This document shows, piece after piece, positions 1 through 64,000 of a stretch of 64,000 bases of DNA. The notes below the pieces were generated by a model. The model made no database searches. It worked only from the letters and a program-made list of their open reading frames with translations, and had not been told where the DNA came from. This DNA is from an uncultured Actinomycetota bacterium. GTDB taxonomy: Bacteria; Actinomycetota; Actinomycetes; Mycobacteriales; CADCTP01. Location of the stretch: NCBI GenBank assembly GCA_963770145.1, contig CAVYOJ010000002.1, positions 39,839 through 103,838 on the forward strand. Reading direction: 5' to 3'. The position numbers were made by a program, and so were the translations under genes. Numbering within the stretch: position 1 is the stretch's first letter; each line of letters opens with the position of its first letter.

Positions 1-2848
1 CCAGGTCGGGCTCTGGGCGGCCGTCAAGGACGTCGCCAAGATGGCGGTCGGGCTCGGCAGCGACCTGCCGCTGCGCGGCCGGTTCGCGGAGGTGTTCCCG
101 CCCTCGGTGGCGGCCCTGTTCTGGGTCGGCGTGCTGCTGGTGCTGCTGCGCGCGCTGGCCCCGCGCCGGCGGGTGGTCAGCGACCCTGGCCCGACCGCCG
201 AGGAGCTGGTCGCGAGCGAGGACTCGCTGGCCTACTTCGCCACCCGGGACGACCGGCTCGCCGCCCGCGACGGCGCCGCGCTGGTCTCGTACGGGGTCGC
301 CGGTGCGGTGGCCCTCGGCGCCGGCGACCCGATCGGCCCGCCGGCCGAGCTGGCCCGGCGCGATCAGGGCGTTCCTCGACCAGGCGGCCCGGCAGGGGCG
401 GGTCCCGGCGGTGATCGGCTGCTCGGAGGCGGCGATCGAGGAGTACGAGCGGGCCGGCCTGCACCGGATCTACCTCGGCGACGAGGCGGTGCTGGAGCTG
501 ACCGGCTTCGACATCGAGGCCAAGTCCGCGCCAGCACGCCCGCCGCGGCTGGAACCGCGGCAACCGGGACGGGCTCAAGGCCGAGGTGCGGCGGTCCGGC
601 GACCTCGACGCCGGCACGGTCGCCGAGCTGGTCGGTCTGTCGGACCGGTGGCGGGGCGGCGCCGCCGAGCGCGGGTTCTCGATGTCGCTCGGCCGGCTGT
701 TCGACCCGCGGGACCGGAACTCGGTGGTGGTGATCGCCCGGGACGGCGCCGGCAAGCTGGTCGGCTTCCTCAACCTGGTGCCCTGGGACGCCGACGGCGC
801 CAGCCTGGACGTGATGCGCCGGGACAAGGGCGCGCCCAGCATCATCAACGAGTTCCTCATCGTCGAGGCGGCCCGGCAGCTGCCGCAGCTCGGCGTCACC
901 CGGCTGTCGCTGAACTTCGCCTTCCTGCGCGGGCTGATCACGGCGCGCCGACATGAGCGGTGCCTCGCTCTGGGCCCGCATGCAGGCCTGGTTCCTGCGC
1001 AAGATGTCGCGCTGGTTCCAGATCGAGTCGCTCTACCTGTTCAACCAGAAGTTCGGCCCGGACTGGGTGCCGCGCTACTGCGGGATCCAGTCGATGGAGG
1101 ACCTGCCCCGGGTGGCGCTGGCGATGGGCCGGGCCGAGGGGTTCGTGGAGAGCCCGGTCCGGCTGCCCTGGCGCCGGCGGTCGACCGGCACGCCGTTCGC
1201 CGGCAGCGCCGGCGAGGCCGACGTCACCGCCCGGGTCCGCCGCGCGGCCGGCCACGCTCGTGGTCACGGCCGGCGCGATCGCCACCGTGCCCGGCACGGC
1301 CGCGGCGACCCGCCCGGCCGCTGCGGCCGCCCAGGCGGCGGGGACCAGGGCGCCGGTGCGGGAGACCCGGGCCGAGCCGAGCCGGCTGGAGAAGGCGCGG
1401 CGGACGAAGCTGACCCGGATGCGGGCGGACGGGATCGACCCGTACCCGGTCGGGTTCACCCGCACCGCCACCCTGGCCGAGGTGACCGACCGCTGGAACG
1501 GCCTGACCCCCGGCGAGGAGACCAGCGACGAGGTCAGGGTGGCCGGGCGGATCATGCTCCGGCACGCCGTCGGCGGGCTGACGTTCTGGACCATCCGCCA
1601 GGGCGCCGACCAGCTGCAGGTCATGCTCGACCGGGACGTGCTCGGCCCGGACGCCTACCAGCAGGCCGGCCGCTACGACCCGGGCGACTGGGTCGGCGCC
1701 GACGGCACCGTGGTCCGCACCCGCCGCGGCGAGCTGTCGGTCAAGGCCACCATCGTGACGCTGCTGACCAAGTCGCTGCGGCCGCTGCCGGACAAGTGGC
1801 GCGGCCTGACCGACGTCGAGGTCCGCTCCCGCCAGCGCGAGCTCGACCTGACCATGAACCCGGCGACCCACCGCACCTTCGCCCTGCGCTCCACCGTGCT
1901 GGACAGCCTCCGGCACTCCATGGCCACCCGGCACTACGTCGAGGTCGAGACGCCCATCCTCCAGGTCCAACCCGGCGGCGCCACCGCCCGCCCGTTCATC
2001 ACCCACCACAACGCGTACGACATCGACCTCTACGCGCGCGTCGCCAGCGAGCTCTACCTCAAGCGCCTGCTCGTCGGCGGCATGGACCGCGTCTTCGACC
2101 TCGGCCCCATGTTCCGCAACGAAGGCGTCGACACCCGCCACAACCCCGAATTCACCATGCTCGAGTCCAACGAGGCGTTTCGCCGACTACCGCGACATGA
2201 TGCGGCTGTGCCAGGACCTCTTCCGCGAGGCCGCCGGCGCCGTCGGCCCGCTGACGGTCCCGTACCAGGGCAAGCAGATCGACATCGGCACCGACTGGCG
2301 GCAGGTCACCATGCTCGACGCCGTCGCCGAACACCTGCACGTGCCCGACCTGTCCTACGAATGGCCGGTCGAACGCCTCCGCGAGCTCTGCGACCAGCAC
2401 CACGTGCCCTGGGAAGCCCGACTGGGGCACCGGCAAGCTCGTCGACGGCCTCTACGACGAGCTGGTCGAGGCGTCGATCGTCCAGCCGACGTTCATCATC
2501 GACCAACCCAAGGAGATCTCCCCGCTCGCCCACCCCCACCGCGACGACCCGTTCGTCACCGAACGCTTCGAGCTCGTCATCGCCGGGCGCGAATACGCCA
2601 ACGCCTACAGCGAACTCACCGACCCCCTCGACCAACGCGCCCGCATGGAGGCCCAAGCCCTCGCGAAAGCCGGCGGGGACGAGGAAGCCATGGTCGTCGA
2701 CGAGACCTACCTGCGGGCACTGGAGCTGGGTCTGCCGCCGAACGCCGGGCTCGGGATCGGCGTAGACCGGCTCGTCATGCTCCTCGGCGACCTACCCTCC
2801 ATCCGGGAGGCAATCCTCTTCCCGCAGCTGCGGCCGGAAGGTCGGTGA
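1..2848 (+). pseudogene. lysX: LysX-type fusion: lysyl-phosphatidylglycerol synthase (MprF C-terminal domain) + class II lysyl-tRNA synthetase; 5' end outside window; frame broken about 6 times
   Basis: Consecutive homologous pieces lie in ORFs 41-733, 303-956, 586-1413, 953-2200, 960-2765, 2197-2853 and 2645-2848. MprF-like FLNLVPWDADGASLDVMRR. LysRS OB-fold VRVAGRIMLRH..GGLTFWTIRQ, motif 2 DRVFDLGPMFRNEG, motif 3 [13 protein letters not shown]. Open from base 2. Confidence 0.85.
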
Positions 2849-2849
2849 G

Positions 2850-4346
2850 GTGACGGAGACGTCGACGCCGGAGGTCGTCCCCTGCCCGGAGGAGATCTCG
2901 CTCGAGCTCGGCCCCGACGGGCAGATCGTGTTCGTCTCGGACGTCCACCTCACCGGCGGCGGCCCGGTCGCCGACTTCGGCGCGACCACCGAGCTGGTCG
3001 ATCTGCTGACCGAGCTGGGCAGGCACGAGGGCGAGAAGCTGCTGCTGCTCGGCGGGGACATCTTCGACCTGCTGCAGGCCGGCGGGACGCCGGTGGAGGC
3101 CGTCGACCGGGTGCTCGCCGCCGCGGACGCGCAGGCGGTGGCGGCGGCCTCGGCCGCGCTGGCCGCCCTCCGGGACGCGACCGTCGTCTACCTGGTCGGC
3201 AACCACGACTCGGCCCTGGCCTGGCACGCGGAGGCCAGGCGACGGGTGGCCGAGGCCTTCGGGGTCGACCGGTTCGCGCTGCGGGCGCGGGTCGAGACGC
3301 AGACGCTGGACGGCCGGACCGTCACCGTGCTGGCCGAGCACGGGCACGCGCTCGACGTCTACAACCGGCACGCCGATCCGTACGACCCGCTGGACACGCC
3401 GGCCGGCGACCACGTCGTGCAGGAGGTGGTCAACCGCTTCGACCTGCTCGCGCCGGAGCGGCCGGACCTCGCGCTGGACCAGATCGACAACGTCCGCCCC
3501 TCGGCGGCGGTCCCGATCTGGCTGGTGTCCAACTTCTTCTACCGGTTCCTGCGCCGCACGCTGCGCCGGTTCGCGCTCCCGCTGGCCGGGCTGTTCGTGC
3601 TGCTGCACCTGCCGGTGGCCACGCTGATCCTGCACGACCTGAACCGGCATCGGCGGTCCGAGGAAGTCGCCCGGCTCACCGACCGGGCGATCATCTGGCT
3701 GTTCGCCATCGTCGTCGTCGACCTCATCCTGTTCGTCGTCCTCGCCGCGTTCCTCGGCCGGTCGCTGCGGGACGCCGCGGCCGTGTACGGCGGCACACCC
3801 GAGGACGACGAGGTCGACGAGGCCCGCCGGGCCGCGGCGATGGGCGAGCTGCTCACGATCCGCGACCCGGCCGCGTCGGTGCTGCTGGGCGGGCACACCC
3901 ACCGGGCCCTGCTGGTGCCGGGCGGCCGCGGCCGGGTGGTCGCCGACGCCGGCTGCTGGATCCAGGGCATGGTCCCGGTCCGGGCCTGGCTCTCGCTGCC
4001 GCCGGTGTTCGTGCCGGCGTACCCGTGCACCTGGCTGCAGGTGCTCCCCGCGGTCGGCGGGGTCAAGGTCAGCCTGTGGGAGCGGCCGCTGGCCGTGGTC
4101 CGCCGGCTCTCGCTGCTGGAGCGGATCGTGATGCGGGGCCGGCCAGCACCGTCGAAACCGGGCCCGCCCCGCACGGTGCGCGAGGAGCTGGCGCTGCCCC
4201 ATCCCGGCGCGCTGCGCACGGACTGGACGCCGGGGGCGGCCGCTGCGGCGGCCACCGATGATCCGCTCGGCTCGCAGCGGTGGGCCGGGCTGCCGACCGC
4301 GTCGGCCGGGTCGGCCGGGTCGGCCCCGGACGAGCCGGCCCGCTGA
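2850..4346 (+). CDS. membrane-anchored metallophosphoesterase (calcineurin-like)
   Basis: Intact 498-aa ORF. Phosphoesterase motifs VFVSDVHL, LLGGDIFD, VGNHD, EHGH, GGHTH. Central hydrophobic segments. GTG start 2 nt after the lysX stop. Confidence 0.8.
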   Translation: MTETSTPEVVPCPEEISLELGPDGQIVFVSDVHLTGGGPVADFGATTELVDLLTELGRHEGEKLLLLGGDIFDLLQAGGTPVEAVDRVLAAADAQAVAAASAALAALRDATVVYLVGNHDSALAWHAEARRRVAEAFGVDRFALRARVETQTLDGRTVTVLAEHGHALDVYNRHADPYDPLDTPAGDHVVQEVVNRFDLLAPERPDLALDQIDNVRPSAAVPIWLVSNFFYRFLRRTLRRFALPLAGLFVLLHLPVATLILHDLNRHRRSEEVARLTDRAIIWLFAIVVVDLILFVVLAAFLGRSLRDAAAVYGGTPEDDEVDEARRAAAMGELLTIRDPAASVLLGGHTHRALLVPGGRGRVVADAGCWIQGMVPVRAWLSLPPVFVPAYPCTWLQVLPAVGGVKVSLWERPLAVVRRLSLLERIVMRGRPAPSKPGPPRTVREELALPHPGALRTDWTPGAAAAAATDDPLGSQRWAGLPTASAGSAGSAPDEPAR

Positions 4347-5263
4347 TGGTCACGGCGCTGCTGGCGCTCGCCGGCACCGTCATCTGCTACGGCACGGCCA
4401 CCGTGCTGCAGAACATCGCGGCGCAGCGGGCCGATCGGCACGAGGGCACCGACGCGCTGCTCGTCGTCCGGCTGCTGCGCGACCTGCCGTACGTGGCCGG
4501 CACCGCGCTGGACGGGCTCGGCTTCCTGCTGTCGCTGCTGGCGCTGCGGCAGCTGCCGGTGTTCGCCGTGCAGGCCGGCGTGGCCGGCAGCATCGGCGTC
4601 ACGGCGGTCCTCGCGGCGGTGTTCTTCAGCGAGCGGCTGATCGCCCGCGGCTGGGCGGCGCTGGCGCTGATCTGCATCGGCCTGGTCGCGGTGGCCATCA
4701 GCGCGGCGCCGGAGGCGGCAGACGTACCCGGCACCGGCACCAAGGCCGGGATCGTCGCCGCCGTGGTCGTGCTCGCGGTGCTCGGCTGGCTGGCCCTGCG
4801 GCACGGCCAGGACACCCGCTCGGCCATCGCGCTGGCCACGGTGAGCGGGCTCGCGTACGGCGGCGCGGCGCTGGCCGCTCGGATACTGTCCTCCGGGGAC
4901 GGGACCTACTTCTCCGGCGACGGGCTGCTGCACCTGCTCGCCGACCCGATGCTGTACGCGCTGATCGCCTACGGTGCGGTCGGCCTGGTGACCTTCTCGG
5001 CCGCGCTGCAGCGGGGCACCGTGACCACGGTGGCCGCCGTCGTCGTCGTGGCCGAGACGATCGCGCCGGCACTCGCCGGCATCGCCCTGCTCGGCGACCG
5101 GGCCAAGCCCGGACTCGGTGTTGTCGCCGTGCTTGCCTTTGTCGCTACCGTCGTCGGCGCCTGGGTGCTGACCCGGGTCGACCCCGGAAGGGCACCAGCG
5201 GCACCGAAATCGGACGGCGCGGGCCCGACGGGCCCGCGCCCGGAGTCACGGGAGAACGCATGA
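4346..5263 (+). CDS. polytopic integral membrane protein (DMT/EamA-like topology)
   Basis: ATG at 4346 overlaps the upstream TGA (TGATG). About 9-10 hydrophobic helices. High GC3. No diagnostic catalytic motif recognised. Confidence 0.6.
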   Translation: MVTALLALAGTVICYGTATVLQNIAAQRADRHEGTDALLVVRLLRDLPYVAGTALDGLGFLLSLLALRQLPVFAVQAGVAGSIGVTAVLAAVFFSERLIARGWAALALICIGLVAVAISAAPEAADVPGTGTKAGIVAAVVVLAVLGWLALRHGQDTRSAIALATVSGLAYGGAALAARILSSGDGTYFSGDGLLHLLADPMLYALIAYGAVGLVTFSAALQRGTVTTVAAVVVVAETIAPALAGIALLGDRAKPGLGVVAVLAFVATVVGAWVLTRVDPGRAPAAPKSDGAGPTGPRPESRENA

Positions 5264-5814
5264 GCGGCTACGACGACGGGCGACCCTACGACGAGCGGGG
5301 CTACCCACAGTCTCCCTACGACCAACGCGGATATCCCGGCGGCCCGCCGGCGTCCGGACCGCCGGCCCGGGTCACGGTCAACGCCGGCCGGCTGTGGGCG
5401 GCCGGCGTCGCCACCGCGCTGGTCTGCGCGCTGATCGGGCTGGTGGGGGTGCTGGTGGTCCGGGCCGTCTTCAACGTCGCCCTCTACGCGCCGGAGTCGG
5501 CCAGCGCGGTCGGGGACATCGACACCGGCCTGCTCTGCCTGGTCGCGGCGGGCGCCGCCCTGGTCGCCACCGGCCTGGTGCACCTGCTGCTGCTGAGCAC
5601 CCCGCGGCCGCTGGCCTACTTCGGCTGGATCGTCGGGTTGGGCACGCTGGCCGCCGTGGTGGTGCCGTTCCTGTCCGTCAGCCCGCTGTCGGTCGCGGTC
5701 GCCATGGCGGTGATCCACCTGATCATCGGGCTGGCGATCGGCACGCTGATCTCCGGCGCTGCCCGCGCCGCCACCCGCAGTCCCGCCGGCGGCCCCAGCT
5801 ACGACCTGCACTAG
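5260..5814 (+). CDS. Pro/Tyr-rich N-terminus + 4-TM membrane protein, unknown function
   Basis: ATGA overlap with the previous gene. MSGYDDGRPYDERGYPQSPYDQRGYPGG followed by four hydrophobic helices. In frame with ORF 4258-5814. Confidence 0.6.
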   Translation: MSGYDDGRPYDERGYPQSPYDQRGYPGGPPASGPPARVTVNAGRLWAAGVATALVCALIGLVGVLVVRAVFNVALYAPESASAVGDIDTGLLCLVAAGAALVATGLVHLLLLSTPRPLAYFGWIVGLGTLAAVVVPFLSVSPLSVAVAMAVIHLIIGLAIGTLISGAARAATRSPAGGPSYDLH

Positions 5815-5826
5815 CGACCGTCCACT

Positions 5827-7130
5827 GTGGACCTCAGCACCACCATAAACACGCTGCTGGTGATCGCCGCGGTGGCGGCGGCCGCCCCGTTGCTGGTCGC
5901 CCTGCTGCCGTGGGTGCGGGTGCCGCAGGTCGTGCTCCTCATCGCCGGCGGGATCGTGATCGGGCCGGAGGCGCTCGACCTCGGCTCCGCCGGCAGCGTG
6001 CAGGTGCTCTCCGATCTCGGGCTCGGCTTCGTGTTCCTGCTCGCCGGGTACGAGGTCGAGCTCGCCCTGTTCGGGTCCAGCAGCGGCCGCCGCGCGATCG
6101 CCTCCTGGTTGGTCACCGCGGCGCTGGCCGCCGGCGTCGTCGGGGCGCTCGGCGCCGCCGGGCTCGTGCACGCGTACGTGCCGGTGGCGATCGGGCTGAC
6201 CACGACGGCGCTGGGCACGCTGCTGCCGATCCTGCGCGAGCACGACCTGCTGCGTGGCCGGCTCGGCCGGCACCTGATCGCCGCGGGCGCGGTCGGCGAG
6301 CTGTTCCCGATCCTCGCGGTGGCGCTGTTCCTCGGGATCGTCAGCCGGTTCGTCGCGCTGCTGTCCGTGCTGTCCGTCGTGGCGATCGCGTTCGTGCTGA
6401 GCGCGGCCCACCGGCTGGTCGGTCGCGGCCGGCTGCTGGAGATCGTCCGGCAGTCCCAGCACGAGACCAGCCAGGCGATCCTGCGCTGCACCGTCCTGCT
6501 GCTCATGGTGCTGCTCGCGGCGACCAACGAGTTCCACCTCGACGCGGTGCTCGGCGCCTTCATCGCCGGCATGGTGCTGCGCCGGTGGGCCGGCGCGAGC
6601 GCACCGCTGCTGGAGGAGAAGCTGGACGCGATCGGCTACGGGTTCTTCATCCCGATCTTCTTCGTCTACTCGGGGATGACGCTCGACATCCGGTCGATCG
6701 CCGACGCACCGCTGCGGGTGGTGCTGTTCCTGGCGCTGATGGTGGCCGTGCGCGGGCTGCCGGCGCTGCTGGTCTACCGCGGGCTGCTCGTCCAGCCGGG
6801 AACGGCTGGAGCTGGCCCTGATCACCGCCACCTCGCTGCCGCTGCTCGTCGCGCTGGCCGAGATCGGCCGCCGGAACGGGACGATGCTGCCGGAGAACGC
6901 GGCCGCGCTGGTCGGCGCCGGCGTGCTCAGCGTGCTGATCCTCCCGTCGGCCGCCATCGCCGTGCGCAAGCGGGGCAGGGCCGACCCGGCGGACGCCGAG
7001 CCGGCTGACTCCGAGCCGGCTGCACTCCGAGCCGGCGGACTCCGGGTCGGCGGACTCCGAGTCGGCCGACCCCGACCGGGCAGACCCCGACCCGACCGAG
7101 CCGGCAGAGCCGGGCCAGGTCGGTCGGTGA
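5827..7130 (+). pseudogene. cation:proton antiporter (CPA2/Kef-like), two +1 frame breaks (about 6790 and 7023)
   Basis: Na_H exchanger-like TM core (GPEALDLG.., LGLGFVFLLAGYEV, FFIPIFFVYSGM) in ORF 5827-7008. It continues as ERLELALITATSLPLLVALAEIG in the 6884-7147 frame. The acidic tail reads to TGA 7128-7130 after removing one base. Confidence 0.75.
6991..7111. repeat. 15-bp tandem repeat (about 8 units) encoding an acidic A-D-S-E-P-type pentapeptide tail of the antiporter
   Basis: Units ggacgccgagccggc / tgactccgagccggc / tgCactccgagccggc (16 bp) / ggactccgggtcggc / ggactccgagtcggc / cgaccccgaccgggc / agaccccgacccgac. The single 16-bp unit coincides with the frame break. Confidence 0.8.
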
Positions 7131-7149
7131 CCGGCCGGGCCGGATGAGC

Positions 7150-7314
7150 TCAGCTCGGCAGGAGCTCGATCCAGCCGCGGATGTCCTCGGCGGTCTCGGT
7201 GTCGGCCAGCTCGGGGTGCTCCGCGGCGACGTGCACGAGGACCTTCTCGATCACGGCGTCGTCGGTGTCGCCGCGGGCCGTGAAGCCGCACTCGCAGCGG
7301 ACCTGACGGGTCAT
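7150..7314 (-). CDS. DUF1059-type small protein
   Basis: 54 aa, MTRQVRCECGFTARGDTDDAVIEKVLVHVAAEHPEL.., typical of the DUF1059 family. ATG confirmed at 7312-7314. Confidence 0.7.
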   Translation of the reverse strand: MTRQVRCECGFTARGDTDDAVIEKVLVHVAAEHPELADTETAEDIRGWIELLPS

Positions 7315-7374
7315 CGGTGTGCTCCCTTCGGCTGTACGCTCCACCTCTAGCGCCTCCACGCCTAGGGAGGCAAC

Positions 7375-8129
7375 GTGCAGGGCGCATCCGATGCCGCCCG
7401 GGTGCAGCTGTGCGGGACGTTCGTCGTGGAGCTGGCCGGCCGGCGGGTCAACCAGGCGCTGCCCGGGCGGCAGGGCCGGCTGCTGTTCGCCTACCTGACG
7501 CTGAGCCGCCTGCAGCCGGTCCCCCGCGACGTCCTCGTCGACGCGCTGTGGGGTGAGTCGCCGCCGCCGGCCGCCGCCGTCGGCGCTGACCGTGCTGGTC
7601 TCCAAGGTCCGCGCCGCGGTCGGGCCGGACGTGCTGCGCGGCCGGACCGAGCTGGCCGTCGCGCTGCCCGAGCCCGCGTACGTCGACGTGGAGGACGCGT
7701 TCGGCGCCCTGCACGCGGCCGAGTCGGCGCTGGCCCGGCAGGACTGGCGGAAGGCCTGGGCCCCGGCGCTGACCGCGCAGTTCGTGACCCGGCGGCGGTT
7801 CCTGCCCGAGGCCGACGCAGCCCTGGGCCGACCCGTGGCGGCGCCGGCTGGCCGACGTGCACGTCCGCGCGCTGGAGTGCTACGCGACCGCCTGCCTGCG
7901 CCTCGGCGGCGGCGAGCTGCCCGGGGCCGAGCGGGCGGCCCGGGAGCTGCTCGAGGTCGCGCCGCTGCGGGAGACCGGGCACCTGCTGCTGATGGAGTCG
8001 CTGGCCGCCCGGGGCAACGTCGCCGAGGCGCTGGCCGCGTACGAGCGGCTGCGGGTGCTGCTGCGCGAGTCGCTCGGCGTCGACCCGGGCCGGGCCGTCC
8101 AGGACACGTACGCGCAGCTGCTGGGCTGA
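7375..8129 (+). pseudogene. small SARP-family regulator (OmpR-type wHTH + BTAD), two +1 frame breaks
   Basis: VQLCGTFVVELAGRRV..GRQGRLLFAYLTLSR..PRDVLVDALWGE (ORF 7375-). Then LTVLVSKVRAAVGPDVL (7553 frame). Then BTAD end LMESLAARGNVAEALAAYERLRVLLRESLGVDPG (7857-8129). Confidence 0.8.
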
Positions 8130-8148
8130 CCGGGTCGCGCTGACCTGG

Positions 8149-8191
8149 CCGACAACGTTCCGACAACGTGCGGCCAACCCGCCGACAAGGA
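8149..8191 (+). promoter_or_regulatory. four direct repeats at exact 11-bp phasing (CCGACAACGT x2 perfect, 2 degenerate): candidate SARP box
   Basis: Repeat starts are at 8149, 8160, 8171 and 8182. The array lies 20 bp after the SARP stop and about 50 bp upstream of the methyltransferase ATG at 8240. Confidence 0.45.
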
Positions 8192-8239
8192 CCGATGCGC
8201 AGGCTTCCGGCATCGACCCGAACCCATCGGAGGGATGAC

Positions 8240-9263
8240 ATGGAAGACCAGCTCACGATCCTGCTCGGCCGCTTCGTGCAGGACCTCGGCGCGACGGTGT
8301 CCGCCGGCAACGTGCTGATCGGCGACGAGCTCGGGCTCTACCGGGCGCTGGCCGAGGCCGGCCCGTTCACCGCGGCCGAGCTGGCCGCCTACACCGGCAC
8401 CGCCGAGCGGTACGTCCGCGAGTGGCTGCCCGGCCAGGCCGCCGGCGGCTACGTCAGCTACGACACCGGCACCGACCGGTACTGGCTGAACGAGGCGCAG
8501 GCGGTCGCCTTCGCCGACCCGGGCGGCATGCTGCTGCCCGGCGCGTACCAGCTCGCGCTGGCCTGCCTGGCCGACCGGCAGATGATCGTCGAGGCGTTCC
8601 GCACCGGGCAGGGCGTCGCCTGGGGCGCGCACGACGAGAACGTGTTCACCGGCTGCGAGCGCTTCTACCGGCCCGGCTACGTCCAGAACCTGGTCAGCGC
8701 CTGGATCCCGGCCGTGCCCGGGCTGGCCGACCGGCTCACCGCCGGCATCGCGGTGGCCGACGTCGGCTGCGGGCTCGGCGCGTCGACCAGGATCATCGCC
8801 GAGACCTACCCGGCCTCGTCGGTGCGCGGGTTCGACTCGCACCCGGAGTCGATCGAGCTGGCCCGGGCCGGCGGCGGTCGACGCCGACGTGGCCAGGGCC
8901 CAGGACTTCCCCGGCACCGGGTACGGCCTGGTGGCCACGTTCGACTGCCTGCACGACATGGGCGACCCGGTCGGCGCCGCCCGGCACATCCGCGACGCGC
9001 TCGCCGACGACGGGATCTGGCTGATCGTCGAGCCGTACGCGGGCGGCACGGTCGCGGAGAACCTCACCCCGGTCGGCCGGGTCTACTACAACTTCTCCAC
9101 GTTCCTGTGCGTGCCGCACGCGATCTCCGAGGGCGCCGCGGACGCGCTCGGCAACCAGGCCGGCGAGGCGCCGATCGGCAAGATCGTCTCGGAGGCCGGG
9201 TTCGGCACGTTCCGGCGAGTGGCGGAGACCCCCTTCAACCTGGTGTACGAGGCCCGGCCGTGA
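8240..9263 (+). pseudogene. class I SAM-dependent methyltransferase with N-terminal winged-helix domain, one +1 frame break (about 8870)
   Basis: VADVGCGLGAS (SAM motif I) in ORF 8168-10018. The C-terminal part GLVATFDCLHDMGDP..DGIWLIVEP is in ORF 8889-9263. Confidence 0.8.
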
Positions 9264-10018
9264 CCGATGGCCCGCGGTCGTACGAGCGGTATCTCGTGCC
9301 GGAGTTCTTCGTCCCGTGCGCCGAGCAGCTGGTGCGGCTGGCCGCGCCGGTGGCCGGCGAGCGGGCGGTGGACCTGGCCTGCGGCACCGGCGTGGTCGCC
9401 CGCCGGCTCGCCGACCGCGGGCTGTCGGTGACCGGGGTGGACCTGGCCGACGCGATGGTGGCCTTCGCGGCGGCGGCCGAGCCGCGGGTCGACTGGCGGG
9501 TGGCCGCGGCCGGCGCGCTGCCGCTCGGCGACGGGACGGTCGACCTGGTCTGCTGCCAGCAGGGGTTGCAGTTCTTCCCCGATCCGGCCGACGCGCTGCG
9601 CGACGTGCATCGCGTGCTCGCGCCGGGCGGCCGGCTGGCGCTGGCGGTCTGGCGCGGGATCGAGCACCACCCGGCCTGGGCGGCGTTCGTCGACGCCCTG
9701 GATCACTGGGCCGGACCGGAGGCGGGCGCCGTGATGCGGCGCCCGCTGTCCGGGCCGGACCGGGACGGGCTGCGGCGGTTGCTGACGGACGCCGGCTTCA
9801 CCCGCGTACGGATTCGGATCGCCACCGTGCTGCCGCGCTTCCCTTCGGCGCGGGAGTTCCTGCGGCAGGAGACGGCCGGCAGCCCGCTGGCCGGCGTGCT
9901 GGACCCGGCGCTGGTCGACCGGCTCGGCGAGCAGCTCGAACGCGACCTGTCCCCGTACACGGACGATGACGGGGTCGTGCTGCCGATGCAGACCTGGCTC
10001 GCCACCGCCTGCCGCTGA
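9260..10018 (+). CDS. class I SAM-dependent methyltransferase
   Basis: GTGA overlap with the upstream gene. AVDLACGTGVVARRL motif I, VDLVCCQQGLQFFPD, LAPGGRLALAVW. Intact. Confidence 0.8.
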   Translation: MTDGPRSYERYLVPEFFVPCAEQLVRLAAPVAGERAVDLACGTGVVARRLADRGLSVTGVDLADAMVAFAAAAEPRVDWRVAAAGALPLGDGTVDLVCCQQGLQFFPDPADALRDVHRVLAPGGRLALAVWRGIEHHPAWAAFVDALDHWAGPEAGAVMRRPLSGPDRDGLRRLLTDAGFTRVRIRIATVLPRFPSAREFLRQETAGSPLAGVLDPALVDRLGEQLERDLSPYTDDDGVVLPMQTWLATACR

Positions 10019-10099
10019 GGCCGGGTACGTCGAACTGCGTACGGACAGGGTCGATCCCGGGCGGATGTGCCGGCAGGGACCGGCGGCGAGGCTTTCGGC

Positions 10100-10643
10100 A
10101 TGACAACCGCGACGCAGACCCGCCGACCCCGGCCGGCCCGGCGAGCGCCGTTCCGGCTGCGCGGGCGCACCCGTAAGACCATCCTGATCCTGCACATCCT
10201 CTCCGTCGGCACCTGGGTCGGCGTGGACGTGATCGTCGCCGTCCTGGTGCTGACCGGCTGGCTGAGCAGCGACGCCGTCGGTGCGCGGGCTGGCCTACCA
10301 GGCGCTCGGCACGTTCGTCGTCTGGCCGATGCTCGTCTCCGCCCTGGTCAGCCTGGTGACCGGGGTGCTGCTCGGCCTGGGCAGCAAGTACGGCCTGGTC
10401 CGCTACTGGTGGGTGGCGGTCAAGCTGGCGCTCAACCTCGTGCTCTGCACGCTGATCCTGATCGCGCTGCAGCCTGGGCTCGGCGAGGTCGCCCAGTACG
10501 GCCGGGACCTGGCCGCCGGGACGGCGACCGAGCGGGACATGTCCGACCTGTTCTTCCCGCCGATCGTGTCGCTGTCCGCGCTGACGTTCGCGACGATCCT
10601 GTCGGTCGCGAAGCCGTGGGGTCGGCTGCGCAAGCGCGGTTGA
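10100..10643 (+). pseudogene. 4-TM membrane protein (DUF2269-like), one +1 frame break (about 10280)
   Basis: The N-terminal part with ILILHILSVGTWVGVDV is in ORF 10067-. The remainder LAYQALGTFVVWP..YWWVAVKLALNLVL is in ORF 10281-10643. Confidence 0.6.
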
Positions 10644-10772
10644 TCCTCCTCGTGCCTGCCTCGGCGTCGGTGACGCCGGGGTAAAGGCGCGCTTATGGCG
10701 CGGTGGCCGCGCGGATGCCAGGATCAGGCGTCCCGGTCCCGATAGTGCCTCAGTGTGGAGGTGCCGGCGTTG

Positions 10773-12296
10773 ATGCGACGTGCAGGGTGGAAGCGCCCGC
10801 TCGGAGTCCTGCTCGGTCTGCTGGTGCTGGTGCTCGGCCTGCCGGCCGCGGCCCAGGCGCAGCCAGGGCCGTCCCATCCGCGGCCCCGGCCGCCGGTCGA
10901 GGACCCGGCGCCGACCGGCCCGGACTGCACGACCACCCCGTCGAGCACCCAGGCCGGCTACTCGGTGGCCGACCCGCGCTGCGTGTTCAACGGCGCCGCG
11001 TACACCGGGGCGCGGTTCGTGCCGCAGACCAACGCGGCCGGGCACCCGATCTCGCGGACGTTCACCGGGATCGTGGCCGGCGCGCCGTACCGGATCGAGG
11101 TGCCGAAGCAGCACTGGAACGGCCAGCTGGTGCTGTTCGCGCACGGCTTCCGCGGCAACGGCACGACGGTGTGGGTGGACGACTCGCCGCTGCGGACCTA
11201 CCTCGTCGCGCACGGGTTCGCCTGGGCCGCGTCCGGCTACTCGACCAACGGCTACGACGTCGGTCAGGGCGTGCTCGACTCGCACGCGCTGATCGGCCTG
11301 TTCGCCGGCAAGGTCCGCACCGCGCGCAGCGTCTACATGACCGGCGTGTCGATGGGCGGGCACATCACCGCGGTCGAGATCGAGCACTTCCGCGGCGACT
11401 TCGTCGGCGCGATGCCGGCCTGCGGCGTGCTCGGCGACACCGAGCTGTTCGACTACTTCACCGACGCGAACGTGACCGCGGCCGCGCTGACCGGGACGGC
11501 GATCCAGTTCCCGATGACGCTGGAGGCCGGCCAGGCGTACGCGCCGACGTACGACGCGCAGGTGCTGTCCGAGCTGCCGACGCTCGGCACCGGCTTCGTC
11601 ACCGGCAACCCGGCGAACGTGTCGCTGACGCCGACCGGGCAGACCTGGGCGAGCACGGTGGAGCTGCGCAGCGGCGGCATCCGGCCGGGCTTCGCCAGCG
11701 GGTTCGCGTTCTGGGCGAGCGCCGGCTTCGCGCCGCTGACCAACGTGCCGTTCCTGTTCGGCGTCTACCCCGGGCTGACCGGCGGCACGATCGGGATCGC
11801 GGACGGCAACGTGGTCGACAACCGGTTCACGCTCTACCGGATCGGCGACAACCGCGGCCCGCTGACCGCGGCCGAGATCGCGCTGAACCGGTCGGTGCTG
11901 CGGGTCGCGGCGACGACGCCGCCGTCGCGCGGGCTGACCGGCATCCCGAAGGTCGTCGGCGACCCGCACATCCCGGTGCTGTCCATGCACGACCTCGGCG
12001 ACCTGTTCGTGCCGTTCAAGATGGAGCAGATCTACGCGCAGCGGGTGGCCGCGCACGGGCAGAGCCGGCTGTTCGTCAGCCGGGCGATCCGCGGCGTCGG
12101 GCACTGCGACTTCACCCAGGCCGAGTTCGAGCGCGGCTTCGCCGACCTGGTCAGCTGGGTGCGCACCGGGCACCGGCCGGCCGGCGACCGGGTGACCGAC
12201 GCGCGCGTGGTCGCCTCGCCGACGTTCGGCTGCAAGTTCACCGACCCGACGCCGGGGGCGCACCCCGGTTTCGTCGCCCCGGCCTGCCCGTCCTGA
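10773..12296 (+). CDS. secreted alpha/beta-fold hydrolase
   Basis: Signal peptide LGVLLGLLVLVLGLPAAAQAQ. Nucleophile elbow GVSMGG. Intact about 507 aa. The start is chosen at the ATG at 10773; GTG at 10755 is also possible. Confidence 0.7.
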   Translation: MRRAGWKRPLGVLLGLLVLVLGLPAAAQAQPGPSHPRPRPPVEDPAPTGPDCTTTPSSTQAGYSVADPRCVFNGAAYTGARFVPQTNAAGHPISRTFTGIVAGAPYRIEVPKQHWNGQLVLFAHGFRGNGTTVWVDDSPLRTYLVAHGFAWAASGYSTNGYDVGQGVLDSHALIGLFAGKVRTARSVYMTGVSMGGHITAVEIEHFRGDFVGAMPACGVLGDTELFDYFTDANVTAAALTGTAIQFPMTLEAGQAYAPTYDAQVLSELPTLGTGFVTGNPANVSLTPTGQTWASTVELRSGGIRPGFASGFAFWASAGFAPLTNVPFLFGVYPGLTGGTIGIADGNVVDNRFTLYRIGDNRGPLTAAEIALNRSVLRVAATTPPSRGLTGIPKVVGDPHIPVLSMHDLGDLFVPFKMEQIYAQRVAAHGQSRLFVSRAIRGVGHCDFTQAEFERGFADLVSWVRTGHRPAGDRVTDARVVASPTFGCKFTDPTPGAHPGFVAPACPS

Positions 12297-12317
12297 AGTC
12301 CCCGCCGGGCGTCGATC

Positions 12318-12370
12318 CCGGCCGGCGTCGTTCGTAGCCATGCTGAGAGGCTGGCACCGACGCCGGCCGG
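12318..12370. terminator. perfect 13-bp GC-rich inverted repeat (ccggccggcgtcg / cgacgccggccgg) with 27-nt spacer
   Basis: Arms at 12318-12330 and 12358-12370, between the hydrolase stop (12296) and the next start (12389). No T-tract. Confidence 0.35.
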
Positions 12371-12388
12371 CGACCTCGTGGAGGACAC

Positions 12389-13154
12389 ATGACCGAGCCC
12401 CGGACCCAGGGCTACGTCGACGTCAACGGCGTGCACATGTACTACGAGGTGTACGGCGAGGGCTCGCCGCTCGTGCTGCTGCACGGCGGGATCATGACGA
12501 TCGACCTCAACTTCGCCTCGCTGATCCCCCCGCTCGCGACCCGGCACACGGTCATCGCCGTGGAGATGCAGGGGCACGGCCGCACCGCCGACACCGGCCG
12601 TGCCGATCACCCCGGCCGCGCTCGCCTCGGACGTCGTCGGCCTGCTCGACCACCTCGGCATCGAGCGTGCGCACGTGCTCGGCCACAGCCTCGGCGGCGC
12701 GGTCGCGCTGGAGCTCGCGGTGAGCCACCCGGACCGGGTGCGCTCGGTCGTGCCGATGTCGATCAGCGTGCGGCCGGACGGCACCCACGAGGAGATCACC
12801 GACCCGACCAAGCAGGCGACCTCCACCCGGATGCCGACGCCGCAGGACTTCGCCGAGATGACCGAGGCGTACAAGCGGCTCTCGCCGCACCCGGAGCACT
12901 TCGACGACTTCCTGGCCATGCTGTCCGGCGTCGCGTCCCAGCTGGAGGGCTGGTCGGACGCGCAGCTGGCCGGGGTCGCCGCGCCGACGATGCTGATGAT
13001 CGGCGACAACGACTTCACCACGGTCGAGCACGGCGCGCTGATGCTCCGGCTCATCCCCGGCTCGCAGCTGGCCGTCCTGCCCGGCACCACCCACATGACC
13101 ATCACCCGCCGCGCCGACCTGGTCCTGCCCATCCTCGCCGGCTTCCTCGACTGA
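12389..13154 (+). pseudogene. alpha/beta hydrolase, one +1 frame break (about 12600)
   Basis: PLVLLHGG..MQGHGRTAD is in ORF 12389-. The nucleophile elbow GHSLGG and the C-terminal LPGTTHM are in ORF 12600-13154. Confidence 0.8.
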
Positions 13155-13253
13155 CGTCGGCCTCGTCCGCCGCGACCCGGACTCAGGCGCAGCCGGAGCA
13201 GGCTCGCCGCGGTCGGCACGCCGGCCCCGGCCGTCAGTGACCGGGCGGCGACG

Positions 13254-13688
13254 TCAGGGCGCCGGTCGGGCCTCGGGTGTGTCGTCGAGCTGCGCGCGGG
13301 CCTGGTCGGCGGCGGCGCGGGTCTGCTCGGCGAGGGCGCGGCCCTTGAGGTCGCCGGCGTAGACGGCGGCGCCGAGCAGCACCGCGGTCACCGCCGACGG
13401 GACCCGCAGCCGGTCGGCGGCCGCGGTCAGCAGGGCGGTGGCGCCGACCCAGCCGGCCGTGCCGACGGCGTCGGCGGCGAGCTGCTTGGCCGGCGGGAAC
13501 TGCTTGCCCTCGCCCGGCGTGATGCCGATGACCATGATCCCCGGCCGGCCGAACCGGCGCGCGGCCACGTCGGTGGCCAGCACCACCGCGAGCCGCGCCG
13601 GCCACCGCCCGGGCATCCCGGCCGGCAGGGCTGCCGCCACCGCCGGCCCCGCGGCGCGGAGGGCGGGCCCGGGGGACAACGGGATCAT
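13254..13688 (-). CDS. hypothetical protein (Ala/Gly-rich, hydrophobic)
   Basis: 144-aa ORF with near-saturated GC3. No recognisable family. Confidence 0.5.
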   Translation of the reverse strand: MIPLSPGPALRAAGPAVAAALPAGMPGRWPARLAVVLATDVAARRFGRPGIMVIGITPGEGKQFPPAKQLAADAVGTAGWVGATALLTAAADRLRVPSAVTAVLLGAAVYAGDLKGRALAEQTRAAADQARAQLDDTPEARPAP

Positions 13689-13697
13689 GCCGGCAGC

Positions 13698-14510
13698 CTA
13701 GCGATCAAGTCCGGCGGATCGGACCAAAGCTGGGCCAGACTTCGCTACGGCCGGGTGCGGGCCAACTCGGCCGTCGACGGAGTGGTCGCGACCCGGCGCC
13801 GGCGGCGTATCCCGGTCCTCGTCCGGCCGCCCGCCGGACAGCGGCAGCGCGAGGAAGGCGATCGCCAGCAGCGCGAGGCCGAGCAGGAAGCTGGTGGCGG
13901 TGTCGGTCGGGTAGTGCATGCCGCGGTACATCCGGCAGCTCGCGACCATGATCGGGATCAGCACGCCGACCACGACGACCAGCCAGCGCAGCCAGACGTG
14001 CCGGGTGTGCCAGGCGATGATCAGCGCCGTGCCGACGTAGTACGCCGTGGCCGCGGCGGTGTGCCCGGACGGGAAGCTCGAGGTCGGCGGCGAGTCGTCG
14101 AGGTGGCGCACCGGCGGCCGCTCGCGGTCGATGAGCATCGTGGTGACCAGGAAGATCACCGCCTGGCCGGTGACGCAGATCGCCAGGATCACCGACTCCC
14201 GCCAGCGGTGGAACACCAGCCGGAACACGACCACGGTGATCGCGGTCAGCCCGATGATCGTCGGCGTCTCGCCGAACAGCGTGCCGATGTGCGTGAGCGT
14301 CTCGCCGGTCGGCGTGCGCTGCTTCTCCAGCCACTTGTCCAGGCCGGCGTCCGCGTCGGCGAACGCGGTCGTCTCCAGCACCCTCGTGATCAGCAGCCCG
14401 AGCAGGACCACGACCACCCCGACAGCGAACCACCAGGGCACGAACCGCTTCCCGGCCGTACCCAGCTCCTGCCAGACCGTCCGCTCGCCCGCCGGCTTCG
14501 TGATGCTCAC
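13698..14510 (-). CDS. PAP2-family phosphatase (membrane)
   Basis: PAP2 motifs RERPP...PSGH...SRMYRGMHYPTD. GTG start at 14510 chosen just before the first TM helix. Confidence 0.8.
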   Translation of the reverse strand: MSITKPAGERTVWQELGTAGKRFVPWWFAVGVVVVLLGLLITRVLETTAFADADAGLDKWLEKQRTPTGETLTHIGTLFGETPTIIGLTAITVVVFRLVFHRWRESVILAICVTGQAVIFLVTTMLIDRERPPVRHLDDSPPTSSFPSGHTAAATAYYVGTALIIAWHTRHVWLRWLVVVVGVLIPIMVASCRMYRGMHYPTDTATSFLLGLALLAIAFLALPLSGGRPDEDRDTPPAPGRDHSVDGRVGPHPAVAKSGPALVRSAGLDR

Positions 14511-14560
14511 GCCCCGCTGGTACCCAATGGCGGCCGGTGTCACGCTCCTAGGCTGACCCG

Positions 14561-14812
14561 GTGGCGACGAACGAGTTCGACCTGACGCTGACCGACGGCC
14601 GGACGCTGCACTGCTACGACACCGGCCCGCGGCGCTGACGGTCGCCTGGCAGCACGGCACGCCGCAGACCGGCCCGCCGCCGCAGCCGCTGCTCGCGCTG
14701 CCGGCGTGCGCTGGCTGTCGGTCGACCGGCCCGGCTACGGCGGGTCCAGCCCGCGGCCGGGCCGGTCGGTCGCCGACGCCGCCGCGGACACCGCCGCGCT
14801 CGCCGACGCGCC
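14561..14812 (+). pseudogene. N-terminal remnant (about 85 codons, frame-broken, truncated) of an alpha/beta hydrolase
   Basis: NEFDLTLTDGRTLHCYDTGP / LTVAWQHGTPQTG / VRWLSVDRPGYGGSSPRPGRSVADAAADTAALADA in three frames. No GxSxG elbow or downstream half before the XdhC-like stop at 14856. Confidence 0.6.
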
Positions 14813-14855
14813 GCCGCCGCGTCCGCCGTGGAGCGCCTGCGCTGACCCGGGCCGG

Positions 14856-15419
14856 TCAGGTCGGGTTGGGGAAGTCGAAGCCGCCGGGGCGGTCGTTGCG
14901 GTCGGCGAGCAGGCCGGCCAGCGCGGACAGGGCGATCTCCGGCGGCGTGCGGGAGCCGATGTTCAGGCCGATCGGCCGGTGCACCCGGTCGACGTCGGCG
15001 GCCGGTACGCCGAGCGCGGCCAGCGCCTCGATGTGCGGACCCTTGTGCCGGGCGTTGCCCATCACGCCGACCCAGCGGGGCGTGCCGACCAGCACGTCCC
15101 GCAGCACCGGCCCGAGCTCGTCCCGGTGGTGGTCGGTGACGACGACGTCGGCGTCCGGGTGCAGCACGACCGGGTCGGCGTCGTTGACCACCACGTCGGC
15201 CAGCTGCCGGTCGGCGTCGGTCACCTTGTCCGGCACCGGCTCGTAGAGCACGGTCCGGAAGCCGGTCGCCCGGGCGAAATGCATGAGGTTGCGGGCCACC
15301 GGCGAGGAGAACACCGCGACCAGGGTGCGGCCGTCGACCGGGGCCGGGGCGTCGCCGTGGGCGATCGCGTCCGCCGACGGGACCTCGCTGTGCGCGACCG
15401 TGCAGGCCGGATCCTCCAT
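14856..15419 (-). CDS. XdhC-family protein (Rossmann-domain only)
   Basis: RWVGVMGNARHKGPHIEALAALG...VHRPIGLNIGSRTPPEIALSALAGLL is typical of the XdhC/CoxI C-terminal domain. ATG at 15419. Confidence 0.75.
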   Translation of the reverse strand: MEDPACTVAHSEVPSADAIAHGDAPAPVDGRTLVAVFSSPVARNLMHFARATGFRTVLYEPVPDKVTDADRQLADVVVNDADPVVLHPDADVVVTDHHRDELGPVLRDVLVGTPRWVGVMGNARHKGPHIEALAALGVPAADVDRVHRPIGLNIGSRTPPEIALSALAGLLADRNDRPGGFDFPNPT

Positions 15420-15436
15420 GCCGCCAGTCTGCCAAC

Positions 15437-16102
15437 TCAGAGCAGCGAGAGCACGTGCTCCAGCCCGCGCGGCCCGGTCGGTGCCGGCGCCGGCAGCAGG
15501 AACGCGTACAGCCCGGCGGTCACCGCCCCGGAGTCGGTGAGCGGGTTGTCGCCGACCATGAGGGCCCGCTCCGGCCGGACGCCGAGCCGGTCGCACGCGG
15601 CCCGGAAGACCGACGCGGCCGGCTTGCACACGCCGTGCTCGTACGACATGAACACCGCGTCGAGATGCGGCATGAGGCCCAGCCGTTCCAGCGCCGGCCG
15701 CAGGTCGAACCCGGTGTCGCTGACCACGGCGACCCGCAGCCCGCGCGACCGTACGGCCTCCAGCGTGGGCAGGGCGTCCGGGAACGCCTCCCAGGACTCG
15801 GCCGCGACGGTCCGCTCGTACAGCCGGTCGCTGAGGCCGGGCGCCAGCTCCTCGCAGCCGGCCGCGGCGTAGAGCTCGGTCCACACCGCACGGTGCCGCT
15901 CGGTGGACAGGTCCCGGCCCTTCGCCAGCTCCTCGGCGGTGCTACCGCGGTCGAGCACCCGTTGCCAGACCCGGCTGGCCGCGCCGGGGTCCAGCGACGA
16001 GCCCAGCGTGGCCGCCGCTTCGTGCAGCAACTCCGTGCCGCTGCCGGTCAGCCGGATCAGCGTGTCCCCCGCGTCGAACAGGACCGCCTCGAACCGACCC
16101 AT
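15437..16102 (-). CDS. HAD-superfamily hydrolase/phosphatase
   Basis: Motif I VLFDAGDTL, motif II VVSDT, CKP, motif IV MVGDNPLTD. Intact 221 aa. Confidence 0.8.
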   Translation of the reverse strand: MGRFEAVLFDAGDTLIRLTGSGTELLHEAAATLGSSLDPGAASRVWQRVLDRGSTAEELAKGRDLSTERHRAVWTELYAAAGCEELAPGLSDRLYERTVAAESWEAFPDALPTLEAVRSRGLRVAVVSDTGFDLRPALERLGLMPHLDAVFMSYEHGVCKPAASVFRAACDRLGVRPERALMVGDNPLTDSGAVTAGLYAFLLPAPAPTGPRGLEHVLSLL

Positions 16103-16114
16103 GCACCGGCCCCC

Positions 16115-16794
16115 TCACTGCGCGCTGCCCGCGGTGGCGCCACAGCCAGCCCACGTCGCGGCCGAAGGACTCGACCAGCAGCGCCAGCGCGAGCACCACG
16201 AGGGCGACGGCGACGGGCCGCGGCAGCAGGCCGGACGCCGCGACCACGAGCACGACGCCCTCGGTCGCCGCAACGACCTTGCGCCAGTATCGCGGCGGGA
16301 GCTCGGCCCGCATCCAGGGCACTACCCACCCGGCGGCCATGAACGCATACCGCATCAGGCCGATGGCCAGCACCCAGCCGCCGAGCGAGCCGGCGACGTA
16401 CCCGCTGAGCACGAGGATGAGGAACGCGTCCGCCTCCATGTCGAAGCGCGCCCCGAGCTCGGAGACCGTGCCGGTGCGGCGGGCGACCCAGCCGTCGACC
16501 GCGTCCAGCGCGAGCGCCACCGCGGCCAGCGGGACCAGCGCGGCGACCGGCTCCGGCCGCAGCACCGACTCGGCCACCAACGCGGTGACGCCGCCGACCA
16601 GCGTCGCCCGGACCAGCGTCACCTGGTCAGCCGGACCGAGCCGGGACCGGCGCAGCAGCACCAGCACGCACCAGCCCGTACCCGACCCCGGCGAGCCAGC
16701 CGGCCCAGCCGAGGCCGACGGTGGTCGCGAGGATCGCGAGGACCACCAGCTGGCCGACGAACCCGACCACCGCTTCCGTACGAACCGTCGGCAC
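16115..16794 (-). pseudogene. CDP-alcohol phosphatidyltransferase, one clear +1 frame break (about 16690) and probably a second near the 3' end
   Basis: Signature DAVDGWVARRTGTVSELGARFDMEADAF (DGx2ARx8Gx3Dx3D). GGAGG-N5-GTG start at 16794. As written the frame runs on to 15942 across the HAD gene. The out-of-frame TGA at 16115-16117 sits 12 nt upstream of the HAD ATG, next to GAGGGGG. Confidence 0.75.
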
Positions 16795-16873
16795 TCCGCC
16801 TCCGTCACGTTGGGTGTCCGCGCCGCTCACTACGGGACCGGCTACCGTTCGGTTCGGGCACGGAAGGGGACCG

Positions 16874-17842
16874 ATGGCGGGCGAGGCCGGTGCGTTCTGG
16901 CTGCGCGAGCCGGGGACGGGCGAGATCCGGACGGTCCCGCTGCCCGATCCCGGTCCCGGCGAGGTGCGGGTCACGACCCGGTTCTCCGGGGTCAGCCGGG
17001 GCACCGAGACCCTCGTCTTCCGCGGCGAGGTCCCGCCGGACCAGTACGCGACCATGCGCGCGCCGTTCCAGGAGGGCGAGTTTCCCGCCCCGGTGAAGTA
17101 CGGCTATCTCAGCGTCGGCGAGGTGACGGCCGGACCGGTCGAGCTGCTCGGGCGGACCGTGTTCTGCCTCTACCCGCACCAGACCGCGTACGTGGTGCCG
17201 GCCGAGGCCGTGCTGCCGGTGCCGGCCGGGGTGCCGGCCGAGCGGGCCGTGCTGGCCGGCACGGTGGAGACCGCGGTCAACGCGCTCTGGGACGCCCGGC
17301 CGCGGATCGGCGACCGGGTCACCGTGGTCGGAGCGGGCATGGTCGGGTGCTGCGTGGCCGCGCTGCTGGCCCGGTTCCCCGGCGTGGATCTCCAGCTGGT
17401 CGACGCCGATCCGGGCAAGCAGGCGGTGGCGACGGCACTCGGCGTCCCGTTCGCCGCGCCGGCCGACGCCGCCGCCGGGCGGGATCTCGTCGTGCACGCC
17501 AGCGCCAGCGGGCCCGGACTGCAGCGGTCGCTTGATCTGCTGGCGCCGGAGGGCACCGTGCTCGAGCTCAGCTGGTACGGAGGCCACCGGGTAGAGCTTG
17601 CCCTCGGCGGTGCGTTCCACTCCGGCCGGCTGGCGATCCGCAGCAGCCAGGTCGGCACCGTCGCCCGGCCGGACCGGACCTACCGGGATCGGCTGGGGCT
17701 CGCCCTCGACCTGCTGCGGGACCCGCGGTTCGACGCGCTGATCACCGGGCGGTCGGCGTTCGCCGAGCTGCCGTCCGTACTGGCCGGGCTGGCGTCCGGC
17801 GACATCCCTGCGCTCTGCCACCTCGTGACCTATGGAGAGTGA
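16874..17842 (+). CDS. MDR-superfamily (zinc-type alcohol dehydrogenase-like) oxidoreductase
   Basis: GroES-like N-terminal domain and Rossmann [14 protein letters not shown]. The usual catalytic Cys/His region reads [10 protein letters not shown], so the Cys is not conserved. Intact. Confidence 0.75.
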
Positions 17843-18246
17843 CCACTGTGTTCAGCGTGACCGTCCGCGACCACGTCATGATCGCGCACAGCTTCCGCGG
17901 CGAGGTCTTCGGCCCGGCCCAGCGGCTGCACGGCGCCACCTACGTGGTCGACGCGACGTTCCGGCGGCCGGAGCTGGACGCGGACGGCCTGGTCGTCGAC
18001 ATCGGCGCGGCCACCGCCGAGCTCGGCGCGGTGCTGGGCGAGCTGAACTACCGCAACCTCGACGAGGAGCCGGCGTTCGCCGGCCGGAACACCTCCACCG
18101 AGCTGCTGGCGCGGGTCGTCGCCGACCGGCTGGCCGAGCGGGCGCGGGCCGGCGCGCTCGGCGAGTCCGCGCGCGGGCTGACCGGTATCACGGTCACCCT
18201 GCACGAGTCGCACGTCGCCTGGGCCTCCTACGAGCGGGAGCTATGA
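17839..18246 (+). CDS. 6-pyruvoyl-tetrahydropterin synthase/QueD-like protein with degenerate active site
   Basis: GTGA overlap with the upstream gene. T-fold-like VMIAHSF...[10 protein letters not shown]...LNYRNLD...LHESH, aligned by eye to QueD FEAAHRL..CGRLHGHSF..LDHHYLN..KET. Confidence 0.65.
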
Positions 18247-19217
18247 CTGCTCTGTACGCGGTGCTGCCCAACGACATCGACGATGCGGCGACCCCGAGCG
18301 GAGGCAACCGGTACGACCGGCGGGTGCTGACCGGGCTGGCCGCGCTGGGCTGGTCGGTGCGCGAGATCGCCGTGCCGGGTGCCTGGCCGACCCCGACCGA
18401 CCGCGAGCTGGCCGGGCTGGCCGCCGCGCTGGCGCCGGTTCCCGACGGCGGGATCGTGCTCGTCGACGGGCTGGTCGGGTCGGCCGCCGCCGAGGTGCTG
18501 GTGCCGGCGGCGGCGCGGCTGCGGCTGGTGCTGCTCGTCCACCTGCCGCTGGACACGCCGGGCGAGGCGGCGGTGCTGGCCGCGGCCCGCGCGGTGGTCA
18601 CGACCAGCCCGTGCACCCGGCTGCCGGTGCCGGCGCAGGTGGCCACGCCCGGGGTCGACCCGGCCCCGCTGGCCACGCCGTCGCCGGCCGGCGACCGGCT
18701 GCTCTGCGTCGCCGCGGTCGCCGCGCACAAGGGCCAGGACCGGCTCAGCGCCGCGCTCGCCGCCGTACCCGAGCCGTTCACCTGCACGTACGTGGGCTCG
18801 CTGACCCGCGAGCCGGACTTCGTGGCGGCCCTGCGACGGCGGCTCGACCCGCGGATCCGGCTGGCCGGCGTGCTGGCCGGACCCGACCTGGCCGCCGCGT
18901 ACGGCCGGGCCGACCTGCTGGTCTCCGCGTCCCGCGGGGAGACGTACGGGATGGTCGCGACCGAGGCGCTCGCCCGCGGGATCCCGGTGCTGGCGGTGCG
19001 GGTCGGCGGCCTGCCGGTCGCGGTCGGCCACGCCCCGGACGGCACCGTGCCCGGCCTGCTGGTCGAGCCGGACGAGCTGGCGGGTGCGGTGCGGCGCTGG
19101 CTCACCGACGCCGATCTGCGCGAGCGGCTGCGCCGGTCGGCCCGGGGCCGGCGGGAGACGCTGGCCGGCTGGGACGTCACCGCCCGGACCGTGTCCGACG
19201 TGCTGGCGGCGGCATGA
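18243..19217 (+). CDS. GT4-family (GT-B) glycosyltransferase
   Basis: ATGA overlap with the upstream gene. E-x7-E motif [22 protein letters not shown]. Intact 324 aa. Confidence 0.8.
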
Positions 19218-20045
19218 CCACCTTCGCCGACTGGCTGGCGCTGCGCGAGCCGGCCGACGCGGCCGCGCGCTCGGCCGAGCTGGCCGACCGGCTCGCGCTG
19301 CGACCGCCGCTGCTGGTGCACGACCTGGGCAGCGGCACCGGCTCGATGCTCCGCTGGCTGGCGCCCCGGCTGCCGACGCCGCAGCACTGGGTGCTGCACG
19401 ACCGGGACGCCGACCTGCTGGCGCTCGCCGTCCGGGCGCTGCCGCCCGGGGTCGGCGCCGAGACCCGGGTCGGCGACCTGACCCGGCTCACCGCCGCCGA
19501 CCTCGCCGGCGCCTCGCTGGTCACCTGCTCGGCGCTGCTGGACATGCTCACCGCGGCCGAGATCGAGGGGCTGGTCGCGGCCTGCGCCGGCCGGCCGGCG
19601 CTGCTCACGCTGACCGTGGTCGGCGCGGTCAGGCTCGATCCGCCGCACCCGCTGGACGCCGCGGTGGCCGCCGCCTTCGACGCCCACCAACGCCGTACGG
19701 TCGGCGGCCGGACGCTGGCCGGTCCGGACGCCGCCGACCTCGCGGTGACTGCGTTCGGTAACCGTGGGATCGCCGTGGAGGTCCGGGAAACGCCCTGGCG
19801 ACTGGGCCCGGAACCGCTCTCGCGGGCCTGGTTCGAGGGCTGGATCGGCGCCGCGCTGGAGCAGGAGCCGGACCTGTCCGCGCAGCTCAGCGGGTACGTT
19901 CGCCAGTCGGTTGGAGCAGCTGCGCGGCGGCCGGTTGACGGTGTCCGTCGGGCATCGGGACCTGTATGCACCCGGACCCGCTGAACCCCGCCCACGGTTG
20001 CGCCGTGCTTCCCCCCGTAAGTGCCGTCCGAGGGGAGACCGATGA
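19214..20045 (+). pseudogene. SAM-dependent methyltransferase, one +1 frame break (about 19905)
   Basis: ATGA overlap with GT4. Motif I LVHDLGSGTGSM. The tail RLEQLRGGRLTVSVGHRDL is in the 19764-20045 frame, which ends in an ATGA overlap with the next gene. Confidence 0.7.
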
Positions 20046-21109
20046 CAAGCGCACCGGTGCTGCCGCGCCAGGCAGCTCCTCCGCCGCCGCGGGAGCACGA
20101 TCGACCGCACGGTGCGCGGACGGTCTGGGCCTGGGTGCGACCGCTCGGCGGTGTGGCGATCCTCGCCTTCCTGGTGTGGCGGGTCGGCACCGGTCCGTTC
20201 CTCGACGCGATGCACCAGATCAACGCCGGCTCGCTCGTCCTCGCGGTCGTGCTCGGGATGGTGACGACGACCGCGTCGGCCTTGCGGTGGAGCGTGATCG
20301 CGGGCGGGCTGGGACTGCGGCTCCCGCTGCGTACGGCGATCGCCGACTGCTACCGGTCGATCTTCCTCAACGCGACGCTTCCCGGCGGCGTGCTCGGCGA
20401 CGTGCACCGGGCGGTCAACCACGGCCGCGAGGTCGGTGACGTCGGCCGCGGCGTCCGGGCGGTGTTCTGGGAACGCACCGCCGGGCAGATCGTCCAGTCG
20501 ATGCTCGTCCTGGTCGTGCTGCTCACCTTCGCGTCCCCGGTGCGATCGGCGATGCCGGTCGTTGCCGTGGTCGTGCTGGCGGCGCTGGCCGTGCTGGCGC
20601 TGCTGACCGTCGTCCTGCCCCGCGGCGGCGAGTCATGGTGGGCGCGGACGCTGCGGACCGCACGGTCCGACGTCGCCGCGGGCCTGCTCGCCCGCGGCGT
20701 CTGGCCGTGGGTCGTCGTCGCCTCGGTCGTCGCGGTGGTCGGGCACGTGCTCACGTTCTTCATCGCCGCGCACGCCGCCGGCGTGCACGCCGGGCCGTCC
20801 GTGCTGGTCCCGCTCGCGCTGCTGGCGCTGGTCGTGATGACCGTGCCGCTCAACGTGGGCGGGTTCGGACCGCGGGAGGGCGTGGCCGCGTGGGCGTTCG
20901 GGGCGGCCGGGCTCACCGCCGGCCTCGGCGTCACGACGGCCGTGCTGTACGGGGCGCTGGTGCTGGTGGCCAGCCTGCCCGGGGTGGCGGTCCTGCTGAT
21001 CCGCCGGCTCCGCCCGCCCGCGGTCGACCCGGCCCCGCGCCCCGGCGGGGTGCTCGTGCCGGCAATCCCTGGTCCCGTGTCGGCTGAGACCCGCTCGCCG
21101 GTCCGCTAG
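20042..21109 (+). CDS. LPG-synthase-TM (UPF0104) family membrane protein, flippase-like
   Basis: Multi-TM protein with RWSVIAGGLGLRLPL..CYRSIFLNATLPGGVLGDVHRA, typical of the family. Intact. Confidence 0.7.
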   Translation: MTSAPVLPRQAAPPPPREHDRPHGARTVWAWVRPLGGVAILAFLVWRVGTGPFLDAMHQINAGSLVLAVVLGMVTTTASALRWSVIAGGLGLRLPLRTAIADCYRSIFLNATLPGGVLGDVHRAVNHGREVGDVGRGVRAVFWERTAGQIVQSMLVLVVLLTFASPVRSAMPVVAVVVLAALAVLALLTVVLPRGGESWWARTLRTARSDVAAGLLARGVWPWVVVASVVAVVGHVLTFFIAAHAAGVHAGPSVLVPLALLALVVMTVPLNVGGFGPREGVAAWAFGAAGLTAGLGVTTAVLYGALVLVASLPGVAVLLIRRLRPPAVDPAPRPGGVLVPAIPGPVSAETRSPVR

Positions 21110-21123
21110 GAAGGTCGCCCCCG

Positions 21124-23006
21124 TTGTCCCTCGTCACCCGCCTCCGCCGGTCCGCCGCGGTGGAGACCAGCCCCGCGGACCCGGCGGACCACCCCACCGA
21201 CGAACTCCAGCCGGTCGAGACCACCGACGAGGCGCAACCCACCACCGAGGGCGGCCCGGCCGACGACAGCGCGGCCGACAGACGCGCGCCGACAGCGCGG
21301 CGCGCCGACAGCGCGGCCGGTGACGCCGGTGCCGCCGGTGGCGAGGCAGGGGTCGGGTCGGGGAGGCGGCGAGGGCGGGTCCGCGTCGTGCTGGGCGTGG
21401 TCGTCACCGTGCTCGCCGTCGCGTTCGTGCTGTTCGGGCTCGTCGTCCCGGACGACTACGGCGACCTGCACGCCGCCTCGTTCGTCCGGATCCCGCTGGA
21501 GGCGCTGGTCGCCGTCGCGGTGCTCGTCGTGCTGCCGCGACGCCCGCGCTGGATCCTCGCCACCGTGCTCGGCGTCGCTGCTCGGCCTGCTGACGATCCT
21601 CAAGGTCGTCGACCTCGGCTTCACCGCGATCCTGGCCCGGCACTTCAACCTCGTCCTCGACTGGATCCTGCTCGGCGACGCCACCGGCGTCGTGCAGGAC
21701 TCGATCGGCACGCTCGGCGCCGTCCTCACCGTGGTCGGCGCCTGCCTGCTGGTGATCGCGATCCTCGTGCTGATGACGCTGGCGGTGCTGCGGCTGACCC
21801 GGCTGGTCGCCGCCCACCACACCGCCACGCTCGCGTACGGTCAGCGTGCTCGCGGTCGCCTGGATCGCCCTCGCGACGTTCGGCGTCCAGCTGGCCGACG
21901 GCGGGGCGGTCGCGTCCCGGGCCGACGCCTCGCTCGTCGTCAACCGGTTCCACTCGATCACGCTCGAGCCTGCACGACCAGGCCGACTTCGAGGCCGCAG
22001 GCCAAGGTCGACCCGTTCCAGAACACCCCGGGCAACCAGCTGCTCAACGGCTTGCGCGGCAAGGACGTGCTGCTCACGTTCGTGGAGAGCTACGGGCGCT
22101 ACGCGGTGGAGGACCCGAAGTTCGCCCCGCCGGTCGACGCCCAGCTGGACGCGGCGACCAAGCGGCTGGACGCGCTCGGGTTCGGCTCGCGCAGCGCGTA
22201 CCTCAGCTCGTCGACGGTCGGCGGGGCCAGCTGGCTGGCGCACTCGACGCTGCTGTCCGGGCTCTACATCGACAGCCAGCAGCGCTACCGGTCGCTGGTG
22301 GCGAGCAACCGGCTCACGCTCACCAGCGCGTTCAAGAAGGCGGGCTGGAAGACGGTCAGCGTCGAGCCGGCGATCACCGGGGCCTGGCCGGAAGGCAAGT
22401 TCTTCGGGTACGAGCAGGACTACGACGCGCGGAACCTCGGCTACAAGGGCTCCCGGTTCAGCTACGCGACGATGCCGGACCAGTACCTCTACTCGGTGTT
22501 CCACCGGAACGAGCTCGGGCCCGGGCACGCGCCGGTATTCGCGGAGATCACCACCGTCTCCAGCCACAGCCCGTGGACGCCGATCCCGAAGATGGTCGGC
22601 TGGGACCAGGTCGGCGACGGGTCGATCTTCGACAACCCGGCCAACCAGGAGGGCGGGCCGCCCGGGTCGATCCTCGGCAGCGCCGACAAGCTGCGCGCCT
22701 CGTACATCCGCTCGATCCAGTACTCGCTGGACGCGCTGGTGTCGTACGTCGAGAACTACGGCGACAAGAACCTGGTGCTGGTCTTCCTCGGCGACCACCA
22801 GCCGGCGCCGATCGTGACCGGCGCAGGGCGCGAGCCGGGACGTGCCGATCACGATCGTGGCCAAGGACCCGAAGGTGCTGGACCGGATCTCGTCCTGGAA
22901 CTGGACGCCCGGCCTGCGCCCGGCCCCGAACGCACCGGAGACCAGGATGGACACCTTCCGCAACCAGTTCATGACCACCTTCGGCCCGGCGGATCCAGCC
23001 CACTAG
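21124..23006 (+). pseudogene. membrane-anchored alkaline-phosphatase-superfamily (LtaS/sulfatase-like) transferase, five +1 frame breaks
   Basis: The pieces step through frames 1>2>0>1>2>0 (ORFs 21124-, 21320-, 21846-, then 21124, 21320 and the final frame). N-terminal TM block, then DVLLTFVESYG, STVGGASWLAHSTLLSG, TTVSSHSPW, LVFLGDHQP. Confidence 0.7.
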
Positions 23007-23188
23007 CCGTAGTCACGGAAGGTCAGCAGGAAGCCGGCGATCGCCGCCACCAGCGAGACCAGGTAGACCGCGACCCTGACCCCGGTCGGCACGCCCACCG
23101 CGGTCACCACGGTCGACACGACCATGGCCCCGACCATGAGCGCACCGCCATACACCGGCGTCCGCTCCGGATGCTCCCCACGCGCCAC
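23003..23188 (-). CDS. small 2-TM membrane protein
   Basis: 61-aa ORF, hydrophobic (MVGAMVVSTVVTAVG..LVSLVAAIAGFLL). Its stop shares a CTAG with the convergent gene stop. Confidence 0.45.
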   Translation of the reverse strand: MARGEHPERTPVYGGALMVGAMVVSTVVTAVGVPTGVRVAVYLVSLVAAIAGFLLTFRDYG

Positions 23189-23215
23189 ACTCCGAGTGTT
23201 CCCCGCAGCGGGGGC

Positions 23216-23690
23216 TCAGGTTGGGTCGAGGACGTGGGTGGGTGCGGCGGACGCTGAGGACGGTGTTGAGGGCGGCGGCGAGCGCGCTGGCGACGAGGAG
23301 GATCCAGAAGACCGCCTGCGGCCACTCGTAGTGCTCGCGCAGCTCCCAGGTCTCCTTCGTCGCGATCAGGAGACCGCCGGCGCCGACCAGCAGCCAGCCG
23401 CGGGCCTTGTCGATGAACTCGACCAGCGTCTCGAGGTCCTCCCGGCTCAGCGCGGCGATCATGTCCTGCCGCCACCGCCGGGACCGGCGCTGCGCCAGCA
23501 GGTAGCGCACCGGCGGCAACAGCCACCACCACGCCGACACCGGAGCCGGCGCCGGCACCTGCGCGGTGACCTGCTGGATCCGCTCCCGCTCGACGTCCTG
23601 CTCCTGCAGTTCCAACGCGGCCTGGTAGATCGGCCCGGCCACGAGCAGCCACGCACCGACGTACCCGCACCAGAAGATCACCCCGTCCAC
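23216..23690 (-). pseudogene. membrane protein of unknown function; 3' end needs one +1 correction
   Basis: MDGVIFWCGYVGAWLLVAGPIYQAALEL..WWWLLPPVRYLL..WILLVASALAAALN. As written the frame runs into junk down to 23013. The TGA at 23216-23218 is reached by a +1 shift. Confidence 0.5.
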
Positions 23691-23711
23691 CCCGGGAACC
23701 GTAGGCGATGC

Positions 23712-24357
23712 TCAGCTGCGCTGCCGGGTCACCCGGATCGCCAGCGCCACCAGCGCCGACCGACAGCACCGCGGTCTCCGCGGCCAGCACCGCCAGCGGC
23801 CCGGCCAGGTGGGTCGGGTGGTCGTCGCCGAGCAGCCCGAGCATCGGCCGCAGCGGCGGCACCGGCAGCGCCAGCTCGAGCAGCAGCAGCGCGGTCCCGC
23901 CGAGCACCACGTGCGCGAGCCGGCTGACCACCGGCCGGCTCAGCACCGCCCCGAACGCCACCCCGGCCGCGATCGTGACCGCGTGCGCCACCGCGCCGGC
24001 CAGCACCGACCGCGGCGAGGACGGGTTGCCCGCGACCGGCGACCACACCAGCGACACCACGGCCAGCACCGCGCACACCAGCGCCGCGGTGAGCAGCTTC
24101 GCCAGCCGCACCCGCGCCGCGCTGCCCACGGTGACCGCGGTGACCGCCTCCTGCACCGGGTCCTCGCTGTTGCTCACCGACACGGTCAGCCACAGCGCGA
24201 CCGGCAGCAGCACGGCCGCGGTGAACCCGTAGCAGGACAGCGCCGACCCGCCGCCGGCGTTGAACGACGCGGTGGCGGCCAGGAACACCAGCACCGGCGC
24301 GGCCCACCGCTCGGCCCGCAGCGCGTCCGCGGCCACGTACCGGACCAGCGCGGTCAC
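23712..24357 (-). pseudogene. ABC-2-type exporter permease, +1 frame break near the 3' end
   Basis: Six hydrophobic segments. After ..AETAVLSVG a +1 shift gives ALVALAIRVTRQRS* (stop 23712-23714). Confidence 0.6.
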
Positions 24358-24854
24358 GACCGCACCAGCCCCTCCACGAACGACCAGCCACCGGCCAGCG
24401 CCTCCCGCAGCACCGCGTCCGGATCGGCGGTGAGCACGGTCAGCAGTCCCCGGCCGGGATCCCAGCTCCCGCCGGCGACCGGCACCGGGCCGGGTCGCGC
24501 CGGCGCAGCACCAGCCGGGTCCGCACCGGTCCGGATCCGGCCAGCCGCCCGTCGGCCAACCGGACCACCGCGTCCGCGGCCGGGAACACCGCCGGGTCGT
24601 GCCCGCTCAGCACCACCGCTGTCCCGGCCGTACGGGCGTCCAGCAGCAACGCGGTCAGCGCCTGCGCCGCGGCCGGGTCGAGCCCCCCGTACGGCTCTAC
24701 GCAGCAGGGTGGTCTTGCCCGACCCGTTCCCGCCGACGACGAGGGTGACCGCGCCGCCGGGGAGCGTGGCGTCGATCCCGTCCAGCACCCACCGCCCGGA
24801 GCGGGAGTAGCGCTTGCGCACCCGCTCGACCCGGACCTCCGCCACGCCGCTCAC
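24354..24854 (-). pseudogene. ABC transporter ATP-binding protein remnant with internal deletion
   Basis: Walker A GGNGSGKTTLLR is joined directly to a Walker-B-like EPYGGLDPAAAQAL..VVLSGHDP. The Q-loop and LSGGQ signature are absent. Total about 165 codons in three frame pieces. Confidence 0.7.
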
Positions 24855-24869
24855 CGTATGCCGGCCGGC

Positions 24870-25988
24870 CTATCCCCGGATCGCGTCGGTGTCCGCGCCG
24901 AGCGCCGGCACCCGTCCGAGCGACGGCGTGCGGCCGGCCACGGTGACCGGCGGCAGCGGCATCCGCACCGGACCGCCGGGGGTCGACACGGTCCGCCACC
25001 GGTCCCGGGCGGCCAGCTGCGGGTGGTCGGCGAGGTCCGCGGCCGTCCGCAGCCGCGCGTTGGCGATGCCCAGCGCGTCCAGCCGCTCGGCCGCCGCGTC
25101 CGCGGTCATCCCGGCCAGGCCGGCCTCGATCAGCCCGGTCAGCTCGTCATCGTGGGCGACGCGGTCCGGGTTGCTCGGGAACCGCGCGGCCAGCTCCGGG
25201 TCGCCGAGCAACTGGGCGCACAGCACGCCCCACTCGCGGTCGTTCTGCACGCCGATGAACACCACGTTCCCGTCCCCGGCCGTGTACGGCCCGTACGGCG
25301 AGATCGACGCGTGCCGCGCGCCGGCCCGACGCGGCGGCGCCCCGCCGTACGTCGCGAACAGCATCGGCTGGGTCATCCACTCGGCCAGCGCCTCGAGCAT
25401 GGACACCTCCAGCGCGCTGCCGGCGCCGGTGCGCTCCCGCTCGTAGAGCGCGGTGAGGATGCCGGTGAGCGCGTACATCCCGGCCGCGATGTCGGCCACC
25501 GAGACGCCGGCCTTGACCGGCTCGTCCGCGGTGCCGGTCACCGACAGCAGGCCGGCCTCGCACTGGACCAGCAGGTCGTACGCCTTCTTGGCGGCGTACG
25601 GGCCGCCGGTGCCGTAGCCGGAGACCGAGCAGGTGATCAGCCGCGGGTGCCGCGCCCGCAGCGACGCCGCGCCGAGCCCGAACCGCTCGGCCACCCCGGG
25701 CTTGAGGTTCTGCACGAACACGTCCGCGGTCGCCACCAGCCCGGCGAGCACGGCCAGGTCGGCCGGCTCGGTCAGGTCGAGCGCCACGCTCTGCTTGCCG
25801 CGGTTGAGCCAGACGAAGTAGCTGGACTGGCCGTGCACGGTCCGGTCGAAGTCGCGGGCGAAGTCGCCGGCCGGGCGCTCGATCTTGACCACCCTGGCGC
25901 CGAGGTCGGCCAGCTGCCTGGTCGCGAACGGCACCGCGACCGCCTGCTCCAGCGCGACGACGGTCACCCCGGCCAACGGCCCGCCCAC
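24870..25988 (-). CDS. family III (CaiB/BaiF) CoA-transferase
   Basis: Intact 372 aa. GVTVVALEQAVAVPFATRQLADLGARVVKIERP, DVFVQNLKPG, VSGYG. Confidence 0.85.
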   Translation of the reverse strand: MGGPLAGVTVVALEQAVAVPFATRQLADLGARVVKIERPAGDFARDFDRTVHGQSSYFVWLNRGKQSVALDLTEPADLAVLAGLVATADVFVQNLKPGVAERFGLGAASLRARHPRLITCSVSGYGTGGPYAAKKAYDLLVQCEAGLLSVTGTADEPVKAGVSVADIAAGMYALTGILTALYERERTGAGSALEVSMLEALAEWMTQPMLFATYGGAPPRRAGARHASISPYGPYTAGDGNVVFIGVQNDREWGVLCAQLLGDPELAARFPSNPDRVAHDDELTGLIEAGLAGMTADAAAERLDALGIANARLRTAADLADHPQLAARDRWRTVSTPGGPVRMPLPPVTVAGRTPSLGRVPALGADTDAIRG

Positions 25989-26030
25989 CGGTCGACCCGG
26001 AGTCTCGGCCAGCGGAGCGGCGGGCGGGCC

Positions 26031-26090
26031 GTCGACGGACCGGTCGACGGCCCGGTCGACGGCCCGGTCGACGAATCGGTCGACGGAGCG
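26031..26090. repeat. five tandem 12-bp units GTCGACGGNCCG (SalI-site palindrome core)
   Basis: GTCGAC at 26031, 26043, 26055, 26067 and 26079, plus a solitary copy at 25991. The array lies between the ACAD stop (26124) and the CoA-transferase GTG (25988). Confidence 0.85.
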
Positions 26091-26123
26091 CCGGCCGGGC
26101 CGGCCGGCGGAGTGCCGGCGTGG

Positions 26124-27284
26124 TCACCGGCCGCTCACCGGGTGCCGCGCGACCAGCTGGCGGGCGATCACCCCGCGCTGGATCTCGTTCGTACCCTCGC
26201 CGACGATCATCAGCGGCGCGTCCCGGAAGTAGCGCTCGACGTCGAACTCCGTGCTGTAGCCGTAGCCGCCGTGCACGCGGACCGCGTCCAGCGCGATCTT
26301 CATCGCGGTCTCCGAGGCGAACAGCTTCGCCATGCCGGCCTCCAGGTCGGCCCGCGACCCCGAGTCGTACACCCGGGCGGCGTGCAGGACGAGCTGGCGG
26401 GCCGCGGCGAGGCCGGTCGCCATGTCGGCGAGCAGGTTGCCGACCGACTGGTGCTCCCAGATCGGCCGGCCGAAGCTCTCCCGCTGCTGGGCGTACCGCA
26501 GCGAGTCCTCCAGCGCGGCCTGCCCGACCCCGACCGCCCGGGCCGCGACCTGGATCCGGCCGATCTCCAGCCCGCGCATCATCTGCCCGAACCCGCGGCC
26601 CTCGACGCCGCCGAGCAGCGCCGACGCCGGCACCCGGAAGTCGTCGAAGGCGAGCTCGCAGCTCTCCACGCCCTTGTAGCCGAGCTTCGGCAGGTCACGG
26701 GAGACGGTGAAACCGGGCCCGGGCTCGGCCAGCAGGACGCTGATCCCGCGGTGCGGCGGGTCGGCGGCCGGGTCGGTCTTGCACAGCAGCGCGACGAGCT
26801 GGGACCGGCGGGCGTTGGTGATCCACATCTTCGACCCGTTCACCACGTACGCGTCGCCGTCGCGGCGAGCCGTGGTGCGCATGGCCTGCAGGTCCGACCC
26901 GCCACCGGGCTCGGTGAGCGCCATCGTCGCCCGCACCTCGCCGGTCGCCATCCGCGGCAACCAGCGGTCCTTCTGCTCCTCGGTCCCGTACGCGAGCAGC
27001 AGCTTGGCGACCACGGTGTGCCCGCCCATGGCGCCGGCCAGCGACATCCAGCCGCGCGCGAGCTCCTCGGTCACCGCGGCGTAGCAGGGCGTCGAGACGG
27101 CCGCGTCGCCCCACGGCGCCGGGATCGCGAGCCCGAAGACGCCGAGCTCTTTCATCCGCTCGATGAGCTCCTCCGGGTACGTGTCGGCGTGCTCGAGCTC
27201 CCGCACCACCGGCTTCACGTCCCGGTCGACGAACTCCCGCACCAGCGCGACGATCGCGGCCTCGTCCTCGCTCAACTCGGTCAT
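26124..27284 (-). CDS. acyl-CoA dehydrogenase
   Basis: Intact 386 aa. ALTEPGGGSD, KMWITN, C-terminal GGYGYSTEFDVERYFRDAPLMIVGEGTNEIQ. Confidence 0.9.
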   Translation of the reverse strand: MTELSEDEAAIVALVREFVDRDVKPVVRELEHADTYPEELIERMKELGVFGLAIPAPWGDAAVSTPCYAAVTEELARGWMSLAGAMGGHTVVAKLLLAYGTEEQKDRWLPRMATGEVRATMALTEPGGGSDLQAMRTTARRDGDAYVVNGSKMWITNARRSQLVALLCKTDPAADPPHRGISVLLAEPGPGFTVSRDLPKLGYKGVESCELAFDDFRVPASALLGGVEGRGFGQMMRGLEIGRIQVAARAVGVGQAALEDSLRYAQQRESFGRPIWEHQSVGNLLADMATGLAAARQLVLHAARVYDSGSRADLEAGMAKLFASETAMKIALDAVRVHGGYGYSTEFDVERYFRDAPLMIVGEGTNEIQRGVIARQLVARHPVSGR

Positions 27285-27288
27285 GCCG

Positions 27289-27934
27289 TCAGTCTGTACG
27301 GCCCAGCCCCGCCTCCCGGGCCCGGACGATCGCCTGCCCGCGCTCGGCGACCTGCAGCTTGGTGAGGATGTTCGACACGTTGTTGGCCACGGTCTTCGTG
27401 GAGAGGAACAGCTTCTGCCCGATCTGGGCGTTGGTCAGCCCGGCCGCGACCCCGTCCAGGATCGCCCGCTCCCGCTCGGTGAGCTGCGGGAACGGTACGT
27501 CCGGGAGGCTCGGTCCGGTCGCCAGCCAGCGGCTGAGCCGGCGGGCGAGCGCCGCCCCGAACACCGCCGTGCCCGGCCGCCGCCGACCGGATCGCGGTCA
27601 CGATGTCGGCGCCGTCCGCCCCCTTGAGCAGGTAGCCGGAGGCGCCGGCGGCGACCGCGGCGAACACCGTGTCGTCGTCCTCGAACATCGTCAGCACCAG
27701 CACCGCGGTCTCCGGTCGCTGCGCGCGGATCTCCCGCGTCGCCTCGATGCCGTGCAGACCGGGCATCTGCAGGTCCATCACCACGACGTCCGGCGCCAGT
27801 TCGGCGGCGAGCCGCACCACCTCGGTCCCGTCCGCGGCCTCGCCGAGCAGAGTGATCCCGTCGACGCCGGTGAGCACCGCCCGCAGCCCCTGCCGGACCA
27901 GCGGGTGGTCGTCCGCGATGAGCACGCTGGTCAC
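27289..27934 (-). pseudogene. NarL/LuxR-family response regulator, one +1 frame break (about 27570)
   Basis: Receiver domain VLIADDHPLVRQGL..VVVMDLQMPG (frame of ORF 27281-28243). HTH LTERERAILDGVAAGLTNAQIGQKLFLSTKTVANNVSNILTKL (ORF 27289-27564). GTGA overlap with the kinase. Confidence 0.85.
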
Positions 27935-29935
27935 GCCGCCCCCAGCGGGTACGTGGCCCGCACCCGGCCGCCGCCCGCGGCCGGTCCCGCGGACAGCGTG
28001 CCGCCGAGCTCGGCCGCCCGCTCCCGCATCGCGGTCAACCCGACCCCGGGCTGCCAGTCCCCGGCCGACCGGCCGTCGTCGGTGACCTCCAGCTCCAGCT
28101 GGCGGCCGGCCGCCAGCCGGACGGTGCAGTGCCCGGCGCCGCCGTGCCGGACCGCGTTGTTGACCGCCTCGACCGCGGTCCGCAGCGCCGCCACCTCGAC
28201 CGCCGCGGGCAACGCCGGCAGGCCGGCCGCGTCGAGGGTGCACGCCACCCCGAGCCGCTCGGCGTGCACGGTGATCGCGCCGACCAGGCCGAGATCGTCC
28301 AGCGCCGGCGGCCGCAGGTCGTAGACCAGCTCCCGCAGGTCGGCGATCATCTGGGCGGACGCGTCCTTGGCCGCGGCCAGGAACGGCGCCGGGTCGTCAC
28401 CGCGGCCGGCCGCCGCCCGGGCCGCGTCCAGGTTCAGGCCAAGCCCGGTCAGCATCGGGCCGAGCCCGTCGTGCAGGTCGCGGCGCAGCCGGCGGCGCTC
28501 CTCCTCCCGGGCGGTGACCAGCCGCTGCCGGGACTCCAGCAGGTCGGCGGTGAGCGCCTCGGCCCGGACCGCGGGCCCGGCCTGCCGGGCGAGGTCGGCC
28601 AACACGGCACGGTCGCGCGGATCGAACTCCGACTCGCCCCGCCGCGGCGAGGCGACCAGCGCCCCCATCGGCGCGCCCTGGTACGCCAGCGGCCACCGTT
28701 CGACCGTCCCGCCCGGCGTCCCGTGCGCCGCGAGCACCCCGCCGTCCGCTCCGACCAGCGCCACGTACGGCAGCCGCAGCGTCGTCGCCACCGCGGCGAC
28801 CACCGCCGGCAGCACCTCGCCCGGCACCGCGGCCGCGGCCAGCCGCCGCCCCACGTCGGCCAGCGCCTGGTACGGCTCGTTCCGCCGGCCGTAGAACAGC
28901 CGGTCCACCAGCCGCTGGCTGCGCCGCCGGGCCGGGGTGACCGCCAGCGCGACGGCCACCGCGGCGACCCCGAACCCGACTCGCTCGGAGACGAGCTCGG
29001 CCCCGACCGCGGCGACCACCAGGTAGCCGGCGACGAGCACGACGGTGACCACCGCGTACACGGCCGACCGCCGGATGATCGTGTCGATGGCCCAGAGCCG
29101 ATAGCGGACGATCGGGATCGCCAGCGTGGCGACGAACACCGTGCTGTCGGCGAGGGTGACGGCGCCGTCGAGGCGCTCGGTGACCGCGAGCGGGAACAAT
29201 GCGAGCGCCAGTACCACGCCGGCCGCGCGCCACTTGAGCTGCTGCCGCTCGATGCCGCTCGCCCGTACGCAGCGGACGACGACGCCGATCCCGGCGACCA
29301 GCCCGCCCAGCACGACGAGCGGAGCGAGGACGGTCAGCCCGTTCGCCGCCTGCGCGACCCAGGTGTCGGCGGTCAGCGGGTTGCGTCAGATCCCGGCCGG
29401 GCGCGGTCTCCCGCAGCACGTTGTCGCCGAGGAAGCCGCCGAGGATCACCAGGCCGGTGCCGGCGACCAGCGCGCGTTCCAGCCAGCGGCCCTTCCGGGT
29501 GGCCGGCCGCCCGGACGGGAACCGCACGTTCACCAGGCCCTGCACGGCGATCGGGACGAAGCCGAGGTTGCCCATCGACAGGCCGAGCTCGGCGAGCACG
29601 CCGGCATGCCCGGCCCGCACGGCCAGTGCCGCCGGTCCGACCGTGGCCAGCATCAGCACCTGGGAGGCGGCCGCGCCGGCCAGCAGCCAGCCGAACGGCA
29701 GGTCCGGCCGGCGGGCGAGCAGGAACGCGCCGACCAACCCGTACGGCGGGATCGTCGCGAGCGCCTGCACCAGCCCGTCACGCAGGTCGGGCTGCAGGTC
29801 GGGGACCGCGACCAGGACCGCGACCGCACCGGCCGTGCCGAGCCCGGTCACGAGCAGCGCGACGACCGACCAGCGGGCCGCGCGGCGGGCGCTGGTCGAG
29901 GCGGGCAGGGCGATAGCGGCGATGCCGCTGACCAT
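27931..29935 (-). pseudogene. membrane histidine kinase (HisKA_3/NarX-type), one +1 frame break (about 29385)
   Basis: The N-terminal multi-TM part is in the frame of ORF 28397-31048 (MVSGIAAIALPAS..). H-box RRLRRDLHDGLGP and the ATPase part are in ORF 27931-29313. Confidence 0.8.
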
Positions 29936-30085
29936 GCCGTTCGGCACCGCGGCGGCGCAACGGGTTGGGTTCCCGCGGTCCCGGGAGATCCTCCCGCGGC
30001 AGCGGGACGGCGATCTCTGTCGGCGGGTCCGGCCGGGAGCCGACAGTGACGTCCGTCCACACCGGACCACTACCGAGGAGACACC

Positions 30086-30427
30086 ATGAAGGCCATCCGC
30101 TGGGCCGCCGTCGCGGCCACCGCGCTGATGTCCCTGCTGAACCTGCCGGCCGGGTTCGACAACGGCCTCGACATGCCCACCTGGCTCGCCTGGGTCGGCA
30201 CCGTGCTCGGCGCCGTCGGCCTGGTCGCCGCGTTCGGGCTCGCCCGGCGGCTGCCGTGGGGGCGCCCGGCCGTGCTCGCGGTCGGCGCGGTCAACCTGGC
30301 CGGCGCGATCGCCGCGCTGGCCGGCGCCTGGGCGGGCGGCGCGATCGGGCTGGTGCTCAGCCTGGCGATCCTCGGGCTGGCCTGGTTCGCCCAGCCGGCC
30401 CCGGTCGCCGAGCCCGCACTGGGCTGA
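30086..30427 (+). CDS. small 4-TM membrane protein
   Basis: 113 aa, GGAG-type RBS upstream, hydrophobic throughout. Divergent from the kinase. Confidence 0.55.
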   Translation: MKAIRWAAVAATALMSLLNLPAGFDNGLDMPTWLAWVGTVLGAVGLVAAFGLARRLPWGRPAVLAVGAVNLAGAIAALAGAWAGGAIGLVLSLAILGLAWFAQPAPVAEPALG

Positions 30428-30559
30428 CCGAGCCGACCACCGGCGGACGCCGCTCGGCACGGGGCGGGCGGCGTCGTCGGCGACCCGGTGGGTCACGATC
30501 CGTCGTCGTTTCGGTCTCGATCGGCGGTTGCGGCCGGGTTGGGGTGCTTCGCTGGCCCC

Positions 30560-33221
30560 GTGGAGTTCCTGCTCCTGGGGCCGGTCGAGGTCCGCCGGGC
30601 CGGCCAGCGGGTCGCGGTCGGCGGTCCGCAGGCCGAGAAGGCGCTGGCCACGCTGCTGCTGGCCGGCGGTCGGGTGGTCGGCCTCGACGCGCTGGTCGAC
30701 GCGCTCTGGGACGCCGAGCCGCCGCCGACCGCGGTGCACCAGGTGCACAAGCTCATCGGCGGGCTGCGCCGGCGCATCCCGGGCGTGATCGACACCGACG
30801 GCCGCGGCTACCGGATCCGGCCCGGCGCCGGCACGCTCGACGTCGACCGGTTCGAGCAGCTGGCCGGCCGCGCCGAGATCCCGGACCTCGTCGCCGCCCT
30901 GGCGCTCTGGCGCGGCACCGCGCTGGCCGGGGTGGACAGCCGGGTCGCTGCGGACCGCCGCGACCGCGCTGGACGACCGCCGGCTGGCCGTGCTGGAGCG
31001 GCTCACCGACCTGCGGCTGGCCGCCGGCCAGGCCGGCGCGGTCGCCACCGAGCTGCCGCCGCTGGTCGCCGAGCACCCGCTGCGGGAGACCCTGCGCCGG
31101 CAGCTGATGACCGCGCTCTACCGCTGCGGCCGGCAGGCCGAGGCCCTCGGCGTGTACGCGGAGACCCGCAGCCTGCTGGCCGAGGAGCTCGGCCTCGACC
31201 CCGGCCCCGAGCTGGTCCGGCTGCACCAGCAGATCCTGCGGGCCGACCCGGCGCTGGAGCCGGACCGGCCGCGCCCGCCGTGCACGCTGCCGTACGACCT
31301 GCCCGACTTCGCCGGCCGCGGCGACGACCTGGACCGGCTGCTGCACGCCGGGCCGGCGGTGGTGATCACCGCCATCGACGGGATGGCCGGGATCGGCAAG
31401 ACCGCGCTGGCCGTGCACGCCGCGTACCGGCTGGCCGACCGGTTCCCGGACGGGCAGCTGTTCTGCGACCTGCACTCGCACACCCCCGGCGCCCGGCCGC
31501 TGGAGCCGGCCGAGGCGCTGGAGCGGCTGCTGCGGATGATCGGGGTGCCGCCGGAGACGATCCCGGCCGCGCTGGACGAGCGGGTGGCCCGGTGGCGGGC
31601 CGAGCTGGCCGGCCGGCGGGTGCTGGTGGTGCTGGACAACGCGGTGTCCGCGGCCCAGGTCCGGCCGCTGCTGCCCGGCTCGCCGCACGCGCTGGTGCTG
31701 GTCACCAGCCGGCGCCGGCTCGGCGTGCTCGACGGGGCGACCGTGCTGTCGCTGGACGTGCTGCCGTGGGCCGAGGCGCTGGCGCTGTTCGGCGCGGTGG
31801 CCGGCGCGGCCCGGGTCGCGGCCGAGCCGGCGGCCGCCGCCGAGGTGGTCCGGCTGTGCGGCCGGCTGCCGCTGGCGCTGCGGATCGCCGGCAGCCGGCT
31901 GGCCCACCGGCCCGGCTGGACGGTCGCCGCGCTGGCCGACCGGCTGCGCGAGCGGGCCGACCGGCTGGACGAGCTGACCCTCGCCGACCGCGGCGTCGGG
32001 CCGGCCTTCGCGCTCTCGTACGCCCAGCTCGCGCCGGCCGAGCAGCGGATGTTCCGGCTGCTCGGCGTGCACCCGGGCGCGGACTTCGACGCCTGGTCCG
32101 CGGCCGCGCTGGCCGGCTGCACCCCGCGGGCGGCCGAGGACGTGCTGGAGGCGCTGGTCGACGCGCACCTGCTGCGCTCGGCCGCGCCGGGCCGGTACAC
32201 CTTCCACGACCTGATCCGGGAGTACGCCCGCAGCCTGGCGCCGGCGGCCGGAGCGCCGCGGCAGCGGCTGCACGACTACTACCTGGCCGCGGCGGTGCGG
32301 GCGACGGACCTGATCAGCCGGGAGGTGCGCCGGTTCGAGCCGCGGCTGGCCCGCCCGCCGGCGCAGCTGCCCGACCTGGTGGGCCTGGACGGGGCGCTGG
32401 CCTGGCTGGCGACCGAGCACCGGACGCTGGTCGAGGTGACCGAGACGACCGACGACTGGCAGCTGGCCTGCGTGCTCCGGACGTACTTCGAGCTGCAGGG
32501 GCACTTCGCCGACTGGCGGGCCACCCACGAGCGGCTGCTGTCCACCACCGACCCGTACGGTCAGGCGCTGGTCCGGTTCAACCTCGGCGGGCTGTGCATG
32601 TGGACCGGCCGGCTGGCCGACGGGATGGCGCACCTGCGGCACGTGCTCGGCACGAGCGACCGGCAGCTGGAGGCGACGACGCTGACCAGCCTCGGCATGC
32701 TCGCGCACCTGCTGCACCGGGACGCCGAGGCCGCCGGCTACCTGCGCCGGGCCCTGGCGATCGACCACGACAACGCCCGGACCAGGGCGTTCGGCTGGAA
32801 CAACCTGGCCCTGACCGAGGGCCGGCAGGGCCGGGCCGAGGCGGCGCTGCAGCACCACCGGCGGGCGCTGGCGATCGCCCGGCAGCTGCACAGCCCGTCC
32901 GCGGTGCGCACCGTGCTGCTCGGGCTGGGCGAGACGTCGCTGCGGATCGACCGGCCGGCGGAGGACGAGTTCCGGCAGGCGCTGCGGCTGGCCCGGGACG
33001 CCCGCTACCCGATGCACGAGGCGCTGGCGCTGGACGGGCTGGCCCACGCCACCGGCGACCCCGCGTACTGGCGGGAGGCGTTGCCGATCTTCACCGACCT
33101 CGGCGTGGCCCAGGCCGACCTGGTCCGCCGGCACCTGGCCGACCCGGCCGGCCGGTGGTGCGACCTGTGCCCGGCGACCGCGGGGACGAGCGCGGTCGCC
33201 GGGCACGTCGGGGTGCGCTAG
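30560..33221 (+). pseudogene. AfsR-like large SARP regulator (wHTH-BTAD + NB-ARC ATPase + TPR), one +1 frame break (about 30950)
   Basis: VEFLLLGPVEV..ALVDALW (ORF 30488-). BTAD LMTALYRCGRQAEALGVYAETRSLLAEELGLDPGPEL. P-loop GMAGIGKTALA. LVVLDNA. TPR-like C-terminus (ORF 30990-33221). Confidence 0.85.
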
Positions 33222-33692
33222 ACTCGAGACCAGGTGGACGTTGTCGGCGGCGACCGTCCACTTCCCGTGCTCGCGGACGAGGTACATGGTGAACGCGAAG
33301 TGCGCGTCGGTGTTCGTCGACGGCCGCACGAACCGGGCCGTGGCGACCGCGATGCCCGAGTCGCACCCGTGCACGGTCTCGGACTCGATCTCGTAGAGCC
33401 AGGACCAGTTGGGGGTCGCGAACGCCTGCCGCGCGGTGGCCATGATCGCGTCCCGCCCGTACGTGGTGACGCCGTCCTGCCAGAAGATCATCCGCGGGTT
33501 GAGGATCGCCTCGTACCGGGCGGCGTCCTTGGCGTTGTAGGCCTCGTTGTCCTCGACGACGGCGGCGTGGAAGCCGGCCGCGCAGTGCCGGTTGGAGTCG
33601 TGCCCGTGGCCGGACGCGGCCGCCGGAGTGGCGGCGGCGACGCTTCCGGTCAGGGCGAGCGCGGCGAGGGCGGCGACGTACCTGCGGCGCAT
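33218..33692 (-). pseudogene. secreted NTF2-like (SnoaL/DUF4440-type) protein; no in-frame stop as written
   Basis: GAGGAGG RBS plus ATG at 33692. Signal peptide MRRRYVAALAALALTGSVAAATPAAA. The fold ends ..REHGKWTVAADNVHLV. A TAG (33218-33220) is reached only by a +1 shift; otherwise the frame runs antisense through the SARP gene. Confidence 0.55.
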
Positions 33693-33843
33693 GGGTTCCT
33701 CCTCGGTCGGGTTGGGGTATCGACCCTGTCGACCGGCGGTCCCCGCCGAGTCCCCGTCCACTCCCCGGCCACCCGGGATGGCATAGTGACAAGCGGAGGC
33801 GCCTCCGGGTGCCGTGCTGCCGGCCGCTCGGTGGGAGGAACGT

Positions 33844-36133
33844 GTGAGCATCCTCGGGACCCGCGTGCTCCGGACCGAAGATCCGAAGTTCCTCACCACG
33901 GGCGGCGAGTACACCGAGGACCTGGTGGACGACCGGCTCGCCGGCGCGGTGCACGTCTTCTTCGTCCGCTCCCCGCTCGCGCACGCCCGGATCACCGGCA
34001 TCGACCTCGACGCGGTCCGGGCCACGCCCGGCGTGGTCGCCGCGTACACCGCCGCCGACCTGGCCGACGTCGACCCGATCGCGCCGATGCCCGGCATGAC
34101 CGCCGGGATGACCCAGACCCTGCTCGCCACCGACACGGTCCGGTACGTCGGCGAGGCGGTCGCGATCGTCGTCGTCGAGGACCCGTACCAGGGCGAGGAC
34201 GTGGTCGAGCTGGTCGGCGTCGACTACGACCCGCTGCCCGCGCGTGGTCGACCCGCGGGACGCGGCCAGGGACGAGACGCTGGTGTTCCCCGCGGCCGGC
34301 ACGAACACGGTGATCACCTACGGCGAGGAGCCGGACGAGCACCTCTTCGACGACTGCGACGTCGTGGTCACCCGGACGATCCTCAACCAGCGGGTCGCGC
34401 CGGCGCCGATGGAGGGCCGTGCCGCCGCGGCCGTGTGGGGCGAGGACGGCCGGCTGACCGCCTGGATCCCCAACCAGGGCGCCCAGGGCAGCAGGGCCAC
34501 GCTGGCCAAGATGCTCGGCCTCGACCGGGACCGGGTGCGGGTGATCACCCCGGACGTGGGCGGCGCGTTCGGGGCGAAGTTCGGCGCCGACCCCGAGCAC
34601 GCCCTCGTCGCCTGGGTGGCCCGCGCGGTCGGCCGGCCGGCCCGGTGGAGCGAGACCCGCTACGAGAACCTGCTCGGGATGACCCACGGCCGGGCCCAGG
34701 TCCAGACCGTGACGATCGGCGGCCGGCGGGACGGCCGGGTCCTCGCGTACCGGCTGGAGGTGCTGCAGGACGCCGGCGCCTACCCGCGGATGGGCGCGTT
34801 CCTGCCGTCGCTGACCCGGCTGATGACCCCGGGCACGTACGACTTCGCCAAGGTCGAGTCGTTCGCACGCTCGGTGGTCACCACCACGACGCCGATCGGC
34901 GCGTACCGGGGCGCGGGGCGGCCGGAGGCGACCGCCGCGATCGAGCGGGCGATGGACCTGTTCGCGGCCGAGATCGGGATGGACCCGGCCGAGGTACGCC
35001 GGCGCAACCTGCTCGCCCCGTTCGCCGAGCCGCACCGCAACGGCTTCGGCGCCCTGTACGACAGCGGCGACTTCCCGGCCGCGCTGGAGAGGGCGCTGGA
35101 GGCGGCCGGGTACGACGAGCTGCGCAAGGAGCAGGCCGAGCGCCGCGCCCGCGGCGACGTGGTCCAGCTCGGCATCGGGCTGGCCAGCTACGTCGAGATC
35201 ACCGGCGGCGGGGGCGAGTCCGGCGCGCCCAACGAGAACGCCACGATCGAGGTGCACCCGGACGGCTCGGCCACGATCCTGACCGGCGCCTCGCCGCACG
35301 GTCAGGGGCACCAGACCGCGTTCGCGATGCTGGCCAGCGAGGAGCTCGGCATCCCGGTCGAGAAGATCACCCTCAAGTGGGGCGACACCGACCTGGTCCC
35401 CCGCGGCGGCGGCACCGGTGGCTCGCGCAGCCTGCAGCAGGGCGGGGCCGCGGTCCGGCAGGCGTCCCGGGAGCTGCTCGACGTGGCCAGGGAGCGGGCC
35501 GCCGACGCGCTCGAGGCCGACCCGGCCGACCTGCGCTTCGACCCGCAGCGGTCGGCGTTCACCGTGGCCGGCGTGGCCCAGGCCGCGGTCTCGCTGGGTG
35601 AGCTGGCCGAGACCGAGCGGCTGTTCGTGCACACGGTCTTCACCGCGCCCGGGGCGACGTTCCCGTTCGGCGCGCACGTCGCGGTGGCGGAGGTCGACAC
35701 CGAGACCGGCCAGGCCGTGCTGCGCCGGCTGGTCGCGGTCGACGACGCGGGCACGGTGCTCAACCCGCTGCTCGCCGAGGGTCAGCGGCACGGCGGGATC
35801 GCCCAGGGCGCCGCGCAGGCGCTGCTGGAGGAGGTCGTCTACGACGCCGACGGCAACCCGCTGACCGCGAGCTTCGCCGACTACCCGTTCCTGTCGGCGA
35901 CCGAGGTGCCCAGCTTCGAGCTGGTCGACATGGCCACGCCGACGACGTACAACCCGATGGGGGTGAAGGGGATCGGCGAGGCCGGCAGCATCGGCGCCAC
36001 CCCGGCCGTGCAGAACGCGGTGATCGACGCGGTCGCGCACCTCGGCGTCCGGCACATCGACATGCCCACCTCGCCGCGCACGGTCTGGCGGGCCCTCCGC
36101 GATGCGAGCGACGGCGAAGGGAGCGGGCGATGA
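33844..36133 (+). pseudogene. molybdopterin-dependent hydroxylase large subunit (form-II CoxL-like), one +1 frame break (about 34240)
   Basis: VSILGTRVLRTEDPKFLTG.. Active-site loop reads PIGAYRGAGRPEA (the AYRGAGR type, not the VAYRCSFR type). ORFs 33814- and 34244-36133. Confidence 0.85.
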
Positions 36134-36593
36134 AGGTCGAGATCACCGTCAACGGCGAGAGCCGGGTGGACGAGATCGAGCCGCGGCTGCTGCTGGTGCA
36201 CTACCTGCGCGAGGTGTGCGGGCTGCGGGCGGCGAACGTCGGCTGCGACACCACCTCGTGCGGCGCCTGCACGGTGCTGCTCGACGGCGACGTCGGTGAA
36301 GTCGTGCACGGTGCTGGCCGCGCAGGCCGAGCGGGCGCGCGGTCACCACGGCCGAGGGACTGTCCGGTGCGGACGGACAGCTGCACCCGGTGCAGCAGGC
36401 GTTCCGGCAGGAGCACGGGCTGCAGTGCGGCTTCTGCACGCCCGGCATGGTGATGGCGACCGTCGGGCTGCTGGCCGAGAACCCGCACCCGACCGAGCAG
36501 GAGGTCCGGGAAGGCCTGGAGGGCAACTTCTGCCGGTGCACCGGCTACCACAACATCGTCCGGGCGGTGCTGTCCGCGGCCGGTGAGCGATGA
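36130..36593 (+). pseudogene. [2Fe-2S] small subunit (CoxS-like), two +1 frame breaks (about 36295 and 36345)
   Basis: [13 protein letters not shown] (ORF 36130-), KSCTVLA (36296 frame), [21 protein letters not shown] (36390-36593). Confidence 0.85.
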
Positions 36594-37408
36594 TCCCCTC
36601 GCCGTTCGAGTACGTCCCGGCCGGGTCGGCGGCCGAGGCGGTCGACCTGCTGCGCCAGCACGGCGACGACGCCAAGCTGCTCGCCGGCGGCCACTCGTTG
36701 CTGCCGATGATGAAGGTGCGGCTGGCCGCGCCGTCGGTGCTCGTCGACATCGGCGCGATCCCGGAGCTGTCGTACGTCCGGGTCGCCGACGGGCAGCTCG
36801 CCATCGGGGCGGCGACCACGCACCAGGCGGTGGCGACGTCGCCGGAGGTGCGGTCGCAGGTCCCCTTGCTGGCCTGGTCGGCCGGTCAGGTCGGCGACCC
36901 GCAGGTGCGCCACCGCGGCACGATCGGCGGCTCGCTGGCGCACGCCGACCCGGCCGCCGACCTGCCCATGGCACTGTCCGCTGTGGACGGTCGGGTGGTC
37001 GTGCTCGGCCCGTCCGGGCAGCGCGAGATCGGCGCGGACGAGTTCTTCCAGGGCTACTTCGAGACCGCGCTGGCCCCGGACGAGATGATCGTCGAGGTGC
37101 GGATGCCGGTGCGGCCGGGGCAGCCGTGGGGCTACCAGAAGTTCACCCGGCGGGCCAACGACTGGGCGATCGTCGGGGTCGCGGCGGTGGGCGGGCGGGT
37201 GGCGCTGGCCAACATGGGCCCGGCGCCGGTACGGGCGCTGGCCACCGAGCAGGCGGTCGCCGCCGGCGCCGACGCGACCGAGGCCGCCCGGCTGGCCGCC
37301 GAGGAAGCCGACCCGGCCGAGGACATGCACGCCGACGCCGCCTACCGCCGCCACCTGGCCCAGGTCCTCACCAAGCGCGCCCTCATCTCCGCCGGCATCC
37401 CCGCCTGA
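36590..37408 (+). CDS. FAD-binding medium subunit (CoxM-like)
   Basis: Intact 272 aa. [42 protein letters not shown] overlap with the small subunit. Confidence 0.85.
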
Positions 37409-37426
37409 CGCGCCGCCCGGCAGGGG

Positions 37427-37816
37427 TCAGCGGCCGGTCAGCGGATCGAACAACCGCAGCTCCGGGTCGATCCGGCGCAGGTCCTCCGGGTCGCTGGTCA
37501 CGACCGAGTGTCCGCGCTGTCGCGCGCAGACGACGACCGAGACGTCGACCACGTCTCGGGCGCCGGTCTCGGCGCACAGCTTCCCGACGGCGAGCGCGAC
37601 CGAGCGGTCGAGCTGCACCACCTCGACCAGCGGCGAGCCGAGCAGCCTCGCCAGCCGGGCCTGCCGGGCGGAGGCCCGCCAGACCTGGGCGAGCACGCCG
37701 GCCGGCACGGCCAGCGGAACCCGCTCGGCGAGCGCGACCCGCACCAGCTCGCGCATGTACGGACTACCCGACTCCAGTGCGATCAAGGCGCCCGCGTCCA
37801 GCGTCGTCCCGCTCAC
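37427..37816 (-). CDS. vapC: PIN-domain toxin
   Basis: 129 aa. N-terminal TLDAGALIA, internal acidic residues (DVVDVSVV, VVTSDPEDL). GTGA overlap with the upstream antitoxin. Confidence 0.75.
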   Translation of the reverse strand: MSGTTLDAGALIALESGSPYMRELVRVALAERVPLAVPAGVLAQVWRASARQARLARLLGSPLVEVVQLDRSVALAVGKLCAETGARDVVDVSVVVCARQRGHSVVTSDPEDLRRIDPELRLFDPLTGR

Positions 37817-38166
37817 TTCTCCCGCGAACCGTCCGAAGTGGACTGCCGGCGGCCCGAGCCGGTGGCGTGCGGCATCCTGGCTCTCGAACCGGTTGCGGTG
37901 CGCCGCCTCGGCGCGGCCTTCGGTCCGGACGGATCACTCTGCAGCGCGCGGCGAGCCCACGCCCGGTGCTCGTCCGTAGCCGGCTCCTGCGTCTCGTCCT
38001 CGTCGAGCAGTTGGAGCAGCTCGTCCTCCGCGGACCGGCGGGCCAGCGCCTCCGACACGTACGCCGAGACCGAGGGCGCCCTGCCCTCGGCGACGGCTGC
38101 CCGCGCAGCCTCCACCTGCTCGTCGGGCAGGCTCACGGCGATCTTCGTGGTCATACCAGCGATCAT
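37813..38166 (-). CDS. vapB: ribbon-helix-helix antitoxin with a long basic tail
   Basis: MTTKIAVSLPDEQVEAARAAVAEGRAPSVSAYVSEAL is typical of RHH antitoxins. The start is at 38166 or 38154. Confidence 0.65.
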   Translation of the reverse strand: MIAGMTTKIAVSLPDEQVEAARAAVAEGRAPSVSAYVSEALARRSAEDELLQLLDEDETQEPATDEHRAWARRALQSDPSGPKAAPRRRTATGSRARMPHATGSGRRQSTSDGSREK

Positions 38167-38190
38167 ACCGCCGCCGGAGATCCGGCCCGG

Positions 38191-39270
38191 TCAGGCCTCG
38201 GCGAGGACGGCGACCAGGTCGGCGAGGGCCTGGGCGGAGTGGCCGGCGACGAGGGCGTCCACGTACGGGAGGGCGGCGAGCATGCCGGCCGTCTCCGGGG
38301 TGAACCCCTCCTTGCCCTTGTGCGGGTTGACCCAGACCACGGCGTGGGCGAGCCGGCGCAGCCGGGCCGCCTGCTGGCCGAGCAGCTCGGCGCCGCCGCG
38401 CTCCCAGCCGTCGGAGAAGATCACCACGACCGCGCTGCGGGCGGCGCCACGCTGGCCCCACCGGTCCAGGAACGCCTGCAGCGACTCGCCGAGCCGGGTG
38501 CCGCCGCTCCAGTCCGGCACGGTCTGCGCGGCCGCCTGCAGCGCCGCGTCCGGGTCGCGCAGCCGCAGCGCCCGGGTCACCCGGGTCAGCCGGGTGCCGA
38601 CCGTGAAGACCTCGGTCGCGAACGGGCGGACCCGGACCGCGGCGTGCGCGAACAGCAGCAGCCAGTCCGCGTACGGCGCCATCGACCCGCTCACGTCGAC
38701 CAGCAGGACCAGCCGGCGCGGCTTCTCCCGCCGCCGCCAGTGCGCCAGCACGATCGGCTCGCCGCCGGCCCGCAGCATCGTGCGCATGGTCCGCGCCGGG
38801 TCGACGCCGCTGCGCCCGCCGGCGCGCCGCCGCACCGACCGGCGGGTGCCGACCGAGGGCGCGAGCAGCCCGATCAACCGGCGTACCTCGGCCCGCTCGG
38901 CGGCGGTGAGCGCGGCGACGTCCCGGGTGCGCAGGGTCTCCAGCGCGGTCGCGGCGACCCGCTCGGCCCGGCCCGCGGCGCCCTCGCCGCTCTCCCCCGC
39001 GCCACCGAGCGTCCGCACCGTGCTCTCGACCGCTGCCGGTCGCGGCCCGGGCCCGAACCACTCGGCGAACGCGGCGTCGAACCGCGGCAGGTCGTCCGGC
39101 TCGGAACACAGCGACAGCCGGGTGGTCCAGTAGACCTGCGCCGGGTCGAGCAGGTCGACGTGGTCGAGCGCGCCGGCCGCGGCGACCACCCGGGACGCGT
39201 CGGCGGCCACCCCGCGCTCCCGCAGCGACCGCGCGAACGCGGTCAGCTCGGCGACGGGATCGGCGATCAC
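38191..39270 (-). CDS. VWA-domain protein (CoxE-like)
   Basis: Intact 359 aa. MIDAS LLVDVSGSM. VVVIFSDGWERG. WVNPH. Confidence 0.8.
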   Translation of the reverse strand: MIADPVAELTAFARSLRERGVAADASRVVAAAGALDHVDLLDPAQVYWTTRLSLCSEPDDLPRFDAAFAEWFGPGPRPAAVESTVRTLGGAGESGEGAAGRAERVAATALETLRTRDVAALTAAERAEVRRLIGLLAPSVGTRRSVRRRAGGRSGVDPARTMRTMLRAGGEPIVLAHWRRREKPRRLVLLVDVSGSMAPYADWLLLFAHAAVRVRPFATEVFTVGTRLTRVTRALRLRDPDAALQAAAQTVPDWSGGTRLGESLQAFLDRWGQRGAARSAVVVIFSDGWERGGAELLGQQAARLRRLAHAVVWVNPHKGKEGFTPETAGMLAALPYVDALVAGHSAQALADLVAVLAEA

Positions 39271-39346
39271 GGCGCCACGCCGGCCGGCCGGTCACCCCGG
39301 CCGTCCGAACCGGCCGACCGGCTCCGGCGCCGCCCGCGTCACCGGC

Positions 39347-40219
39347 TCACCCCAGCCGGGCCAGCAGCCCGGGCAGCACGTCGCGCTCGGCCGTCACCTG
39401 GTCCTCGCGATACTTCAGCAGCGCCCCCAGCGTCGCCCGCACCGCCGGCAGGCTCAGCTCGGTCGCCCCGAGCAGCCGCAGCGCGGTCGCCCAGTCGATC
39501 GCCTCGGCGATCCCCGGCGGCTTCACCAGCCCGGCCGCCCGCATCGCCGCGACCCCGGCCGCGACCTGCCGGGCCAGCCGGTCGGCGACCTCGGGCTGGT
39601 GCCGGCGGATGATCTCCACCTCGCGCTCCAGGTCGGGGTGGTCGACCCAGTGGTAGAGGCAGCGCCGCTTGAGCGCATCGTGCAGCTCCCGGGTCCGGTT
39701 GGAGGTGAGCACCACGATCGGCGGCTCGGCCGGCCGGATCGTGCCCAGCTCCGGGATCGTCACCGCGTTGTCGGCCAGCACCTCGAGCAGGAACGCCTCG
39801 AACTCGTCGTCGGCCCGGTCGATCTCGTCGACCAGCAGCACGGCCGGGCTGACCTCGAGCGCCCGCAGGATCGGCCGGGCGATGAGGAACCGCCGGTCGT
39901 ACACCGACCGCTCGTCGCCGGCACCGTCCTCGGCCGCCCGCAGGTGCAGCAGCTGGCGCGGGAAGTCCCAGTCGTACAGGGCCTGGCTGGCGTCGATGCC
40001 CTCGTAGCAGGACAGCCGGACCAGCTCGGCCCCGACGACGTCGGCGAGCGCCTGGGCCAGCGCGGTCTTGCCCACCCCGGGGTCGCCCTCGAGCAGCAGC
40101 GGCCGGCGCATCCGGATCGCCAGGTACGCCGCGGTCGCCACCCCCTCGTCCGGCAGGTAGCCGGCCGCGTCCAGGGCGGCGGACAGGGCCGGGATGCCGG
40201 CGAACTCCGGGTACGTCAC
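39347..40219 (-). CDS. MoxR-type AAA+ ATPase (CoxD-like)
   Basis: Walker A EGDPGVGKT, Walker B LLVDEIDRA. The start is uncertain: GTG at 40219 or ATG at 40294. Confidence 0.8.
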   Translation of the reverse strand: MTYPEFAGIPALSAALDAAGYLPDEGVATAAYLAIRMRRPLLLEGDPGVGKTALAQALADVVGAELVRLSCYEGIDASQALYDWDFPRQLLHLRAAEDGAGDERSVYDRRFLIARPILRALEVSPAVLLVDEIDRADDEFEAFLLEVLADNAVTIPELGTIRPAEPPIVVLTSNRTRELHDALKRRCLYHWVDHPDLEREVEIIRRHQPEVADRLARQVAAGVAAMRAAGLVKPPGIAEAIDWATALRLLGATELSLPAVRATLGALLKYREDQVTAERDVLPGLLARLG

Positions 40220-40304
40220 CCCTCCAGCATCACACGCCGGGACGCTCAGCTGCCGTCGGGGAAGCCGCCGCGGTGGCCCGGACGGCGAGGTCACGCCCCC
40301 GACG

Positions 40305-49719: not shown

Positions 49720-50467
49720 GTCGATCCCTCCGCAGCTTGGTCCGGTACGAGTACAGCTCGGGCAGGAAGTGGCTGACCGCCAGCTCGACCGGACGGCCGG
49801 CGGTGTCCGAGTAGAGCCGGTCGATGCGCAGCAGCGGGTCGCCGGCCGGGCAGCCGAGCTGGGCCGCCGTCGTCGGGTCCGCGGCCGCGACCGTGATGCT
49901 CTGGTCGGCCTCGGCGATCGGCGCCGGCAGCCGGGCGTCCAGCAGCCCGATGATCGTCGTCTCGCTGCTCGCCCCGGCCGTGGTCAGCTCGGGCACGCCG
50001 GCGAGCACCGCGCCGACCGCCGGCGGCACCGAGACCGTGGTCACGCAGAACGGGGCGCCGTCGTGCGAGCGGCGGAACGTGAGGCTGTGCACGACGTCGT
50101 CGGGCAGCCGCAGCCGGCTCGCCGCGGTCACGTCGACCAGCCGGCGCAGCGGCGCGGTGACCTCCATCCGGGTGTCCACCGACAGCCCCATGAGGTCGTC
50201 GATCGACCCGAACTGGCGCAGGTACGCCTCCTCCCGGCGGGTCACGAACGTCCCTCGCCCGGGCACCCGGTAGACCATCCCCTCGGCGACGAGGTCCTGG
50301 AACGCGCGCCGCACGGTCTGCCGGCTCACCCCGTGCCGCTCGGCCAGCTCCGCCTCGGTCGGCAGCCGCCGGCCGTCGGCGTAGTCGCCCTGCAGGATCC
50401 GGTTGCGCACCTCCCGGGCCACGACCGTGTACGTGCTCTCCCGGCGCCCGTCCGCCACCGTCGGCAC
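49712..50467 (-). CDS. GntR-family regulator (HutC/UTRA subfamily)
   Basis: Intact 251 aa. LPTEAELAERHGVSRQTVRRAFQDLVAEGMVYRVPGRGTFV plus a UTRA-like C-terminal half. Confidence 0.85.
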   Translation of the reverse strand: MPTVADGRRESTYTVVAREVRNRILQGDYADGRRLPTEAELAERHGVSRQTVRRAFQDLVAEGMVYRVPGRGTFVTRREEAYLRQFGSIDDLMGLSVDTRMEVTAPLRRLVDVTAASRLRLPDDVVHSLTFRRSHDGAPFCVTTVSVPPAVGAVLAGVPELTTAGASSETTIIGLLDARLPAPIAEADQSITVAAADPTTAAQLGCPAGDPLLRIDRLYSDTAGRPVELAVSHFLPELYSYRTKLRRDRHA

Positions 50468-50470
50468 CGT

Positions 50471-51461
50471 TCAGGCCAGCGCGGCGACGAAGCGCCAGTC
50501 GAGGACGTCGGTCGGCTCGGCCCCGTCCCGCCGGGCCCGGACCCGGGAGCGCAGGTGGGCCAGGCCGCCGCCGGTCGGCAGCGGCTCGGTCCGCTCCACC
50601 GTGACCGTGCTGGTCAGCGTGTCCCCCTCGCGGACCGGCGCGAGGTGGTCGCAGCCGTGCCAGCCGACGACCGTGAGCAGGTCCGGCAGCGCCCGGACGG
50701 CCTGGTGCAGCGCCAGCCCGATCGTGTGGCCGCCGTAGACCAGCCGCCCGGACGGGCCGGCGTCGTGGTGCACCCTGGCCACGTTGCCGGTGAGCCGGGC
50801 CAGCTCCGGCGCGGAGGTGACCACGTCGCCGCCGGCGACCACGTGGACGTCGCCGGCCCGGACGCCGTCGAAGTGCGGCCCCGGCCGGGCGGCCCGGTAG
50901 GCGCCGAGGTCCCAGCGCGCGGTGACGGACGCCAGCTCGTCGACCGGACGGATCGCGGCCCACCGAGGTCAGGTCGTCGGCGAGCCCGGTCTGCGTGGAC
51001 GCGTCCCGCAGCGGCAGCATCGCGCACCGCCAGAAGTCCAGCACCGGCCGCCCGTACTGGTCGTCGGTGCCGATCCGCAGCGCGACGAGCCCGGTCGGGG
51101 GGCGCCCCGGCCGCCGCGAGTTCTGCCGGAGGCCGACGACCTCCGTCACGGTCCGCAGCGAGTCGCCGAGCCGGGGCGCCCGATGGAACACGACGCCGCG
51201 GTAGAAGAGGTTCGCCACCACCGTGTGGGTGGCCACAGTGGACTGTCCGATCGCGACGTCCCAGACCAGGTTGGGCGCGGCCAGCACGCCGTCGCCGAGC
51301 ACCTGCCGGGACAGCAGGTGCGCTCCGGCCAGTGGCAGCCGGCCGCCGACCACCGCCTGGTGCGCGGCCGCCATCCCTTCGGTCAGCGTCACCGGCGCGG
51401 CCGGGAACCGCTGGCCGACCTGGAGATCCTCGAAGTACGGCCCGTCGACCACGATCTCCAC
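50471..51461 (-). pseudogene. double hot-dog MaoC-like (R)-hydratase/dehydratase, one +1 frame break (about 50960)
   Basis: VEIVVDGPYFEDLQVGQRF.. (frame of ORF 49704-51896) continues as AIRPVDELASV..VVAGGDVV..GGHTIGLAL in ORF 50471-50842. GGGAGG RBS before the GTG at 51461. Confidence 0.75.
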
Positions 51462-51581
51462 CCGTCCACCTCCCAGCCGAAAATATACGGCCAAAGTCCG
51501 CCAGCGCGACCGGGGTGTGTCGGGAAGCTCGTTGACACAGGCGAAGGCACGCCAAAAAATGGCCGTACAAATACGGAGGTG

Positions 51582-52809
51582 ATGATGTCGGCTCCGACGG
51601 CGGACCAGCCGCTGGCCGGACTGCGGGTCGTCGAGGTGTCGACCTTCGTCGCCGCCCCGCTCGGCGGGATGACGCTGGCCCAGCTCGGCGCCGAGGTGGT
51701 CCGGGTCGACCCGCTCGGCGGCGCCGCCGACCACACCCGCTGGCCGCTGGCCGAGTCCGGGACCAGCCTCTACTGGGCCGGGCTGAACAAGGCGAAGCGC
51801 TCGGTCGACGGTCGACCTGCGCTCGGCCGCCGGGCAGGAGCTGGTCACCCGGCTGATCGCCGACTCGGGTCCGGGCGGCGGGATCGTGCTCACCAACTCG
51901 GTCGGCCGGGGCTGGCTCGGCTACCGGGCACTTGCCGAGCGCCGGCCGGACGTCATCCACCTGCAGATCGAGGGCCACCCGGACGGCAGCGCCGCGGTCG
52001 ACTACACGGTCAACGCCGGGCTCGGCTTCCCGCTGCTGACCGGGCCGGCCGGGCACGCCGACCCGGTCAACCACGTGCTGCCGGCCTGGGACATCGCCTG
52101 CGGGCTCTACGCGGCGATCGGCCTGCTCGGCGCCGAGCGCCGCCGCGCCCGCACCGGCGAGGGCAGCGCGCTGGCCGTCGCGCTCTCCGACGTCGCCCTG
52201 GCCACCGCCGGCAACCTCGGCTTCCTGGCCGAGGCCGAGCTGGGACAGCGCCGGCCGCGGCTGGGCAACTACCTCTACGGCGGCTTCGGCCGCGACTTCA
52301 CCGCCCGGGACGGCACCCGGTTCATGCTCGTGACGCTGACCGCCCGGCACTGGCGCGACCTCGTCGCCGCGACCGGGCTCGCGGAGCCGGTGACCGCGCT
52401 GGAGAAGGCGCTCGGCGTCGACTTCGCCGAGGAGGGCGACCGGTACGAGTGCCGCGAGCTGCTGGCCGCGCTGCTGGACCGCTGGTTCGCCGACCGCGCC
52501 GGCACCGAGGTCAGCGCGGTGCTGGGCCGCACGTCGGTGCTGTGGACGGTCTACCGCTCGGTCGCCGAGCTGGTCGGCAGCGACGAGGTCCGGGCCAACC
52601 CGATGATGCGGGTGGTCGACCAGCCCGGCGTCGGCCACCACCTGGCGCCGGGGTCGCCGATCCGGGCCGGCGAACGGACGGTAGCCCGGGCGCCCGTGCT
52701 CGGCGAGCACACCGACACCGTGCTGGCCGGCTGGCTCGGGCTGACCGACCCGGAGATCCGCGAGCTGCACGACCGCGGCGTGATCCAGTCCGCACCGAGG
52801 GAGGGCTGA
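51582..52809 (+). pseudogene. family III (CaiB/BaiF) CoA-transferase, one +1 frame break (about 51800)
   Basis: LAGLRVVEVSTFVAAPLGGMTLAQLGAEVVRVDP (frame of ORF 50922-). The remainder is in ORF 51886-52809, ending PVLGEHTDTVLAGWLGL. Confidence 0.85.
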
Positions 52810-52812
52810 GGC

Positions 52813-54008
52813 GTGGGCCGACTCGCGCGCACCGACGGGCTGACCGACGTCCAGGAGCAGATCCTGGCGACCGTCCACGACTTCACCGAGCGGGAGATCA
52901 TCCCGCACGCGCAGGCGCTCGAGCACGCCGACGAGTATCCGCAGGCCATCGTCGACGGGATGCGCGGAGCTCGGCCTGTTCGGCCTCACGATCCCGGAGG
53001 AGTACGGCGGGCTGGGCGAGTCCCTGCTCACCTACGCGCTGGTGGTCGAGGAGCTGGCCCGCGGCTGGATGAGCGTGTCCGGGATCGTCAACACCCACTT
53101 CATCGTCGCGTACATGCTGCTGCGGCACGGGACCGACGAGCAGAAGCAGTCGCTGCTGCCCCGGCTGGCGACCGGCGAGGTGCGCGGCGCGTTCTCGATG
53201 TCCGAGCCCGGCTGCGGCTCGGACGTCTCGGCGATCCGGACGAAGGCGGTCCGGGACGGTGAGGGCCGACTACGTGGTCGACGGCCAGAAGATGTGGCTG
53301 ACCAACGGCAGCACGGCCAACCTCGTCGCGGTGCTGGTGAAGACCGACGAGGGCGCCGAGTCGGTCTACCGGAACATGACCACGCTGCTGGTGGAGAAGC
53401 CGACCGGCTTCGGCGAGGTCGCGCCCGGGCTCACCGTGCCCGGCAAGATCGAGAAGATGGGCTACAAGGGCGTCGACACGACCGAGCTGCTGTTCGCCGG
53501 CTATCGCGTGCCGGCCGCCGCGGTGCTCGGCGGCACGCCCGGGCGCGGCTTCTACCAGATGATGGACGGGGTCGAGGTCGGCCGGGTCAACGTGGCCGCG
53601 CGCGGCTGCGGGGTCGCGCTGCGCGCGTTCGAGCTCGCGGTCCGGTACGCGCAGCAGCGGGAGACGTTCGGCAAGCGCATCGCCGACCACCAGGCCGTGC
53701 TGTTCCGGCTGGCCGACATGGCCACCAAGGTCGAGGCGGCGCACCAGATGATGGTGCGCTCCGCCCGCACCAAGGACTCCGGCCGCCGCAACGACCTCGA
53801 GGCCGGGATGGCGAAATACCTGGCCTCCGAATACTGCCGGGACGTGGTCGAGGACTCCTTCCGCATCCACGGCGGCTACGGGTTCTCGACGGAGTACGAG
53901 ATCGAGCGGCTCTACCGGGAGGCGCCCATGCTGCTCATCGGCGAGGGCACGGCCGACATCCAGCGGATGATCATCGGCCGCCGGATCCTCGAGGACTACC
54001 GGCTCTGA
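52813..54008 (+). pseudogene. acyl-CoA dehydrogenase, two +1 frame breaks (about 52960 and 53260)
   Basis: Paralogue of 26124-27284. SMSEPGCGSD, KMWLTNG, GGYGFSTEYEIERLYREAPMLLIGEGTADIQ. ORFs 52813-, 53042- and 53259-54008. Confidence 0.85.
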
Positions 54009-54104
54009 CGCTCCCGTTGCCGCACCCACTTGCGCAGCGCGGTCGGCGCCAGCACACGCCGCCGACCTGGCTCGGCGGCCAGCCGGTCCACCGCGTCGGA
54101 GCGG

Positions 54105-55605
54105 TCAGCCGGGCAGCTGGGGCAGGATCGCGGCGGTGATCGCCAGCTCGCCGGCCGCGGTGGGGTGGAACGGGGCCGGGTCGCGCATGCCCTGCACCCA
54201 CGGCTGGTCGGTGCACAGCTCGTGCCCGTCGAACCGGGGCTGCACGACCGCGAACCCGAAGCCCTGGGCGCCCTGCTCGAGCACCTCGTTCATCCGGGCG
54301 AGCTCGACCCGGAGCGGGCGCGATCTTCTGCTTGACCTTGTCGTCCTGGTTGTCCTTGCCCGGGTCCGGCCCGAACCCGTAGCCGGGCGGGCCGCCCGCC
54401 TCGGCCTGCGGGTCCTGCAGGGCGGGGCAGTCGAAGCTCGAGCCGAACGGGTCGTAGTACTTGGTCACGATCACCTGCGGGTGCGTGGGCAGGTCGGACA
54501 GCTGCTGCAGCAGCTGGGCGTACTGGATCTTGAACGCGTCGAGCCGGCTCTGGAACAGCTTGTTGCTGGCCTCGTCGTCGCAGCGGGGCAGGCCGTAGCA
54601 GTAGCGCAGGAAGTCCGACCAGCCGACGTCGTTGGCGCCGATGCTGACCACGACGACCTTCGCCGACTGCACCGAGCGCAGCACGCCGACCTGCGGCGGC
54701 AGCGTCCGCCCGGCCGCCGGCTGCGGGCCGAGCAGCCCGTCGGTCACGGTGGCCGAGCTGCAGGCCAGGTTGAGCACGCTGACCCCGGCGATCGACTGCA
54801 GCGAGGTCGCGTACGTGTCGGCGGAGCGCTGGCAGGCGATGTCGTCCCGGGTCGGCTTCTGGATCGGGGTGTTGCCGATGCCGGCCGCGGTGGAGTCGCC
54901 GATGACGACCACGTCGGTGTCCGCTGCGCTTCGGGCCGACCGCCGCCGGCACCGGGGCCAGGTTGGCCGTGCCGACCAGGTCGGACAGCGAGGTGACCGA
55001 GCCGAGCTGGTGCACCGCGGTCCGGACGGTCAGCGCGGTGAAGCCGAGCGTCATGACCAGCGGCGGCGGCGACGCTGGCCCCGAGCAGGCCGAGGTGCGC
55101 GGCCCGGCTGCGCCGGTGGTCCCGGCCGACCAGCGCCACCGCGCCCGCCGTCACCAGGTAGAGCACGCCGCCGAGCAGGCCGGCGGTCGCCACCAGCCAG
55201 CCGAAGTAGCGCGTCCAGCCGTCCGCGAGCTGCCGGCCGACCTCCGCCGACCCGGTCGCGACCGTGCGGCGGCCGCCGGCCGAGCCGGACTGGATGAACG
55301 CGGCCGCGTCGTCGTTGCGGTTGAACCGCTGCCAGACGATCAGCGGCCGGATCGGGCCGTCGAAGTGCTGGATCGTCTCGACGATGCCCTCGCCGAACAG
55401 GTCCGCCTCGCCCGGGCCCGGACAGGCCGAGGTCGGGGCTCGGCGGCACGGCGCCGACCTGCACGCTCTGGCCGAACACCGAGACGCCCGCCTTCGGCGT
55501 GACCGCCAGGGCGAGCGTCATCGCGGCCAGCGCGACGGCCAGCACGAGTGCCAGCCGGCCGGCCCAGATCGCCGGCGGTCTCCGGCGCCAGTCCGCGAAG
55601 CTCAC
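54105..55605 (-). pseudogene. membrane-anchored SGNH/GDSL hydrolase, four +1 frame breaks
   Basis: N-terminal TM (ORF 55051-55605), a second TM block (54744-55193), SGNH block I VVIGDSTAAGIGN and block III SIGANDVGW (53971-54912), and the C-terminus in 54105-54293. Confidence 0.7.
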
Positions 55606-55715
55606 ACTCCCAGGGTTACATCCGCGCCGGAGTGCCCTCCGCTAGAGACGGCGGCCGGAGACGGCGACGCCGCCGCGGCGCGAACGCCACGACGGCGACT
55701 GCCGACTGCGTCGGG

Positions 55716-55922
55716 CTAGTCCTCGACCTTGGTCGGGCCGCCCTCGAGAAGCCCCCGTACCTCGGACTCCTTGTATCGGCGGTGTCCGCCGAGAGTGCGG
55801 ATCGACGTGAGCTTTCCTGCCTTTGCCCACCGCGTCACGGTCTTGGGGTCGACACGGAACATCGTGGCGACCTCTGCTGGCGTGAGCAGCGGTTCGGCTT
55901 CGGTCGTCTGGCGCGTGGTCAT
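55716..55922 (-). CDS. bldC: BldC-type MerR-like developmental DNA-binding protein
   Basis: 68 aa. EPLLTPAEVATMFRVDPKTVTRWAKAGKLTSIRTLGGHRRY matches the core I recall for Streptomyces BldC almost exactly. Confidence 0.85.
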   Translation of the reverse strand: MTTRQTTEAEPLLTPAEVATMFRVDPKTVTRWAKAGKLTSIRTLGGHRRYKESEVRGLLEGGPTKVED

Positions 55923-56063
55923 GGCTCGTCCCTTCCTGCCACGTTGGCCGCTGGACCCCGGTTCGTCCCTCGACCACAGTCCACTATGCACCATTCGACC
56001 GCATCGCTCAACGGCCTGCCCGAGTTATACGTTCTCGATCTGTCGGAAAACGCCCCGTGCGCC

Positions 56064-56981
56064 TTAGTTTGACGACTCCACAGAGTAGGCAATCCGCCAC
56101 CGATCGATTACGCGATCATAGGCGGCCGAGGCAAGCTTGGTGTCTCCGCGCTGCAACGCTGCCAGTGCCTCGGCCACGTCGCCGGCCGAGTCGTCGGTGC
56201 GCAGGCTCGCCTCGGCGCACAGGTCGACCAGACCCAGGTAGTCGAGCTCGACCAGCGAGCGCGGGTGGAACTCCTCCAGCCAGCGCCCGAGCGCCTCCAC
56301 CGAGGGAACGGTCGGCCCGTCCGGCAGCGCCTTGCGCAGCACCTGCAGCGCCCGGGCCACCCGGCGGCGGGCCTTCGCCATCGCCGTCCGGTAGACCAGC
56401 GATCGGCTGATCGCGATCCCTTCGGGCGCGCCGCCGCCGTCACCGCCGGACGCACGATCGCCGAACGAGCCCGACCTGCCGAACTCGGTCCCGGCCGGGC
56501 CGAGCTGCAGCCGGCGCTCCTCCCGGTCGAACAGCACGAACCAGCGCACCGGCACCGACCAGCGGTGCAGCTGCACGTGCGCGCGCCGGGCCGGGTGCTC
56601 GGCCAACCAGCGCTGCTGCTCGGTCGAGGCGAGCTCGACCTCCGCGTCGGGCAGCACCGCGCGGGCGACCTCGGGTGGCAGCGCCGAGCGGGTCTCCACC
56701 GCCGCCTCCCAGCACCGCAGCTCGGTCCGCAGCGGGCAGATCAGCAGCCCAGACTCGCCCCGCAGCACCGCGGCATGCTCGCCGGCGTCGCCGGGCCGGG
56801 GCACCGCGGCGGCCCGCCGGCAGGCGCCGACCAGCCCGAGCACGCGCTCCCGGCGGGCACCGGCCTGCGCCGAGGGCACGGCGGGCGACTGCGCGTACTG
56901 CTGCCACCGGCGCCGCTCCTCGACGTCGAAAGCGGCCAGCGGCTCGTACACGCGCAGCTCTGCGGCGTACGGCGGGGTCAC
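56064..56981 (-). CDS. conserved actinobacterial hypothetical protein
   Basis: Intact. [14 protein letters not shown]... The start is uncertain (GTG at 56981 chosen). It occupies the slot between vdh and bldC, as I recall for Streptomyces. Confidence 0.55.
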
Positions 56982-57114
56982 CGTTCGATCGTCGCATGAT
57001 CGCAACCATCCCGGGAGGCGACACCGATCTAAGGTGAGCGGCGGAGCCATCGCTCCGCCACCTGCGGCACGCGGGCGATCCCCGCAACCCGCCCGGAGAC
57101 GACAGCGGAACCTC

Positions 57115-58206
57115 ATGACCAGGGAGTGCAGCGTGACCGTCTTCGCCACCGACCACGAGGAAGTGGTCTTCTGCCACGACCGGGCCTCCGGCCTGCGCGC
57201 GATCATCGCGATCTACTCGACCGCGCTCGGCCCGTCGCTCGGCGGCACCCGGTTCTACCCGTACGAGACCGAGGCCGACGCGCTGGCCGACGTGCTCAAC
57301 CTGTCCCGCGGGATGGCGTACAAGAACGCGCTCGCCGGCCTCGACCACGGCGGCGGCAAGGCCGTCATCTGGGGCGACCCGACCACGGACAAGACCGAGG
57401 CGCTGCTGCGGGCGTACGGGCGGTTCGTCGAGTCGCTCGGCGGCCGGTACGTGACCGCCTGCGACGTCGGCACGTACGTGCAGGACATGGACGTGGTCGC
57501 GCGCGAGTGCCGGTTCGTCACCGGCCGGTCCCCGTCCGAGGGCGGCGCCGGCGACTCGTCGGTGCTCACCGCCTGGGGCGTCTTCCAGGGCATGCGGGCC
57601 TGCGCCGAGCGGCAGTGGGGCACCGCCTCGCTGGCCGGCCGCCGGGTGGGCATCGCCGGGGTCGGCAAGGTCGGCCGGCACCTGGTCGACCACCTGGTCG
57701 ACGACGGCGCCGAGGTCGTGGTGACCGACGTCTCCGCCGCCGCGGTCGCCGCGGTGATCGCCGAGCACCCGCAGGTCCGCACCGTCGCCGACGCCGACGC
57801 CCTGGTCCGCACTCCGCTGGACGTCTACGCGCCGTGCGCGCTCGGCGGGGCGCTGTCCGACGCCGTCGTCGACGTGCTCACCGCACCGGTCGTCTGCGGC
57901 GCCGCCAACAACCAGCTCGACCACCCCGGGGTGGAGAAGATCCTGGCCGACCGCGGCGTGCTCTACGCGCCGGACTACGTCGTCAACTCCGGCGGTGTGA
58001 TCCAGGTCGCAGACGAGTATCGGGGCTACGTGGCCGAGCGGGCCCGGACCAAGGCGACGGCGATCTTCGACACCACCCGGAGCATCTTCGCCACGGCGGC
58101 CGAGGAAGGCGTCCCACCTGCGGTTGCGGCCGATCGGCTGGCCGAGCGGCGGATGGCCGAGGTCGGTCGGCTGCGCGGGATCCTGGTCCCTGGCCGGGAC
58201 CGTTGA
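57115..58206 (+). CDS. vdh: Glu/Leu/Phe/Val dehydrogenase family enzyme, valine dehydrogenase-like
   Basis: Intact. [43 protein letters not shown]. Confidence 0.85.
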
Positions 58207-58443
58207 GCCGGCGCCGTCGGTGAGCCGATGGCGAACGTCCCGGTCGGGAGGCCGGACGGCTGCGGCAGACGGGCCGCGGTCGTTCCGCTGTCCGGGTGAC
58301 CTACGTCGCGTCGCGGGCGCGGCGCCGGTGACGCGACGTGGTACGAGTCGCCCGCGAGTTGTAATCTGGTGCCACGACGATGACCACACTGTGGGGCCGC
58401 CTCGTGCAGGTCGCCCCTTTGTCCTGTGCGAGGGGGTCGAGCC

Positions 58444-58640
58444 ATGGGGCGCGGCCGTGCCAAGGCTAAGCAGCAGAAGGTGGCCCGTGCGTTGAAGTAC
58501 AGCACGCACGACACCGACCTGACTGCCTTGCAGCGCGAGCTCAGAGGCGAGCCGGCCACGAGTCCTCCGTCGGTGGAGACGACGACGTGGACGACGACGA
58601 GTACGACCCCGACGACGACTGGTCCTCCTCGCGCCGCTGA
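58444..58640 (+). pseudogene. DUF3073 small protein, one -1-type frame break (about 58555)
   Basis: MGRGRAKAKQQKVARALKYSTHDTDLTALQRELRG, then the expected acidic tail ESSVGGDDDVDDDEYDPDDDWSSSRR* in the adjacent frame (stop 58638-58640). Confidence 0.75.
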
Positions 58641-58686
58641 CGCGCGCTGAGGTGGACCGGCCACACGGGGCCGGATCGGGCGACCG

Positions 58687-58839
58687 CCAGCCGGAGTGGG
58701 TGCCGACGAGGCGGGCCGGACCGGTGCCGGGGACGAGTCCGCCGGCCATCAGGCCGGCACACCGCGGCCGGTGCAGCGGCCGGACCGTCGGGCAGACGGC
58801 GACCCATGCCACGCCGACCTTCAGCGTGCGCTCGATCTC
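58687..58839 (-). pseudogene. purM: 3' remnant of purM (AIR synthetase); the first ~300 codons expected for PurM are missing
   Basis: EIERTLKVGVAWVAV ... GRGVPA ... ARLVGTHSGW resembles the PurM C-terminus (E-x-x-RT-[FL]-N-M-G-[VI]-G-M; ..LVG.HPG). Only about 330 bp separate the purF catalytic end from the DUF3073 gene. Confidence 0.6.
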
Positions 58840-60478
58840 GGTCGGGCGACCGGCCGGGCCACCAGGTTCAGGTCCGGTCGAGGCCCGGCCGCCCGGTCCG
58901 GCGATCGCGCCCGGCCGCCGGGTGGGGGCGACCGCGGCTCGACGGATTGCGCGGACGAGGTCTCCGGGCCGCGGTCAGCGGTGGCCGGGTCGACGAGCCC
59001 CAGCTCTTCCAGCGTGTCGCCGGACGGGCCGGGCGAGCCGGCGGTGACCGACCGCTCGATGCCCTCCAGCACGTGCTTGCCGACCAGCTCCGGCGCCGGC
59101 AGCGGGATCGGGTAGCTGCCGTCGAAGCAGGCCGTGCACAGCCGGGACGCCGGCTGCTCGCTGGCCCCGACCAGGCCCTCCAGCGAGACGTAGCCGAGCG
59201 AGTCGGCCCCGATCGAGCGGCGGACGCCCTCGACGTCCAGCCCGTTGGCGATCAGCTCGGCCCGGCTGGCGAAGTCGATGCCGTAGAAGCACGGCCACTT
59301 CACCGGCGGCGACGAGATCCGCACGTGCACCTCGAGCGCGCCGGACTCGCGCAGCATCCGGACCAGCGCCCGCTGGGTGTTGCCGCGCACGATCGAGTCG
59401 TCGACGACGACGATCCGCTTGCCCCGCAGCACGTCTCGCAGCGGGTTGAGCTTGAGCCGGATGCCGAGCTGCCGGATCGTCTGCGACGGCTGGATGAACG
59501 TGCGGCCCACGTAGGAGTTCTTGACCAGGCCGAGCCCGTACGGGATGCCGGACTGCTCGGCGAAGCCGATCGCGGCCGGGGTGCCCGACTCGGGCACCGG
59601 GATCACCAGGTCGGCCTCGGCCGGGTGCTCGCGGGCCAGCCGGCGGCCGACCTCGACCCGGGCCGCCTGCACGTTCCGGCCGGCGATCGTGGTGTCCGGC
59701 CGGGCCAGGTAGGCGTACTCGAACAGGCAGCCCTTGGGGGTCGGCTGGGCGAACCGCTCCGAGCGCAGCCCGTCGTCGTCGATCGAGATCAGCTCGCCCG
59801 GCTCGACCTCGCGCACGAACGAGGCGCCGACGATGTCCAGCGCCGCCGTCTCGCTCGCGACCACCCAGCCCCGGTCGAGCCGGCCGAGCACCAGCGGGTG
59901 CACGCCGTAGCCGTCGCGGGCCGCGTAGAGCGTGTGCTCGTCCATGAACACCAGCGAGAACGCGCCGCGCAGGGTCGGCAGCACCGTCATCGCGGCCGCC
60001 TCCACCGACAGGTCCGGGTACGCGGTGAGCAGGCCGGTGATGAGGTCGGAGTCGGTGGTCACGGTGGCGTCGCGGTCACCCCGAGCTTCGCCGCCCGGTC
60101 GGCGAGGTCGGCGGTGTTGACCAGGTTGCCGTTGTGGCCGAGCGCGATGCCCGTCCCGGTCCGCGTGGTGCGGAACGTGGGCTGCGCGTTTTCCCAGGTG
60201 GAGGAGCCGGTCGTCGAGTAGCGGCAGTGCCCGATCGCGATGTGGCCGCGCAGGCTGTCCAGCGTCGGCTCGTCGAAGACCTGGGCGACCAGCCCGAGGT
60301 CCTTGTAGACGACGAGCGCGGAGCCGTCGCTGACGGCGATCCCGGCCGCCTCCTGCCCACGGTGCTGCAGGGCGTAGAGGCCGTAGTAGGTGAGCTTGGC
60401 GACGTCCTCGCCGGGAGCCCAGACGCCGAACACGCCGCACTCCTCGCGAGGTGGCGACTCCTCCGGCACGTCACTCAC
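58821..60478 (-). pseudogene. purF: amidophosphoribosyltransferase; one -1-type frame break in a G-run (about 60075); 3' tail runs into the purM remnant
   Basis: N-terminal nucleophile CGVFGVWAPGE (ORF 60059-60478). PRTase domain VVVDDSIVRGNT and the C-terminal CTACFDGSYP (ORF 58821-60440). Conserved sequence ends near 58990. Confidence 0.85.
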
Positions 60479-60632
60479 TCTACCGGCCGAATCGGGCGGG
60501 GCCGGTGTGACGCCCCGGGCACGGCAGCCCAGAAGCCGCGGCCGACCGCTTGGGGGGATGCGGCCGGCCGCGGGGCCATCACGGTACCTCCGAGTAGGGT
60601 TTGTCGCCCACCTGCCGAATCGAAAGCACTGC

Positions 60633-64000: not shown

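Follow-up and report, generated by a model that had tools for sequence, protein, structure and literature searches.

The locus described here raises the question of what two divergent arms of neighbouring genes make together, and whether nine of them form a single pathway that loads a simple alcohol phosphate onto a lipid, as a first-pass annotation had proposed. The window is the whole stretch of DNA analysed, 64,000 nucleotides (64 kb) in length. The locus is identified with high confidence as a lineage-specific derivative of a widespread orphan cluster, the SCO6650 neighbourhood of S. coelicolor, and this cluster appears to couple a small molecule, derived from GTP and decorated with sugar, to the phospholipid machinery of the membrane.

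Gene content of the locus

The following features were found in the two arms:

13698..14543, minus strand: PAP2-family membrane phosphatase (Pfam PAP2, 52 bits; 87% identical to the PAP2 protein of locus L001)
14856..15419, minus strand: XdhC_C-only Rossmann protein, 187 aa (Pfam XdhC_C, 86 bits; ATG start at 15419)
15437..16102, minus strand: HAD-IA hydrolase, REG-2-like, 221 aa (Pfam Hydrolase, 78 bits; NCBIfam TIGR02252 below cutoff)
15942..16794, minus strand: CDP-alcohol phosphatidyltransferase, core gene (Pfam CDP-OH_P_transf, 48 bits against a cutoff of 22)
16795..16873, no strand: divergent intergenic region, 79 nt, a putative promoter region between the CDP-alcohol transferase and MDR genes
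16874..17842, plus strand: Zn-less MDR-fold NAD(P) oxidoreductase, 322 aa, core gene (only weak Rossmann hits in Pfam; AlphaFold2 pLDDT 78)
17848..18246, plus strand: PTPS-IV T-fold protein, 132 aa, core gene (Pfam PTPS; PDB 3D7J)
18243..19217, plus strand: GT4 retaining-type glycosyltransferase, 324 aa, core gene (Pfam Glycos_transf_1, 69 bits)
19214..20045, plus strand: class I SAM methyltransferase, 276 aa after base removal, core gene (Pfam Methyltransf_25)
20042..21109, plus strand: flippase-like LPG_synthase_TM protein, 355 aa (Pfam, 98 bits against a cutoff of 33)
21124..23006, plus strand: LtaS/EptA-type membrane phosphotransferase, accessory gene (Pfam Sulfatase)

Pfam profile search confirmed all nine families that had been assigned between 14856 and 23006, at the coordinates given for them, and the divergence of the two arms was likewise borne out. 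The full DGx2ARx8Gx3Dx3D motif claimed for the CDP-alcohol transferase was read directly as DGWVARRTGTVSELGARFDMEAD; the enzyme is of a distinct subfamily, and the 3' tail of its gene overlaps the HAD gene by 160 nt. The HAD ATG at 16102 is preceded by a GAGGGGG Shine-Dalgarno, and motif I of the protein (FDAGDTL) has the nucleophile Asp, with Gly two positions further. The intergenic region contains CGTTCGGTTCGG at 16846-16857, a motif also seen ahead of the MDR gene in loci of Micromonospora and Plantactinospora.

The MDR protein has a GAGMVG motif, and the invariant SRGTE and KYGYL appear, by position mapping, to occupy the usual Zn-ligand sites; the top Foldseek matches of its model were threonine and polyol dehydrogenases at 13-20% identity. 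The PTPS-like protein matched PDB 3D7J, the S. coelicolor SCO6650 structure, at E 2.5e-67 and 80% identity, and carries FGPAQ, the PTPS-IV signature (PMC5445326). It is the SCO6650 orthologue, a 'PTPS-IV' protein that lacks the PTPS catalytic residues: Cys is replaced by Ala, HGH by HGA and DH by NY, so the PTPS Cys is gone, as are the Asp-His pair and one of the Zn-binding His residues. The TTE anchor is kept, and in our best model its retention would count for pterin-type binding. The glycosyltransferase has ETYGMVATE as its EX7E motif and an ATGA overlap at each end of its gene.

The flippase-like protein contained no aminoacyl-PG synthase domain. The LtaS-like protein has a low-complexity N-terminus, about 5-6 TM helices and an alkaline-phosphatase-fold domain, and no match was found to it among PDB sequences. 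Its fold is nearest to LtaP, LtaS and GacH, with LtaP, LtaS, GacH, PbgA and MCR-1 as the top Foldseek matches of an AlphaFold2 model of the orthologue P0410. In two proteins (P0480 and P0509) the CDP-alcohol transferase is fused to an LtaS-like domain, and the methyltransferase adjoining such fusions is 55% identical to that of the window. The membrane logic proposed earlier (CDP-alcohol transferase, flippase-like protein and LtaS-like transferase) was retained, and these natural fusions strengthen the predicted membrane coupling, for which the translational coupling of the flippase-like gene to the methyltransferase and GT4 genes also speaks.

Gene junctions and frame breaks

In the close relatives L001, L082 and L083 the genes are intact and show identical 4-nt overlaps, in agreement with the tight coupling reported for the plus-strand genes. 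The 14-nt gap ahead of the sixth plus-strand gene, which starts at TTG 21124, is real, and the ATGA overlaps at 18243 and 19214 stood as described. The PTPS gene probably does not begin at GTGA 17839 but at GTG 17848, leaving a gap of 5 nt to the MDR gene: this second codon suits the GGAGA Shine-Dalgarno at 17833-17837 and corresponds to the MFS with which the crystallised SCO6650 construct opens.

Three genes are broken in frame, and the first-pass annotation mentioned none of these breaks. The LtaS-like gene is spread across three frames by five +1 insertions (21577, 21832, 21960, 21995 and 22822). The CDP-alcohol transferase has one at about 16668, its N-terminus lying in another frame, and the methyltransferase has one near 19899, passing from frame 2 to frame 3 at about 19895. 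As given, the methyltransferase frame from 19214 stops at 19984, and ATGA at 20042 links this gene to the flippase-like gene only once one base is removed. Deletion of seven bases gave ORFs of 625, 283 and 276 aa for the LtaS-like protein, CDP-alcohol transferase and methyltransferase, respectively, with no internal stops. The deposited protein P0479 is identical to the frameshifted translation. The earlier description of the locus was confirmed in part.

The breaks look like assembly errors, because about 30 comparable frame switches occur over the whole 64-kb window. They could also mark a decaying, non-functional remnant that has lost its GTP cyclohydrolase II (GCH II) and in which three membrane-module genes are frameshifted. 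All seven cluster breaks lie in the transferase, methyltransferase and LtaS-like genes, five of them in the last. With L001 as reference, 8 insertions were mapped, and the LtaS-like gene has 5 of these, a larger share than errors at a uniform rate would give. The GCH II deletion, described below, is real. Against decay stand the window-wide frame switches, the mapped lesions, which are exclusively +1 insertions with no internal stops or deletions, the 82-92% amino-acid identity of the fragments to relatives and the intact genes in L001, L082 and L083. Decay is the least probable of the explanations considered.

Conservation of the cluster in other genomes

Synteny was compared over 81 loci, covering 80 genomes of other species. 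The conserved unit, found in 76-81 of the 81 loci, consists of a CDP-alcohol transferase divergent from MDR, PTPS-IV, GT4, methyltransferase and flippase-like genes. MDR and GT4 were present in all 81, methyltransferase and LPG_synthase_TM genes each in 78, and the CDP-alcohol transferase in 76, as divergent partner about 80 nt from the MDR start. Such six-gene synteny across other genera is more than chance.

The nine genes did not prove to be a conserved unit. Even a threshold of E<=1e-3 brought up no HAD, XdhC_C or PAP2 gene in the 80 loci from other species, and the LtaS-like gene was present in 17 of 81; the PAP2 gene, which lies outside the conserved cluster, occurred among the loci compared only in L001, L082 and L083. 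The HAD, PAP2 and XdhC_C genes are local, lineage-specific additions, possibly phosphatidyl-X-phosphate phosphatases. Taken literally, the nine-gene model has a simple alcohol phosphate loaded on CDP-DAG, dephosphorylated by the HAD enzyme, glycosylated, methylated, flipped and transferred, with XdhC_C and HAD integral and no link to GTP. The families and gene order are as it describes, the HAD gene, with a Shine-Dalgarno to itself, begins before the transferase ORF has ended, and HAD and PAP2 beside the transferase recall PgsA followed by PgpB or PgpC. This model is weakened because related genomes do not carry the nine genes together; it also leaves PTPS-IV and MDR without a role and does not account for the GCH II gene linked in 72 of 81 loci, with a relic at the window locus. 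It is held to be highly improbable.

In Actinomycetota and some other soil bacteria the soluble core is joined to a membrane module: the divergent CDP-alcohol phosphatidyltransferase, a flippase-like protein of MprF type and, in part of the lineages, an extracytoplasmic phosphotransferase of the LtaS type. In low-GC marine contigs the MDR-PTPS-GT4-methyltransferase core stands without any of the membrane genes (CDP-alcohol transferase, flippase-like and LtaS-like). Linkage to lipid is therefore not inherent in the pathway, and the lipid part is an add-on, not its centre. The methyltransferase and CDP-alcohol transferase::LtaS-like pair also occurs alone (L084-L086), with no MDR, PTPS or GT4 gene within 10 kb, and the two halves can therefore function independently. 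Both observations suit an explanation by two separate, often neighbouring systems. One (GCH II, creatininase, RibD_C, MDR, PTPS-IV, GT4 and methyltransferase) would make a pterin-like or flavin-precursor-like glycoside that is not lipid-linked, and the other (methyltransferase, CDP-alcohol transferase, flippase-like and LtaS-like proteins) would act as a phospholipid head-group module on an ordinary alcohol. GT4-family enzymes glycosylate pterin side chains in cyanobacteria (BGluT/PgtA), which also counts for it. However, in 76 of 81 loci over several actinomycete orders the transferase keeps its divergent place some 80 nt away from the MDR start, within the soluble-enzyme operon the flippase-like gene begins 4 nt before the methyltransferase gene ends, and linkage this persistent across genera is unusual for unrelated functions. 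Two systems are rather unlikely, yet the most probable of the alternatives.

GTP cyclohydrolase II and associated genes

The soluble core would normally be fed by a dedicated GCH II, found in 72 of the 81 loci; a creatininase-family amidohydrolase (58 loci) and a RibD_C reductase (28 loci) may accompany it. None of the three genes was found in the whole 64 kb of the window, where the following remnant was recognised by alignment to L083:

21077..21109, plus strand: relic of a deleted GCH II, 33 nt (VSAE|TRSPVR*)

The relic comprises the first 4 and last 6 codons and the stop codon, and now forms the end of the flippase-like ORF. The same alignment places a 585-bp deletion between L083 positions 11352 and 11938. 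L083 has the whole GCH II gene, and in L082 the gene carries an internal deletion independent of that in the window; deletions similar in kind are seen in L001 and L082. The window has thus lost its cluster-linked GCH II by deletion, and the precursor would therefore need housekeeping RibA.

Where GCH II has a residue other than Tyr at the RibA Tyr105 position, a creatininase neighbour was present in 57 of 57 cases, and Tyr was kept in 16 of 16 loci with no creatininase. A creatininase-family formamidase is documented (PMC9478397). Outside Actinomycetota, creatininase stands beside a canonical Tyr-type GCH II in 9 of 12 loci, and a simple formamidase-partner role is therefore not general.

These neighbours also bring to mind an alternative supply of 5-amino-6-ribitylaminouracil, the riboflavin and F420 (FO) precursor, with PTPS-IV as the missing pyrimidine step. 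GCH II and RibD_C are reported near PTPS-IV (PMC5445326), the GCH II, RibD_C and creatininase neighbours mirror archaeal ArfA/B/C logic, and unpublished work cited in PMC5041015 involves PTPS-IV in F420 synthesis. Such a supply leaves the invariant GT4, methyltransferase, CDP-alcohol transferase, flippase-like and LtaS-like genes unexplained; an unsystematic inspection of the loci turned up no FO or F420 genes, and a review gives SCO6655, annotated as GCH II, a new function unrelated to flavin biosynthesis. This supply role is judged improbable. Because the cluster is normally tied to GCH II, creatininase-like and RibD_C genes, the head group is most likely GTP-derived and not the simple alcohol phosphate proposed earlier.

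Proposed pathway

The best joint explanation, to which a probability of about 0.5 is given, is an SCO6650-type cluster whose GTP-derived, pterin-like glycoside is phosphatidyl-linked and exported, with GCH II lost and the frame breaks being errors. GTP would be opened to 2,5-diamino-6-ribosylamino-pyrimidinone 5'-phosphate, in the window by housekeeping RibA in place of the deleted GCH II, and PTPS-IV and MDR would convert the ring-opened product to a pterin-like or aminopyrimidine polyol phosphate. The CDP-alcohol transferase would attach this to diacylglycerol phosphate, GT4 and the methyltransferase would decorate the lipid-linked product, the flippase-like protein would carry the lipid outward and the LtaS-like enzyme, where present, would pass the phospho-head group to an envelope acceptor. 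Of the pathway first read from the locus, the families, coupling, divergence and membrane logic are kept, and the nine-gene unit and the simple alcohol-phosphate head group are not.

Comparison with known systems

That the locus has no characterised counterpart pathway was upheld: the cluster proteins matched no NCBIfam equivalogs or curated families, and in the literature search the gene combination corresponded to no characterised pathway.

The early riboflavin/F420 steps of archaea (ArfA/ArfB/ArfC) and the bacterial BrbF formamidase likewise combine a creatininase-family enzyme with a ring-opening GTP cyclohydrolase and a RibD_C-type reductase. They differ in that the creatininase, cyclohydrolase and RibD_C genes are absent from the window, and non-actinobacterial loci have the canonical (Tyr) cyclohydrolase despite a creatininase neighbour.

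Pathways of the tetrahydrobiopterin-glucoside type use GTP cyclohydrolase I, PTPS, sepiapterin reductase and a pterin glycosyltransferase. By analogy, the cluster also has a ring-opening cyclohydrolase, a T-fold enzyme, an NAD(P) oxidoreductase and a group-1 (GT4-like) glycosyltransferase in succession. Its cyclohydrolase is of type II, not type I, its T-fold protein has lost the Asp-His pair along with the Cys of PTPS and one of the Zn-binding His residues, its reductase has the MDR and not the SDR fold, and its RibD_C, creatininase-like and membrane genes have no counterpart there.

Phosphatidylglycerol/lipoteichoic acid logic (PgsA, Pgp phosphatase, MprF-type flipping and LtaS/GacH/OpgB transfer) shares with the window the CDP-alcohol transferase motif, the LPG_synthase_TM domain, an LtaS/LtaP/GacH-like fold with an N-terminal TM domain and, in the window lineage, adjacent HAD and PAP2 phosphatases. 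In contrast, the CDP-alcohol transferase reached only E 1e-3 to 1e-5 against PgsA, PssA and PIP-synthase models, far below cutoffs, and the LtaS-like and flippase-like proteins depart from it in the missing sequence-level PDB match and aminoacyl-PG synthase domain, respectively. The head-group donor of the cluster is probably not glycerol phosphate.

The closest likeness is to the S. coelicolor SCO6650-SCO6655 cluster, with its 80% identical PTPS-like protein and shared FGPAQ signature. In Bandarian-laboratory papers of 2006 and 2008, SCO6655 reportedly makes a formylated ring-opened product and SCO6650 reportedly lacks Zn and PTPS activity. Streptomyces loci share the order CDP-alcohol transferase divergent from MDR, PTPS, GT4, methyltransferase and flippase-like genes, then creatininase and GCH II, and this order matches the tags SCO6648-6655 one for one, from which we infer SCO6648-SCO6655 as the S. 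coelicolor counterpart. The window differs in lacking creatininase and GCH II, save for the 33-nt relic; its operon ends in the LtaS-like gene, and HAD, XdhC_C and PAP2 follow the CDP-alcohol transferase.

Gene organization and reading-frame correction

Genes in the window, which has about 75% G+C, were chosen by third-position GC and checked by profile searches. The divergent nine-gene locus and the phosphatase gene just outside it are organized as follows:

13698-14543, minus strand: PAP2 phosphatase, just outside the nine-gene locus
14856-15419, minus strand: XdhC_C protein (Pfam)
15437-16102, minus strand: HAD protein (Pfam)
15942-16794, minus strand: CDP-alcohol phosphatidyltransferase (Pfam) with the complete DGx2ARx8Gx3Dx3D motif
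16874-17842, plus strand: MDR-like protein, missed by the Pfam ADH models
17848-18246, plus strand: PTPS (Pfam)
18243-19217, plus strand: GT4 glycosyltransferase (Pfam)
19214-20045, plus strand: SAM methyltransferase (Pfam)
20042-21109, plus strand: LPG_synthase_TM (flippase-like) protein (Pfam)
21124-23006, plus strand: sulfatase-fold (LtaS-like) membrane protein (Pfam)

All nine family assignments of the first-pass annotation were confirmed by Pfam profile search. When mapped against the close relative L001, which is 90% identical to the window, uncompensated single-base insertions were found in the CDP-alcohol transferase (16668), the methyltransferase (at about 19899), the LtaS-like gene (five, at 21577, 21832, 21960, 21995 and 22822) and an unrelated hydrolase (12601). 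Removal of the inserted bases alone gave clean ORFs of 283 aa for the CDP-alcohol transferase, 276 aa for the methyltransferase and 625 aa for the LtaS-like protein. A GC3 frame-switch scan showed about 30 similar same-strand events in the 64 kb with no stop codon nearby, for example at 300-2500, 7500-9000, 12601 and 52900-53300, six of them within the first 2.5 kb. Pseudogenisation specific to the cluster was dropped as an explanation, as the switches span the whole window. It was concluded that the breaks are assembly errors and not decay, because the switches are window-wide, the public protein P0479 (from a 1.02-Mb deposited contig) is the exact frameshifted product, and the genes are intact with the same 4-nt overlaps in the three close relatives L001, L082 and L083. 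Single-base insertions seem to be frequent across the entire assembly, and frame correction is therefore needed for any gene-level reading of the window.

The operon structure survives this correction. The ATGA overlap at 20042, proposed earlier to join the methyltransferase to the flippase-like gene, is real only in the corrected sequence because an insertion breaks the methyltransferase frame; as written, the frame from 19214 stops at 19984. The PTPS start had been placed at a GTGA overlap at 17839, and the GTG at 17848, with GGAGA 10 nt upstream, is probably the better start. On the minus strand, the CDP-alcohol transferase ORF extends 160 nt into the start of the HAD gene (overlap at 15942-16102) in the window and in L001, L082 and L083, and a separate Shine-Dalgarno sequence, GAGGGGG, precedes the HAD gene. 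Gene callers had shortened one or the other of these two genes in the three relatives at this conserved overlap.

The 79-nt divergent promoter region contains the motif CGTTCGGTTCGG at 16846-16857, its single occurrence in the window against 0 expected by chance, and the motif is also found upstream of the MDR gene in a Micromonospora locus (L015), with the close variant CGTTCGGTTCAG in a Plantactinospora locus (L003). It is a candidate operator or leader element. Rfam searches of the cluster and of six related loci showed neither a riboswitch nor any other RNA, and the sole Rfam matches in the window were two adjacent plus-strand tRNA genes (45127-45200 and 45202-45275).

Identification as an SCO6650-type PTPS-IV cluster

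The PTPS-like protein matched one solved structure, 3D7J (“Uncharacterized protein SCO6650”, Streptomyces coelicolor), with an E-value of 2.5e-67 and 80% identity. It gave a Pfam PTPS match of 84 bits (T-fold family) and contains FGPAQ, which PMC5445326 gives as the signature of subfamily PTPS-IV. Profile alignment to the rat, human and C. elegans PTPS showed that the pterin-anchoring Thr-Thr-Glu is conserved, an STE/TTE motif aligning with the PTPS TTE, while the catalytic Cys, the Asp-His pair and the complete three-His Zn site of canonical PTPS/QueD (COG0720 types I-III) are missing, with the catalytic Cys changed to Ala, HGH to HGA and Asp-His (DH) to NY. The gene order in Streptomyces matches the locus tags SCO6648-SCO6655 one for one, and SCO6655 is annotated as GTP cyclohydrolase II. 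By signature, orthology and gene order, the cluster in the window is an SCO6650-type PTPS-IV cluster.

Earlier work has already touched on this cluster. For one of its members, a crystal structure (3D7J) and an enzymology study date from 2006-2008; Spoonamore et al. reportedly found in 2006 that SCO6655 does not go beyond the formylated ring-opened product, the replacement of Tyr by Met being the cause, and the structure paper of the same authors in 2008 is said to describe SCO6650 as free of Zn and of PTPS activity. According to a 2026 review, the third RibA homologue of S. coelicolor has a new function that has nothing to do with flavin synthesis, and the PTPS-IV gene neighbourhood has already been reported (PMC5445326). 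The copy in the window is new as a variant and is not a categorically new discovery.

Among PTPS fusion proteins considered as Rosetta stones, the PTPS-GT4 fusion P0248 was given no weight, being a possible read-through of the ATGA overlap, and the triple-PTPS proteins were uninformative. In the representative library, P0127, P0141 and P0229 (488-855 aa) each have three tandem PTPS-IV-like domains.

Conservation across genomes

When one genome per species was scanned, at least 599 genomes showed a relative. The cluster is present in at least about 600 species-level genomes, in host genera including Streptomyces, Micromonospora, Pseudonocardia, Amycolatopsis and Actinomadura. The loci of the best 80 of these genomes were examined together with L001 (81 loci). 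The MDR and GT4 genes were next to the PTPS gene in all 81 loci, the methyltransferase and flippase-like genes each in 78/81, and a divergent CDP-alcohol transferase was present in 76/81. GTP cyclohydrolase II (GCH II) was linked in 72/81 loci, a creatininase-family gene in 58, a RibD_C reductase in 28 and the LtaS-like gene in 17. The window has the conserved order, with the MDR gene directly upstream of PTPS, the GT4, methyltransferase and flippase-like genes downstream, and the CDP-alcohol transferase divergent.

Even at E<=1e-3, the 80 loci of other species yielded no HAD, XdhC_C or PAP2 gene, and these three were rejected as core members. The nine-gene locus of the first-pass annotation was confirmed in part: its families and operon structure stand, while its HAD and XdhC_C genes do not belong to the conserved set. 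HAD phosphatases have DxDx(T/V) as motif I, with a nucleophile Asp and, two residues on, a general acid Asp. Motif I of the HAD protein is FDAGDTL, in which the first Asp is present and Gly lies two positions on, as in the REG-2-like and dehalogenase-type HAD subfamilies; TIGR02252 and TIGR02253 were the best matches, both below their cutoffs. XdhC proteins usually act as chaperones for a pterin cofactor, and the XdhC_C-only protein (14856-15419), confined to the lineage of the window, L001, L082 and L083, adjoins a putative pterin-like pathway, which could be a coincidence or could mark an accessory binding protein.

Loss of GTP cyclohydrolase II and its relation to creatininase

The 64-kb window contains no homologue of the GCH II, creatininase-like or RibD_C genes. 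GCH II has been deleted from its cluster, as shown by a 33-nt relic (VSAE|TRSPVR*) at 21077-21109; the relic was left by a 585-bp deletion and is now the end of the flippase-like ORF. In L083, an intact Tyr-type GCH II (11341-11958) lies between the flippase-like and LtaS-like genes, and in L082 the gene has been independently shortened by a 288-bp in-frame internal deletion (13288-13572). The repeated loss fits redundancy with the housekeeping RibA.

Met, His or Leu stands in place of Tyr105 of E. coli RibA in the cyclohydrolases of all 57 actinobacterial loci with a creatininase gene, and Tyr is kept in all 16 loci without one. Creatininase-family formamidases that act on exactly the formylated GCH II intermediate have been described (PMC9478397). 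A two-way rule linking creatininase and non-Tyr cyclohydrolase fails outside Actinomycetota; the dependency is one-directional, because creatininase stands alongside a Tyr-type cyclohydrolase in 9 of the 12 non-actinobacterial metagenome loci.

Soluble core and membrane module

In marine contigs of 24-28% G+C, the cluster comprises a creatininase gene, MDR-PTPS-GT4-methyltransferase, RibD_C and GCH II without the membrane genes, and soil contigs of other composition often have LtaS-like and CDP-alcohol transferase genes added. The system therefore consists of two separable parts. The compact seven-gene version was seen in L097 (8249-14183) and in L091, L098 and L099; its cyclohydrolase has 372 aa, with an N-terminal extension of about 180 aa.

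The MDR model (pLDDT 78) gave Foldseek TM-scores of 0.70-0.78 to threonine and polyol dehydrogenases, and the fold search returned only generic enzymes of these kinds, with no substrate clue. The nucleotide site GAGMVG (GxGxxG) is invariant. In contrast to Zn-dependent MDR dehydrogenases, the cluster protein has no Cys-rich structural Zn lobe and has invariant SRGTE and KYGYL at what would be the positions of GxCGTD and GHE; it was unmatched by the Pfam ADH_N and ADH_zinc_N models.

The CDP-alcohol transferase (PF01066) scored 48 bits against a Pfam cutoff of 22, its motif could be read directly, and frame correction recovered its N-terminal TM segment. Against the NCBIfam subfamilies of known substrate (PgsA, PssA, PIP synthase and cardiolipin synthase), its best scores were 17-25 bits for cutoffs of 107-240. 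The flippase-like protein (355 aa) scored 98 bits against a cutoff of 33 for LPG_synthase_TM, the flippase domain that it shares with MprF; unlike MprF, it lacks the C-terminal aminoacyl-phosphatidylglycerol synthase domain (NF033480, 22 bits against a cutoff of 600).

A PDB sequence search with the LtaS-like protein gave no match. The AlphaFold2 model of its orthologue P0410 (pLDDT 79) has helices at residues 2-163 (N-terminal membrane domain) followed by an alkaline-phosphatase-fold alpha/beta domain, with LtaP, LtaS, GacH, PbgA and MCR-1/EptC as the nearest solved folds in Foldseek, and indicates a predicted architecture of the LtaS/EptA/OpgB type. Invariant in 30 homologues were E232 (VESYG), S273/T275 (SSSTVGG), H392 and D468-H469 (GDHQP); going by motif order, the Glu, the Ser/Thr and the Asp-His among them would be equivalent to LtaS E255, T300 and D475/H476, with Thr/Ser as the putative catalytic nucleophile and Glu and Asp-His as putative metal ligands.

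P0480 and P0509 are natural fusions of the same CDP-alcohol transferase subfamily with an LtaS-like protein, and the two genes are adjacent in Micromonospora-type loci. The fusion is the sole pointer to putative use of a phospholipid head-group donor by the LtaS-like enzyme. Genes for fusion proteins of about 800 aa lie in L084 (9298-11700), L085 (10001-12391) and L086 (6232-8622). At these loci a divergent neighbouring methyltransferase, 55% identical to that of the cluster, is the only cluster gene nearby, with no MDR, PTPS or GT4 within 10 kb.

Proposed pathway and comparison with known systems

The first-pass annotation found no characterised pathway to fit the locus, which holds: no cluster gene scored above a curated NCBIfam cut-off or had an equivalog, and a full-text literature search found no paper assigning the cluster a product. 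Its interpretation as a head-group or glycoconjugate pathway is partly supported. In the proposed scheme, GTP would be ring-opened to a diaminopyrimidinone ribosyl phosphate, which PTPS-IV and the MDR protein would remodel to a pterin-like polyol phosphate. This would be phosphatidylated by the CDP-alcohol transferase, decorated by GT4 and the methyltransferase and exported by the flippase-like protein, after which the LtaS-like enzyme would transfer the head group outside the cell.

The product may be an undescribed class of membrane lipid, with a GTP-derived pteridine or aminopyrimidine polyol head that is phosphatidyl-linked, glycosylated, methylated, flipped and sometimes grafted onto the envelope; we give this reading roughly one chance in five. 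One example of such a head would be a dihydroneopterin-3'-phosphate-like unit, with a side chain that would mimic glycerol-3-phosphate. The dedicated CDP-alcohol transferase would link it, its attachment to the cell envelope in some lineages would fall to the LtaS-like enzyme, and the MDR protein and PTPS-IV would together stand in for the half of GTP cyclohydrolase I that performs the Amadori and ring-closure chemistry. If true, such a lipid-linked pterin-like glycoside would give the main antibiotic-producing bacteria an envelope component of a new kind.

The handles gained are a soluble GTP-derived core told apart from a membrane module, a natural CDP-alcohol transferase::LtaS-like fusion, a non-Tyr cyclohydrolase always accompanied by a creatininase-like neighbour, and a dedicated cyclohydrolase lost repeatedly in one lineage. 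These comparisons make the long-standing question of the purpose of SCO6650 and SCO6655 directly testable.

Compared with the SCO6650-type cluster, the copy in the window is without the cyclohydrolase, its operon ends with the LtaS-like gene, and HAD, XdhC_C and PAP2 have been added. In the generally known pterin route, GTP cyclohydrolase I is followed by PTPS, sepiapterin reductase and a pterin glycosyltransferase, a succession of enzymes that the cluster would parallel by analogy.

Follow-up and report, generated by a model that had tools for sequence, protein, structure and literature searches.

The DNA analysed here, a stretch of 64 kb referred to as the window, is actinobacterial with a G+C content of about 74 %. 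Its minus strand carries, in this order, purQ (truncated by the window end), purL, a DinB/MDMPI-like gene and purF. A DUF3073 gene lies on the plus strand, convergent to purF, and is followed by a gene for a Leu/Val-type dehydrogenase, beyond which are found a DUF8083 gene and a BldC-like HTH gene. The latter (55716-55922, minus strand) encodes a small protein of 68 aa (MerR/HTH_17), whose identical sequence is indexed in 891 blocks of a public assembly collection; this lineage or this gene is therefore very widespread in sequenced samples.

Six related contigs were found by exact-protein match to the BldC-like protein of the window, and the layout of the locus was derived from a six-way alignment mapped onto window coordinates. 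Contig L081 (ERZ25039556) is 97.7 % identical to the window and colinear with it across the gap between purF and DUF3073; none of its genes is broken (purQ 218 aa, purL 740 aa, purF 485 aa and DUF3073 65 aa). L086 (ERZ25039569) and L085 are related contigs with fragmented gene calls. L082, L083 and L084 are short-read assemblies, 90-94 % identical, in which an intact purM of 345 aa lies between purF and DUF3073; an intact purM (341-349 aa across all these loci) occupies the same place in L087, L088, L089, L094 and L175 to L177.

More broadly, purM comes right after purF in 66 of 80 related genomes, many of them with a convergent DUF3073 gene downstream. The purF-purM-DUF3073 synteny on which a preliminary description of this DNA had relied, and of which we take Rv0808-Rv0809-Rv0810c to be the M. 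tuberculosis version, is thus well founded. The window has the same gene order and orientation as this locus in Mycobacteriales and other actinobacteria (e.g. L082 and L087), and shares with it the overlap of the purF stop with the purM start (GTGA), the convergent DUF3073 gene and the further neighbours (Leu/Val dehydrogenase, DUF8083 and BldC-like HTH genes). In contrast to the intact locus, the purM of the window lacks codons ~13-254 and is untranslatable. The features of the region are as follows:

58975 to 60478, minus strand: purF (amidophosphoribosyltransferase), from open reading frames; split by a window-specific 2-nt insertion at about 60074
58975-58977, minus strand: purF stop codon TGA, from the six-way alignment
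58979, minus strand: 1-nt gap relative to L081, L086, L085 and L082, from the six-way alignment and the indel list
58943-58978, minus strand: 5' stub of purM, 36 nt, from the six-way alignment and codon projection
58942/58943, minus strand: deletion junction, with ~730 nt of purM absent; alignment columns 226-955 are filled in L082 only
58688-58942, minus strand: 3' remnant of purM, ~255 nt, roughly the last 90 codons, from blastn, nhmmer, tblastn and codon projection
58641 to 58687, no strand: spacer of 47 nt from the former purM stop to the DUF3073 stop; six-way alignment columns 1234-1281
58444 to 58640, plus strand: DUF3073 gene, convergent to purF/purM, from translation in two frames and Pfam PF11273 on the L081 orthologue

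The preliminary description had reported pieces resembling the PurM C-terminus between purF and DUF3073. In a three-frame translation of the minus strand (58560-59200), the peptides that it quoted, i.e. EIERTLKVGVAWVAV, GRGVPA and ARLVGTHSGW, were all found, distributed over two frames. Homology searches agreed with this observation. When intact purM genes from five close relatives were compared with the window using blastn with default scoring, each gave one strong match; that of L087 aligned over nt 851-1037 of 1038 with window positions 58860-58688 (79 % identity, E 1e-35), the remaining purM matches across the window having E values of at least 9e-6. A blastn analysis with +1/-1 scoring was discarded, as it returned hundreds of meaningless GC-rich alignments. 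Further searches used 66 purM genes and PurM proteins taken from related genomes. The top window match of the corresponding DNA profile (nhmmer) was located at 58880-58690 and covered model positions 823-1046 of 1052 (E 5e-4), and the best tblastn match paired residues 289-346 of 346 with positions 58845-58690 (E 5e-5 in a 128-kb search space). Altogether, 173-212 nt of the ~255-nt 3' remnant are clearly alignable.

Two explanations would deprive this relic of biological meaning. According to one of them, the resemblance to purM arose by chance in GC-rich DNA, in an intergenic region without real PurM ancestry. Permissive scoring does produce many spurious long alignments on such sequence, and the part from 58899 to 58942 aligns weakly. 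However, the default blastn match is unique in the window, it stops exactly at the purM 3' end with the expected position and orientation, and the alignment with L083 is colinear from the remnant on into DUF3073. The PurM ancestry of the 58688-58860 stretch is not due to chance, and we give practically no credence to a fortuitous resemblance. According to the other, which the preliminary description had raised for the region 58.5-59.1 kb, an assembly collapse or misassembly would have removed from the contig some 0.7-0.9 kb of purM present in the organism. The window assembly is indeed error-prone, with many small indels. Nevertheless, the junction is identical base for base in L081 and L086, two independent assemblies of the same lineage obtained from other samples, and L085 displays a larger, overlapping deletion that encloses it and leaves 13 nt of the purM 5' end and ~170 nt of the 3' end. 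A repeat search of the region revealed no long flanking repeats able to drive a collapse or to explain the deletion. In addition, the 3' part is devoid of frame and stop codon and is far more diverged than its flanks, which would be unexpected for a live gene. Because L081 and L086 share the junction and the L085 deletion encloses it, the loss is a fixed evolutionary event and not an assembly collapse, which we regard as highly improbable.

The relic consists of the first 36 nt of purM joined to the last ~255 nt, i.e. 291 nt in all. Alignment to the syntenic region of relatives, as proposed in the preliminary description, revealed an intact purM in L082 and upheld the PurM similarity of the remnant. 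Compared with the intact 1038-nt purM of L082 (~94 % identical), ~730 nt are absent; divergence makes it possible to place the right edge of the deletion only to within a few tens of nt. The sizes initially put forward have to be revised accordingly: the deletion had been overestimated at 0.85-0.9 kb, and the 150 bp assigned to the remnant correspond to its best-conserved part. The point that no single-base error could account for the reduction of purM stands, since a sub-kilobase deletion is present at the locus. The absent codons (~13-254 of 345) comprise the whole AIRS N-domain, including the DGVGTK motif (residues 64-69 of L082 PurM), and most of AIRS_C. A 7-nt GGCCGGC microhomology located near both breakpoints in L082 was not retained, as such a motif is too common at this GC content to count.

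At the 5' end, where the purM start GTG overlaps the purF TGA in relatives, the stub retains the start-codon position and ~11 codons matching VTGPEISYAQAG of L082 (alignment columns 190-225); its codon projection reads LSGPETSSAQS. When the window is projected on the L082 codons, 92 full codons are kept, 52 of them with an unchanged residue, and six codons of the 3' remnant are frame-disrupted. The former purM stop TAG has become TGG (58688-58690), and the L081 relic contains an additional in-frame stop. Between the window and L081, mismatches reach 7.9 % of aligned positions in the remnant, together with 4 indel events, compared with 0.5 % for DUF3073, 2.2 % for the 3' end of purF and 1.5 % for four genes taken together; dS of the flanking genes ranges from 0.02 to 0.06. 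The purM remnant evolves without constraint.

With respect to what a functional PurM should contain (Pfam PF00586 AIRS and PF02769 AIRS_C), homology to purM at the orthologous position is present, and both the N-terminal AIRS domain with DGVGTK and a continuous ORF of ~340-350 codons ending in a stop are missing. The traits of a pseudogene are found: close relatives have an intact orthologue at the same locus, and constraint is relaxed relative to flanking genes. The locus holds a true purM pseudogene, fixed and with an internal deletion. Features of this kind are ordinary, and the first interpretation of this one as a non-functional remnant left by a sub-kilobase deletion at a conserved locus was correct. 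Terminator, promoter, repeat and Rfam scans of the region gave no sign of a new function for the remnant, and a literature search for purM pseudogenes in Actinobacteria gave nothing relevant. Deletion-derived pseudogene remnants are exemplified by the decayed genes of Mycobacterium leprae. The relic resembles them in its orthologous position, its truncated and frameshifted state and a rate of change at or above the synonymous one. Unlike M. leprae-type decay, it does not belong to a reduction of the whole genome: the genes on either side of it are undamaged in L081, which is well assembled, and the chromosome of L001 measures ~10 Mb.

Downstream of the relic, the spacer preceding the DUF3073 stop measures 47 nt in deletion carriers vs 14 nt in L082; its extra ~34 nt (within 58641-58687) hold a short inverted repeat, CCGGCC(N6)GGCCGG. 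The 5' leader of the DUF3073 gene (58375-58446, plus strand) is near-invariant among relatives that are ~20 % diverged elsewhere. It contains the hairpin CGGGGCCGCC...GGCCGCCCCG, with GAGGGGGTCGAGCC-ATG after it; as the stem does not vary in sequence, covariation speaks neither for nor against it, and no Rfam match was obtained for the hairpin.

A neighbor-joining tree was built from purL, purF, the Leu dehydrogenase gene and the DUF8083 gene. The window forms a group with L081 and L086; outside this group, L085 and the purM-intact L082 diverge at about equal depth, followed by the purM-intact L087, L094 and L088/L089, while L001 and L002 are placed far outside. In L001, a complete chromosome of ~10 Mb, purF is followed by 57 nt and then by DUF3073, purM being absent between them. 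L002 and L006 have unrelated genes after purF, and several loci of Nocardia and of the Rhodococcus group are without purM within 6 kb of purF. Since L001, L002/L006 and the Nocardia/Rhodococcus-group loci also lack a purF-adjacent purM, the gene has been lost from the purF locus at least twice in related soil actinobacteria. These loci resemble the window in that an intact purF is not followed by purM (L001 and L002 possess intact purQ and purL besides); they differ from it in that no purM relic is visible, whereas the relic of the window records the loss event. As in other pseudogene remnants, erosion appears progressive, and the locus offers a snapshot of gene loss: purM is intact in the sister lineage, a 291-nt relic in the window, shorter still in L085 and wholly gone in L001. 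In L081 (1259-1634, upstream of purQ) and in L001 (~5000-5500, upstream of purF), intergenic DNA translates in several frames to repeated peptide-like units, which suggests tandem DNA repeats.

The preliminary description had also attached meaning to frame breaks in purF, purL and purQ. Over ~19 kb, the window differs from L081 by 58 indel events, i.e. about one per 330 nt, nearly all of 1-2 nt and most of them single extra bases; they affect all sorts of genes, which in L081 are intact. The purQ-purF stretch contains five frameshifting insertions that only the window has, none of them being shared by L081, L082 or L087. The four in purQ, purL and purF measure 1-2 nt, the one in the DinB-like gene 7 nt:

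63930: purQ
62424 and 61761: purL
61055: DinB-like gene
60074: purF

Further indels relative to L081 are scattered over the region 45000-64000, e.g. at 55649, 54321 and 53266. DUF3073, whose stop is at 58640, has its frame broken in the same manner by a 1-nt gap at about 58577, and is intact (65 aa) in L081. As regards the purF stop, which had been described as missing, the TGA at 58975-58977 is in frame in L081, L086, L085 and L082; because of the 1-nt gap at 58979, it is out of frame in the window and purF appears to read through to 58821 (gene end GCC TCC TGG TGA in L081 vs GCC ACC GCT GAC in the window). The frame breaks in purQ, purL, purF and DUF3073 and the apparent lack of a purF stop are thus most likely assembly errors. 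The window resembles an unpolished assembly of the long-read type, and no frameshift in it should be trusted.

Substitutions between the window and L081, two carriers of the deletion, tell about selection on the rest of the cluster. In purF, 16 synonymous and 4 nonsynonymous differences were counted (dN/dS 0.09), and in purL 14 and 6, respectively (dN/dS 0.16), where neutrality would give roughly 2.7 nonsynonymous differences per synonymous one; these ratios are based on only 40 substitutions. Values obtained with L085 and L086 were set aside, being inflated by assembly errors of those contigs. After the loss of purM from the locus, purF and purL are under purifying selection among deletion carriers. 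FGAM, the product of PurL, is not known to serve any purpose beyond being turned into AIR by PurM, and AIR is in addition a source for thiamine synthesis. The selection that persists on purL and purF therefore implies that the organism still has AIR synthetase activity, and from this we infer that a functional purM is probably encoded elsewhere in the genome.

Several searches for such a gene were performed, covering the 64-kb window and loci of up to 20 kb from relatives. Within the 64-kb window, tblastn with the 66 PurM proteins matched only the remnant and purL, a paralogous member of the PurM superfamily, so that no second purM was found there. Among eight PurM homologues 70-89 % identical to L082 PurM, whose genomic context was examined (P0027, P0040, P0042, P0043, P0058, P0062, P0092 and P0103), none was relocated; all are purF-adjacent orthologues, with two inserted genes between purF and purM in P0103. 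Likewise, no relocated purM was detected in JGI metagenome contigs (80 loci), where every homologue of at least 57 % identity with enough upstream DNA follows purF.

The latter results would fit a real loss of the de novo purine pathway, and with it of the thiamine precursor derived from AIR. The organism would then be an auxotroph, and the breaks in purQ, purL and purF would be early signs of pathway decay; taken at face value, the window sequence does have frameshifts in these three genes. Several observations argue against this outcome, which had been envisaged if no second purM existed. L081, despite its 97.7 % identity with the window and the same deletion, has intact purQ, purL and purF; the dN/dS values of purF and purL after the deletion are around 0.1, and do not indicate the decay or neutral evolution that would be expected in an auxotroph. 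The frameshifts are specific to the window and occur at similar density in unrelated genes (GDSL lipase, acyl-CoA dehydrogenase). Besides, L001 and L002, which are independently without purM at this locus, keep full-length purQ, purL and purF, and the lineage was assembled from several different samples. We therefore consider auxotrophy unlikely. Even less probable, in our opinion, is that PurM homologues are entirely absent from this lineage and, independently, from L001 and L002, with purQ, purL and purF still under selection. To our knowledge, no alternative to PurM has been described; if that reading were true, AIR would have to be made by a new, non-homologous synthetase or by some other route, and the repeated loss of purM at this locus in related lineages would mark where the non-homologous enzyme arose.

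The history that we favour, with a purM copy killed by deletion and a pathway kept through another locus, can be proposed as follows. The orthologous purM lost an internal segment of ~730 nt in an ancestor that the window, L081 and L086 recently shared, the deletion fusing the first 36 nt of the gene to the last ~255 nt. Deprived of its catalytic N-domain, reading frame and stop codon, the relic is dead, and now drifts as a non-coding stretch flanked by purF and the convergent DUF3073 gene. Selection still keeps the purQ-purL-purF cluster, and AIR synthesis most probably continues via a gene at another place in the genome. The broken frames of nearby genes, as well as the seemingly stop-less purF, would be small indels peculiar to an error-prone assembly. 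As a whole, this reading appears likely to us. That purM was lost repeatedly from this locus, with purQ, purL and purF retained, suggests that AIR synthetase may have a redundant source. The locus also calls for caution in annotation: an automated pathway reconstruction based on it would call the purine pathway incomplete, and the 'frameshifts' in purF, purL and purQ, most likely a matter of assembly quality, would wrongly suggest pathway decay.

Other features were noted in the window. A cluster of the molybdopterin dehydrogenase family (CO dehydrogenase / xanthine dehydrogenase) extends over 34112-41553 and includes a large MoCo-binding subunit, a FAD-binding subunit, a CoxE-like VWA protein and a CoxD-like AAA ATPase; a fragment of an EF-G/RF3-like GTPase adjoins it. 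Genes for an acyl-CoA dehydrogenase and a family III CoA-transferase form two paralogous pairs (24873-27434 and 52000-54040), the two acyl-CoA dehydrogenase genes being ~68 % identical in DNA. Finally, tRNA-Asp(GTC) and tRNA-Phe(GAA) genes lie side by side on the plus strand (45127-45277).
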